Assembly (NCBI RefSeq): GCF_004010195.1
Contig: NC_057726.1
Span: 57,500,327-57,564,326 of the forward strand
Reading direction: 5' to 3'
Source of the DNA: Chiloscyllium plagiosum
Taxonomy: Eukaryota
DNA: 64,000 nt
The notes beneath the pieces were generated by a model, which searched no databases, was not told the origin of the DNA, and saw nothing but the letters and a program-made list of their open reading frames with translations. The position numbers and the translations under genes are program-made. Below are positions 1 through 64,000 of this stretch, piece after piece (position 1 is the stretch's first letter; every line of letters begins with the position of its first letter).

Positions 1-420
1 TTAAGAGAAAAAGGATTAATTAACATGAATATAGGTCCCCTGCAGTCAGGAACAAGAGAACTTATAATAGGAAACAAAGAGGTGGCAGACCAATTAATGA
101 CATACTTTAGTTCCGTCTTCACAAAGAAAGAAAACATACAACTTCCCAAAATATGGGGGACACAAGGACAAATGCAAAGGAGGAATTGAAAGGAAGAAGT
201 CTTCTTAGGGAAATGGTAATGGGGAAGCAGATCGGAGAAAAGGCAGATCAATCCCAGGGCCTGATAACCTTCATCACAGAGAGGTTAAGAATGTGGCCCT
301 GGAAATAACAGATATGCTTGAGGTTATCTCCCATAATTCTCTCAAATCTGGAACAGTTCCTATGGATTGGAGAGTAGTTAATGTAACCGAGGAGAATCAT
401 CAGTTGTTGTCTTTTCCTGA
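1..420 (+). mobile_element. CR1-type LINE ORF2 fragment (old); duplicated at ~5530-5948
   Basis: Near-identical to 5530-5948, which translates to CR1 ORF2-like GPLQSGTREPIIGNKEVADQLMTYFSSVFT. Confidence 0.7.
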
Positions 421-975
421 GATGAATTAATGTTCAGAGGTTTTACACAATGTTGTGGTCTTCTCCACTGAGGTATTGTCACCGTCAGATATTCTGTCCT
501 CAGGTCTTTATTTGGCAAAATTATTTGTGGATCTTTAAACAATGTTGTCTCTGACACATTTGTTCAGGTTGCTAAGTGTTGATCTGCATATGACATCATC
601 TGTCGTCTGTACAGTGTAGGAAACTGGTCCAGTCTGTGTTACAATGATGGCTGGTATCTACTTCACACCAGTGGTATAATTCCTCACCAACACTTATTGA
701 GCTTTTTATAAAACCCAGAGTTTGCCCTTGTTCTCTCATTGGAAACCCTGATTCTGCTGTTTCCCATCAACAGTGTCCTGTGTAATGGATGGTTCCAGCA
801 AATCAAATGCCATGTGCAACTGATCCTTTCCCAAGGGCAATGCTGGAACCTTTAGTCATCGAGTGGGTTGTGTTCTGGTATGGGAACAAAACTTGGCTCA
901 GTTTTTTGGATTGTGATTCTTGTTACCCTGAAGGAATGTTTCATTGTCTGAACAAATGTTTCTGTCAAATTTTTA
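421..975 (-). mobile_element. Gypsy/Ty3 LTR retrotransposon integrase C-terminal remnant
   Basis: Frameshifted minus-strand peptides ETFVQTMKH, LFPYQNTTHS and VLVRNYTTGVK*IPAIIVTQTGPVSYTV match the integrase C-terminal/GPY-F region. Confidence 0.6.
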
Positions 976-3470
976 AGACTATAAGACATAGGAGTGAAAG
1001 TAGGGCCATTCAGCCCATCGAGTCCACTCCGCCATTTAATCATGGCTGATGGGCATTTCAGCGCCACTTACCCTCACTCTCCCCATTTCCCTTAATTTCT
1101 TGGGAGATTAAGAATTTATCAACCTCTGCCTTTCAGGCATTTAACGTCCCGGCCTCCACTGCGCTCTGTGGCAATGAATTCCACAGGCCCACCACCTTCT
1201 GGCTGAAGAAATGTCTCCTCATTTCTGTTCTAACTTGACCCTCTCTAATTCTAAGGCTCTGCCCACAGGTCCTAGTCTCGCCACCTAACAGAAACAACTT
1301 CCTAGCATTCACCCTTTCTAAGCCATGCATTATCTTGGAAGTTTCTATTAGATCTTCCACAACCTTCTAAACTCTGAGTACAATCCCAGAATCCTCAGTC
1401 GTGCATCACATGTTAAACCTACCATTCCAGGGATCATCCGTGTGAATCTCCGCTGGATATGCTCCAGTGCCAGTGTGTCCTTCCTGAGGTGTGGGGCCCA
1501 AAACTGGACACAGTACTCTAAATGGGCCTAAGTAGAGCTTTATAAAGTCTCAGAAGCACATCGCTACTTTTGTATTCCAACCCTCTTGTGATAAATGACA
1601 ACATTACATTTACATTCTTAATCACAGATGCAGCCTGCGAGTTAATCGTTAGAGAATCCTGGACCAGCACTTTCTACTTCGGCTTTGTGAATTTTCTCAC
1701 TGTTTAGAAAATAGTCCATAGCTGCATTCTTTTTTCCAAAGTGCAAGACCTCACATTTGCACATGTTGAATTTCATCAGCCATTTCCTGGATTACTCACC
1801 TCAACTTTTTGCAGCCTCCCCACCTCCTCAGTACTAACTGCCTGTCCACCTAACTTCATATCATCGGCGAACTTTGCCAGAATGCTCCCAGGCCCGACAT
1901 CCAGATCATTAATATACAAAGTGCACAGCAACGGCCCCAACACTGAACCCTGCAGCTTGTCACCAGCTACCATTCTGAAAAAGAACCTTTTATCCCAACT
2001 CTGTATTCTGTCAGACAGCCAATCCTCAATCTATGCCAGTAGCTTACCTCTAACACCATAGGCCCTCACCTTACTCTGCAGCCTCCCGTGAGGCACCTTA
2101 TCAAAGGCCTTTTAGAAGTCTAGATAGATAACATGCACTGGGTTTCCCTATTTGTTACATCTTCAAAGAATTCTAACAGATTTGTCAGGCATGGCCTCCC
2201 CTTACTAAATCCATGCTGACTTGTTCTAATCCAATGTTGCACTTCCAAGAATTTAGAAATCTCATCCTTGACCATGGATTCTAGAATGTTACCTACAACC
2301 AAGGTTAGGCTAATCGGCCTATAATTTTCCATCTTTTGTCCTGATTCTTTCTTGAACAAGGGGGTTTCCAATCATCTGGGACTTTCCCTGATTCCAGTGG
2401 CTTTTGAAAGATCACAGTCAGCAGCTCCGTTATTTCCTCAGCCACCTCCCTCAGAACTCTAGGATGTAGCCCATCGGAGCCAGAAGATTTATCTATTTTT
2501 AGACCTTTTAGCTTTTCTAGCACTTTCTCTTTTGTAATGGCTACCATACTCATCTTTGCCCCTTGACTCTCCCTAATTGTTAGGATATCAGTGTGAAGAC
2601 TGACGCAAAGTATTTGTTAAGTTCTTCAGCTATTTCCTTATCTCCCATCATTAGCCTTCCTGTATCAATTTGGAGTGGCCCAATGTCTACTTTAGCCTCT
2701 CGTTTGTTTCTGAAGTATTGAAAGAAACTTTTGCTATCATTTCTCATATTACTGGCTAGCCGACCTTCATGTTTGATCTTCTCCTTCCTTATTTCTTTCT
2801 TTGTTATCCTCTGTTTTTGTAGTCTCCAAATCTTCTGATTTCCCAGTGCTCTTGGCATTTCATGGGCTCTCTTTTTTCCTTTGATGCATTTCCTGACTTC
2901 CTTTGTCAGTCATGGCTGTCTAATTCCGACCCTCCTGGAAAACCTTTATTTTCTTTGAGATGAGCCTCTGTACTGTGTCCTCAATTACACCCAGAAACTC
3001 ACGCCATTGTTGCTCTACTGCCTTCCTCACGAGGGTCTGCTTGCAGTCGATTTCCGTCAGTTCCTCTCTCATGCCCCTGTAATTACTTTTATTTAACGGT
3101 AACACCATTACATCTAATTTTGCCATCTCTCTTTCAAACTGCAGGCTGAACTCTACCATATTATGATCACTACCTCCTAAGTGTTCCGTTATTTTAAGAT
3201 ATTTTATGTCTGGCTCATGACATAGCATGAAGTGCAGAATAGCCTGCTTCCTTATGGACTCCATCACACACTGTTCCAAAAAGCCATCCTGTAAGCATTC
3301 CATGAATTCCCTTTCTTTGGATCCACCGGCAATATTATTCACCCAGTCCACCTGGATATTGAAGTCCTCCATGGTCACCCTGACATTTCATTTCTGACAT
3401 GCCAGATCTGTTTCCTGGTACATCTTGTGCCCCTGGTCCTGACCACTGTTAGGAGGTCTGTACATCACTC
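976..3470 (-). mobile_element. CR1 LINE (endonuclease to RT to 3' tail), decayed
   Basis: ORF fragments [64 protein letters not shown]; short tandem tail near 976-990. Confidence 0.9.
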
Positions 3471-3472
3471 AT

Positions 3473-3741
3473 GGGCGGCACGGTGGCACAGTGGTTAGCA
3501 CTGCTGCCTCACAGCGCCAGAGACCCGGGTTCAATTCCTGCCTCGGGCGACTGACTGTGTGGAGTTTGCACGTTCTCCCCATGTCTGCGTGGGTTTCCTC
3601 CGGGTGCTCTGGTTTCCTCCCACAGTCCAAAGATGTGCAGGTCAGGTGAATTGGCCATGCTAAATTGCCCGTAGTGTTAGGTAAGGGGTAAATGTAGGGG
3701 TATGGGTGGGTTGCGCTTCGGCGGGGCGGTGTGGACTTGTT
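3473..3741 (+). mobile_element. HE1/V-SINE-type tRNA-derived SINE
   Basis: gggcggcacggtggcacagtggttagcactgctgcc head with A/B boxes (ggttcaattcc) and V-domain ggtttcctcccacagtccaaagatgtgcagg; runs into a gap. Confidence 0.85.
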
Positions 3742-4241
3742 NNNNNNNNNNNNNNNNNNNNNNNNNNNNNNNNNNNNNNNNNNNNNNNNNNNNNNNNNNN
3801 NNNNNNNNNNNNNNNNNNNNNNNNNNNNNNNNNNNNNNNNNNNNNNNNNNNNNNNNNNNNNNNNNNNNNNNNNNNNNNNNNNNNNNNNNNNNNNNNNNNN
3901 NNNNNNNNNNNNNNNNNNNNNNNNNNNNNNNNNNNNNNNNNNNNNNNNNNNNNNNNNNNNNNNNNNNNNNNNNNNNNNNNNNNNNNNNNNNNNNNNNNNN
4001 NNNNNNNNNNNNNNNNNNNNNNNNNNNNNNNNNNNNNNNNNNNNNNNNNNNNNNNNNNNNNNNNNNNNNNNNNNNNNNNNNNNNNNNNNNNNNNNNNNNN
4101 NNNNNNNNNNNNNNNNNNNNNNNNNNNNNNNNNNNNNNNNNNNNNNNNNNNNNNNNNNNNNNNNNNNNNNNNNNNNNNNNNNNNNNNNNNNNNNNNNNNN
4201 NNNNNNNNNNNNNNNNNNNNNNNNNNNNNNNNNNNNNNNNN
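3742..4241. other. Assembly gap (N run)
   Basis: Run of N. Confidence 1.
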
Positions 4242-5059
4242 GGGCAATGGGCTGAGAAGTGGCAGATGGAGTTTAATTTAGATAAATGTGAGGTGCTACA
4301 TTTTGGGAAAGCAAATCTTAGCAGGACTTATACACTTAATGGTAAGGTCCTCTGGACTGTTGCTGAACAAAGAGACCTTGGAGTGCAGGTTCATAGCTCC
4401 TTGAAAGTGGAGTCGCAGGTAGATAGGATAGTGAAGAAGGCATTTGGTATGCTTTCCTTTATTGGTCTGAGTATTGAGTACAGGTGCTGAGAGGTCATAT
4501 TGCGACAGTACAGGACATTGGTTCGGCCACTGTTGGAATATTGCATGCAATTCTGGTCTCCTTCCTATCAGAAAGATGTTCTGAAACTTGAAATGGCTCG
4601 GAAAAGATTTACAAGGATGTTGCCAGGTTGAATAGGTTGGGGCTGTTTTCCCTGAAGTGTCGGAGGCTGAGGGGTGACCTTATAGAGGTTTACAAAATCA
4701 TGTGGGACATGAACAGGATAAATAGACAAAGTATTTTCGCTGGGGTCAGGGAGTCTAGAACTAGAGGACATAGGTTTAGGGTGAGAGGGGAAAGATATTA
4801 AAGAGACCTAAGAGGCAACCTTTTCACACAGAGGGTGGTACATGTATGGAATGTGATGCCAGAAGAAGTGGTGGAGGCTGGTACAATTGCAACATTTAAA
4901 AGTCATCTGGATGGGTATATGAATAGGAAGGGTTTGGAGGGATATGGGCCGGGTGTTGGCAGGTGGGACTAGATTGGGTTGGGATATCTGGTTGGCATGG
5001 ACGAGTTGGACCGAAGGGTCTGTTTCCATGCTCTATATCTCTGTGACTCTGTGACTCTA
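4242..5059 (+). mobile_element. CR1 LINE 3' portion
   Basis: WAEKWQMEFNLDKCEVLHFG, ERDLGV-like motif, 3' UTR ending in (gactctgt)n. Confidence 0.9.
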
Positions 5060-5119
5060 GTTTGATATAGGCCGTTCAGAAAGAGTGACGACAAGAGGGT
5101 AAAAATCTTCATTAAGATG

Positions 5120-5948
5120 GAGAGGAATATCGTTGTTTTTGAGACTGTGGCCCTGAATTTACATAAAAGAGACTATGATGGTCTGCGATACAAGCTGACC
5201 ATGATAATTTGGGGATTGTTATTTAAAGGGATGATAGTGGTTAGGCAATGACAAACATTTACACAAGCAAACAGCAAAATGTATTAATTTCTGGAATGAA
5301 ATTAAAACAGGAACCGTGTAACGCCCTGGTTAACAAGGGAAATTAGGGAGAGTATTAAACCTGAGGAAGGCACATCCAAATTGGCCAGAAAAGCAAAGAC
5401 CAGAGGATTGGAAAGACCTTTGGCCCTTGCAACGGGAGAAATAGAGACCGATTAAGAGGGGCAAAACAGAGTATGGGAGTAATCTTAAAGGAAACATACA
5501 AGCTCATAGTAGAAGCTTCAATGAGTATGTTAAGAGAAAAAGGCTTAATTAACATGAATAAAGGTCCCCTGCAGTCAGGAACAAGAGAACCTATAATAGG
5601 AAACAAAGAGGTGGCAGACCAATTAATGACATACTTTAGTTCCGTCTTCACAAAGAAAGAAAACATACAACTTCCCAAAAGATGGGGGACAAGGACAAAT
5701 GGAAAGGAGGAATTGAAAGGAAGAAGTCTTCTTAGGGAAATGGTATTGGGGAAGCAGATCGGAGAAAAGGCAGATCAATCCCAGGGCCTGATAACCTTCA
5801 TCACAGAGAGGTTTAGAATGTGGCTCTGGAAATAACAGATGTGCTCGAGGTTATCTCCCATAATTCTGTCAACTCTGGAACAGTTTCTATGGATTGGAGA
5901 GTAGTTAATGTAACCGAGGAGAAACATCAGTTGTTGTCTTTTCTTGAG
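5120..5948 (+). mobile_element. Old CR1 ORF2 fragment
   Basis: ORF 5473-5835 is CR1-like (YFSSVFT). Confidence 0.65.
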
Positions 5949-6140
5949 GCCCCCGCATCAGGAAGGATGCGAGCCTGAGAGAGGTAACTATTCCTGGCAG
6001 CGGGGGCCTGCAGGTCAAGGCCTCCCTGTACATGGATGACGTCGCCGTTTTCTGCTCGGATCCGCTGTCCGTGCGCAGATTCACGTGCAAATGTGACCAA
6101 TTCGAAAGGGCCTCGGGGTCCAAGGTAAACCAAGACAAGA
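5949..6140 (+). mobile_element. L1/Tx1-clade RT fragment (YMDD), within an inverted segment
   Basis: Translates IRKDASLREVTIPGSGGLQVKASLYMDDVAVFCSD...FERASGSKVNQDK. Confidence 0.75.
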
Positions 6141-6293
6141 GACAGCATTGTTTGAAGATCCACAAATAATTTTGCCAAATAAAGACCTGGATATCCCTGA
6201 GGACACAGCAGTAACTTGAATATCTGAAGGTGAGAATACCTTAGTGGAGAGACCACAACATTGTGCAAAACCTCTGAACATTAATTCATCTCA

Positions 6294-6770
6294 GACCTGA
6301 CCCGGTTGGCGATTACCTTTGACAGAATTTTGTAATCCGCATTCAACAATGAGATTGGTCTCCAATTTTTGTGTTCCTCCCTCTCCCCCTTCCGCTTGTA
6401 GATGAGGGTGATGATGCCTTCCCTCATGGATTCACTCATAGTACCTGCCCGAAGCATCAAACCCACAGCACTTCAGCAAAACCTTATTGACAAACACAGT
6501 CTGATCGACAGGTGTACGATCCTTCACCTTCTTCACAGTCACTTGAACTGTGTTGCGAATGCCCTGGCCTGGGCTGCGAGGGCTGCTGAGGCCATAGCTC
6601 TGAGGTTGGCTGGTCCCTGAATTGGCGTTAGGCTGAAGCCAGCATGAAGATCCACCAAGAACAGGTCAGCACAACCAAACAATCCTCCAATGTCCAATCA
6701 TGATCCAGCGATGATTTCCACTGGCTCTGATGACTCGAGGCTCAACTCTTGATTCTGGTATCTCCCCTGC
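6294..6770 (-). mobile_element. L1/Tx1-clade element: ORF1 N-terminus fused by internal deletion to RT
   Basis: RT motif REGIITLIYKRKG..NWRPISLLNADYKILSKVIANR at 6294-6455; ORF1-like start (ATG at 6595) GQGIRNTVQVTVKK...VFVNKVLLKCCGF. Confidence 0.7.
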
Positions 6771-6974
6771 CAGGTGAAGGGTTGAAGTGTTATGTCACAT
6801 TTTGGGTTTTTTTACAAATGGGAAGAATAACCAGCAATTTGAGGAGCACCACTGATTGGGAACAAGAGGCTTTACAGTTAGTGTACTAATTAATGAACTT
6901 CCTGTGAAGAAATTTAAAAGAAAACTGGTAAATTAAATCGAGGAACAGAAAGCCCTGACAAACCGAGCTGATTA

Positions 6975-7270
6975 TCTCATCTCATCTCCCCTGCCAGATC
7001 CAATCCTCCAACTTGGCACCGTCTTCTTGAACTGTCCTACCTGTCCATCATCCTTTCCATGTATCCATTCCACCCTATGCTCCAACCTATCATCATCACC
7101 CCTTACCTTCATCTACCTATCACCTTCCATGCTACCTTCCCCTCAGTCCCACCTCCCCTTCTCATCACCCTTGGGCCTCCTGCCCACAGCCTTCATTCCC
7201 GACATCGACGCTACTGCTACTCGGATGCTGCCTGACCTGCTGTGCTTTTCCAGTGCCATACTTGTTGACT
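6975..7270 (+). mobile_element. Penelope-like non-autonomous fragment
   Basis: Pyrimidine-rich arm ending gatgctgcctgacctgctgtgcttttccag, shared with the other copies in the window. Confidence 0.55.
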
Positions 7271-7729
7271 CAGTGAACCTTGTGGGCCTGGTGCTAATGA
7301 GCTGTGTTTCCTATTTTTCCATTTACCCATAAACCCAATGGTTTTGTTGTTTGTCTATGTCTGTCTAAATGTGTGTGGGCATTTTAAAATGAGGTAAGAA
7401 TTTAACAAATAGTGGTGATAGTTTATGGCTGTTTTCTTGTGATTAGAATGTGCTTACTTGTAATTAATAGTTGTCTTTGTTAAGTACACAAACTTATTTA
7501 GTGTTTTCTTTCACTGATTCCAACAGATAGGTAAACTGGGGGCTTTATGTGCTTTGATTGGACCATTATCTTTTGTGATGACATGGGAGTAGTGGGGCTT
7601 GAGAATCAAGCACATTCCCAAGTTGGGCAAAACTAGAGATGAGGGGTTTTTGGACAGATTATAGTGAAAAAGAGACCTCAAGGATTTAGATGTGGTATTA
7701 GTGAATGATAAAGATACAGAAAACATCAG

Positions 7730-8790
7730 GCTCTGTACTCTAAATAAGAAATAGAACTGGAAATGGCCAGGGTGGCAGAGTTGTCCTTGGCACTGGTGAG
7801 TGAACTGATGAAAACCAGGTTACTTACAATGGCAGGCAAGTTGGGGGTAGCTTTGCTTGCTAAGGCTAAGAAGACATTTGAATAATAGCTCAGCATTTGG
7901 AGCTACCAGAAATATATCTATTCTCTGGATAGTGAAACACTGGAATCTGGTGATATTCAGTTATAGAACATAGAACATAGAAGAATACAGCGCAGTACAG
8001 GCCCTTCGGCCCTCGATGTTGCGCTGAATAATAGCTCAGCATTTGGAGCTACCAGAAATATATCTCATTCTCTGGATAGTGAAAGACTGGAATCTGGTGA
8101 TATTCAGTTATGGTTGAAACAGCTTGGGCATGAGGAGAAATGAAAGCAACTTGAAATAAAAATGCTGGAGATGGAATTCCAGAGGGAAGAAAAATACAAG
8201 GAAATGGAAATGAGAAAAATTAGACATCTAATACCCATTTCCACTTTTGTGTTATTTACACTGGGGGAGGCAATGGCAATGTTAAATGTTAGAATTGCAA
8301 AGGAAAAGAAATGGATGACCAGAGATAAAGAGAAAGACAGGGAGCATGTGTATCAGCTTAGAATGATTTGTGTAAAAGAAGACACTTCAGATACTGGTGC
8401 TGGCTCTGATCAGACTAACCTGAGGCATAATTGAAAGTCCAGTCAGGAAATATTTATGTTTGTAAAGGTCCTGCCAAAGTTTGCGGAGAAGGATATGGAG
8501 GTATTCTTCATATCCTTTGAGGAAATAGAGACATATGAATTGTCCAGAGGGCACCTGGACAATGCCAGCGCAGATATGCTCACAGATAAGGCACGAGAAA
8601 TTGATGTTTCACTGTCAGAAGAAGGCTTACATTTAAGGTCATTGTAAAACCAATCTACCAGTTACGTGCAGATTAGTTAGTGCTGGCAGGCTTCAAAAGG
8701 CTTCAAATTTTAAGAAACAGCTGGGACAAGATCACAATGAATTTAGCAAAGTAATTTTGACAGGTGTATAAGAGAATTAGGAGATGATGA
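7730..8790 (+). mobile_element. Gypsy (Gmr1-like) gag remnant
   Basis: E/K-rich coiled coil followed by VLPKFAEKDMEVFFISFEEI, resembling the region upstream of the SCAN-like capsid; many stops. Confidence 0.5.
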
Positions 8791-9103
8791 TGAAGATGTT
8801 TATTATAAATTTTGTGTGCTATGACCCCGCCCCATTAGTCACCTGACGAAGGAACAGCGCTCCAAAAGCTTGGACTATAACCTGGTGTAGTGTGATTTTT
8901 AACTTTTAAATTAGGAAATGAAACTATTTTGACAGGTGTATAAGAGAATTAGGAGATGATGATGATGATGATGATGTTTATTATAAATTTTGTGTGCTAT
9001 GACCCCGCCCCACTAGTCACCTGACGAAGGAACAGCGCTCCAAAAGCTTGGACTATAACCTGGTGTAGTGTGATTTTTAACTTTTAAATTAGGAAATGAA
9101 ACT
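8754..9103 (+). repeat. Direct tandem duplication, 2 x ~175 bp
   Basis: attttgacaggtgtataagag...ggaaatgaaact occurs at 8754 and 8926; copies differ mainly in (gat)n length. Confidence 0.9.
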
Positions 9104-9177
9104 ATGTCTACAGATCTTAGGGAGCTTATTCTCTTGGATAGAATATTAACATTCACTACTGTATGTAAGAAGAACCT

Positions 9178-11024
9178 TTGTTGATGACTGAAGGATTGTG
9201 GGATTGCCTATTTATCCAGCTGCATAAAGCAGTTCACCATTTGTTTGAAATCCCCATAATGGTGAACCAATCCATCGGAATTCACAATCGGTATGAAAGG
9301 TTATGCCCATTCCGCAAACGGGACTGGTTTGATGATTCCTTCACTTTCCAACTTCCTGATTCCTGCCTCCACTTTTTCCATAATGCAAATGGCACCGGGC
9401 GGGCTATACAGAATTGTGGAATTGCTTCCTGGTCAACATGTCACAAGGCTTTGGCCCCTTTGATAGTCCCCAGACCTTCCTGAAAAATGACTGTGCATTT
9501 AATTAGGACTTCACTCAGGCAGCCATGTTCTAATCGAAAATGTTAAGCCAATCAAGTTGAATCTTTCTCAACCAATTTTGTCCTGTTAAGCTTTAACTCA
9601 AGCCTTTTACTACAATCAGTGAGAGCTGCTTCTCATAAGAATCAGAACCAAAGTCGTAACCTTAATCTGTAACGGTATAGGTTTTCAATCTACCGAGGTC
9701 TTGCACAAACTTAAGGGTTGGAGTCCAGAGGGAATTTTGTTAAAGATTGGTTCTGTGATCACTGAGACAGTTGCACCAGTGTTGACCTCCATTAGATCCA
9801 GGTGACCATTTAACCAGACGTGCGTTTTGATTGGCTCCGATTTGGATGTTGCTAAGCAATTTAACTCTTTCAAACCAGATGTAGGTGGGCGTTCCAGGAT
9901 GTGCATTCTCCTGGATACTGGTCTATGAGTTATCTTACTCAATTCAGTTTTAGTGGGACCTTTCTGCTTTCTCAAGTCCAAACACTGGCAGTAACTACAA
10001 TGGCTTGTGCACCCGGATCCTGCAGAAACTTTTAACCATTTGTCCGAGGTTTGGCTTTGTTTTGGAGTTTTGCTGTGGGCTGTCCAAGAGTCCCTCTGTT
10101 CAGGATACGTCCTGAGTGAGGCTGTGCAATGGCCTTCCCTCATGTGGTGTTCCCAAGCTCAGTCGGCCTGGTGAGGCTGTCCACTTCCACCAACATACCC
10201 TGTAACTCCAGCTCCACTTGCTATATTTTCTAACCACAAAGCCAGTTGTAGTGCCTGGTTGAAGTCCTGTTGGGCTTCAGCTAGTCAGTGCTTTTGTAAG
10301 GTCACATCATAAAGCTCACTAAACCAAACAGTCTCTCAGCATCTCATTAAGGGTTAGACCAAAGTCATATGCCTGTGCCTGTCATCTTAATCTAGTCAAA
10401 AATCCTGATACAGATTCCCCTGGTTCTTGACAAGAATTGATAGCCCCTCAGAATTAGAGGAGGCTTAGGACCACAATATTCATTAACTAAATCTGTCTAC
10501 TCTTAGAGTCATAGAGTCTTGAAACGTTTTAGTATCTGGTGCCTCGGGGAAAGTCAGGCTCCTAATAAACGGAAAGTCTGCAGGTCCACTGGCTGTCAGG
10601 AGAATTACTCATTCCTTTTTCAACTGCCCCAAGATAATTGCTCAGAAAAAAAAATTGTATTCTTTCCACATCCTGGTCCCAGTTTCAACGGCAGGATTGA
10701 ATGAGTCAAACTTCCCAACGAGCAGCACGATGCCAGAAATGCTGACCCCAACTCAAGACGCCTGATGCAAGTGAATCTCTTCAGGACTCTGCTCTACTGT
10801 TGTCATCACTGAAATAATTCCTCAGAAGCAAGTATACTATCACCAAGTCATTCTTTATTCACACATGGAGAGTCCCTTTGAACCAGCTCTGAGTGCACAG
10901 AACCCCTGACCCTCCTGCTTATATCTGTCAGCGAGGGCTTCCTGATTGGACCAGGTTAACAGACCCAATCAGGGAGCTCATATTCTACGAGATCCACCTA
11001 GCTGACCTTGCCACAGTCAATACA
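9178..11024 (-). mobile_element. Gypsy LTR retrotransposon remnant (probable LTR ~10830-11024, gag-protease-RT start)
   Basis: Protease-like MEVNTGATVSVI (9685-10143 ORF); RT N-terminus EGLGTIKG..ARPVPFAL..EGIIKPV; LTR-like block with opposed ccaat/attgg boxes. Confidence 0.7.
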
Positions 11025-11025
11025 G

Positions 11026-11625
11026 CGATCTGTTAGAAACTTACAAAATTCTTAAAGGGAGAGACAGAGTAAATGCGGAAATTATGTTTCCCTGGCCCTG
11101 GGGTCTAAAATCAGCAGCTATGGACTCATATATAAGGCAAGGTAAAAACAATGACTGCAGATGCTGGAAACCAGATTCTGGATCAGTGGTGCTGGAAGAG
11201 CACAGCAATTCAGGCAGCATCAGACGAGCAGCAAAATCGACGTTTCGGGCAAAAGCCCTTCATCAGGATACCTGATGAAGGGCTTTTGCCCGAAACGTCG
11301 ATTTTGCTGCTCGTCGGATGCTGCCTGAATTGCTGTGCTCTTCCAGCACCACTGATCCAGAATCATATAAAAGGCAAACAGTTCAGGACTGAGATGAGGA
11401 GAAACCTCTTTGCTCAGAGGGAATATTTGGAATTCTCTAACCCAGAGGACTGTGGAAGCTCAGTCATTAAGTACATTCAGAAGAAATCTGATAGATTTCT
11501 AGTTACTAATTACAACAAAGGATATGAGCATGACACAGGAGTATGGTGTCAAATTAGATGATGAGTCGTGATCTATGATGGCACAGCAGGCTTAAGGGGG
11601 CTGAATGTCTAGTCTAATGTTCCTA
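11026..11625 (+). mobile_element. CR1 3' end interrupted by a Penelope-like hairpin
   Basis: aggactgagatgaggagaaac CR1 3' motif continues on both sides of the 11141-11364 insertion. Confidence 0.65.
11141..11364. mobile_element. Penelope-like inverted-repeat insertion with hammerhead motifs on both strands
   Basis: 94-bp arms 11174-11267 and 11271-11364 with 1 mismatch and a 3-nt loop; TSD atata(t/a)aaggcaa at 11128-11140 and 11365-11377. Confidence 0.75.
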
Positions 11626-11879
11626 ACATGGTGTTGGATTCCTGGTCAGCTATAGGAAATTTTGAACATTTTGTAATAACGTTGCAAAAATACACCAGAT
11701 ACAGGAATAAAGTTAACTTCTTGAGAAGGTGAAGGGAGCTGTTTAATTGAAGATTAATTTATCCTTCCTTCAAACTTACATTTCTCCAGCTGTCCCATTA
11801 AAGGTAAGCAATCCCACATTACTGTTAGAAGCAGAAAATGACTGCAGTGGGAGATATGCTACGAGTGATCTTGCCTTTG

Positions 11880-12128
11880 TTCGATAACTGAGGTGTGGAG
11901 AAATTTCTTCAACCAGTAAGTGGTGAATCTGTGGAACTCACTGCTGAAGAAGGCTGTGAGGGCAAAGCCGTTGTATTTAAGACACAGATAGATAGGTTCA
12001 TGACTCACAAGAGGGTCCAAGAATACGGGGAAAATGGGGTTGAGAAATATATCAGCCTTGATTGAATAGTGGAGCAGACTTGATGGGCCGAATGGTCTAA
12101 TTTTGCTCCTATATCTGATGGTCTTATG
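11880..12128 (+). mobile_element. CR1 3' end
   Basis: gtggtgaatctgtggaactcact...gggccgaatggtctaattttgctcctatatct. Confidence 0.7.
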
Positions 12129-12773
12129 TAAGAATTCTGAATGACTCACCTAAATTGCACAGCTCGATTTTATCTTTTGATGTATTTTATAGGTAAATTA
12201 CATGAACGGTTCCATTAGATTCCAATATCTGTGGAGAGACAAACACAGTTAATGTTTCAGTTCAATCAAACTCTTTGTCAGAGCACCAGTGTTTTTATTT
12301 CAGATCTGTGGTATATTGTCTTTATTTGCTTTCTCTAAATCTGTTTGCCAGCAATTAAGCTAGAAATCCCATCTCTTATCTCATCTCATTGGCTTTGCAG
12401 GACACTCTTTCCAAAGTCAGTTGGCTTTTGTAAACAACGAGTAAACCACCTTCTCTTTGACTCTTTAACTGTTCATTTCCCAAGAAATCATATGATAAGT
12501 CTCTCTTCTACACAGTAAAGTCCATGCAGTTCCAAATTCCAGCTTCTCACCTACAAGTACGAATTTCTGGCATCTGGAATTTTCTTTACAAAGGTGAAAC
12601 TCTGATTTGCCTGAATACTGCACGCTCTCCTACTTTTAAGAGTGTGTCATTGTAAGTGATGCTCACACAGATTGTCACAAGACTCTGTGATCTGGTGGCT
12701 TTCCACTTCTGACTGTCTGGGGACTCTATGAGCTGGGAATGAGTTTGACCACAGGAATTGGTTCCCTTTGCAG

Positions 12774-12903
12774 GGTGGCTTCACATTTAATTGCCCAAAA
12801 GTGTGCAAAGGAGTGGCCGTGGCAGGAAGTACGGAACATTGTGCAGTCGTATGAGGCACAACTTCGCAGGATAATAAAACCCAAAGCAGAGTCGTACAAA
12901 AAG
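12774..12903 (+). pseudogene. RBR-type E3 ligase-like pseudogene, exon A (RING1 end/linker), frameshifted
   Basis: ttgcag|GGFTFNCPK(+1 A at 12797-12800)CAKEWPWQEVRNIVQSYEAQLRRIIKPKAESYKK|gtaacc; phase 0 end joins the 15201 exon. Confidence 0.65.
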
Positions 12904-13404
12904 GTAACCTGAGTGTTTTGGGCTTTTGATTTCTGCATTTTCTCATGAATGATTTAGAATTGAGTAATTTCTTTGTATTCTAATCAATGGGATTGCAAAC
13001 GTTTGATTCAAAATACTGATGTCTTTTGACGTGTTTGTTGAAGTTAACTGAGCCAGTTTGTGGAATGTTATGGCCTACGGCCTACTTTACACTGGATAAC
13101 GGGGTCAGCTATCTCATCCCAAGGTTATTGTTTAGGTTTAAAGGCTTCTGTCTCTGAGCTGAAAACACAGCAGAGTTCCCAGGATTAAGGCAAGTCACAA
13201 TGCACAATATCCGTGTCAATGTGTTCCTCCAAACATTGCTCTTTTCATGACAAAAGTCAAATAAAACTGCATGTAGCATTATCTCTGCAGACTCTTTGTA
13301 TCATCTTCATTGCCTCCCCATCTATTTTTGTATCACCTACAAACATGGCTATTATACATTCACTTCCCTCATCCAAGTCATTCATATAAACTGTAAATAA
13401 TTGC

Positions 13405-13666
13405 TAGGTGAAAGTGAGGACTGCGGATGCTGGAGATCAGAGTCCAGATTAGGACTTTTGCCCGAAATGTCAATTTTCCTGGTCCTCAATGCTGCCTGAA
13501 CTTCTGTGCTTTTCCAGCACTACTCTAATCTAGACTGTAAATAATTGTTCTCGGGTCAATGAATTCAATACACGGAGTGACATTGAACGATTCTTCCGCC
13601 GCCTTCGCCTCCGTGCCTTCTTTTTCAATCAAGACCCTCACCGCGTCTGCAGACCTCACTTTCTCC
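13405..13666. mobile_element. Penelope-like fragments, inverted arrangement
   Basis: gaaagtgaggactgcggatgctggagatcag head and its reverse complement; repeated ctgtaaataattg flanks. Confidence 0.5.
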
Positions 13667-13819
13667 CTGTAAATAATTGTGGCCACAGCACTCATCTCTG
13701 GGGAACTCCATTAGTTATGCCCTCCCCATCCCAACTGTATGTTTCCTATTTGTTAGACAATCCTCTATCCATACTAATGTACTACCAACGATACCAGAGA
13801 ATCATAGAATAGAATCCCA

Positions 13820-14240
13820 TTAGGCTGGGCCTGTACTCATTGGAACATAGAAGAATGAGAGACAACTTTAGTGAAACATATAAGATTCTTATGGAACTTA
13901 ACAGGATAGTTTGTTTCTCTTTGTGGGAGAGTCTAGGATCAGAGGGCATAATCTCAGAAGAAGAAGAGTCATTGTTTTAAGACAAAGATGAGGAGGGACT
14001 TTTTTCTGTCAGAGGATACTGAATATGTGGAATTCTTATTGCAGAGGGCTATAAAGGTTGGGTCATTCAGCATCTTCGAGGTTGAGATAGACAGATGTTT
14101 AATCTGTAAGGGAATCAAGAATTTATGAAGAAAAGGCAGGAGGGCGGAGTCGAGGATGGTCAGATCAGCCAATCATCTCATTCAAGGGGACAGCAGAGTC
14201 AATGGGCAAAATGGCCTGTTTCTGCTCCACTATTTTGTGA
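13820..14240 (+). mobile_element. CR1 3' end
   Basis: ttggaacatagaagaatgagaga...aaatggcctgtttctgctcc CR1 3' motifs. Confidence 0.65.
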
Positions 14241-15200
14241 CCTTCTTGGATCCACATTTCGTTCACAGAATTTTATGTAGTTTTCTCTGAACCAAACTCG
14301 TTTAGAGGAAGCTGGTCACATTTTGTGTGAAATCACTGATGGAAAGGTCTTATCACTGGCCAGTCAGATCAGACAAGAAAGGACCAGAAGAAATGGGCAG
14401 TGTGTAAGTTAGATAGCTCTGAGGAGGAGGCTGGGCACAGTAATCACAGAGGGACTTGATGCAGTAACATAAGCAGCTCATTGTGTGACGCTTGTGACCT
14501 AATTCCACAAACATCCATTCCATGAGCATCTGCTCACACAGCTTTTAAATAACTAGGATGCTAAACTAAATGGATTGGATCCATCCTTGATAATTAGCAT
14601 AAAGCCAGCAACAATTGCAATTATGGAACAGTTAGCAATTACTGAACTGATAGCATGTTCGGAGATAAAAGGGGAGTCAGCTGAGTAATACTGACTATAA
14701 AAGAATGAAGAAAGCATACTTTAATTACGGCAAACTTTGATCATGAATTTGTAAGCCATAACAACAGGTCAAAGGAGTTCATTGTGAAACATAATGAGCT
14801 TGAGACTGGAGTTTCAGGAAGTTTTAAAGAATGTAAATTTTTAAGTTGAATAGAAATTCAGAATATTCTCTCTCAAAAGACCATTGATGCTTGGACAATT
14901 GGGACAGTTAGACTGAGATGAATTAATTTTCATTCTTCAGTCATGATCTAATTGAATGTTAGAGCAACTATAATGGGCTGATTAGGCAGCTCCTGTTACA
15001 ACGATATTATGAATAAATAACTCAATTCGCAGAGATATCTGCAACCAGTTATTGCAAAATCAGAGTTAAGGTTAATGTGGAGTAACAGGAAATATCAGGA
15101 GAAAATGTAAATGATAGCATTCTCTATTTTTCACATCTGAACTCATATTCTTACAATGTACATGCCCACTTGTGTCACAAATTCTCACTTTGTTCCTCAG

Positions 15201-15650
15201 TGCCCAACCTGCTGTCTCTACGTACAGAGGATGGATCCGGAGAAGCTGTGTGTACAGTGTCTGCCTTGCTCAGAGAAATCAGGAAAACCTTTTAAGTATT
15301 GCTGGGGGGAGTGGAAGAATGCTGCTGTGCAGAGTGATAGCTGTGGTAATAAATCCTGCAGTCTGACAGCTCTGCTTCTGAGTTGCGATACAATCAAATA
15401 GAAAGCTAGTGAAGTGTATGGGTGTCCCACAGTTCGGGCCTGCCCCAACTGTGAGACATTAATACAGCATTGTCTAAATGGCTTCCCAGATGTATTATGT
15501 CCCAATTGCCATTGTCAATTTTGTTACCGGTGCCTTGGCTTTGAAGAATGCGATACAAATTGTCATATAGCTAAAAGGCAAAAGCTGACTGGCGAAACGG
15601 TCTGCAAGAACAGAGGGCTTCTTGGGATGAGGATGGCTTCCCTAAGCTAG
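15201..15650 (+). pseudogene. RBR-type E3 ligase-like pseudogene, exon B (IBR + RING2-like), premature stop
   Basis: ttcctcag|CPTCCLYVQR..CVQCLPC..YCWGEW..CGNKSC..TIK*(TAG 15399-15401)KASEVYGCPTVRACPNCETLIQH..CPNCHCQFCYRCL; both ORF halves are in one frame. Confidence 0.75.
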
Positions 15651-17720
15651 CTAGTTTACCAGAATAAAAAGGACATTTAATCAGGAGCAGCAAAGATACA
15701 GTCGGGCAATAAATTTACATTTATAGCAACAGAGAAACCAACAGTCTGAAACCTCGTGTAATTTCCCAAACTTTGTGCTGGGTACGGAACTAGTCAGTAT
15801 CCCACTGATACAAAATAAAAGCTTCCTTCAATGTGACAGTTTTATCTGTATCCCTGCTGCCTTTTACAGGCAGACTTTGTAAACACTCTCCCCAGACTTT
15901 CGGCTGTTTCTCAGTGCAGATACCAGCAGCTCCCCAGTGCACTCTGCGTTAAGTGGTCATAAGCTTGGATAGTAAAAAGGAAGAAGATGGGGTGGGTTGC
16001 TGGTGAACAGGGGATTGTCAGACCCTCATTATCTTTGTAGTCACAAACCATCCCAGTCCAGTCTGCTTTGGTTTATCTCTCCACCCCGTCGATAGCAGTT
16101 GTTTGAATTTCCCTTTACATCTGTACGCGTGAAATTTCATGGGCCTCTTAATATCTAGACAGCCATTGAAGTTACCTCCATTTTTGGCTGCATCAACCCT
16201 TCTTTAAAAAGCACACGTTGGAATAACAATGTAAAAGTGTCCACAGTACTTTGAGATTCTGCCCTGTGTTTGTGATAATCATATCTTCAGGGGTCACAAG
16301 CGAGGGCAACAGCTCCTGCTAAATCCCTTCTTTCTAACTGGTTTTAAGACGACTGTTCAGTGCAGGGTGATGTATTTTCCAGGTCAAATGACTGTTTAAT
16401 GGTGTGACTTCTTACTCATTCGGTCTGTCCCTACCTGCTGTCCCTCTTGTGGACAGCTCGATTTATGCCACTGTACCTTGAAGGTGTAAACACCGTTTGA
16501 TCAGGTCATGCATTTCAAAACTCCACCAGGCAGTGCTTAAAATCGATTACCCCCATGTCATTCCTGCTCTTTTTCAAACAATTTCAATCTGGGCCCTAGT
16601 CCAGTCATGGAAAACAGTTTCTCTTCATGTACTCCATCTAAATCCTTCAACATCTCAAACACCTTCATCATGGTGACCAGGCATGCCTGACACAACAATA
16701 GGTTGAACGCAGAAGACAGTACAACAACAGATGGCCCCTCAAAGTAAAACTTTTCCAGCTAAGCATTCCTCCTCCAATTCCTCAGAATCCTAGGCTGTAG
16801 GATTCAAATCTGTCCTTCTAAACTCATCCTTGCCTCACAGTACAATTCCTGTACAAACCCAATTTATATTCGTGAATCTCCTGCAGCATCTTCTGAGTCA
16901 TTGAATTGAATTTGAAATTTGCACCCAATCACCATCAATTGGTGTTACCTCAATCTCTGTATCTAGTGCCATAGAGGCATACAGCACAGAAACAAGCGCT
17001 TCAGACTGTCATGTCTATGCTGACCAACAAACACCAGATTGCACTAAACCCTGCATTTACCTGCATTTGGTACATAGCATGAAGCTGCCCAGTTGATAAA
17101 TAGCTCTTGAGATGAAATACATTTCCTCAAAGTTTTCCATTTTCTGAGACAATCAACTCATTTGAAAACTGCAACAATTTACTACCGTGACCAGGTTGAA
17201 AGATTATACTAGTCAGTCATGCTGATGACACCCTGCTATTTCTCACTTGCCTACTAATCACCCTTTCGCAATCTCCATGAATTACATTAATTCTGAGGTA
17301 AAGGGAAGGGGTAAAATAACAGGGACATCAATTTATTTTGAACTTGTTCAGTAGATTTCTCCATAGCTCCTGAATTTTGTTTTGTCACATAACTAACTGG
17401 GATAGATTTCGGGGCTTCTCCCTCACCCTTTCTGCAGTAAACGTCACAGCACTTTGCTGTGGGACCATAAATAACCATCAAGGGCTACCTTTGGAGAGAA
17501 AACCCCAGCAGCAGCAGGAGAACCACATGGACTGGGAAGATCCCACACACGATCCATGTCTGCAGCGAGTTATTCCAGCCTCCATGCCTAGAACTGGGAA
17601 AGGGGAAGTCAATTAATATTCCTGCTTGGATTGCCATCCAGGAAAACATAAGAACTAGGAGCAGGAGTAGATCATCTAGCCTTTTGGCTTAGGATCCAGT
17701 AAGCCATGTTGGAAGGGAGA

Positions 17721-17982
17721 TAGAACATAGAACATAGAACATAGAAAAATACAGCGCAGTACAGGCCCTTTGGCCCTCGATGTTGCGCCGATCCAAGCCC
17801 ACCTAACCTACACTAGCCCACTATCCTCCATATGCCTATCCAATGTCCGTTTAAATGCCCATAAAGAGGGAGAGTCCATCACTGCTACTGGCAGGGCATT
17901 CCATGAACTCACGATACGCTGAGTAAAGAACCTACCCCTAACATCTGTCCTATACCTACCACCCCTTAATTTAAAACTATGC
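17721..17982 (-). mobile_element. CR1 3' end with (tagaaca)n tail
   Basis: FFTQRIVSSWNALP motif; tagaacatagaacatagaacatag. Confidence 0.85.
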
Positions 17983-18566
17983 NNNNNNNNNNNNNNNNNN
18001 NNNNNNNNNNNNNNNNNNNNNNNNNNNNNNNNNNNNNNNNNNNNNNNNNNNNNNNNNNNNNNNNNNNNNNNNNNNNNNNNNNNNNNNNNNNNNNNNNNNN
18101 NNNNNNNNNNNNNNNNNNNNNNNNNNNNNNNNNNNNNNNNNNNNNNNNNNNNNNNNNNNNNNNNNNNNNNNNNNNNNNNNNNNNNNNNNNNNNNNNNNNN
18201 NNNNNNNNNNNNNNNNNNNNNNNNNNNNNNNNNNNNNNNNNNNNNNNNNNNNNNNNNNNNNNNNNNNNNNNNNNNNNNNNNNNNNNNNNNNNNNNNNNNN
18301 NNNNNNNNNNNNNNNNNNNNNNNNNNNNNNNNNNNNNNNNNNNNNNNNNNNNNNNNNNNNNNNNNNNNNNNNNNNNNNNNNNNNNNNNNNNNNNNNNNNN
18401 NNNNNNNNNNNNNNNNNNNNNNNNNNNNNNNNNNNNNNNNNNNNNNNNNNNNNNNNNNNNNNNNNNNNNNNNNNNNNNNNNNNNNNNNNNNNNNNNNNNN
18501 NNNNNNNNNNNNNNNNNNNNNNNNNNNNNNNNNNNNNNNNNNNNNNNNNNNNNNNNNNNNNNNNNN
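17983..18566. other. Assembly gap
   Basis: Run of N. Confidence 1.
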
Positions 18567-18910
18567 GCCAGTCAATTCCTAATCCAAACCTCCAACTCAC
18601 TCTCAATGCCATACCTCCGTATTTTTTGCAGTAGTCTACCATGGGGAACCTTATCAAACGTCTTACTAAAATCCATATACACCACATCTACTGCTTTCGC
18701 CTCGTCCACCTCCTTAGTCACCTTCTCGAAGAATTCAATAAGGTTTGTGAGGCCCGACCTGCCCTTCACAAAACCATGCTGACTATCCTTGATCACATTA
18801 TTCCTATCCAGATGTTCATAAATCCTATCCCTTACAATTCTCTCTAAGACTTTGCCCACAACAGAAGTGAGACTCACCGGCCTATAGTTACTAGGCTTAT
18901 CCCTACTCCC
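18567..18910 (-). mobile_element. CR1 RT fragment
   Basis: SQHGFVKGRSGLTNLIEFFE..YMDFSKTFDKVPH. Confidence 0.9.
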
Positions 18911-19021
18911 TACTCTGTCTTTGTTAAAGGTTTGATTCAGATTTTATTATCATTAGTCAGTGCATGTGGTGGCAATTCAGGGTTTTTAACCAGCTCAGCC
19001 TGGCTGCAGAGGTTTCACGCG

Positions 19022-19348
19022 GTCTTATCCCTGGGGTGGGGGAGTCTGGAACTAGAGGGCATACGCTTAGGATGAGAGGCAAAAGATTTAAAAGGGACCT
19101 AAGGGGCAACCTTTTCTTGCAAAGGATGGTCCATGTATGGAACGAGCTGCCAGAGGGAGTGGTGGATGCTGGTACAATTACAACATTTAAAAGGCATCTG
19201 GATGGGTATATGAATAGGAAGGGTTTAGAGGGGTATGGGCCAAATGCTGGCAAATGGGACTAGATTAATTTAGGGTATCTGATCAGCATGGATGAGTTGG
19301 ATGAATGAGTCTGTTTCCATGCTGCACATCTCAATGACTCTATGACTC
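19022..19348 (+). mobile_element. CR1 3' end
   Basis: TRGH..WNELPEGVV..FKRHLD; (atgactct)n tail. Confidence 0.85.
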
Positions 19349-20482
19349 TTTAAACATTTCTATAGCAACCACAGATGCAATGTCCAAGAAGCTTCCAACT
19401 ATCAGTCAGTCGTCATGCTCCATCACAAACATTTGAATCATTGTTTAAGTTTGGCTTTATTCTTTGGCTGTTGATCTGCTGTAATTATGAAAATGCAGTT
19501 TTTCACAGTGTTAACTTCAGTATAACCAAACCTGGAAATGAAGACTTCACAGTCAGTTTAAATTTGCAGCCACTACTTTATGGGTGTGTGTGTGTGTGTG
19601 TGATTGAAACTTCTGTCCCAGCCAAGACCTTGTTCAGTTCATGGTTGGGGCATTTTTTCTCAATGACAGAATTATTACAGTTAACAAAGGGAGCCGTATT
19701 TGCCATAATGTGGGAAATGACCTTTACATTTTAGTCTGCTTTTTTAAAGACTAAGAATAATGGATTTCTGTACTTCATGTATACAATTTACTGTTTTATT
19801 TCACCTACTGTTCCTTCACCTGTCTGAATGAAACAAAGTTATCTGCTGATCTGACAGAACCCACAGCTTCAGTTTGATTTTTGAGAAAAGGAGAAATGTG
19901 ATTCTTTCTCATGATGCCTGGGTCTCGTTGTTATTTATCTGCTTAATAAACCGAATGAAACAAACAATAGGAAACTCCAGACACATTTCTGGGAGGGGTC
20001 AATGACCATAAAGTTAAGAATGTTTCTAGTGTTTCAAACACAAACAATAAGACAGTGTTGAATATAATGGTAATTGGTTTAGTTATGATGTCCTCCTTAG
20101 TGGAATTGCCTTACAACAGCTACTGCCATGGCTCATACAGTTAGAATGACCACTTTGTGAGGGGCCAGAGGATATACAATGACCCCTCTCCCAGATTTGT
20201 TTCCCTTGAAGCAGTCAATACTTTGTAGATGGCAAATCTCAGAGTCTGATGACAAAAAAAAATTAAAAATATCTCTGTGGGACATCTCCAAATTCTTCCT
20301 GCACGGTTCCTTCTTTTGGGGTCTTCGATTGACTTCCTGGCATCCTACACAATGTCAGAATGGGACGGGGAGTGGGATCTTCACAGATTCCTGCGCTCAC
20401 TGTTTGTCAGTCCTCAATAGCTGACACATCCCGATTTTATAAGATCAACAGAGGCATTACATGCATGAAGTATTATCAATTA

Positions 20483-20495
20483 CCAGCAGAGGGCG
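20483..20495 (+). promoter_or_regulatory. Candidate CTCF site
   Basis: ccagcagagggcg matches the CTCF core consensus CCASYAGRKGGCR. Confidence 0.35.
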
Positions 20496-20528
20496 AGGGC
20501 GATCTAGATTTATTTACTTCCAACCCAA

Positions 20529-20972
20529 GGAGAAAGTGGGGTCTGCAGATGCTGGAGATCAAAGTTGAAACTTTATTGCTGGAACAGCACAGCAGGTCAG
20601 GCAGCATCCAGGGAACAGGAGATTCGACGTTTCGGGCACAGGCCCTTCTTCAGGAATGAGCAGAGAGTGTTCAGCAGGAGAAGATAAAAGGTAGGGAGGA
20701 GGGACTTGGAGGAGGGGCGTTGGAAATGTGATAGGTGGAAAGAGGTCAAGGTGAGGGTGATAGGTCGGAGTAGGATGGAGGCGGAGAGGTCAAGAAGAAG
20801 ACTGCAGGCCAGGAAGGCGGTGCCGGGCTGGAAGGATCCCTTTTATCTTCTCCTGCTGAACACTCTCTGCTCATTCCTGAAGAAGGGCCTGTGCCCGAAA
20901 CGTCGAATCTCCTGTTCCCTGGATGCTGCCTGACCTGCTGTGCTGTTCCAGCAATAAAGTTTCAACTTTGAT
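20529..20972. mobile_element. Penelope-like inverted-repeat insertion
   Basis: Long arm ~20529-20835 plus short inverted arm ~20839-20972. Confidence 0.7.
20873..20908 (+). ncRNA. Minimal type I hammerhead ribozyme motif (family A)
   Basis: attc-CTGAAGA-A-GGGC-ctgt-GCCC-GAA-ACGT-C-gaat: stem I attc/gaat, complete core, stem II, palindromic stem III, GUC triplet. Confidence 0.65.
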
Positions 20973-21844
20973 ATCCAAATGAATCCAACAAGAACTGGAC
21001 CAAGCATATGTGGTACTCATAATCTTCTTCATCCTAAGTATACGCATGATTTTACTACAACTGCTAAGTATTTCATCAGTAATATTTTCAGCAACATAAC
21101 ACAAAACATCGCAGATAAGAAAAACTGCAGCATATTAACATGCCAAATTTCCCCTAAAGTAAATGCATTAAAATTCCATCAAATTTGACAATATTGTTAT
21201 GTATTTGGCTTTAAGGGGTTAACACGTAGGGGGTTCCATACAACAGCCAAGCAGGGTGAGATCAATAGTTGTGATGTTGAGAAGATATGCTCTTCTTCAT
21301 TAGGGTAAATAAAACCACAGAAAGTAGACAAAATCAAACACAAAATATTGCTGAGGAAAGGAGTGAACAAAGACAGAAATGGGAACTATTTAAATGTAAA
21401 TCTATGATTCGCTCCAGTAATAATATCTAACAATATTCAATATCTAGGATCATACCAAAAGAGTACTTTGAAGTATTAAAGGGATTTTCTGCTATCTAGT
21501 GATCTCTGAGGCATGAAGTTTCCCTTTCTTGATATGTGCAAGATCAAGACAAACACTAGGCATACAGTAACAGTGATATCACCGCAGGGAGTTGGCAGCC
21601 AATTACACTGAAGTATTCTCAAACAGCAAATCAGAAAGTAAAATGCAGTAAAATCTTCTACTCAATTAAAATTTCCACAGAGTAAATACAAATCATCAGT
21701 GATACACATGGGATTAAAGTAGCTGAAATATCATAACTTTTTTTTAAATTTGAAAAAAACATTATTGCCATAATAATGGCAAAAAAGCATCCCAGTGATA
21801 TAACATTAGATTTCTATGAGTAACTATTGAGTTATTAAAATTAA

Positions 21845-22030
21845 ATTGCATTTATATAGTAACTGTTATGGCCACAGAAAGATCCAAAATGCTTTACAGC
21901 CAATAAAGTACTTTGGAAGTACAGTCAGTGTTGACACATAGCAGGCAATTTACATGTAGCAAGCTCCCACAAAAAGAAATGCTGTACTAATTATTGAAAA
22001 AATATTGACTATGACACCTGGAACAACTTT
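21845..22030 (-). mobile_element. SacSINE1/DeuSINE-like ancient SINE remnant
   Basis: ttgcatttatatag..gctttacagccaat..caagctcccacaaa; a similar block lies at 23030-23240. Confidence 0.45.
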
Positions 22031-22375
22031 CTCATCAGTGGTGAGGTTCTGGAACCCACGAGTTCAAAGGGTAATACAGGCAAAAACCATAATCACATTA
22101 AAACATGCGGTGGAACAGTCAATGGGTTTAGGAATCAAAATTTGGAGAGTGGGATTAGTGTGACGAGGTATTCATCGACTGGTATGGACATAATGTGCCA
22201 GACGACTACCTTCTGTGCATGAAATCTTACTGTGTTTTCTATGTATCTATAACTCTTATTAAAAATAGTGCCATTGGCTCTTCTATGTCTACATTAGAGG
22301 ACAGACAGGCCTTCACTTAGTAGGCTCTCGTCAAAAAGATAGCAGCTTAAATCTTCCAACTTCCCTCACTGGATT

Positions 22376-22725
22376 GGAATGTGTTGCTGGAAAAGCGCAG
22401 CAGGTCAGGCAGCATCCAGGGAACAGGAGAATCGACGTTTCGGGCATAAACCCTTCTTCAGGAATGAGGAAAGTTTGTCCAGCAGGCTAAGATAAAAGGT
22501 AGGGAGGAGGGACTTGGGGGAGGGGCGTCGGAAATGTGATAGGTGGAAAGAGGTCAAGGTGAGGGTGATAGGCCAGACTGGGGTGGGGGCGGAGAGGTCG
22601 GGAAGAAGATTGCAGGTTAGGAAGGCGGTGCTGAGTTCGATGGATTTGACTGAGACAAGGTGGGAGGAGGGGAAATGAAATTTTCAGCTCTGATCTCCAG
22701 CATCTGCAGACCTCACTTTCTCCTA
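22376..22725 (-). mobile_element. Penelope-like fragment with hammerhead motif
   Basis: Minus strand attc-CTGAAGA-A-GGGT-ttat-GCCC-GAAACGTC at ~22433-22465. Confidence 0.65.
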
Positions 22726-23257
22726 GCCATAGTGAAGCCACACAGTGTCTAACTCAATGACTCGTCTCTGGTAAATACGAACGTTGTTGATCTCCTCTTG
22801 TGTTGAAATCAGAAACAGACATGAAGGTGACAATTGGAAGCCACCCACCCTGCACTGAGACTGAAGCCAGCCGTCTCTGGTTTGATGTTTTCAAGAAAGA
22901 CCTTTATATCTGCGATGGGAAGATTTGGGTGTCAATCTTACAAGGTAATGCAACAATATCATTAAGGTAGAGATGGATTGTTTGTAGTGCCACCCCTCAG
23001 TGAAGTTGTTAATGAATAAATAGAATACATAAAGAAAGAAAGTCACATTTGTATGAACCTCAGCAAGGCTCATTACGGTCAATGAAATTTTTTTTACTCA
23101 GCCAATGAAACAGGGCACAATAAGCTCCCACAAACAGCAATATGATAGTTGCCAAGTGACCTGCTTTTGCAATGTTGATTGGTCAGGACTCCAGGGTTAA
23201 CTCCCTTACTATTCTTTAAAATTGTGCTATGGTATCTTCTCCCTCCACTTGAGAGGA

Positions 23258-23570
23258 TAGAATCATAGAATCCCTACAGTGTGGAAACAGGCCCTTCAGC
23301 TCAACAAATCCACACCAATCTTCTGAAGATCCATTCCCCTATCCTATTATCCTATACTTACCCGTGACTAATGCACCTAACCTGAACATTATGACAATTT
23401 AGCATGACCAGTTCACGTACCCTGCATGTCTTTGGATTGTGGGAGGAAACCTGAGCACCCAGAGGAAACCCACACAGACATGGGGAGAATGTACTGTCGC
23501 CCAACGGTAGAATCAAATGCAATACCCTGGTGCTGTGAGACAGCAGTGCTAACCACTGAGCTACCATGCC
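23258..23570 (-). mobile_element. HE1/V-SINE
   Basis: Reverse complement of the SINE head and V-domain; tagaatcatagaatccctacagtgtggaaac tail. Confidence 0.8.
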
Positions 23571-23889
23571 AGATAGATGCGACCTTTTTTCTTAACAATT
23601 CGCCTCTGACTGCACACCCCTGCTCAGGACTACACTGGGGTATCAACCCAGATTAGAACTTTCTAAAGAGGCATTTTGCCCACAATATTGTAAATCAGCG
23701 TTCAGGGTTCAAGTAGTGAGTCACGCTAATTCAGAGTGCATCAGTGCTGAACGGTACTGTCTTCCATGTGCGTCAATGATCAGATAAAGGTCTCTGAGTG
23801 TTGAATAAATTATCCCCTCCCCACACAACACATACACACACACCCACTCTCTTTCTGTTTCACACACACACGTATACACACACACACAC

Positions 23890-24669
23890 NNNNNNNNNNN
23901 NNNNNNNNNNNNNNNNNNNNNNNNNNNNNNNNNNNNNNNNNNNNNNNNNNNNNNNNNNNNNNNNNNNNNNNNNNNNNNNNNNNNNNNNNNNNNNNNNNNN
24001 NNNNNNNNNNNNNNNNNNNNNNNNNNNNNNNNNNNNNNNNNNNNNNNNNNNNNNNNNNNNNNNNNNNNNNNNNNNNNNNNNNNNNNNNNNNNNNNNNNNN
24101 NNNNNNNNNNNNNNNNNNNNNNNNNNNNNNNNNNNNNNNNNNNNNNNNNNNNNNNNNNNNNNNNNNNNNNNNNNNNNNNNNNNNNNNNNNNNNNNNNNNN
24201 NNNNNNNNNNNNNNNNNNNNNNNNNNNNNNNNNNNNNNNNNNNNNNNNNNNNNNNNNNNNNNNNNNNNNNNNNNNNNNNNNNNNNNNNNNNNNNNNNNNN
24301 NNNNNNNNNNNNNNNNNNNNNNNNNNNNNNNNNNNNNNNNNNNNNNNNNNNNNNNNNNNNNNNNNNNNNNNNNNNNNNNNNNNNNNNNNNNNNNNNNNNN
24401 NNNNNNNNNNNNNNNNNNNNNNNNNNNNNNNNNNNNNNNNNNNNNNNNNNNNNNNNNNNNNNNNNNNNNNNNNNNNNNNNNNNNNNNNNNNNNNNNNNNN
24501 NNNNNNNNNNNNNNNNNNNNNNNNNNNNNNNNNNNNNNNNNNNNNNNNNNNNNNNNNNNNNNNNNNNNNNNNNNNNNNNNNNNNNNNNNNNNNNNNNNNN
24601 NNNNNNNNNNNNNNNNNNNNNNNNNNNNNNNNNNNNNNNNNNNNNNNNNNNNNNNNNNNNNNNNNNNNN
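23890..24669. other. Assembly gap preceded by (ca)n microsatellite (23821-23889)
   Basis: Run of N. Confidence 1.
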
Positions 24670-24712
24670 GCCAACAATGTTGGCATCACGAACCTGTTAG
24701 CTGTAGTAACTG

Positions 24713-25167
24713 GTTGAAACTTTATTGCTGGAACTGCACAGCAGGTCAGGCAGCATCTAGGGAACAGAAGATTCGACGTTTCGGGCACATGCCCTTCTTC
24801 AGGAATGAGCAGAGAGTGTTCAGCAGGAGAAGATAAAAGGTAGGGAGGAGGGACTTGGAGGAGGGGAGTTGGAAGTGGAGGAGATGCGGTGGAGGGCACC
24901 GTCGACCACGTCGCCTTCCTGACCTGCAGTCTTCTTGTTGACCTCTCCGCCTCCATCCTACTCCGACCTATCACCCTCACCTTGACCTCTTTCCACCTAT
25001 CACATTTCCAACGCCCCTCCTCCAAGTCCCTCCTCCCTACCTTTTATCTTCTCCTGCTGAACACTCTCTGCTCATTCCTGAAGAAGGGCCTGTGCCCGAA
25101 ACGTCGAATCTCCTGTTCCCTGGATGCTGCCTGACCTGCTGTGCTGTTCCAGCAATAAAGTTTCAAC
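24713..25167. mobile_element. Penelope-like inverted-repeat insertion, same subfamily as 20529-20972
   Basis: Short arm ~24713-24875 and long inverted arm ~24911-25167; hammerhead motif at 25074-25109 (+). Confidence 0.7.
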
Positions 25168-27372
25168 TTACTTCCAACCCAACCCAAGCATTGGGCCAGC
25201 CAACTGTTGTAAAATTACAGTGTGCAATCCTGCCCAAAATACACCATGACAGACAAGCAGGAGGAACACAGCAAGCCAGGCAAGCATCAGGAGGTAGAGG
25301 AGCCGACGTTTCGGGTATAACCCGTCTTCAGGAATGGGACAGATTAATATTTTGAAGGTGTGAGACGCATTGTTACTACTTGCAATCTCCACTAACAGAC
25401 GCTCAGTATTTTCTAAGAGGAGAGCCTGCCCAAGAACCACACCACAGCCTGGTAAGTTTTGAACAACAAACTGGGCCAGTGTGTTTTGAACCCATTTTGT
25501 GTGCAGCGATTGGGTTGCTTTGATACCATGTTCATCCAAATCCTACCGTGGAGGGAATTCTGTTATGGTATGGTTGGGACACCAGAGTTTATTATTTGTT
25601 CACGGGATGTGGGTGACGCTGACTCGGTAGGCAGTTATCTGTAAATGTTCTGGGGAAACTAGACGGTGAACTGCCTTTCCGACCGGCTGTTTGTGGTGGG
25701 TTAGGTACACCGCACAGCTCTGTTAGCGAGGGTGGTTGACCCAGCGACGCTGCGGGAACGGCAACGTATTTCCTATAAGAACAGAAATTGCTGGAGAAAC
25801 TCAGCAGGTCTGGCAGCATCTCGGAGAGAAAGCAGACTTAAGATTTTGAGCCCTGTCACTCTACATCAGAACTATATTATCGCGATATATTTTCACAGTG
25901 AAGTTGGTATATAATTTAGGAGCTAATTACTACAGCTGCTGGAATCCTCATAGAATCCCTACAGTATGGAAACAGGCCATTCGGCCCAACAATTCCACAC
26001 TGACGCTCCGGAGAGTATCCCATTCAGACCCATTCCCCTACCCTATTACTTTACATTTCCCCTGACTGATGCACCTAACCTACCCATCCCTGAACACTAG
26101 GGGCAATTTAGCATGGCCAATTCACCTAACCGGCATACCTTTGGGCTGTATCTGTACTGAAAACACAAAAACAATGTCCTCTCAGCGGACATCCATGAAG
26201 AGAGAGCAAGCTAACATTTCAAATCTAGATGACTCTTCAGAGATGACATTAAGTGTGGGGTGGATAGCATGTATGCAGTGGTGCTGGTGCTGGGGGAGAA
26301 AGGGTTGCTGACAGTGCAGATTAAGTGATGGGAATGTGAGAATAGTAGGACAATGGTCTAACTGTCGGATAGAAAGGACAGCTGGTCCCGCTGGAGGGAG
26401 GGGGAAGGGAGAGAGGACATGGTGACAGCGAATGCGATCAGTAAAGCTAAAAGGAAGGGAAGGAATGGGAATGGGTTCACAATCTCAAAGTGTTTCATTC
26501 AGTATCAAGACCAGAGTATGACCTACTGTTTTACTGGGAGAATTAGGGAGTGGAACAAGCCTGTAAATTCAGAAGCACTGAGAGGCTCGTTAGCACAACG
26601 GAGGAGTAAATGGTACTGGGATTAATGATACAAACTTGTTAACCAAGTGGATGGGTGTTAACTTTCCACTCGATCAAACGAAGTGTTGATTTCTTTTTGA
26701 ACATCAGCCAATCGAAATAGTCGTTTTTGAGGGACTTTTAAAAAGATTTAGCCTCAATGTCATTTCTGGGCCGCGGACAAATTTGTGAAAGGCCGTTCTG
26801 TTCCTTACAGCGCCAGTGTATTGAGACTCACTGGGGGTCGCACCTGGTGTGAATATGCGAAGCGCCTTTATTTGACCGTTTCTGACACTGTGCTTGGTTT
26901 AGGATTAAAGCAAGGAGGGTGTGTGAAGTTTGGATGAATGCTAGTTAAAAAAAAAACTATGAGGATTCATGAGGTGCTAGTTCTTCCTGCAGCTGGCTCC
27001 TTGCACTGCAAAGAACATGCAAAGTCTGAGAGTGAACACAGTGCTCTACGTCTGGGGACAGAGAGAGAGAGAAACAGAGACAGAGGCGAGGGAGGGAGGG
27101 AGGGGGAGGCAGGCAGAGATAATCTTTCAGGTTGCTACTGTTTGTCTGAACACAACCCTGATTGAATAATTCTGCTTCTAGCTGCTGTTCCGACAGAGCC
27201 CTGTCCCCACTGCACTCCCGATGTAACCCCATTCCTTCACATGTTTTCGGATGGCAGTTATTTTTTTGTGTGGGCTGTCAGTTATTTTTAAAGTGTTTGA
27301 TCAGCTCTCACTAGCTCTCTCGCCCTGTTTGAATTTAGGACTGTGACACGACCGGGCAAGAGTCTGGCACAG

Positions 27373-27497
27373 GAGGAAGTGAGGACCGCAGATGCTGGAG
27401 ATCAGAGCTGAAAATGTGTTGCTGGAAAAGCGCAGCAGGTCAGGCAGCATCCAAGGAACAGGAGAATCGACGTTTCGGGCATGAGCCCTTCTTCAGG
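27373..27497 (-). mobile_element. Penelope-like fragment with hammerhead motif
   Basis: Minus strand CTGAAGA-A-GGGC-tcat-GCCC-GAAACGTC; flanked by gagtctgg(c/t)aca TSD. Confidence 0.6.
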
Positions 27498-28247
27498 AGT
27501 CTGGTACACCTTGTTTGTAACAAAGAAAACAAACCTGCAGGGAACATGATACGGCAGGCAGCTTCAATAGAGACGGGTGCAGAGCCCGAGAAGGGCTTGG
27601 CATGATCGAATTATCTCCAAGTAACTGGCACAGCATCTCCACACGCAGGACTGCAGCTGCAGATTGAGACATCTACCTACCTGTTAATTCCGCTCTGAGC
27701 AATATTAGTTATTTCCATTTGTTATCTCAATGGGAATAATACAATCTGTATTTCTAGGAATATATCCCATCTCTATTTATTAACAATATGTATTATGGAC
27801 CAATTTCCCTGAAACTTTTTCTCATACATTTAAATCCAGCCTTGCGTGTCTTACTCCGATCCTGTGCAACAATACATAACATTTGTGTTTGTATATCAAC
27901 AAGGAGCAGAAATCCAGTCATGAACATGGCTCCCCATTGCCTTTTCGAAGGGGCGTCTGAGGCGTGGGTTCCGAGCGGCCAGCCCGCCGTTCAGCAATAA
28001 CACGGCCAATGCTCCCTCCCCGTGGATGCTGCCTGACCCGCTGTGATCTCCAGCACTTGTCGTTTTCAGCGAAAACTAATCAATTCGCTGACTGCGGTTA
28101 AGCGGCGCTGCTAATGTGCATTGTACACCTCAACCGTATTGTGTTCAACCATTGCCTAGAGGAACATGGTGAATGCCACTGCACTATAGTCGTCGATTTG
28201 AAATGTTTTACCCTCAGGCTCATTTTTGACATTACCGCAGTGAATAT

Positions 28248-28578
28248 ACAAAGTTAAAAATCACCAGGTTATAGTCCAACAGGTTTATTTGGAAGCACTA
28301 GCTTTCGGAGCGCTGCTCCTTCATCAGGTGGTTGTGAAACAGGATCATAAGACACAGAACTTAGAGCAAAAGGATTGTTTAAATTTGTTTAATATATCAT
28401 TTCAGTTTACACAAACCATTTTGTTATAAATTCTGTGTCTTATGATCCTGCTTCACAACCACCTGATGAAGGAGCAGCGCTCCGAAAGCTAATGCTTCCA
28501 AATAAACCTGTTGGACTGTAACTAAGTGTTGGGTGATTTTTAACTTTGTCCATCCCAGTCCAACACCGGCTCCTCCAA
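28248..28578. mobile_element. Second Penelope-like family, inverted-repeat insertion
   Basis: acaaagttaaaaatcacc..ggaagcactagctttcggagcgctgctccttcatcaggtgg followed by its reverse complement. Confidence 0.65.
28296..28330 (-). ncRNA. Minimal type I hammerhead ribozyme motif (family B)
   Basis: Minus strand cac-CTGATGA-A-GGAGC-agc-GCTCC-GAA-AGCT-A-gtg; plus-strand partner at 28460-28494. Confidence 0.65.
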
Positions 28579-29927
28579 ACAGTGATTATTAAGACCGCGA
28601 CAATTCTGACATCTGGAACATGTTATGAATCAAGTTGAATTTGATTGCAAATTCTGGCATTTCCAAGTGGAAATGTTTTGAGATGCATGTTTGCAAATTT
28701 TGTTCATAAAATATATTTTATCTGTAACTCTTCCACCCCTTACTTCCCAACTTCGAAATGAGAACCTACAGGATTGGGGATCTTGCAATTACCGAATAGG
28801 ATTGACTGTTTTAACACATCGTATGGCCAGAGAAAAACAGCTTCCAATCAATCATTTTAATATTTATGAAGGAATAATTTTTCATTTTAAGGAATAGACG
28901 AATCTAATCACTAGGGCTTATTAACTCAACTATTTAACTCAAACTGAAGAAAAATTACAACGGGCGGCTCCAGCTGCAGAAATAAAAGCCTTTATTTTGC
29001 CGAGAGAACTTACAATGCAGAGATAGACATCTTTTAAACTCTACACACAATCCAGTGCACAGGGCATACCGAACAATGATCAAAACCACTGACTTTAATC
29101 TCTCATCTTGAATGTTTTAACCATTGGTAATCTCAATTTTCAGTTCAAACAACAGAAACATTTTTTTTATTTAAAAAAAAGCTATGCGCTGTTGTAACTT
29201 CTGCCCCAACTGACTGGGATCCTGTGGGATAAACTAGTTTAATTATTAAAACATCAAAACAAAAAAAACTGCTGCTTTGTCTATTGCCCAATAATCCCCA
29301 TTTCTTTCTGTAGTCAGGGTTCCTCCACCAATTCATGTCAATCAACGCCATCAAGTGAGATGTCCTTGTAAATCATCTATATTGTAGCATCCACAATGAA
29401 TTGATGCTGTCTGTGCATCACTGGCTGATGATCTGAGATGTAGCAACTCAAGCTACAGTTTTACCCAGTTCCACCAAAAACAATGTTCTTGAAATTAATG
29501 GTAAGTGCATCAACTACTTTGGAAAGTGGTCGGGTAGTAGAAAATATGCAATGCTGATGAATGGAGGAAACTGGACAGAAAGTAATTTAGCTCTACAGAA
29601 TAAAATCGCTGAGGTTAAAATATACTAATGTTTGCATACAAATAAAATCTAAGATATAGGTTCAAGTATGAAAGGAGTGTGAATAATTCAATAACTGTTT
29701 CAAAGGGCTGGCACAGGCACAATGACATGAATTTCCCCTATTTGTACAATTCTATGAGAAACCAAGTAATATGTGGTTAACTCTGGAAATATAGCAAGTT
29801 GCATGCGGAACACATTCCAATGTCTTAAGGTAATGTCAAAGGGAGTTTTAGTTGAATGCATCAGGGATGGAATGGTGGAAATTACTGTGAACAGTTGAAC
29901 GGATGTGTTGCTGAGTTCCATTCTGGG

Positions 29928-30102
29928 AGAAAGTGAGGGCTGCAGATGCTGGAGATCAGAGCTGAAAATGTGTTGCTGGAAAAGCGTAGCAGTCAGGCAG
30001 CATCCAAGGAGCAGGAGAAGGGCTCATGCCCAAAACGTCGATTCTCCTGCTCCTTGGATGCTGCCTGACCTGCTGTGCTTTTCCAGCAACACATTTTCAG
30101 TT
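29928..30102. mobile_element. Penelope-like hairpin insertion with 17-bp TSD
   Basis: ctgagttccattctggg at 29911-29927 and 30103-30119. Confidence 0.7.
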
Positions 30103-30414
30103 CTGAGTTCCATTCTGGGCTCAGCTTAGTTATTCATTTGTTCTGGCAGATCAAATGCATCTTAGTGCATAGTCTGTGGAAGGATTGATCCAAACAGCAC
30201 TTGCTCATAGCTGGCTGTTTTCATGTAAAATCTGTGTGTTATATTTAGCTGATGACATTATTTATTTTATGTCCTTCTCAGCTGGCTCTGCACAAACTGC
30301 CTTCCTATACACATAATCATTGTCCCTTTTTATTGTTTGAAAAATCTCAGGTGTGCCCTCACAAATTATTTCCCTGAAATATTATAACACTGACTCGGTG
30401 AGGTTTTCCATCAA

Positions 30415-30725
30415 TTAGATTAGATTTTTTTAGATTAGATTAGATTACAGTGTGGAAACAGGCCCTTCAGCCCAACAAGTCCACACCGACCCGCCGAAGC
30501 GCAACCCACCCATACCCCTACATTTACCCCTTACCTAACACTACGGGCAATTTAGTATGGCCAATTCACCTGACCTGCACATCTTTGGACTGTGGGAGGA
30601 AACCGGAGCACCCAGAGCACAGGGAGAATGTGCAAACTCCACACAGTCAGTCGCCTGAGGCAGGAATTGAACCCGGGTCTCTGGCGCTGTGAGGCAGCAG
30701 TGCTAACCACTGTGCCACCGTGCCA
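30415..30725 (-). mobile_element. HE1/V-SINE
   Basis: Near-identical reverse complement of 3473-3741; (ttaga)n tail. Confidence 0.85.
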
Positions 30726-31225
30726 CTCACAATTCTGCACCATCAAACAAGAACAGCAGAATTGTCAAATGCTCATAGGAAAGTGCTGTGCATGATGTGT
30801 TTGCTAATGTACTTTGTGCTGTTCAAGGTAAGGATGTTGGGATAGGGGAAGGGTTGGAGAGACAATTGGATATTTTTGTTGTAATTTTCAAATCCAATTT
30901 CAGCTTTTGGTTTTAATTTGTGAAGACTACACAATTCCTTTACCGAGCACTGCACTCAGCCAACGGTTGCCTAATATTAGGCTACTGTCATTAACATCAG
31001 TTATTGTCATATCATTTGTTATATTTATAACACAAAAGTTCTTATTCAGCAACATTCTTGAGGGGACAAAGTAAAATAAAACTTACTGACAATATTATCA
31101 TTTTAATTAACCATTTTAAAAGATGCTGTTGCATTGGCATGTTAATTCATGTCGAGCTAAGGTTGGAGAACCAACTTCTTGCTAGTAACTGCTGTGCTGC
31201 ATGTGTGCTCACTGCACAGTGTGGT

Positions 31226-31417
31226 TCATTTTCGGCCCTGTTGCTTTCTGAGTTGTGGTGAGGCATAAATAAGTTTGTTGTTTTTCTGTGGGTTTCTTAG
31301 TGGGACGGGGGGACAAGCTGTTTTCTTTTCCACATACTGGTGCTTTGTATCTGTTGAAGGGCCACTGGAATCCATAGCTGTATATGCCATCTTGAAATTA
31401 GTTGGTTTCTGCATATG
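31226..31417 (-). CDS. VJ-C1 receptor gene, exon 6 (cytoplasmic tail and stop)
   Basis: ggcttccag|HMQKPTNFKMAYTAMDSSGPSTDTKHQYVEKKTACPPVPLRNPQKNNKLIYASPQLRKQQGRK*; phase 0 matches exon 5. Confidence 0.7.
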   Translation of the reverse strand, partial: HMQKPTNFKMAYTAMDSSGPSTDTKHQYVEKKTACPPVPLRNPQKNNKLIYASPQLRKQQGRK

Positions 31418-31789
31418 CTGGAAGCCAAGAGTACAAAGGATATCAGCAAGACATTGAACTTGACAGTACCAAAACCTTCTGTGCCCCATAAAGAAATAGA
31501 CTGTACTTGTCCCCAGGCTTTCACTCCCCTCACTATTTACCTGACTGCAAGTTAACTTTCCTGTTAATATTTGTTTGCATGTCCCAAGCACACTGAATTG
31601 CATCTTCCATCAACAAGCCAGGGACTGGATTTGGTGAGCTTAACTAGGTGAGCTGAATAACTTCATTGTTCCCAAACATGCTGCTTGTTTTGGTGTTGGT
31701 GGACATCAGTTCCACCATCCCCTCATTAAATTTGGGGCCATGCCGTGGAGGTACACTCTTGCAGTGTCACTTCAACAAGATACCGGCAA

Positions 31790-32045
31790 GAGAAAGGAGA
31801 AAGATTCAAAAGGACATTAGGGTCAACTTCTTTACACAGAGAGTGGTTCGTGAGGGGAATGAGCTGCTAGAGAAAGTGATGGATGTGAACACAGTTACAA
31901 AAGATATTTGGTTAAGTTCATGAACAGGAAGGATTTGGAGGAACATGGGCCAAATGTAGGCAGGTAGGACTCGTTTAGTTTGGGAACATGGTTGGTCTGG
32001 ACTAGTTGTACTGAAGGGTCTGTTTCCATGCTGGATAAGTCTATA
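31790..32045 (+). mobile_element. CR1 3' end
   Basis: NFFTQRVVREGNELLEKV and CR1 3' UTR. Confidence 0.7.
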
Positions 32046-32480
32046 GAATCATCACAGAATCCCTACAGTGTGAAAGCAAACAATTCAGCCCATTGAGACC
32101 ACATCACCACAAAGGCACCCTATCACTGGATGTAAGTTTGCTCGCTGAGCTGAAAGGTTAGCTTCCAGGTCACTCAGCAAACTTACATCCAGAACCTCAA
32201 CCTGACCTACAAATCTTCTCAAAACTCACTAACCTTATCCCTGAAACCTTGCATTTCCCCTGGATTATCCACCTAAGCTACACTTCCTTGGATAATATGG
32301 GGTAATTTCAGCATGGCCAATCCACCTCACCGACACATCTTTGGATTGTGGGAGGAAACTGGAAAGAAACCCATGCAGACACGGGGATAATATACAAACT
32401 CCACACAGACAGTCTCCCAAGCAGGAAACAAACCCAGATCCCTGACGCTGTGAGGCAACAGCGCTAACTATTGTGCTACC
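32046..32480 (-). mobile_element. HE1/V-SINE with a nested Penelope-like hairpin fragment (~32125-32230)
   Basis: SINE V-domain reverse complement; ctggatgtaagtttgct..agcaaacttacatccag inverted pair. Confidence 0.65.
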
Positions 32481-32658
32481 CTATAACCGAATAGTCGAAT
32501 AATTAAATGTGCATACATATATGTATAATCTCTCAATAAGTGTGAATTATAAAGAATCAATAAAGACAACATCCAAGATGGAATGTCCAAGGAAAAATGC
32601 AGTGAGAACCCTCTCCCGCATTTTTAAAGTATTACAGAGAAGCTAATAGAAAAATTAC

Positions 32659-32696
32659 CTGAACACATCTGTGTTCTCCTCTTTTTCGTCTTCTGC
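32659..32696 (-). CDS. VJ-C1 receptor gene, exon 5 (basic juxtamembrane segment)
   Basis: ctctggtag|(G)RRRKRGEHRCVQ|gtaatt; 38 nt, phase 1 to 0. Confidence 0.7.
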
Positions 32697-33049
32697 CTAC
32701 CAGAGAATAAACAGATTTTAAAAACATGATTTTTAAATAAATTCTCTACCAGATTAGTATCAGACAGATCACAAATTGTCCTTCAATGTATAACTGCCTT
32801 TGACACAATGATTCATAGCAACAATCCACTTTTATAATCCAATCCAGGAACCATTCAATGAATGTGTATGACATCACTCTGTTTCATTTAATTTAACAGA
32901 TCCCAGTGCTGGAGCAATCAAAATATTTTAGTTTTTAACCAGATCACTACTGATTGCTGCCACAATTTTCTTTTTGCTGCCAATTATTTCTCATCATTAT
33001 GAATACAGTCAGAGTAATGTGAGTCTTATTATAATTACTGTAATGATAA

Positions 33050-34690
33050 GAGTATGAAAAAAAGGAGTAGGAATAGGCCATTCTGCCCCTTAAGCCTGGT
33101 TTACTATTCATCGGGTTCATTGGATGATTTACCCATGGTTCAACCCTTTTTCAAGCTAGTTCAGCATACCGTCAACACTGATATTTCAAAAACCTGCCTA
33201 CCTCCTCTTTAAATGCTTGCAATGATCTAATCTCTACAATTCCCTGAGGCTGGGAATGCAAGCACGTCCTGTCCTCTGAGAGAGGAAATTCTGTTGTATC
33301 TGAGTGTTTCCTTATTCTGCAATGATGTCCCCTAGTTTAAGACTCCCCCATTAATGGAAACATCGTTTCGACATTTACCCTGTTGAGACCCTCAGAATCT
33401 TGTACGTTTCATTAAAATCACCATCATTTATCGAAACTCTAATAAACAAAGCCCTACGTGCTGAGCTGTTCTTGATAAATCAATCTCTTTATCCGAGGAA
33501 TCAGCCTGCTAATTCACTTTTGAACAGCCTCCAATGGCTTTATACCTTTTTTTATAAAAATACAATGGCCAAAACTGCATACAGTACTCCAGATGTGGCC
33601 TCACAGACATACTGTACAGTTGTAAGAAACATTTCCTGTTTTTAAACTTCAACCATTTAACAATAAAGGCCAAAATTCTCTGATTTAATTACTTTCTGCA
33701 GCTGTATGCTAAATTTTTCAGATTCAAGCACAAGGACATCCAAATCCTTTTGTGCTGCACTTTTATGGAGTCTCTCTCCTTTTGATTCTTCTCACCAAAA
33801 TTTTATTTCCCTATATTAAACACCATCAGCTATATTTTTCCCCATTCTCTCAACCTCTCTGTATCATTTTGCTATTCCTTATGTCCTCATCATAACAAGC
33901 TCTCCCATCTATTTTTGTAACATGCACAAATATCAATATGTTACATTCTGCCCCCTTCCCAACTCACCAATATAGACAGTAAATAATTGAGGCACTACGA
34001 CTGAATGTTGTGACAATCCAAGAGCTTTGTTTTTCCAACCTGAAAAAGAACTATTAATCCTGACTGACTTCAGTATGTTAACCAATCCTAACCAATGTTA
34101 TATATTATTCCCAATACCACAAGCTCCCATTTAGTGCAATAACCTTTTATGTGGTACCTAATTTAATGTCATTTGAAAATTTAAATACATCTTAACAGTT
34201 CCCCTTTATCAACTCTGCTTATTGTATTCTCAAAGAACACCAGCAAATTTGTCAAACCTGATTTTCCTTTCACATAACCATGTTGATTCTATTTGATTGT
34301 GTTAAGCTGTTCTAAATGCCCTGCCATTTCTTCTTTAAGAATGGACTCTGGATCTTTCCAATGACAGACATTAGAAAAACTGACTATAGTTTCTTGCTTT
34401 CTGGCTCTTTCCCTTCTTGAATAGGAGCAACTAATTTGCTGGAACTTGCTTGGAATCCAGTAATCTCTGGAATATTTTGATGAATATCTCTGCAGCCACT
34501 TTCTTTAAAGGCCTCTGATGCAGGCCATCAGATCCTGGTGCTTCTAGTCCCATTCATTTGTCCCTTGCATTAGAAACTGTTACAAAATCTTTCCACCCAT
34601 ATCTTGCTTATCTGTTATTTCCGGGATTTTTATAATGCCGTCCACTGTGAAGACCAATACAAAATATTGGTTTGAATGGTTGGCAGAATA
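33050..34690 (-). mobile_element. Old decayed CR1
   Basis: Reverse-complement CR1 3' and RT motifs (caaaactgcatacagtactccagatgtggcctcac etc.). Confidence 0.6.
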
Positions 34691-35424
34691 CCTGATTCTT
34701 GCTCTGCAAAAGCTTGCCACAATCAAACAGAGTCAACATGGTTTTGTGAAATGGATCTCATTTGATAAATTTGCTAAAGTTCTTTGAGGGGCTGATAAAG
34801 GGAGTCTGGTAGATGTACTGTGTTTAAATCTTCTTATGGCATTAGTTTGATCTGTGATTTCCCACTTTGCCATTATCAATTCCTCAATCTTTGCATTTGT
34901 TAAGTGTAGAATTTACTGATTTTTGAAGGCCTAACACTTTGAAAAGGTGAGTAAGCATAGATTTATCTGAAGACTTACAAAAAAACTGCAGGATTCCAAG
35001 GTGGCAAACCTGGGTATATTACATACCACTTTTTTTCTATCATACCCACCAGTAACAGGACAGAATTAGACTACAGTACTGCAATGTGCTAGCTGTAATG
35101 TCAGGATACTTAATGCACCACAAGTAACTATCTATGGCATTGAATCATTCATTCACCCTTGCATTAATTGAAATGCCAAACCAATTATTCCATTTATATG
35201 TCAAACTGACAATTGACTAATGGCGTAAAATAATTGTTGTTTATCTATAGAGGAGAATATTAACTTCCTCAGTGTTGTATTGATTGTTCTATTCATAGTA
35301 CTGGTGTTTCAGCCAAACATAATTCATTTGCACTATCGCTTCAATTCACTGTAATTTGTATTTTAAAAAATTGTGCATTGAAAATTCTACATTTAAACCG
35401 ATTAGCAAAGTACAATATGCTCAC

Positions 35425-35532
35425 CTCTGCAGAATTTACAAAGTATTATTGTAATAATCAGAAGCAGCAGGAGGAAAACCCCACTCCCGACAGCGATATA
35501 GATCCACCAAGGCAGAACACCTGAGTCTGGCT
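35425..35532 (-). CDS. VJ-C1 receptor gene, exon 4 (transmembrane)
   Basis: ttttgcag|(E)PDSGVLPWWIYIAVGSGVFLLLLLIITIILCKFCR|gtgagc; 108 nt, phase 1-1, no charged residue in the helix. Confidence 0.85.
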
Positions 35533-37584
35533 CTGCAAAAGCTCAAAGTGCAAATACAGAATTCAATGTGATAGCAAAATCGCACCACAGGAAATGTGTG
35601 AACAATACAACATTTTGCATACTTCAAACTCATACACTCCAACACTGATACATTGAACAAGAAGGTGATTTAATCTGACAATACCACATCCTGATAAGTA
35701 AACATAGTGGTTGTAAATAATACTTACTGGTTAGAAATATATATGTATCATAAAATTGTCAGGATGACAATGGAACAATGGGTAGAGGAGAAATACTTTA
35801 ATTGACCTTTTCTGTCCCCTACTATTCTAACTGTGTCCTTATTCACTGCAAAAGTCTTCTCTGTGACAAACTTGCATTTCCCCATTTATGGACTGAATAA
35901 GCTCATCATTGATGTTGGTCCTTGTCTAGACCTGAACAAGAGGAGCTTCTTTTTGACCTGTCTGCACTCTCTGTCCCTTCAAAGGACTGAAGGCATTGGG
36001 GTTAATGTCAACATTTCTCTCACAGAGCTGCACTCAATCTCAGCTTTCACAGCTACTGTAACTGATCAACACCATTTAAATTTGATCAATTTCTACTTTA
36101 ATTTCTGAATTGTGGTGGCAGGAGTTATCCCAAATGCAGAAATATTGTGACCTTTAAGAGCCATCAAGTTTGTGAGCAGGCATTTAGCAAGCTATTTCTC
36201 TGCTAAACAAATATCTCATGCCAAGGCACAGATGTAATAATGCACATTACGTTGCAATCCTGTTGAAGCTGCCTTTTTTTTATGACTGGAACTTACAAGT
36301 TTGCTTCAATTGCCTTTTTTTGAGAGATACGAAAATAGCTGGACTTTAAAAAATCTTGCTTCAGCATAAGTGAAAAAAAGGGCCTTTGAGAAGGGAATTT
36401 TCCAAGGCAAAATAAAGCATTATCTGAATAGCAAAATTCTAAAGAATACAAACACAGCAATAAAGACGGTTTTTAAAAAACATTTAGATTTGTAACAAAA
36501 TGAAATTGCAACTCAAAAACTTCAAAACTCATCACAAATGTAATTATTTCTAGTCTCATTAACAATATGCTCAGCCATAAAAACAGCAGCTAAAGTTATC
36601 TTGCAAAAATTAGCTGTCTCTTTGAAACTATTTACAATATTAATAGATTACAATTAAAGATTCTTTAAATAATCACAGATTTCAACATAATTATGAACAT
36701 TGAAGAGATGCCTGGCATATGTTGTCTGATTAGCTAAAAAAATTAGAAAACTTGTAATATTAATAATAATTATAACAGAATCAGCTTTTTTACGAGGTAA
36801 TGGAATTTGCTAACAGATAGCCAGTACAATAGAGAATAGAATTCAAGCAGTCCTTAGAGATAAACAATGTGGGTATGATCAAAAAGTGGACAGCCAGCAA
36901 CTTTGGAATGCAGCATAGAAAGATCCTAAGGCCAAGCGATTACAATAATTGTTAAACATCATTAAAAAATTAAGAACTTAAGACTGTCCATTGATCAGGT
37001 GTTCAGTAACCACATTGATTATTGTAACACAATATATAAAAATATTGCTTTTTACTGTAAAATCAGAGTGCGTCATTGATCTCTTTTCCAATCGGAGCTG
37101 AAGATTAAGAAAATGATTATGTTCTCACGCCAAAGCCAGATTCAGGGAAGATGTTTTGGCCATTCCCCTGTACTAGCAAGTTTTTGCTTGAATAAAAGTC
37201 CACTATGTGCCTGTATCCTGTCTGCCTCCCAGTTTTTCTCTCTGGTTGGGGGAATCTCTCTCCTACAAATCCCAAAATAGAATGCTGCAGCAAAAATTGG
37301 GGTTCGTGATGGTCTTCATTTGCTGAAGGAAATGAATTAGTTTGAAAATGAAGATCATCCAAGTGACTTTGAATGAAGTAGCTGGTGGGGAACGTAAGCC
37401 CGTGTTAAGATACAAAATATGGGTTCAATTTCACTGGGTCCTTTCCATTGGCTGGAGGAATTTGGTCAAAATGATATTTTTTTTTGGGCAATGCACCTCA
37501 TTTCTATGCCTTACACGGACTATTCCTCAGAGATGGCAGAATGGGAAATTGGTATTGCTGCAGGTCATAAACCCCTCAAGACAT

Positions 37585-39660
37585 AGAGTCTTAGAGTCGT
37601 ACAGTATGGAAGAAGAGTCTTTTGTCCAACTTGTCTATACCGACCAGATATCTGAAATTAATCTAGTCCCATTTGCCATTATTTGGCCCATATCCCTCTA
37701 AACCCTTCCTATTTATATACCAATCCAGATGCCTTTTAGATGTTGTAATTGTACCAGCCTCCACCACTTCCTCTGGCAGCTCATTCCATACACACAGCAC
37801 TCTCTGTGTGAAATAGTTGCCCCTTAGGTCTCTTTTATATCTTTCCCGTCTCACCCTAAATCTATGCCCTCTCGTTCTGGATTCTCTCACTCCAGGGCAA
37901 AGACCTTGTCTATTTACCCTATCCATGCCCCTCATGATTTTATAAACCTCTATATGGTCACCCCTCAGCCTCTGACGCTCCAGGGAAAACAGCCCCAGTC
38001 TATTCAGCCTCTTCCTATAACTCTAACTCTCCAACCCTGGCAACATCCTTGTAAATCATTTCTGCATCCTTTCAAATTTCACAACATCCTTCCTATACCA
38101 GGGAGACCAGAATTGCATGCAGTTTTCCAAAAGTGGCCTATGAACCTGCATTCCAAGGTCTCTTTGATTAGCAACACTCCCCAGGACCTTATCTGGGTAA
38201 GGTATGCAGCACTTGACATTTAGCTAAATTAAGCTCCATCTGCCACTCCTCAGCCCATTGGCCCATCTGATCAAGATCCTGTTGTACTCTGAGGTGGCCT
38301 TCTTTGCTGTCTACTACACCTCCAATTTTGGTGTCATCTGCAAACCTATTAACCATACCTCCTATGTCATATCAAAATTATTTGTATAATTGACAAAAAG
38401 AAGTGGATACTTATGGCATATTATTAGTCACAGGCCTCCAGTTTGAAAAGCAGCCCTCCACCACCACCCTCTGTCTTCAACTTTCGAGCCACTTCTCTAG
38501 CCAAACTTCTCTTCTTGTATTCCATGTGATCTAACCTTGCTAACCAGTCTTCCGTGGGGAACCTTGTTGAATGCCTTACTGAAGTCCATATAGATCACAT
38601 CCACCACTCTGCCCTCATCAATCCTCTTTGTTACTTCTTCAAAAAACTCAGTCACATTCATAAGACATGATTTCCCATGCACAAGGGCATGCTGACTTAC
38701 CCTAATCAGTCCTTGCCTTTCCAAAAACATGGAAATCCTGTCTCTCAGGTTTCCCTCCAACAAATTGCCCACCATTGATGTCAGGCTCACCGGTCTATAG
38801 TTCCCTGGCTTTTCCTTACCACCTTTTTAAAATAGTGGCACCAAATTACCCAATCTCCAGTCTTCTGGTACCTCACCTGTGGCTACCAATGAAACAAATA
38901 TCTTAGCAAGGGGCTCAGCAATCACTTCTCTAGCTTCCCACAGAGTCCGAGGGTACACTTGATCGGGTTTTGGGGATTTATCCACTTTTATGCTTTTTAA
39001 AATGTCCAGCACCACCTTCTTTGTAATATGGACATTTTTCAAGATGTCGCAATTTGTTTCCCATGTTCTCTCTCTTCCATACCCTTCTCCACAGCAAATA
39101 CTGGTGCAAAATACTCATTTAGTGTCTCCCTTATCTCTTGTGGTCCCACACCCAGGTGGTCTTGCTGATCTTTAAGAGGGCCTATTCTCTCCCAAGTTAC
39201 TTTTTTTTCCTTAATGTATTTGTAGAATCCCTTTGGATTCTCCTTAATCCTATTTGCCGAAGCTCTCTCATGTGCCCTTTTTGCCCTCCTAATGTCCCTC
39301 TTAAATATACTCCTGCTGTCTTTCTATTCTTCTCAGGATTCACTTGATCTCTGCTATCTATACCTGACACATGCTTCCTTCTTATTCTTGAGCAAAACCT
39401 CAATTTCCCTCCTCATCCACGTTCCCTACACCTAACAGCCTTGCCTTCCATGCCAACAGAAATATACTGTCTCTGCACTCTCACTCTCTCATTTTTGATG
39501 GCTTCCTATTTTCCAGCCATCCCTTTACCTGCGAATGTCTATCCTTAATCAACTTCTGAAAGTTCTCACCTAAAACAGTCAAAATTAGCCCTCCTCCAAT
39601 TTAGAAGGTTATCATTTAGATCTGGTTGATCCTTTTCCATCACTATTTTAAAACTAATAG
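37585..39660 (-). mobile_element. CR1 LINE (RT and 3' end)
   Basis: YMDFSKAFNKVPHG, GEVPEDWR, WNELPEEVV. Confidence 0.9.
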
Positions 39661-39664
39661 AATT

Positions 39665-41150
39665 ATAAGACCATAGAAACATAAATTAGGCCATTTGGCC
39701 CATTGTACCTGTTCCACCATCCAATCATGGCTGACAGGTTTTCAACCCCATTTTCCCCCTTTGAATCAAGAACCTATCTATCTCTGTTTTAAATATACTC
39801 AATGACCTGGCCCCAAAAACCTTCTGTGGCAATGAATTCCATAGATTCACCACTCTGGTTAATGAAGTTTCTCCCTATCTCCGTTCTAAATGATATTCCC
39901 TTTTCTCTCAGGCTGTGTTCTCGGGTCCTGGTCTCTCCTGCCAATAGATACATCTTCCCAACATCCATTATGTCCAGTCTATTTAGTATTCTTTAAGTCT
40001 CGATCAGGTCCCTCTCTCAATCTTCTAAACTGCATCAAGTATAGTCCCAGAGTCCTCAAATGTTCCTCATATTCCTCAGCCTTTCATTGCTGAGATCACT
40101 CTCGTGAACCTCCTCGGGTCCTGCTCCAGGGCCAATGCATCTTTCCTGAGATGTGCGCCCAAAATTCCTCACAGTATTCTAAATGTGTTCTGACCAGAGC
40201 CTTGTAGAGCCGAAGAAATACATCCCTGTTTTTATATTCCAGTCCTCTCAAGGTAAAATGACAACATTGTATTTACCTTTCTAATTACTGATTCAACCTA
40301 TACATTTACCTTAAGAGAATCCTGGACTGGGACTTCCAAATCCCTTTGTGCTCCAGAATTTTTGAATTTTTTCCCCACATAGAAAATATTCCATGCCTCT
40401 ATTCTTCCTCACAAAGTGCATGACCTCACACTTTCCCACACTGTACTCCATCTGCCATTTCTTAGCTCACTCTCCTTACTTGTCCAAATCCGTCTGCGGC
40501 CTTCCCCTCTCCTCAATACTACCTGCCCCTCCTTGTATCATTGGCAAACTTACCCAGAATGTTCTCAGTCCCTTCATCTAGATGTTAATGTATAAAGTGA
40601 AAGATTGTGCTCCCAACGCTGACCCTTGCAGGACATCACTAGTCATTGGCTTCTATCCTGAGAAGGACCCTTTTATCCCCGATTTCTGCCTTCTGCCACA
40701 CAGCCAATCTTCTATCCAAGCCTTTAACACCATGGGCCCTTATCTTGCTCAGCAGCCTCTGTGCAGCACTTTATCAAAGGCCTCCCTGAAGTCCAAATAG
40801 AAAACATCCATTTGGCCCCCATTGACACCTCAGTCACCTGCCCTGCCCTATTTCCCAAGAGTAGGTCAAGTTTTGCACCTTCTCCAGTAGGTACATCCAC
40901 ATATTAAATCAGAAAATGTTCTTGTACATATGTAACAAATTCCTCTCCATCTAATCCCTTAACACAATGGCAGTCCCAGTCTATGTTTGGAAAGTTAAAT
41001 CCCCTACCATAACCAACCCATTATTCTTACAGATAACTGAGATCTCCTTACAAATTTGTTTCTCAACTTCCAACTGACTATTGGGGAGGGGACGGATGCG
41101 TTTATAGTACAATTCCAATAATCATCCTTTTCTTATTTCTCAAGTTCCAT
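39665..41150 (-). mobile_element. Additional CR1 fragments (3' end/RT, then endonuclease)
   Basis: ataagaccatag tail; reverse-complement RT and endonuclease motifs. Confidence 0.7.
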
Positions 41151-41534
41151 TAACTGCTCCTACTCAAACATGGAAAGGCCACTGATAGGGGGAATGAAGA
41201 AATTAGATAGCACTGGAGGAGGCTTTCCCTTTGAGGGGGTAATTAGTCTGGTTGTGTCTTTGTAAGCCGTGTATATCATTTCTCAATCTTCAATGGCATT
41301 CCCTTTAGAAAGCTGTTAGCAGGCAGTGCCTTTCTGACTGAGGTGTGTCCGTGTGCAGTACGGTCAGTTTATAAAGACCCACATTCGGGTCCCACTAGTT
41401 TCAGAAAGCACATTGACCAAAGCACCTGAGACACGAGGACATACAAGGGTAAGGGGCCAAGTGCTGGGCACATGGGATGAGAGTAGTCAGACTGGCACCA
41501 AAGCCCACGAACAATGTGTAGGACAGCGCCGTAC

Positions 41535-41840
41535 CTTCAGCACCGGAGATGTAGGTGTACCGGACTTCCACTTGCTTCCCACTGAACGACAGCCGGCAGC
41601 TGTAAAGCGTCCCATTGCGAACCGGCCGCGTCTCCTCCAGGTAACTGGAAGCCTCGAACCCTTGGCCCGGCCTCGGCTCGACCTGGCTGCGGATCCCGCT
41701 CAGCACCTCGCTGCCGTTCACAAACCAACGGACACTCAGCTGGTCCGAGTGAAAGGCCCCAGAGAGACAGGCGAGCCTGAGGAAGATCCCGGACCCTCTC
41801 CCGAACAGGGTGGCGTCAATCTGCGGAGAATTCGGGGAAG
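41535..41840 (-). CDS. VJ-C1 receptor gene, exon 3 (C1-like Ig constant domain)
   Basis: ctctccccaag|(A)SPNSPQIDATLFGRGSGIFLRLACLSGAFHSDQLSVRWFVNGSEVLSGIRSQVEPRPGQGFEASSYLEETRPVRNGTLYSCRLSFSGKQVEVRYTYISGAE|gtacgg; 56 aa between the Cys residues, L-x-C, F, V-x-W-x-x-NG, F-x3-S/Y-L and Y-S-C motifs; phase 1-1. Confidence 0.85.
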
Positions 41841-42309
41841 CTTGGGGAGAGACGGCACCAAGTCAATACCATTGGGGGGAGCGGGTTCAATTCCAACCTC
41901 CCCTCTTTTATTATTGCTACGTTCACTTGAACCCTCCCCTTTGGGATTCAGTTGAAGCCACATTCTCTCAACACGAGTTTAAACCTGACCTTTCGTTTTT
42001 CCTTTCTGTGCAATCGGAGCAATACTTTGGCACGTTTGCAGATCGGGGAAAGGTTAGCAATGTGAGTGGATGGTTTTACCAAGAGATATCGATACGCCAA
42101 GGATGTGGGTCAAACTGGGGAGCACTTTTCAGTCGAGGCTAATGTGAGACTTTGGAATTGGGAGGGACAGAGGGAAAGGGGAGGGGGTGAACATCAATCA
42201 TTAAAATGCCATAAAACGGATACAGACTCGTGCAATTCTGGCTACAGTGTGTGGAGTGTGAGAACACAATTTGATCCAAGCCACGTGTCCGCTTTAAGAA
42301 GCCTTGGTG

Positions 42310-42582
42310 TCGTCTCTGGAAGCGGTGCTGGGCCAGGGAGGGATTGCTCTGGGAACGGATGCAACTTGCATTTGCTCCGGGTCTCCTCCCACAGCCTAAA
42401 GATGTGCAGGTTAAATGGATTGGCCAGGCTACATTGCCCCAGGGATGTGCAGGCTGTGGGCAATGCCGAGGAGATAGGGTGGGGTGGGTTCAGTGTGGGA
42501 TGCTCTTCGGAGGGTCGGGGTGGGCTCGAAGGGCCGAATGGTCTGTTTCCATACTGTAGGAAATCTATTTTATTCTATTCTA
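42310..42582 (+). mobile_element. HE1/V-SINE-like, 5' decayed
   Basis: ctcccacagcctaaagatgtgcaggtt..gggccgaatggtctgtttccatactgtagg..(tattc)n. Confidence 0.6.
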
Positions 42583-42954
42583 AAGTCTACCCCCAAGGGC
42601 AAAGTCAGAAAAAGTGGTGACAGAAAATGCAGCTGTATTCGCTACAGCTCAGGAGGCGGCGTGACTGAGTTTAGGAGATTATAGACCGAATATAGGGAGA
42701 CTATTTCTGCTCCTGGAGAGTGTAGGGCGGGTTAACGGTGCAATAACTAAAACCAGACCTTGCAGGAATGAAGCGAACAAATGTTTCTACATAGGAACTT
42801 TGGAATCTTTTTCCATAAATAACCGATATTAAAACGATTGTAACTGTTGAGAGTTCAGTTCATAAATAATAATTGGCATTAAATCAACAATAACCAAATT
42901 TGCTAAAAGAGATATGAGGGACAGGTCAGGTTATTTAGTTCGGTCCCGCCCGAC

Positions 42955-43090
42955 TTTTTATTCCTGATGAAGGGCTTTTGCCCGAAACGTCGATTTTACT
43001 GCCCCTCGGATGCTGCCTGAACTGCTGTGCTCTTCCAGCACCACGAATCCAGAACCTGGTTTCCAGCATCTGCAGTCATTGTTTTTTACC
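42955..43090 (+). mobile_element. Penelope-like end with hammerhead core (42964-42991)
   Basis: CTGATGA-A-GGGC-tttt-GCCC-GAAACGTC. Confidence 0.65.
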
Positions 43091-43377
43091 CTGATGAGCA
43101 GAACAGGCTCCTTGAGGTGATATTGCTGCCTTTGTGAAGGGAAGAGAGAGTGATATTGAATTCGGAATGTCTCTGAGGAGACATGGGGTCATACAGACGG
43201 ACGCCCTGCTGAAGTACCCAGCTGTTGCAGCCAGCGGGGTTCACTGTATATGGGGCTTGCTGTGTTCACTTGCCCTGTTCTTTCAGCCTGGCTGCGGAGG
43301 GAACCGGCCTGCCTGTCTCTGAGCCTGAACAAGGGTCACTGAACTCGAGACCTGACACTGTTTTCCCACCCTCCACA

Positions 43378-43697
43378 GAGTTAAAAATCACACAACACCC
43401 GGTTACTTAAATTATCTCGAGAATGTAACTTGAGAGCACTTTTACATATTACTGAACCGAAATCTACAACCCATTCTAAAAGATGGAAGAATTAACAGCA
43501 ATCTAGGTTTGCTCAGTAGATTTCAGTAGCATGACACTGTAATCTTTTGCTATAAATTCCGTGTCTTATTCTCCATAACCTGATGAAGGAGCAGCGCTAT
43601 GAAAGCTAGTGCTTCCAAATAAACCCGTTGGACTAATACCTGGTGTTGTGTGATTTTTAACTTTATCCACCCCAGTCCCACAGTGGCGCCTCCACAT
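43378..43697 (+). mobile_element. Penelope-like family B fragment
   Basis: cctgatgaaggagcagcgctatgaaagctagtgc (stem II mutated). Confidence 0.6.
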
Positions 43698-44654
43698 TAC
43701 CTCTCCCCACACACACACACTCTCTGCCGAGTGTCTGCAGCACTTTCTGATTCGGGTTGGGTTCGGATCTCCACAAGCCTTGCTTCTGTCTGACACTGCT
43801 GCTGAGTTATTCCCGTTTGTCCAATTTGATTTTTATGCAAACGAGCGACTCTCGAATGAACGATTTCATCACTGCCTGACAGCCCCGGGATCCCCCGGTT
43901 CAGGGCAGTCGAGAGGGCGATGGCACGGGAAGATCCCAGCGGAAGAATTCCCCGCACAGTTTCATGGTGGGCCCCAGTTCCCATTCCGGTCGCTCAATGA
44001 CACACGCTGAGTGAAAGTGGTTTGGGACTGCTGTCAGGCTGGTGCTCCTGTAGCCCCAACCTCCTCCCTAAGCCTCCCCACTGCTCCAGGCCTGGCCTGT
44101 GCCTCTCTGGGTCTGCGCCTTATCACTGCATCACCCCTCAGTAAGTCCCTCGCCGGCCCCCTACAAGACCCTGTGGCCAGCTCATTCACACACCGCATCT
44201 CTCCTTGTCTCCATCTCTCTCTCTCCTGCTCACTCCCCACTCCTGGGGAAGAGCCCTCAGCCACCTCTCAGTATGTGCTAGGGGTAGGCGCCACACAAAC
44301 GCCTTTGGTACAGAAGAAATTCCGAAGACACTGATCTCTCCCAATGATGTCGCAGCCGGGAATGTTCTGTTTTGTGGGAGCGCCTCATTTCATAAAGAAA
44401 GTCGGGGTCGGTCAATCACCAACCTCGCCCCCCACCCCCTTCCCCACTTTAACAATAAATAGCCCCGCTGCCTGGTCAAAGTTCCGCGCTTGGTGGTTGT
44501 CCGGAGTCCCGAAGTGTAGAGGTCTCTGAGCTCAGAGCAACAGGCGGCTGCTGACCAGAGAAAGTGAGGACTGCAGATGTTGGAGATCAGAGTCGAGAGT
44601 GTGGTGCTGGAAAAGCACAGCAGGTCAGGCAGCATCTGAGGAGCAGGATTGCGG

Positions 44655-44795
44655 AGGAGATATAGGCATAAGTGAATGGAATATCGGGATAAAAGGAAGG
44701 CAATATAGGAATACTGTACAGGGACGGAATATAGGGTAAGGGAACGGAATATAGGGATAATGGGATGGAATGTAGGGATAAAGAGAGGGAATAAA
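44655..44795 (+). repeat. Degenerate ~20-bp minisatellite
   Basis: Repeated ggaatatagggataa-like units. Confidence 0.6.
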
Positions 44796-46718
44796 TCTCC
44801 AGCGTTACATGCAAGTGACACAAAAGAGATAATGTTATAAAGTCGCCAAGCGTTTGTGGGATTATTGAAATGGGTTCACTTATTACAGCCTTCAATTATT
44901 GTTCACTCCTAGATAGATAAAAGCGACTAAATTAAGCCGTTAATTAACGGAGTTTGATTTTATATTCATGTTAACATATATTAATTTTAATACTGACGCC
45001 CCACTGTGTAAATTTCAGTCTGAAGTTTATTTTTAATGTTTAATCGTTCGCGGGTCTATTCCTCTCTGTCCTGACTACACCCAGTGTAATACTGCAGCAA
45101 AGCCAAGGCACCCGCTACAGCTCAGGGGGAATCCACTCATGTTCCACAGGATTTCAATCCCGGCTTCATCCGCCTTTCAGTGAAAGCTGGGAGGGATTAT
45201 AGGGAAAGTCTGGAGCTGACTGGGATATTCCGCCGGGTACAGGAACACACAGTGAGATCCCATTTACTGCAGGGCCCACCCCGGGGTTAATCTGCGGCGG
45301 AGAAAGGGATGAGGATTGAATGGGCGCCGAGCCGCCATCAGACGGTTATCCAAAACGACTCTCCAGCCCCGGGATGTTTAATCCCTGCTCAAATATTCCC
45401 ATAAAATCCAGGTTTACTGCAAAAGACACGGCTCATTTAAAAAATAGCCTGTGAGAAGGAGAAAAAAATCCACACCAACATTCAATATCATCAGCGCTGA
45501 TCTCACCCCAGCCTCGACCCCACTCACCTCCCTCTAACACGTTATTCGTTTAAAAATCTGTCTCCTCATTACATTTAAGTTAAAAATCACACAACACCAG
45601 GTTATAGTCCAACGGGTTTATTTGGAAGCGCTAGCTTTCAAACCTGTTGGACTGTAACCTGGTGTAGTGTGATTTTTAACTTTGTCCACCCCAGTCCAAC
45701 ACCAGCTCCTCCACATCAGGAAGGAGAGGGTTAAAATCACAGGTTTATTTGGATTATAACTTGGTGTGGTGTATTTTTTAACTCTCTCCTTCTCGATTAC
45801 CTACGAGGGGAAACATTCTCTCGACATCGACATTGTCATTCGCCTTGAGCATCTTAGAGACCTGAATTAGATCTCCTCTCATTCTCCTAAACTCCAGACA
45901 GTATCATCTCAAACTGCTCAATCTCTCCCCATAAGACAAACCCCATATCTCTGGGACCAATTCAGGGAACTACCTCGGAACTGCCTTAAATCTACACCCC
46001 TCTTTAAGGAGACCAAAACTGTACGCAGTAGTCCGGGTGTGGTCTCACTAAAGGAGAAAGTGAGGTCTGCAGATGCTGGAGATCAGAGATGGAAATGTGT
46101 TGCTGGAAAAGCGCAGCAGGTCTGACCTGGTGGTCTCACTAAAGCCTTGTACAGAATCAGCAAACTTTATGCCGTATTGCTTGGTCATTAAATGTCCACA
46201 ATTTCAATTGCTCATTTATATTCTGTTTTTTTATTGTAAAGAGTTTCCCAGTTTGACGCTGCCATGGAGTGTGGAAAAACTCATTAATTAAAGATCTCAT
46301 AACACCAGGTTATAATCCTACAGGTTTGTTTGGGAACACTAGCGTTCAGAGCAGCGCTCCGAAAGCTAGTGCTTTCAAATAAACCTGTTGGACTATACCC
46401 AAGTGCTGTGTGATTTTTTTAACTTTGCCTACCCCAGTCCAACACCGGCTCATCATTACTTAAACACCTTGTAATCACACAGCCCCTACCCCACCCCATC
46501 CTCCGGCCAATAGCCCGGGTGTGAAATGATGGCAGAGTTGAGTGGGTCCCAGTTCCCTGGAGCTGGAGGTCAGGAAGGTGATTAGCAATGTTTTAGGACT
46601 ATTGTCCTGATTGAGACCCTCTCTGGAACCTCCCTAAGATTTGAACGTTTCCCTGGGCGGAATGGCCCCCACTGTGTTGAGTTGGGGGGGGTGAGGGTGT
46701 AGAATGTGACTCACTTAC

Positions 46719-47036
46719 CGGTGACCAGGAGCCGTGAGCCGCTGCCTTGCCCCGCTTTGCCCTGGTTGCTAACGCGGCAGTAATAGAGCCCGGAATCAGA
46801 CACATCCACATGCAGAATGTGAAAGGCGGCGCTGGCTTTATTCCGGATTTCGAAGTGATACCTGAAATCGCTGCTTCTCTGGAGAAAGCCCCGCTCCCCG
46901 TCCCTCCACCAGTTCACCTGGACCTTGGAAACATCCCGAGCGAACGGGAAACTGCAGTAGAAAGTTGCGTTGGAACCGACTGTCTCGTTCAGGATTTCCG
47001 GATACTGACCCACGCTGAACTTGGAATTCCCAGAGA
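46719..47036 (-). CDS. VJ-C1 receptor gene, exon 2 (V-set domain with germline J-like G strand; NKp30/NCR3-like)
   Basis: ctccacag|(V)SGNSKFSVGQYPEILNETVGSNATFYCSF..VNWWR..DSGLYYCRVSNQGKAGQGSGSRLLVT|gtaagt; canonical C, W, DxxxYYC and GxGSxLxV; 318 nt, phase 1-1. Confidence 0.92.
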
Positions 47037-47278
47037 CTGTGGAGAGAGAGAGAGAGAGAGGGGAAAAAAAAATCTTTCAGACAGAAACACTCAATATAGC
47101 CGGCCCGGGCCAGACAGAGGAGGAACAGTTACTCAAGAGCTGGCAAAATATTTATAAGGCGCCTTTTACTCTCCCCCCCCCCCCCCCATAGCCGCGGGAT
47201 GTCCTGAAAATCTTGGAGAGAGTTTGGAAGAACAGGAGGAATTCTCTCAAGCGAGGAGCAGGGAAGAGGCTTCCTCAC

Positions 47279-47339
47279 CTGCACAGAGAGCGGTCAGGAT
47301 GACAGCGAGCCCACAGGAAACGGGCAGTCGGCTGCCCAT
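47279..47339 (-). CDS. VJ-C1 receptor gene, exon 1 (signal peptide)
   Basis: aacATGG Kozak context; MGSRLPVSCGLAVILTALCA G|gtgagg; phase 1 joins the V exon across a 242-nt intron. Confidence 0.85.
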
Positions 47340-47572
47340 GTTCCAAACCGGGGCCAGGCTGTTTCCCAAAAGGGATCTTACCGCCCCCCTCCCCGACCCC
47401 CTTCCCCGGCTTCTAACTGAGGTTTCCAGGTCCTCTTCCCAGGATCACCTTCCCACCCTCCACATAACGCACACAGCTGAGAAACTGTCAGATCTCCCGG
47501 AAAGATAGGCGCAGAAATGTTACCAGAGGATCAGTCACCCCGCCCCCAGTACTCAGAGACCTCCCCCCCCCC

Positions 47573-47632
47573 NNNNNNNNNNNNNNNNNNNNNNNNNNNN
47601 NNNNNNNNNNNNNNNNNNNNNNNNNNNNNNNN
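47573..47632. other. Assembly gap in the putative promoter
   Basis: Run of N after a poly-C tract. Confidence 1.
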
Positions 47633-47713
47633 GGGCGATGTCTAGCTCCTCCGCCAGGGTAATTCACGCTGTCCCCCTCCCCTTCTCCCCTCCCCCCCTC
47701 ACTGTAGCTATCA

Positions 47714-47725
47714 AAAAGTGAAACT
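47714..47725. promoter_or_regulatory. Candidate IRF-E/ISRE upstream of the VJ-C1 gene
   Basis: aaaagtgaaact matches the IRF1/2 consensus; ~375 bp upstream of the ATG (gap length uncertain). Confidence 0.35.
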
Positions 47726-48282
47726 GGTCAGAGGTAAGCAGTCTGGTCCACTTTAGACGAGCAGCGCAGTGTTTCTTCACCAGTTCCAGCACTGAACATG
47801 GCTATAGAGGGCCCTTTACAGGGCTATAGAGTCCCATTCCCCCCGCCTCCAATCATTGCTGCAGACTTTAACACTCAATGAATTGTTCTTTATTTCTTTC
47901 TGTCTTCCCTCCGCTTCCCCCAACCTTCCAGTCCATTCTCTCCTATCCCATTTTCCTCTGTGCCGATTGATGTTGAATGTAATATTACATTCAATATACT
48001 GTTTTTCCCTCTTTCAGGCTCTGAGCTGTTTATCTGAGTTGTTGCCCTTTCCCACGGATGCTAGGTGCCCCTGTGGAGGGCACTATACCACCTAGCCGTT
48101 TGCCTGATTGCAACTTGCTGTGTAAAACCCCAAAGTAAGTCTCTGGGCAGGTGTGACACAAAGGCTTCGTTATCATCAGAAACCTGTATATTTAATTCAT
48201 CTCTTTTCTTCGCTGAGAAATAAAAGGAAATCACAGTCAACAATTAGTTAATTTCACAACTTCATCACCAATAGAGAATATA

Positions 48283-48692
48283 TGGCCGACTGCCTGCCCC
48301 TCTTCCGCGCATATGTCAGAGCCTGGGTATCCCTGGAGAAGGAGCACACAGTGTCCACCAATACCCTGGAGCTGTTCAGGGAGAAGTGGGCACCGCACAG
48401 AGTGGAGTGTATTATTTCCCCCTCCAACTCTATTTTGATTTGATCCCTGCCCTCCCCCTCACTGTTTGATCACGCAGCTTTGCCCTCTGAGAAGGGCACT
48501 GCTTGTCACTGGCCACTCAGGAGTTTCCTTTCTTCCTGGTGGTGGGAACTGAATAAAGATTTATACACCTGTTGTCTCTCACTGTGTCTCACACCTGCAC
48601 ATGCACAACATGGGTGCTGGGCAAAATATAAGCACGACCACAACTAGGTGGTAGTGTGGGGGTAAAATGAAGAAAAAATATAAAAAAAATAT
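48283..48692 (+). mobile_element. L1/Tx1-clade 3' end
   Basis: DCLPLFRAYVRAWVSLEKEH..LFREKWAP ORF2 C-terminus, aataaa, A-rich tail. Confidence 0.65.
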
Positions 48693-49114
48693 ACTGAATG
48701 AAAGGCTGGAAATATATCACCATTTAACCTGCCAGAGCCCTGGTCAAAGTCCATTTCCACAATTCAGGGACTTGCTGTAATCTCCAGATACACTGCTACC
48801 AAAGGATTGATAATCCCACTCAGAGCTGGGGTTGTGGTAACTCTTGTGTATCGATAGTCCTGATTTCTCTTCTGCTGCTGTTCTTGGGAGCAGAGAGTGA
48901 TCCTCCAGTCCAGGGAATACCTGCTGGAAATCTGGCTTCCGGATAAATGTTAGATCCTTCTGGGACACTCTTATTGAATCTCAAGTAGGATAATGCTCGG
49001 AGGCCCATGGAGTGTCTTGCTAGATCCTAAGTGATGAAAGTTGTGCATTATTCAGTATGTCCTCATTGGCTTTACATGATTTGAGATCAAACATTGATGT
49101 ATCTCAAAAGTAAT

Positions 49115-49435
49115 GGCAAGGTGGCTCAATGGTTGGCACTGCTGCCTCACAGCTTCAGAGATCCAGGTCCAACTCTAGCTGCAGGCGACTGACTGTGTGG
49201 AGTTTGCACATTCTCCCTGTACCAGCCTGGATTTCCACCAGGTGCTCTGGTTTCCTCCCACAACCCAAAGATGTGCAGGTTAGATTGATTGGCCATTGCT
49301 ACATTGACCATAGTGTGCAGTCTAGGTTGGTTAGCTATGGGGAATGCAGAGTAACAGGAACTGGGTGGGATGTTCTTCCGAGGGTTGGTGTGGACTCAAT
49401 GGGCCAATGCCTGCTTTCACACTGTAGGGATTCCA
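49115..49435 (+). mobile_element. HE1/V-SINE
   Basis: ggtggctcaatggttggcactgctgcctcacag head and V-domain. Confidence 0.75.
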
Positions 49436-50799
49436 TAATTTCTGTGAATATGAAGCAAAATCAATCAAACTGGAACTAAATAGTATAAAGGAGCAAGAAT
49501 GCCATGGTACACACTGACCTCTGGAGATAACAAGAACCTAAGATGGGAAAATGGACACAGAAAAGGGTGGTGGAATAATGAGGCTGCCATATTCTTATTT
49601 TTTTTATTAGATTCCCTACAGTGTGGAAACAGGCCCTTCAGCCCAACAAGTCCACACCGACCCTCCGAAGAATAACCCACCCAGATCCATTTCCCTTTGA
49701 CTAATACACCTAACACAATGGGCAATTTAGCATGGCCTCATTATTCCAGCTGAGAGCTGGTGATTACCTTGCTGCCCTCCAGTCAGGTGCTGGACTGTCC
49801 AGGGGCAGACTGTTCCAGCTGGCAGTTTAAATACAGAGTTTCTTGCTGAATGAAGACTGATGTACACTCAGTAGGTGTCTGTGTTCCATACTCCTTTCAA
49901 GCGGCCATCTATCTGTGGATGGAGACATCAAGGGAAAAGCTGAAGACATCATGTCCCTCTTGTTAGAGACAGACTCCTCCAGTCTCTCTCCAATCATGGA
50001 ATTGGGAAAGGCTGGAGAACCCTACATTTTTCTTCCTGATGTTGCTCCAGAATAATCCTTTGTGTTGATGGCCCTGAGGTATAGCATCTCCATCCAACTG
50101 AATAGAACTCGGTAATTCATTCGTCCTCTAATGGGGGGGGAGAATCTAACCCTGCCCTCATCTCCATTACTTGCTCCTTCATATTGCTTCACCCTGTGTC
50201 AGCCCTTGCCTCAGCTCCTCAAGGCAAGGTTAGGAGAATATTGTTCACTTATCAGGTCACTGGTCTGTGGAATTCTCTTCCCCAAAGAGCACTGGAACTG
50301 TACCATCCACCATACAAGGCTGAGTAAGCTAGATTTTTGATGAATAAGTGAAAGATTGTAGGGGTAAACAGGAAAGTACATCCCCTGGAGCAAATGAACA
50401 CTGCAAAGACTTGATGTCTGGTTACTGAGGAACCCTCCCACCCAAGGCAAAAGAATCATGGTGGGAGGGGAAGATGATGCTTTAAAAAAGGAAGAAATCG
50501 CCAGCTCTTAGCTCAAAGGCAAGTGAGACTGGTTCAGGAGAGGGAAGGTTGACAAAGAGCAGATAGATGAGGGTTTCGGTTATTTCCCTCTTCCCCCCCC
50601 CCCCCCCAATGCCCACAGGAGCCCCTGCCCTATCCAGACAGAGCTCCGCGTGCTACCTCCTGACCTGTGGAAAACCCCTCTTCAAGTTGTCTCCAGGCAT
50701 CTGCACAACGTGTTCCTCAGTTACAGGTTTGTCCTTGGTCAGAAATATCCACGAGGCACTCCCAAGCAAATGGTATACACATCCCTCGACAGCTAGGTG

Positions 50800-51048
50800 G
50801 CGTAGGAACATGGGAACAGAATAGCCACCTGAAGCTCTTCAACCATGTTGTGATGCTACTTTCTCCCCACCCCCACCCTCCTCTAGCTTATCTCTCCACG
50901 CTTCAGGCTCTCTGCCTTTATTCCTGATGAAGGGCTTTTGCCCGAAACGTCGATTTCGCTGCTCCTCGGATGCTGCCTGAACTGCTGTGCTTTTCCAGCA
51001 TCACTAATCCAGAACCTGGTTTCCAGCATCTGCAGTCATTATTTTTAC
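50800..51048 (+). mobile_element. Penelope-like end with hammerhead core (50924-50951)
   Basis: CTGATGA-A-GGGC-tttt-GCCC-GAAACGTC. Confidence 0.65.
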
Positions 51049-52649
51049 ATTGTTGATTTGACCCCTGAAGCCTGCTTTACCATATGATAAAATCATGGGA
51101 AATCTGTGTTCGCATTAGCACTTTCCTGTTTACCCCTTACCAATCTTTCACTTCCCTGTTCATCAAAAATTGAGCTAAATCAGTCTGGTATACAAATAGA
51201 TCGTACAGTTCTGGTGCTGTCTGGGGAAGAGAATGTCACAAACCACTAACTCAACAAGCGAACAATATTCTCCTCATCGCCATTGTATAAGCAAGACTTC
51301 TTGTTCTGAAACTATATCTTTAACTCTCACATCTCCCACAAGGGGTAAGCATTCCTGTATTCATCCCATCAAGTCCCCTCAAGATTTTATACATTTCATT
51401 TTGCTAAAGGTGAATACTAACCTTGTGTGATTTGTGTATGAGGACACTCAGATCTCTCTATACAAATAGGTTCTGCACAGGCTCTCCATTTAATAAGTAC
51501 ACTGCTTTTTTATTCTTCCTGCAGCAGTGGAGTAGTTCACATTTTCACAGATTATACCCATTCTGCCAAATCTTTGCACACTCACAGTCTGTCTACATCC
51601 TTTTAGCTACGATCAACAACTTACTTTCCTCCTTATCTTGGTGTCATCAGCAAATCTAGCTACCATGCAGCCTTCCAAGTCATTCATATAGATTGTATAT
51701 AGTTCAGGTTTCAATACTGATCCCTTTAAGATTCCAGTCATTGCAATTTGTCAATCCAAAGATTCCCCTGCTTTTCCCATTTACCCACAGTTTCTGCTTT
51801 GGTTAGCCACCCAATTCTTTATCAATGCCAATATGATATCACCTACAGCATAAGCATGCAGCTCTGATATCATCAAATATCTTTGAGAAATCCAAGTACA
51901 TCATACCTGCAGCTACTCCTTTATCCATATTGTTTATTACTCACTCAAAGAGCTCTTGAATTTAAGAACCATTTACTTGTATAGAATTAGAATGCTCCTG
52001 AATAAAAAAGAGAACTTTCATCATAACTGTAGTTACACATCGGCAAAAAATAAAATTGTGGTACAAGCTGTGTGATTGATATATATTTTAATGTAATTTA
52101 ATTTAGAATTTGAATTTGGAACTAGTGGCATGTGGCGTTTTGCTGGGTCTGTGAAGAACTTTTACAATTATCTTGTAAGTATTGCTGGAGCCTTGGTGAT
52201 TCATTTTAAAACATAATATTGGAAGGACCATTCATGGTGTGTAAGAGTCTTCTTTCCACTGGCGGAGTTGATAGTAAATAGAGTACACTTGTATGCAATA
52301 GCTTTTAGTCAAAAGATCAGAGGTTGATTTATTTTTTCTTTTGATGAGGGAGAACACTCATAGCTTAGGAAAAAAGCATTTAAGTTGCACTTTGGCAGGT
52401 TTTATAGAAGTTGCACTGAAGTTAGATGCATAAGACAGTTGCTCCCAAAGGAAGATTACAACCATTAGGACACAGATTATCTTAGTGTAAAAATTTTAGT
52501 TTTAATGGTTCCAGACCAGCGGTGTTTCTTTACAAATTGAAGGTAAATTTGAAGGTGAGGATGTGTAAGCTCAATTATATGAAGGCTCCAGGAAGCCAAT
52601 GAATTCTCAAGAGAAGGAATTGAAGCCATAATGAAATGAAGCGTTGGAG

Positions 52650-55600
52650 ATGTCACAGAAGAGGGTTCTGGGTAATCCAAGATGGAGGACAGGAACAATT
52701 GTGGCTGTGAGAGCTGCTCTTTTTGAGGTATTTGAGGTGTTGGAAGTGATTTCCTTGAATTTCAGGAGATGCAATTACTGTTTTATATACTGTTGCATTG
52801 TTTTGGAACTTCGAGGAGAAAAGATCAAAACAATGGTACTTTTAAAAGGAGGAAGACAGACAAAAGGCAGTGACCACATGGTCAGTGAGGGAGAAGAGGG
52901 AGAAAGAAACCTACAATGCTAACTGACACTTCAATGAATCTGCACAGTTACTGCCTTTGCTGTTTGAGTTCATGTATCTCTGGACATCGGAGTATGTCTT
53001 AGAAAAATTAACAAACAGTGAAATTCACAATTGACCTTGGAGGAACCTGCGTGGGAGAACTCACAGCACAGGAACAGGTAAGTACATAGTTTTTAAGTGT
53101 AACCTTGATTATATGCTTAATTGAGATCTATTTCTTGATTAAATTTTAAAATTATAAACCATTAGTACGAAGTTAGCTTGGAGCACTTTTTTAAAGAGCA
53201 ATAAGACAGTGCTATTTTCTGGGTCTGTCGATTGTGAAGGAACAAAGCTGGCCTTTAGTAGAGTGATATGCTGTTCCTGTCTGATGTGGGAGACTAGGGA
53301 GCGTTTTCATGTTACTGATTATCATGTCTGCAGGAAGTGTCTTTGGTTGAGAATCCTATTGGATCGCATGGATTGGTTAGACTGGTAGTTGGAGGTAATG
53401 AGGAATTTACAAGAGCTTGGAGGTGCGATGGATGGCAGTTATAGGAAGGGATAAAAGCTGCAGATATTGTCAGGGAGATGGGTTAACTCTAAGTAAGGTA
53501 GGAGGGTAGACAGGTTGTGTAGGAGTCTCATGTGGTTATCCCCATCTCAAGCAAGTATGCTGTTTAGGAAAATGTAGAGGGTGATAGACTCTCAGGGGAA
53601 TGTAGCATGAACAGCCAAATTTCTGATACCTAGAATGGCTCTAATGTAATGAGGGGCATGTCAGGTTCCAAGCAATTGATTGTGATAGGGGACTCTCTAG
53701 TCAGAGGCACAGACAGACCTTTCTGCGGCCGGCAGTAAAAAATGAGAGTGGTGTGTTGCCTCTCTCGTGCCAGGAGCAAGGATATCTCGGGGAGAGTACA
53801 GAATATTCTCAAAGGGGAGAGGGACCAGCAGGAGGTCATTGTACACATTGAAACTAATGACATAGGAAGAGGAAAGGATGAGATTCTGAAGGGGGAATAA
53901 AGAAAGTTAGGCACGAATATAAGAAGGAGGTCATCAAGGATAGTAATATCTGGACTAGATTAGATTAGATTCCCTACAGTGTGGAAACAGGCCCTTCGGC
54001 CCAACCAGTCCACACTGACCCTCCAAAGAGTAACTCACCCAGACCCATTTCCCTCTGACTGATGCACCTAACACTATGGGCAATTTAGCATGGCCAATTC
54101 ATCTGACCTGCATGTCTTTGGGCTGTGGGAGGAAACCGGAGCACCCGGAGGAAACCCACGCAGACACGGGGAGAATATGCAAACTCCACACAGACAGTCG
54201 CCCAAGGCTGGAATCGAGCCTGGGACCCTGGCGCTGTGAGGCAGCAGTGCTAACCACTGAGCCGCCCCAATGCTACTGATGCTATGAGCTCGTGAGGGAA
54301 GGAATAGGAGGATAGAGCAGATGAATGCATGGCTGAGGAGCTGGTGTATGGGAGAAGGGTTCACATTTTTGGATCATTGGAAGCTCTTCTGGGGTAGAAG
54401 TGACCTGAACAAGAAGGATGGATAGCACCTAAATTGGAAGGGGACTAATATACTGGAAGGGAGATTTATTAGAGCTGCTCGAAGGACTTAAACTAGTAAG
54501 GTAGGGGCTGGGACCCCAGGGAGATAGTGAGGAAAGCGATCAATCTGAGAGTGGTACAGTTGAGAACAGAAGGCGAGTCAACCAGTCAGGGCAGGCAGGG
54601 ACAAAGCAGAGGACAAGGTAGGACTGATAAATTAAGTTGCATTTACTTCAATGCAAGAGGCCTAACAGGGAAGGCAGATGAACTCAGGGCATGGTTAGGA
54701 ACATGGGACTGGGATATCATAGCAATTACAGAGGCATGGCTCAGGGATGGACAGAATTGACGGCTTAATGTTCCAGGATACAAATGCTATAGGAAGGACA
54801 GAAAGGGAGGCAAGAGAGGAGAGGGAGTTGCATTTTTGATAAAAGGTATCATTACTTAGGGAGGATATTCCTGGGAATACATCCCGGGAAGCAGTTTGGG
54901 TGGAACTGAGAAATAAAAAAGGGATGGTCACCTTATTGGGGTTGTATTATAGACCCCTGAATCATCAGTAGGAAATTGAGAAACTAATTTGTAGAAGATT
55001 TCAATTATTTCTAAGAATAATAGCGTGGCTATGGCAGGTGATTTTAATTTTCCAGATATAGACTGGGACTGCCACAGTGTTAAGGGATTAGATGGAAAGG
55101 AATTTGTTAAGTGTGTACAAGAAAATTTTCTGATTCAGTATGTGGATGTACCTACTAGAGAAGATGTAAAACTTGACCTACTCTTGGGAAATAAGGCAGA
55201 GTGGGTGACTGAGGTGTCAGTGAGGGTGCTCTATCAGGCCAGCTACTATAACTCTATTAGATTTAAAATAGTGATGATTGAAGGAAGGCTAATTTTGATG
55301 GTATTAAGCAAGAACTTTCAAAAGCTGATTGGACAAAGATGTTCGCAGATAAAGGGACAGCTGGAAAATGGAAAGCCTTCAGCAATGAGATAATGAGAGT
55401 CCAGAGCTAGTATATTCCTGTTAAGGTGAAAGGAAAGACTGGTAGGTGTAGGGAATGCTGAATGACTAAAGAAATTGAGGTTTTGGTTACGAAAAAGAAG
55501 GACGCATGTGTCAGGTATAGACAGGATAGATCGAGTGAATCCTTAGAAGAGTACAAAGGCAGTAGGTGTACACTTAAAAGGGAAATCAGGAGGCAAAAGA

Positions 55601-57420
55601 GGGACATGAGATAGCATTGGCAAATAGAATTAAGGAGAATCCAAAGGGTTTTTACAAATACATTAAGGGTGAAAGGGTAACCATGGAAGGAGTAAGGCCC
55701 CTCAAAGATCAGCAAGGCGGCCTTTGTGTGGAGCCGCAGGAGATACGGGTGATACTAAACGAGTATTTTGCATCAATGTTTACTGTAGAGAAGGACATGG
55801 AAGATATAGAATGTGGTCAATTCGATGGTGACATCTTAAAAAATGTCCATATTGCAGAGGAGGAGGTGCTGAATGTCTTGAAATGCATAAAAGTGGATAA
55901 ATCCCCAGGACCTAGGGAAATGATTGCTGGGCCCCTTGCTGAGATATCTGTATCGTCAATAGTCGCAGGTGAGGTACCAGAAGACTGGAGGTTGGCTAAC
56001 ACGGTGCCACTATTTAAGAAAGATGGAAAGAACAAGGTAGGGAACTATAGACTAGTGTACATGACATCGGTGGTGGGCAAGTTGTTGGAGGGAATCCTGA
56101 GAGACAGGATGTGCATGTATTTGGAAAGGCAAGGACTGATTAGGGATAGTCAACATGCCTTTGTGTATGAGAAATCATATCCCACAAACTTGAGTTTTTG
56201 AAGCAGTAACAAAGAGGATTGATGAGGGCAGAGCAGTGGATGTGATCTATATAGACTTCAGTAAGGCATTCGACAAGGTTCCTAATGGTTGACTGATGAG
56301 CAAGGTTAGATCACAGGGAATACAGGGAGAAAGAGCCATTTGGATACAGAACGGCTCAAAAGCAAAAGCAAGAAGGTGGTGGTGGAGGGCTGTTTTTCAG
56401 ACTGGAGGCCTGTGCCTAGTGGTGTGCCACAAGGATCGGTGCTGGGTCCACTGCTTTTTGTCATTTATATAAATGATTTCATTGTGAACATGGGAAGTAG
56501 AGTTAGTTTGCAGATGACACCAAAATTGGAGGTGTAGTGGACAGCGAAGAAGGTGACCTCAGATTACAACGGGATCTTGACCAGGTGGGCCAATGGGCTG
56601 AGGACTGGCAGCTGGAGTTTAATTCAACTAAATATGAGCTGCTGCATTGTGGGAAGGCAAATCAGAGCAGGACTTATACACTTAATGGTAAGGTCCTGGG
56701 GAGTGCTGCTAAACAAAGAGGCCTTGGAGTGCAGGTTCCTTGAAAGTGGAGTCTCAGTTAGATAGATTAGTGAAGAAGGCATTTGATCTGCATTTTTTTA
56801 TTGGTCAGAGAATTGAGTATTGGAATTGGGAAGTTATATTATGACTATACAGGACATTGGTTAGGGTACTTTTGGAATATTGCGTGCAATTCTGGTCTCC
56901 TTCCTTTAGGAAGGTTGTTGTGAAATTTGAAAGGGTTCAGAAAAGATTTACAAGGATGTTGCCAGGGTTGGAGGATTAGAGCTACAGGGAGAGGCTGAAC
57001 AGGCTGGGGCTGTTTTCCCTGGAGCGTCAGAGGCTGAGGGGTGCCCTGATAGAGGTTTATAAAATCATGAGGGGCATGGATAGGATAAATAGACAAAGTC
57101 TTTTCCCTGGGGTGGGGGAGTCCATAACTAGAGGGCACAGGTTTAGGATGAGAGGGAAAAATATTTAAAAGGGACCTAAGGGATAATGTTTTCATGCAGA
57201 GGGTCATGTGTGTATGGAATGAGCTGCCCAAGGAAGTGGTGGAGGCTGGTACAATTACAACATTTAAAAGGCATCTGGATGGGTATATGAATAGAAAGGG
57301 TTTAGAGAAATATGGGCCCAGTGCTGCCAAATGGGACTAAATTAGGTTGGGATATCTGGTTGTCATGGACAAGTTGGACTGAAGGGTCTGTTTCTGTGCT
57401 GTACATCTCTACAACTCTAC
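52650..57420 (+). mobile_element. Near full-length decayed CR1 LINE (5' UTR, ORF1 zinc finger + SGNH esterase, ORF2 APE-RT, tail)
   Basis: ORF1 CCSCLMWE and VIGDSLVRG..VIVHIETND; ORF2 [38 protein letters not shown]; ctctacaactctac tail; many stops and frameshifts. Confidence 0.9.
53956..54268 (-). mobile_element. HE1/V-SINE nested in CR1 ORF1
   Basis: Full SINE reverse complement with (tagat)n tail. Confidence 0.85.
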
Positions 57421-57444
57421 AGGAATTCTTTCTGACAAGACTAC

Positions 57445-59660
57445 TGTAAAGGAATAACAGAACAGTATAATACAGCAACAGGTCCTTCGGCCCACCATGT
57501 CTTTGCTGATACATGACACCTTACTAAAAGAAAAAGCCTTTTACCTCTACTCCCTGCCTATTCATGTATTGGTCAAGATGTCTCTTAAACATTACTATTG
57601 TATCTGCTTTTACCACCTTTTCTGGCAATGCATTCCAGGCCCATACCACCCTCTGTCAAAAATGTACCTCTCACATCTTCCTTAAAATTTCTCCTTTCAC
57701 CCTAAACCCAGGTCCCCTAGTAATTGACATTTCTACCCTGGGAAAAAGACTCTGACTATTCTTTCTTCAATGCTTCTCATAATTTTGTGAACTTCTATCT
57801 GGTCGCCCCTCAATCTCCAACATTCAAGTAAAAACATACCAAGTTTCTCCAATCTTGCCTCTTAGCTAATATCCTCCAAACCAGGCAATATCCTGTTAAA
57901 CCTTTTCTGTACCTCTCCAAAGGCTCCACATCCTTCTGGTACTATAGCAACCAGAGTATATGCAATATTCTAAGTGTGACCAAATAAACTTCTAAACGTC
58001 GCTCATTAGTGTTTATACCCTGATGCTCTGACCAATGAAGGCAAACATGTTATATGCCTTCGAGACCACTGTACTCATTTCAGTTGCCACTTTCAGGGAA
58101 CTGTGGGCCGGTTGTCCAGATCTCTTTGTGTGTTAATGGTTCTAAGGATTCTGCCATTTACTGTATACTTCTTCCTGCATTAGATTTTGCAAAATGCATT
58201 ACCTCACATTTGTCAGGATTAAATTCCATCTGCCATTTCTCCATTCAAGTCACCAGCCTATCTACATACTGTTGTATCCTCAGGCAATTTTCCTCAGTAG
58301 CTGCAGCTCATCCAGTTTTTGTGTTATCCTCAAACTTACAAACTGGACCACTTGCATTCTCTTTCACATTATTTATATATATTACAAACAACAGGGGTCC
58401 CAGCACTGATCCCTGTGGAACAGCCCTGGTCACAGATCTCCAAACTGAACAATACCCTTCCACAGCTACTTTTTGCTTTCTATGACTTTGCCAGTTGTGC
58501 ATCCATCTTACCAGCTCACCACCAATCCCATGTAACTTCATCTTCTGAATCAGCTTGCCATGAGAGACCTTGTCAAAGGCTTTGCTAAAGTCTTTGTAGA
58601 TAATATCTATTGCCCTGCCCTTCAGCAATCATCTTTGTCACTTCCTCAAGTTTTTGAGTCACGATCTTCCTCGCTCAAAGTTATGCTGCATATTGCTAAT
58701 AAGCCCATATTTTTCTAAATGTGAGTAAATCCTGTCCCTCAGAATTTTCAAAAATAATTTCCCTACTGCTAATGTAAGGCTCACCAGCCTGTAATTTCCC
58801 GGATTATCCCTGTTGCCCATTTTAAACAAAGAAACAACATTGATTATTCTCCAGGCCTCTGAGACCTCTTATGACAAAAGAGAATACAAAGGTTTCATAC
58901 AGGGTCCCAGCAATTTCCTCACTTGCCTCCCTCAGCATTCTGAGATAGATTGCATCAGGTCCTGGGAACTTTGCAGCCTTAGTGCTTTTCAAAACACCCA
59001 ACAGCTTCTAGGGCATGTCATAGAATATCAATATACCCCTCCTGAGACATACCATCCACCATGTCCTTTGCCTTTGTGAATACTAAAGCAAAGTATTTGT
59101 TAAGGACCTTATCCGCTTCTTCCAGCCTGACATGTAAATTCCCTCCTTTGTCCATGAGTGAACGTATCCTTTCCCTCTCGCTCCTTATGTACGTTTAAAA
59201 TACCTTGGGATTAACCCTGTTTGCCAAGGATATTTTATAGCCCCTTATATCCCTCCTACTTCCTTGTTTAAGTTCTTTCCTGCTTTCTTTATGTTCTTCA
59301 AAGGCTCTGTCTGTCTTCAGTTTCCTTCAGTATACCTCCTTTTCCTTTTTGACTAAGCTCACGATTTCCCTGACATCCAAGGTTTGCAAATCTTGCTATC
59401 CTTATCCATTATTTTCACAGGCACAAGATGATCCTGAATTCAAATCAACTGGCTTTTAAAAGAGTTCCACAGGTCAGATGATTCCCAAAGCCTCAAACTG
59501 CTGCCCCCAATCTATTAGTTCCTGCTTAACATTGTGGTAGTTGGCCATCTCAGAATTTAATGTTTTCACCTGAGGACTACTCTTATCCTTATCCATAAGT
59601 AACTGAAAATTCACAAAATTGGGGTCACTGTTCCCAAATTACTCTCCCACTGAAACATTT
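57445..59660 (-). mobile_element. CR1 LINE, decayed
   Basis: [29 protein letters not shown]. Confidence 0.85.
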
Positions 59661-61018
59661 GGGATTAATTGGATTCTATTTTACTGGCTATTTCTAAATG
59701 TTAAATTTGTGTTTGTGTTCTTCTATTTTATCTTCATTTCTTTTGCACAATAAACTATTATTCTTAAAATCATATCTGAAACATTGCATGTTTGTGTTTC
59801 CATGAAAACCCACCTTATTAAAGAAAATCAAACAAAATATGATTTATCAAGCCAGAATTCAGTATGACATGTCTCACAATAAGGCCAGCTGGCATCTTCA
59901 CAATCATCATTTAGAATTAGTTAGCTGAAAATATGAAATTGGATTTGTAACTAACAAAATTTGCTGGAACAGACATTAACTCCCAGCATGACAGCTCATA
60001 TTAATTTACATTGCTGCACAATCCACCTCCAACCCTTTTGGGGGGGGGGGGGGGGGGGGGGGTGTTGAAGTGGGGTGAAGACATCAAGAATACAATGGGT
60101 TTCTTGGACAAATAAAGTTGGTATTGAGAAAATTTGACAAGGAAAGCAGAGTAAGCACCTGAAAGATTAATCTCACCACATGCCCCACACCACCTCCATG
60201 ATGGAAACTGAGCACCAACGTCTCAGGAACACATTTCTGATTCACTTAGAGATTGTGTCTGCACTTCGCTGCTGCACTTGGCCTGAACTGACAACTCTCA
60301 CTGTAATGGTGCAGCAAGGACAATGTGTGCGTACTCAGGGACATGCGGTCTGCAGTGGAACAGGCTGTATCTTCAACCTGTTCACTTGTTGTAATAGCAC
60401 TCACTTACTCAGAGAGAAGATGGTGGTACCTATGTGGCAGACTGGAGAGGAATGTTGACCTTCTTCCTACAATGCTCCATTATTGTCCAGATAGCTGAGA
60501 CTATTTTAACCCAAGTAGAAACCTTAGACCTTGCTGATGTGGTTGGGTGTCAATGCACCCATTGCTGGTCTTGAGGCAAGAAGAGCTCCATCGTTACCAC
60601 CACCACCCCATCCAGCAGAACCTCACAAAGCAGGGCACTTATTTCCACCTGTCTGTTACATCTAGAGCAAATATCAGGAATTGTGCAGGGCAGCTCAATA
60701 CTGACAGTGTCTGTCCAGGTGCACCACAGACTTTCAAAAATGGTATGGGCGCAAGTGATACCAGATATTTAGTAGATATCCAGGGAGTGGCAACTTGGTC
60801 CCGGTAATGGCGCATGGTAAGATGGAGCAGAAATCGAATGTGAGAAAGATGCAATAAAGGGGTGACAGGTAATTAATGAGGACAGTTTAGTTAGACACAG
60901 CAAGAGAATTTGCCAGAATTCATGGCAACAAACCCTTCCAAAAAGACTCAGCGCAAAACAGTTAGCCCAAGAAAAGTAAGATTCATCTGAATTAATCATT
61001 CAGTTTCTCTGCCATTCC

Positions 61019-61034
61019 TGCTGCCCCCTGCTGT
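61019..61034 (-). promoter_or_regulatory. Candidate CTCF site
   Basis: Minus strand acagcagggggcagca, close to the CTCF core. Confidence 0.3.
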
Positions 61035-61079
61035 TCCTTAGCTTCAGCTAAACAGATGGCGTGCCTTGTCCTTCTGATC

Positions 61080-62570
61080 TGAGATTCTCCCGTACTAATG
61101 TACTGATCCCATCCTTTAATACCAATGCGACTCCACCTCTTTTTCCTTCTTGTTTTTCCTTCCTAACATCAGGTATCCTTGAATATTTGGTCCTCATTCC
61201 TGGTCACCAAGCAGTTACATTACTGTAATGGTAATTAGGTCATATCCATGTATCACTATTTGTGCCTTTATGTCACTATCCGTGCTGTAATTGTTGTATT
61301 CATTCAGGTAGAGTTTCTTTAACTTTGTTTTTTTGACAGCATTCTGCTTTCAAAGTACACTCAATGCTTGGTTTTGTTTGTCCTGTCTTCTAGCCTCCCT
61401 ACCATCTCTTTGACTTTGTGTTAAAAGACTTTAATTCCTTCACCACACCTCTGTACGGCACCTTGTGAAAGGCCTTCTGGAAATCCAGATAGATCATGTC
61501 CACCGGATCTGCTTTCTCTAATCTGCTCCTCCAAGTAATCTCTTGGCATGACCTCTCCTTGATGAAGCCATGCTGATTCAGTCCTATTTTAACGAGCACT
61601 TGAAAATACTTTGCAATCTTATCCTTGAAATCATACCAACAACTGAGATCAGGCTAAATACCAATAATTTCCTGTCTTGCTCCCCCCCACCTTCTTAAAC
61701 AGGGGTATTAGATTAGCCATTTTCTAATTCTCTGGGATGCTCCCTGACTCCAGTGATTTCTGAAAGATCACCACCAAGATTTATAATCTCCTCAGCTTTC
61801 TTCTTTAGAATTCTGGGGTGTAGTCCATCTGGTCTGGGTGATTTATCGTCTTCAACCCTTTCAGCTTCCCCAGCACCTTCTCCTTAGTGATGGCCACTAC
61901 ACTTTCTCTGTCCTCTGACACTCTTGAAGTTCTGATGTGTTGCTGGTGTGTCCTACCATGAAGACTGATGTAAAACATCTATTCAGTTCCTCTGCCATTT
62001 CTTTGATCCCTATTGCAATTTATTCAACCTCATTTTCAACTGGTCCAAAGCCCACTCTTGCTTCTGTCTTACTTATTATAATTCTTAAAAAAATCTTGCA
62101 ATCTTCTTTTATATTACTATCTTACTTACCCTCATATTCCATCTTCTCCCCCCTTGTTCTTTCTTTTGTACTCTGCTGGTTTGTAAAGGCTTCACAATCC
62201 TCTGGCTTCCCACTAATCTTCTCCATGTTGTATGCTTTTTATTTTGCTTTTGTGCTGTCCCAGACTTCCTTTGTCAGTCATGGTTACCTCCTCATCTTTT
62301 TCTTCTTCTTAGGGATGCATTTCTGCTGTGCCTCCCAAATTACCCCCAGAAACTCCTGTCATTGTTGTTCCACCATCTTCCCTGTTACACTCTCATTCCA
62401 ATCTACTTTGGCCAGCTCCTCCCTCATGTCTTTGTAGTTACCTTTACTCAATTTAATATCATTTCATCCGATTCCAACTTCTCCCTCTCAAACTGCAGGG
62501 TGAATTCCAACATATTACAGTCACTGCCCCCTAGGAGTTAATTTACCTTAAGCACCCTAATCAAGTCTGC
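61080..62570 (-). mobile_element. CR1 fragments
   Basis: NQHGFIKERSC, YLDFQKAFHKVP. Confidence 0.75.
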
Positions 62571-62669
62571 AATACTTTAGTTCTGAAACTGACAACCGGA
62601 AGCGGCAGGGACAGGCCACTATAAATGCTGGAGGAAACACCACAGAAGCGCTTCACAGGAGGCTCCCAA

Positions 62670-62709
62670 GCACTGAGGATGTCACCTAGACAGGGGACGA
62701 AACGTTTGC
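62670..62709 (+). ncRNA. Minimal type I hammerhead motif (family C) in a Penelope-like end (~62575-62782)
   Basis: gca-CTGAGGA-T-GTCaCCT-agac-AGGgGAC-GAA-ACGT-T-tgc. Confidence 0.6.
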
Positions 62710-63802
62710 AACAAAAACTTCCAGCTCGGCGAACAGAACCACAGCAACGAGCACCCGAACTACAAATCTTCTCACAAACTTTGCTGGAAAAGATATCGTA
62801 ATTGTGGATGCCTTATTCCAAGTGTGAAGTGATTGTTTAGGAAATGCTACGATTCTAGATGGTTGTATAAGGGATATATATAAAAACCCTCAAAGATTTG
62901 TACAGTGTTTCCTTCAATTTGATGCTATTCTTAAAGTATTGTTCAGGTCTGGATAATATATTCATCTCAAAGTCTTTCTTTCTCACTAGGATAAATCTTT
63001 GCTTAGAATTATTACATTATCACTTTGAAAGTCTGACACTTGATCTCGACTGTCATATTTTACTCTCATTTCCCAGTTCATTTGAAGCAGTTCTGCCTCC
63101 ATGTCCTTGTAATTACTTTCATTTAGGTTTAAATAATTAGTTTTAGGCCCTCATGTCACAACTTCAAACTGAGCTGAAATTCTATCGTTTACAGTTGCTG
63201 TCACCTAGAAAATCCTTTACTATGAAGTTATTGATGAATCCTGTTTCATTCCACATTCCCATTAGTCTCTGCAGTTGCTAACAGTCTTCCCAGATGTTTC
63301 CTGAAGGTGGGAATGTGTTGATCTGCAGATCTGGCATTAATATTACAGAATTTCTTCAAATTTGCTCCCAAGGGACCAGGAAATTCCCACGCATGGAGTT
63401 GGCCACCATTTCCTTGCTGGAAAGCATGGGCTTCAGCTTCAGCACGAAGCCTTGTAATTGCCAATAGACCAGATCTTCCTTCCAGATACGCGACCAAACA
63501 TTGGAATGGGACATCTCCCTCCTTGGAGGTGGCCACCTGCTGGAAAGGATGGGGTTTAGCAAAAAGCCTTGGATCAAGTTGAAGCCAGGCAGCTTCTTTC
63601 TCTTTGACAGTGAGCCCAGACTTTCTGGTTGGCCTATTAATGTACTAAGCATTTCTGTTTGTTTATGGATCAGAGTTTTCCTGTACACTCTACACTGAAG
63701 TCTCCACCTGAGAATCCTGCAGCTGGAGCCATCTGTAACTACATCCTCCTTGGAGCTGGGGCATACAATCCTATCCCATTGAGCCTGGCTGTACCCTTCT
63801 TG

Positions 63803-63903
63803 ATGATGATGATGAAGGGCTTTTGCCCAAAATGTCGATTTTCCTGCTCCGCGGATGCTGCCTGACCTGCTGTGCTTTTCCAGCACCACACTGATCTAAA
63901 ACA
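63803..63903 (+). mobile_element. Penelope-like end with 14-bp TSD
   Basis: ctgtacccttcttg at 63789-63802 and 63904-63917; hammerhead core degenerate. Confidence 0.65.
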
Positions 63904-64000
63904 CTGTACCCTTCTTGTGTCTGGTCACTCTCTACATACAGATGCTCCTTTATGAGACCATCTATAGAATGTGCAGTGTCAGTTTCTGAGCTTGCTGCTG

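What the first reader, a model, noticed from the sequence alone, without database searches (positions are those of the whole stretch)
31226..47339. Intact non-rearranging VJ-C1 antigen-receptor-like gene
Seen: six exons (47279-47339, 46719-47036, 41535-41840, 35425-35532, 32659-32696, 31226-31417) splice GT-AG with phases 1,1,1,1,0 into an uninterrupted 340-aa type I membrane protein. The V exon already contains the J-like G strand (QGSGSRLLVT) and I found no heptamer-spacer-nonamer RSS near it. It is followed by one C1-like domain. Established: C1 domains are largely confined to Ig, TCR, MHC, B2M, tapasin and SIRP-type proteins. Germline VJ-C1 genes are discussed as relatives of the pre-RAG antigen-receptor ancestor (PRARP/VJC1-type genes, shark UrIg). 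The V resembles NKp30 (VSQPPEI..CSF and CRV..GxGTRLVV pattern), but NKp30 has no C domain and has a charged TM. Inference: a possibly uncharacterised shark receptor with a TCR/IgL-like ectodomain and its own signalling tail.
Basis: partly seen in the sequence, partly recalled or inferred. Interest (0 to 1): 0.88.

Follow-up and report, generated by a model that had tools for sequence, protein, structure and literature searches.

The report
Conserved shark germline VJ-C1 receptor gene
This is a real, expressed bamboo-shark gene for a membrane receptor whose outer part looks like one chain of a T-cell receptor or antibody light chain but needs no gene rearrangement; it is conserved across sharks and rays yet has never been studied.

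Summary
Six minus-strand exons translate as described, all with GT-AG borders. Each exon translation is an exact substring of RefSeq XP_043563134.1, "uncharacterized protein LOC122558520" of Chiloscyllium plagiosum, 343 aa.

Spliced contigs in three public runs from two studies join V exon end 46719 directly to C exon start 41840. One of them also joins the leader exon.

The second domain is C1-set (Pfam E 4.6e-7, no C2 or I-set match). Its model matches C1 domains best, at Z 12.5. No RSS is present.

The gene is the single-copy member, in 13 elasmobranch species, of a large cartilaginous-fish family of VJ-C1-TM receptors. NCBI names these inconsistently: SIRP-like, NCR3-like, Ig lambda-like, tapasin-related-like. 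This orthologue group has no ITIM, ITSM or ITAM. Instead it keeps a PxxPxR motif and a YA(T/S)P motif.

It is not UrIg, UrIg2, SIRP or NKp30 by architecture. The scan noted sister clusters on the same chromosome piece. I found no paper on the family. One relevant paper (Kinlein 2021) was not held.

The parts
47279..47339 (-). Exon 1: start codon and split leader (MGSRLPVSCGLAVILTALCA + 1 base), phase-1 donor. The 5'UTR reaches at least 47400.
   Evidence: Translation and sequence. Contig X7 record 22 covers 47279-47400 and continues into exon 2. Exact substring of P0182 at residue 1.
46719..47036 (-). Exon 2: the whole VJ domain in one exon. It holds two Cys, WW after strand C, DSGLYYC and a J-like G strand GQGSGSRLLVT.
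   Evidence: Pfam V-set E 9.5e-8 over profile positions 3-109, with Ig_3, ig and I-set scoring about the same. Contigs of X1, X2, X7 and X13 end at 46719. Substring of P0182.
46670..46676 (-). Lone CACAGTG heptamer in intron 2, 43 nt after the donor. It is not an RSS.
   Evidence: No nonamer-like run at 12 or 23 nt. 16 heptamers in the window against 9.7 expected by shuffling.
41535..41840 (-). Exon 3: one C1-set Ig domain.
   Evidence: Translation. Pfam C1-set E 4.6e-7, 30.5 bits against a cutoff of 21, with no C2 or I-set hit. AlphaFold model pLDDT 90.3. Foldseek top 50 are all MHC class II membrane-proximal domains. VIA Z 12.5-11 to MHC II beta2, Ig CL, IgM C2, IgNAR C3, TCR C-beta and UrIg2 C3. 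Contigs join 41840 to 46719.
35425..35541 (-). Exon 4: stalk and transmembrane helix (…PDSGVLPWWIYIAVGSGVFLLLLLIITIILCKFCR). There is no charged residue in the membrane span.
   Evidence: Sequence. Both versions occur as substrings of database proteins: P0182 and P0156 with AFA, P0187 without. The orthologue model has a helix at 240-264. This junction was not tested with reads.
32659..32696 (-). Exon 5: polybasic juxtamembrane stretch (RRRKRGEHRCVQ), phase-0 donor.
   Evidence: Substring of P0182.
31226..31417 (-). Exon 6, coding part: tail with MAYTAM, PPVPLR (PxxPxR) and LIYASP (YxxP), then stop TGA. The 3'UTR continues downstream towards a SINE at about 30725.
   Evidence: Contig X1 record 1 has 872 nt beyond exon 3, enough for exons 4-6 plus about 0.5 kb of UTR. 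This is arithmetic; the contig sequence was not seen.

Best explanation
The locus is LOC122558520 of the whitespotted bamboo shark. It is an intact, transcribed, germline-joined VJ-C1 type I membrane receptor gene.

It belongs to a multigene family of non-rearranging VJ-C1-TM receptors found only in cartilaginous fish. Within that family it is the slowly evolving single-copy member, kept one-to-one in sharks, skates and rays.

Shown: the gene structure; splicing of leader, V and C1; the C1-set nature of the second domain; absence of an RSS; orthology across elasmobranchs; an uncharged TM; and a tail without ITIM, ITSM or ITAM.

Inferred mechanism: the V domain, through its CDR-like loops, binds a conserved partner that is probably host-encoded. 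The reasoning is the 1:1 conservation, in contrast to the expanding paralogues. The Cys-rich, polybasic juxtamembrane segment (CKFC..RRRK) would anchor the tail at the inner leaflet. Signalling would run through the conserved class-II SH3 ligand (CPxVPxR) and the conserved tyrosine in YA(T/S)P. In sharks a second tyrosine in N-x-x-MAYT would contribute. This amounts to recruiting SH3/SH2 adaptors of the Grb2/Crk/Nck type rather than SHP phosphatases or ITAM kinases.

Whether the signal activates or inhibits cannot be told from sequence.
For: - Exon anatomy and phases.
- Exact identity of all six exon translations to XP_043563134.1.
- Spliced contigs in 3 of 4 runs laid, from 2 studies, join 46719 to 41840, and one also joins 47279.
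- Pfam C1-set on the window exon and on 20 of 20 family members.
- C-exon model (pLDDT 90) matches C1 domains.
- By sequence, the C exon is closest to Ig lambda CL and TCR C-beta among solved chains.
- The family profile hits lambda chain (1e-36), UrIg2 (5e-34) and SIRP-alpha (7e-28).
- Orthologues: the full proteins are 49-66% identical to the Heptranchias orthologue P0004 used as query. Against the window species' P0182, by region, V is 45-94%, C1 43-93% and the tail 31-93% identical. Species are Hemiscyllium, C. punctatum, Rhincodon, Stegostoma, Cetorhinus, Carcharodon, two Scyliorhinus, Heterodontus, Heptranchias, Leucoraja and Mobula.
- Tree: an orthologue clade of 13 rows has SH-aLRT 100 and short branches, and its order largely follows the species tree. 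Paralogues sit on long branches.
- Region conservation across the 13 species: V 63%, C1 60%, stalk+TM 71%, tail 56% mean pairwise identity.
- Tail census: 0 of 13 have ITIM, ITSM or ITAM; 12 of 13 have YA[ST]P; 12 of 13 have PxxPx[RK]. By contrast 13 of 18 paralogues examined carry ITIMs.
Against: - No ligand, cell type or tissue is known. The runs are coded and their libraries are 'not on record', so 'RNA' is the tool's guess. I infer RNA from the spliced contigs and empty introns.
- Junctions 3-4, 4-5 and 5-6 were not checked with reads.
- The motif reading of the tail is pattern matching. YxxP and PxxPxR are short and common, and the first tyrosine is missing in both batoids.
- The conserved partner is an inference from conservation only.
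- V-set versus I-set is not resolved. Pfam Ig_3, V-set, ig and I-set all score 31-34 bits, and the structural neighbours are tied at Z 13-14.
- The tree used full-length proteins and a single distant outgroup on a very long branch.
Confidence: 0.8

Rival explanations
1. It is a member of the shark NCR3 (NKp30) family that has kept or gained a C1 domain, and so belongs to an already published family.
For: NKp30 is among the best single-domain V matches: E 1e-3, and Z 13.6 with the highest identity in that list, 28%. NCBI names a V-only isoform of a paralogue 'NCR3-like'. A frog protein named NCR3 is among the V hits. Kinlein et al. 2021 described eight divergent nurse-shark NCR3-family subtypes; I recall this and saw the paper only in reference lists. 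The text was not held.
Against: NKp30 has no C domain and has a charged TM; this gene has a C1 domain and an uncharged TM. PMC12227049 calls NCR3 a 'VJ domain gene' and does not mention VJ-C1-TM relatives (sections 7, 13 and 16 read). Shark NCR3 is described as MHC-linked (recalled). Here the MHC-type notes shown and the UrIg-like note of this genome lie on other pieces (unchecked notes).
Confidence: 0.15
2. It is the elasmobranch counterpart of SIRP (signal-regulatory proteins), as NCBI's names suggest.
For: NCBI names orthologues 'tyrosine-protein phosphatase non-receptor type substrate 1-like' and 'SIRP gamma-like'. SIRP-alpha and SIRP-gamma are hit by the family profile at 7e-28 and 2e-24. 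SIRP-gamma d3 aligns at Z 11.4. Paralogues carry ITIM plus TxYxxI/V tails that resemble SIRP-alpha; that resemblance is recalled, the motifs themselves are counted.
Against: There is one C1 domain, not two. No ITIM occurs in any of 13 orthologues. SIRP does not stand out: Ig lambda and UrIg2 score higher. SIRP is absent from the top 60 for either exon alone. NCBI's names for the same family also include TCR-beta-like, Ig-lambda-like, tapasin-related-like and B7H6-like, so the names are best-hit labels.
Confidence: 0.08
3. It is a B7/butyrophilin-type ligand (V plus membrane-proximal C domain) rather than a receptor.
For: PD-L1 V is among the V-exon hits at E 6e-4. The two-domain orthologue model has its best TM-score with bovine butyrophilin: TMt 0.55, rmsd 6.2. 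PD-L1, BTN, ICOS-L, B7-H6 and B7-1 C domains tie at Z 11-12. Two paralogues are named 'NCR3 ligand 1-like'.
Against: The G strand carries the J-type GxGxxLxV motif; that B7 V domains lack it is recalled, not tested. Pfam calls C1-set for 20 of 20 members and CD80-like C2-set_2 for only 6 of 20, more weakly. No B7 member is in the top 60 of the profile search. The interdomain geometry comes from an AlphaFold model with pTM 0.44.
Confidence: 0.07

Closest known systems
UrIg and UrIg2 (elasmobranch non-rearranging VJ-C1 'antibody-like' genes; PMC12227049, sections 4, 7, 13 and 16 read)
   Same: A single-exon VJ domain with split leader, followed by C1-type domain(s). No RSS. Retained in elasmobranchs. 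UrIg2 (PDB 9dmx) is the second-best hit of the family profile at E 5e-34, and its C3 domain aligns at Z 12.3.
   Different: UrIg has three C1 domains and is secreted. UrIg2 has nine or more C1 domains. This gene has one C1 domain, a TM and a signalling tail. Only the F-G strands of the V domain aligned to UrIg2, and UrIg2 is not in the top 60 for the V exon alone. The family is also present in Callorhinchus. By an unchecked scan note, the UrIg-like gene of this genome lies on another piece.
SIRP family (V-C1-C1, ITIM or DAP12-coupled)
   Same: A non-rearranging J-bearing V followed by C1-set domains, in a type I membrane receptor. The wider shark family contains ITIM-tailed members and, by unchecked scan notes, activating-type members like the SIRP alpha/beta pairs.
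   Different: One C1 domain only. This orthologue group has no ITIM in 0 of 13. There is no preferential sequence similarity.
NKp30 / NCR3
   Same: A short VJ-type V domain. NKp30 has the highest identity (28%) among the structural neighbours of the V domain, at E 1e-3 by sequence.
   Different: NKp30 lacks a C domain and has a charged TM (recalled). This gene has a C1 domain and an uncharged TM.
TCR and Ig light chains
   Same: The ectodomain layout of one chain (leader, V with J strand, one C1, stalk, TM) and phase-1 introns. The C exon's best sequence matches are lambda CL and TCR C-beta. The two-domain model's top Foldseek hits are lambda chains and a TCR beta chain at E about 3e-15.
   Different: The V and J are germline-joined with no RSS. 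There is no stalk cysteine for an interchain disulfide and no charged TM residues for CD3-type partners. It has its own 76-residue tail.

Membership tests
Ig C1-set domain (Pfam PF07654) | Sequence match above Pfam's gathering score, with no better C2 or I-set match | tested here: met
   Window exon 3: C1-set E 4.6e-7, 30.5 bits against a cutoff of 21. The only other hit is generic 'ig', below its cutoff. 20 of 20 family members match C1-set, best E 5.3e-18. C2-set_2 matches 6 of 20, best 1.3e-5.
Ig C1-set domain (Pfam PF07654) | C-type fold with a D strand, close to solved C1 domains | tested here: inconclusive
   The model (pLDDT 90.3) has 8 strands, including a short one after C and a D strand. 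The top matches are C1 domains at Z 12.5-12.0. B7-type and some C2-type second domains (Rst, Neph1) follow within about 1 Z unit, so the fold alone does not separate the sets.
VJ-type (germline-joined) V domain | V and G strand in one exon, with a J-like GxGxxLxV motif and no RSS | tested here: met
   Exon 2 reads through …YYCRVSNQGKAGQGSGSRLLVT to the donor. Orthologues have GNGTGTRLLVT. There is no heptamer-spacer-nonamer. The aromatic residue before GxG is absent, and Thr is Ser in the window species.
Rearranging antigen receptors (TCR, IgL) | Separate V and J segments flanked by RSS | tested here: not met
   A single VJ exon, with a lone intronic heptamer and no nonamer.
UrIg / UrIg2 | VJ followed by three or more C1 domains (UrIg secreted; UrIg2 with 9-11 C domains plus TM) | tested here: not met
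   Only one C1 exon lies between V and TM. No other Ig-like exon was found by tblastn or ORF scan. RefSeq models of 13 species all have one C1. The definition comes from PMC12227049.
SIRP | V-C1-C1 ectodomain | tested here: not met
   One C1 domain only.
SIRP | Tail with ITIM-type tyrosines (alpha) or a short tail with a basic TM residue (beta) | tested here: not met
   0 of 13 orthologues have [SIVL]xYxx[ILV] or TxYxx[VI]. The TM is uncharged.
SIRP | Binds CD47 | not testable with these tools
   Needs a binding assay.
NKp30 / NCR3 | Single VJ domain, no C domain, charged TM residue (definition recalled) | tested here: not met
   A C1 exon is present and spliced to V. The TM has no charged residue.
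NKp30 / NCR3 | Linkage to the MHC (recalled from Kinlein 2021 and PMC12227049) | tested here: inconclusive
Of 43 MHC-word notes of this genome, the 8 shown are on other pieces, and so is the UrIg-like note. These are unchecked AI notes.
B7 / butyrophilin | V without a J motif plus a B7-type C domain; ligand for a CD28-family receptor | tested here: inconclusive
   A J-like motif is present. Pfam prefers C1-set. Structural scores tie. No reference phylogeny was possible.
PRARP (Fu et al. 2019) | Family definition not available to me; the paper is not held | not tested
   I saw only the citation and one sentence in PMC10751288. Reptile multi-VJ receptors are the nearest V relatives outside cartilaginous fish. 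Whether they are PRARPs was not established.

The most novel reading that the evidence does not exclude
This orthologue group, together with its sister subfamily and the Callorhinchus co-orthologue, is a surviving single-chain form of the pre-RAG antigen-receptor ancestor. It has the minimal layout: leader, VJ, one C1, TM and its own tail. That is closer to one TCR or IgL chain than the multi-C UrIg and UrIg2 are.

On this reading the large family on this chromosome marks a third non-rearranging antigen-receptor-like locus, besides the MHC (UrIg) and the antigen-receptor complex (UrIg2).

The evidence does not exclude it. The C1 and the J-C junction are most like Ig lambda and TCR beta by sequence. 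The family predates the split of holocephalans and elasmobranchs. PMC12227049 does not discuss it.
Probability: 0.12. Interest if true: 0.85.

Novelty: new variant of a known kind. Interest (0 to 1): 0.55.

Why it matters
Non-rearranging genes that combine a J-bearing V domain with C1 domains are the material used to reconstruct how antibodies and T-cell receptors arose before the RAG transposon split a V exon. The current candidates, UrIg and UrIg2, have three or more C domains and are made mainly in liver and gill (PMC12227049).

Here a VJ plus single C1 plus TM gene, laid out like one TCR or light chain, is shown to be transcribed and kept one-to-one across sharks, skates and rays. It sits inside a much larger family that public annotation labels with five unrelated names.

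If reference phylogenies and chromosome maps place this family near the antigen receptors, it adds a third locus to the origin story. If not, it still defines a conserved, unstudied immune-type receptor with an unusual non-ITIM tail, and its ligand and cell type can be sought directly.

Tried and rejected
- Hidden extra C exons. tblastn of each exon against the window and a stop-to-stop ORF scan with an Ig pattern found none. Intron 3 holds LINE reverse-transcriptase fragments instead.
- RSS. Only a lone intronic heptamer was found.
- C exon alone against the 5.8-billion-protein set. Nothing was found, as expected from the length window of that tool. This says nothing about longer relatives.
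- Synteny. Only unchecked scan notes were available.
- White-shark chromosome inference. The Carcharodon orthologue lies on a 193.5-Mb record, while the MHC is on chromosome 19 (PMC10751288, Fig. 2 legend). I could not turn record length into a chromosome number, so I draw no conclusion.
- Tail in the ESM Atlas. No usable hit.
- Bacterial promoter/terminator scan of the 3' region. It is irrelevant to a shark gene and I ignore it.
- Literature. Seven full-text searches found no description of a cartilaginous-fish VJ-C1-TM family or of this locus. Three papers that could bear on novelty were not held: Flajnik 2023 on UrIg, Flajnik 2012 on B7/NKp30 and Kinlein 2021 on shark NCR3. Fu 2019 on PRARP was seen only as a citation. 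Supplements were closed and not requested. The supplementary gene tables of PMC12227049 and PMC10751288 might list this locus or its chromosome.
- No reference sequences of TCR, IgL, SIRP, B7, NCR3 or UrIg could be brought into a tree, so 'closest family' rests on E-values and Z-scores against solved structures.

Full report
**What is there.** On the minus strand, six exons lie at 47339-47279, 47036-46719, 41840-41535, 35532 (or 35541)-35425, 32696-32659 and 31417-31226. All have AG/GT borders and phases 1,1,1,1,0. They translate into a 20-residue split leader, a 105-residue V-type domain, a 101-residue C domain, a stalk with an uncharged TM helix, a polybasic segment and a 63-residue tail.

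Each was handled alone. Each exon translation is an exact substring, in the right order, of RefSeq XP_043563134.1, 'uncharacterized protein LOC122558520 [Chiloscyllium plagiosum]', 343 aa (P0182). So the window comes from the whitespotted bamboo shark, and the gene is already predicted there but unnamed.

The sister species C. punctatum has predicted isoforms of both kinds. This looks like a tandem acceptor.

**Is it transcribed and spliced as claimed?** I searched public runs with the V exon and laid four of them on 41500-47400. In X1 (a 1530-nt contig), X2 and X7, single contigs pass from 46719 directly to 41840. In X7 the contig goes on to 47279-47400.

The unique parts of the 4.9-kb intron have depth 0 in these three runs. 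The large depths elsewhere in the intron are repeats. That makes 3 of 4 runs, from 2 studies. The fourth run, X13, has exon contigs ending at the same borders and also intron contigs.

The libraries are 'not on record' and the tool only guesses RNA. The spliced contigs are what make me read them as RNA. They rest on RefSeq models in 13 species.

**No rearrangement signals.** The G strand (GQGSGSRLLVT) is inside the V exon. The nearest CACAGTG is intronic, 43 nt past the donor, with no nonamer at either spacing. The window has 16 such heptamers against 9.7 expected.

**Domain types.**
- The C exon scores Pfam C1-set at E 4.6e-7, above the curated cutoff, with no C2-set or I-set hit.
- All 20 family members tested match C1-set, best E 5e-18. 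Only 6 of 20 also touch CD80-like C2-set_2, more weakly.
- By sequence, the C exon's best solved relatives are Ig lambda CL and TCR C-beta.
- Its AlphaFold model (pLDDT 90.3, built on a 40-row alignment) matches MHC class II membrane-proximal domains first in Foldseek.
- In VIA-align it matches MHC II beta2, Ig CL, IgM C2, IgNAR C3, TCR C-beta and UrIg2 C3 at Z 12.5-12.2. B7-family C domains and SIRP-gamma d3 follow at Z 12.0-11.3. Those values are tied, so the C1 call rests on sequence.
- The V exon is a short V/I-type domain. Pfam Ig_3, V-set, ig and I-set all score 31-34 bits.
- The V exon's best single-domain sequence hits are amphioxus VJ-C2 (7e-6), PD-L1 V (6e-4), NKp30 (1e-3), TCR V-alpha and PD-1.
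- In the orthologue model its structural neighbours (IgNAR V, CD79b, VL, PD-1, NKp30, CD8) are tied at Z 14.4-12.8. NKp30 has the highest identity, 28%.

**Relatives.** An exhaustive HMMER search with the V exon found 469 proteins at E up to 1e-3. Many of the top rows are giant multi-Ig proteins that score by summed repeats. The best single-stretch hit was a 347-aa protein, 66% identical. Further searches and cluster look-ups showed two things.

First, there are one-to-one orthologues in Hemiscyllium, C. punctatum, Rhincodon, Stegostoma, Cetorhinus, Carcharodon, Scyliorhinus torazame and canicula, Heterodontus, Heptranchias, Leucoraja and Mobula.

Second, there is a much larger family of VJ-C1-TM proteins in sharks, rays, sawfish and the chimaera Callorhinchus. 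NCBI names them 'SIRP-alpha-like', 'SIRP beta/gamma-like', 'NCR3-like', 'NCR3 ligand 1-like', 'Ig lambda-1 light chain-like', 'tapasin-related-like', 'M1-specific TCR beta chain-like' or 'uncharacterized'. Such scatter marks best-hit labels, not a characterised family.

Outside cartilaginous fish, the nearest V relatives among the ten hits I looked up are reptile receptors with several VJ domains and a frog protein named NCR3. The only outside hit of the family profile is a lizard 'SIRP-like' protein at E 7e-16.

In a quick IQ-TREE of 55 family proteins, the orthologue group, including the Mobula protein, forms a 13-row clade with SH-aLRT 100. Its branches are short and its order largely follows the species tree. 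Its sister is a second conserved subfamily that shares the PWWIY start of the TM helix, plus one Callorhinchus protein (support 99). The ITIM-bearing paralogues sit on long branches. The outgroup branch is very long, so the root is weak.

**The tail.** Across the 13 orthologues, mean pairwise identity is 63% (V), 60% (C1), 71% (stalk+TM) and 56% (tail).
- None of the 13 has an ITIM, ITSM or ITAM.
- 12 of 13 keep YA[ST]P near the C terminus. Stegostoma has YATA.
- 12 of 13 keep a PxxPx[RK] motif (CPHVPPR; PPVPLR in the window species). Heterodontus has SHMPPR.
- The membrane-proximal tyrosine (N-x-x-MAYT) is present in the 11 sharks and lost in both batoids.
- A Cys cluster and an RRK run follow the membrane.
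- By contrast, 13 of 18 paralogues examined carry canonical ITIMs, often with a TxYxx[IV] motif.

My count agrees that it is not a canonical inhibitory tail.

**How it most likely works.** Shown: a cell-surface type I protein with a VJ-C1 ectodomain, no stalk cysteine, an uncharged TM and a conserved tail.

Inferred: it binds a conserved partner through the V domain. It then recruits SH3/SH2 adaptors through PxxPxR and the phosphorylated YA(T/S)P, helped in sharks by the MAYT tyrosine. The naming of adaptor classes (Grb2, Crk, Nck) rests on general knowledge of these motif classes, not on a test.

**Comparison with known systems.** UrIg (VJ plus three C1, secreted) and UrIg2 (VJ plus nine or more C1, TM) are the published elasmobranch non-rearranging VJ-C1 genes (PMC12227049; abstract and sections 4, 7, 13 and 16 read). 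This gene differs in architecture, and its V is not specifically UrIg2-like.

SIRP, NKp30, rearranging receptors and UrIg each fail at least one defining feature that I could test. B7 was inconclusive and PRARP could not be tested (see Membership tests).

PMC10751288 (passages found by term search) mentions VJ-C1-type genes in tetrapods and UrIg, but not this family.

**Context in the genome.** The window holds no other gene. Every family member I looked up lies on the same large record as the orthologue in its species.

Unchecked first-reader notes of this scan report clusters of VJ-C1 paired receptors on the same piece, at 3.9, 4.4, 4.5, 11.4, 12.4 and 12.7 Mb beyond this window. They place a UrIg-like gene and the MHC-type notes shown on other pieces. 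So the scan has seen this family before, on other DNA of this genome. Linkage to the MHC remains untested.

It is a new variant of a known kind, the non-rearranging VJ-C1 receptors. Interest is moderate to high for comparative immunology. It depends on a reference phylogeny, a chromosome map and the one unread paper on shark NCR3 genes.

Noticed in passing
window 41585 (exon 3): The window has A on the + strand. Contigs of X1, X7 and X13 all read T (table 3). On the coding strand this turns codon 85 of the C exon from Phe to Tyr, the residue found in the Hemiscyllium and C. punctatum orthologues. It is a polymorphism or a reference-assembly variant.
   Followed up: partly
window 35532-35541 (exon 4 acceptor): Two in-frame AG acceptors lie 9 nt apart. 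RefSeq of this species uses the upstream one (adding AFA). C. punctatum has predicted isoforms with and without AFA. This was not tested with reads.
   Followed up: partly
Hemiscyllium ocellatum proteins P0184/P0185 (not in the window): These are products of a second, almost identical locus ('SIRP beta-1-like', 278 and 265 aa). They have Tyr changed to Asp inside the TM helix (WWIDIAVG), and the tail ends after exon 5. This may be a young duplicate becoming an adaptor-coupled partner, or decaying.
   Followed up: no
window 37666-39412, minus strand (intron 3): A run of LINE-type reverse-transcriptase ORF fragments. Similar fragments lie at 2580-3378, 18572-18877, 55025-56201 and 58308-58628.
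   Followed up: no
window about 30560-30725, minus strand: A tRNA-derived SINE-like element sits in or just after the 3'UTR. Related copies give the huge repeat depths in intron 2 (for example 44455-44651 and 46031-46227).
   Followed up: no
window 47573-47632: A 60-base N run lies 234 nt upstream of the start codon, so the promoter region is incomplete in this assembly. Three larger N runs lie at 3742-4241, 17983-18566 and 23890-24669. None was filled or searched.
   Followed up: no
X7 contig on window 41535-47400: The X7 contig differs from the window at 14-15 positions per exon, about 5% (table 8). X1, which carries the same organism code, differs at 0-1. X7 may be a different species or population than its label suggests.
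   Followed up: no
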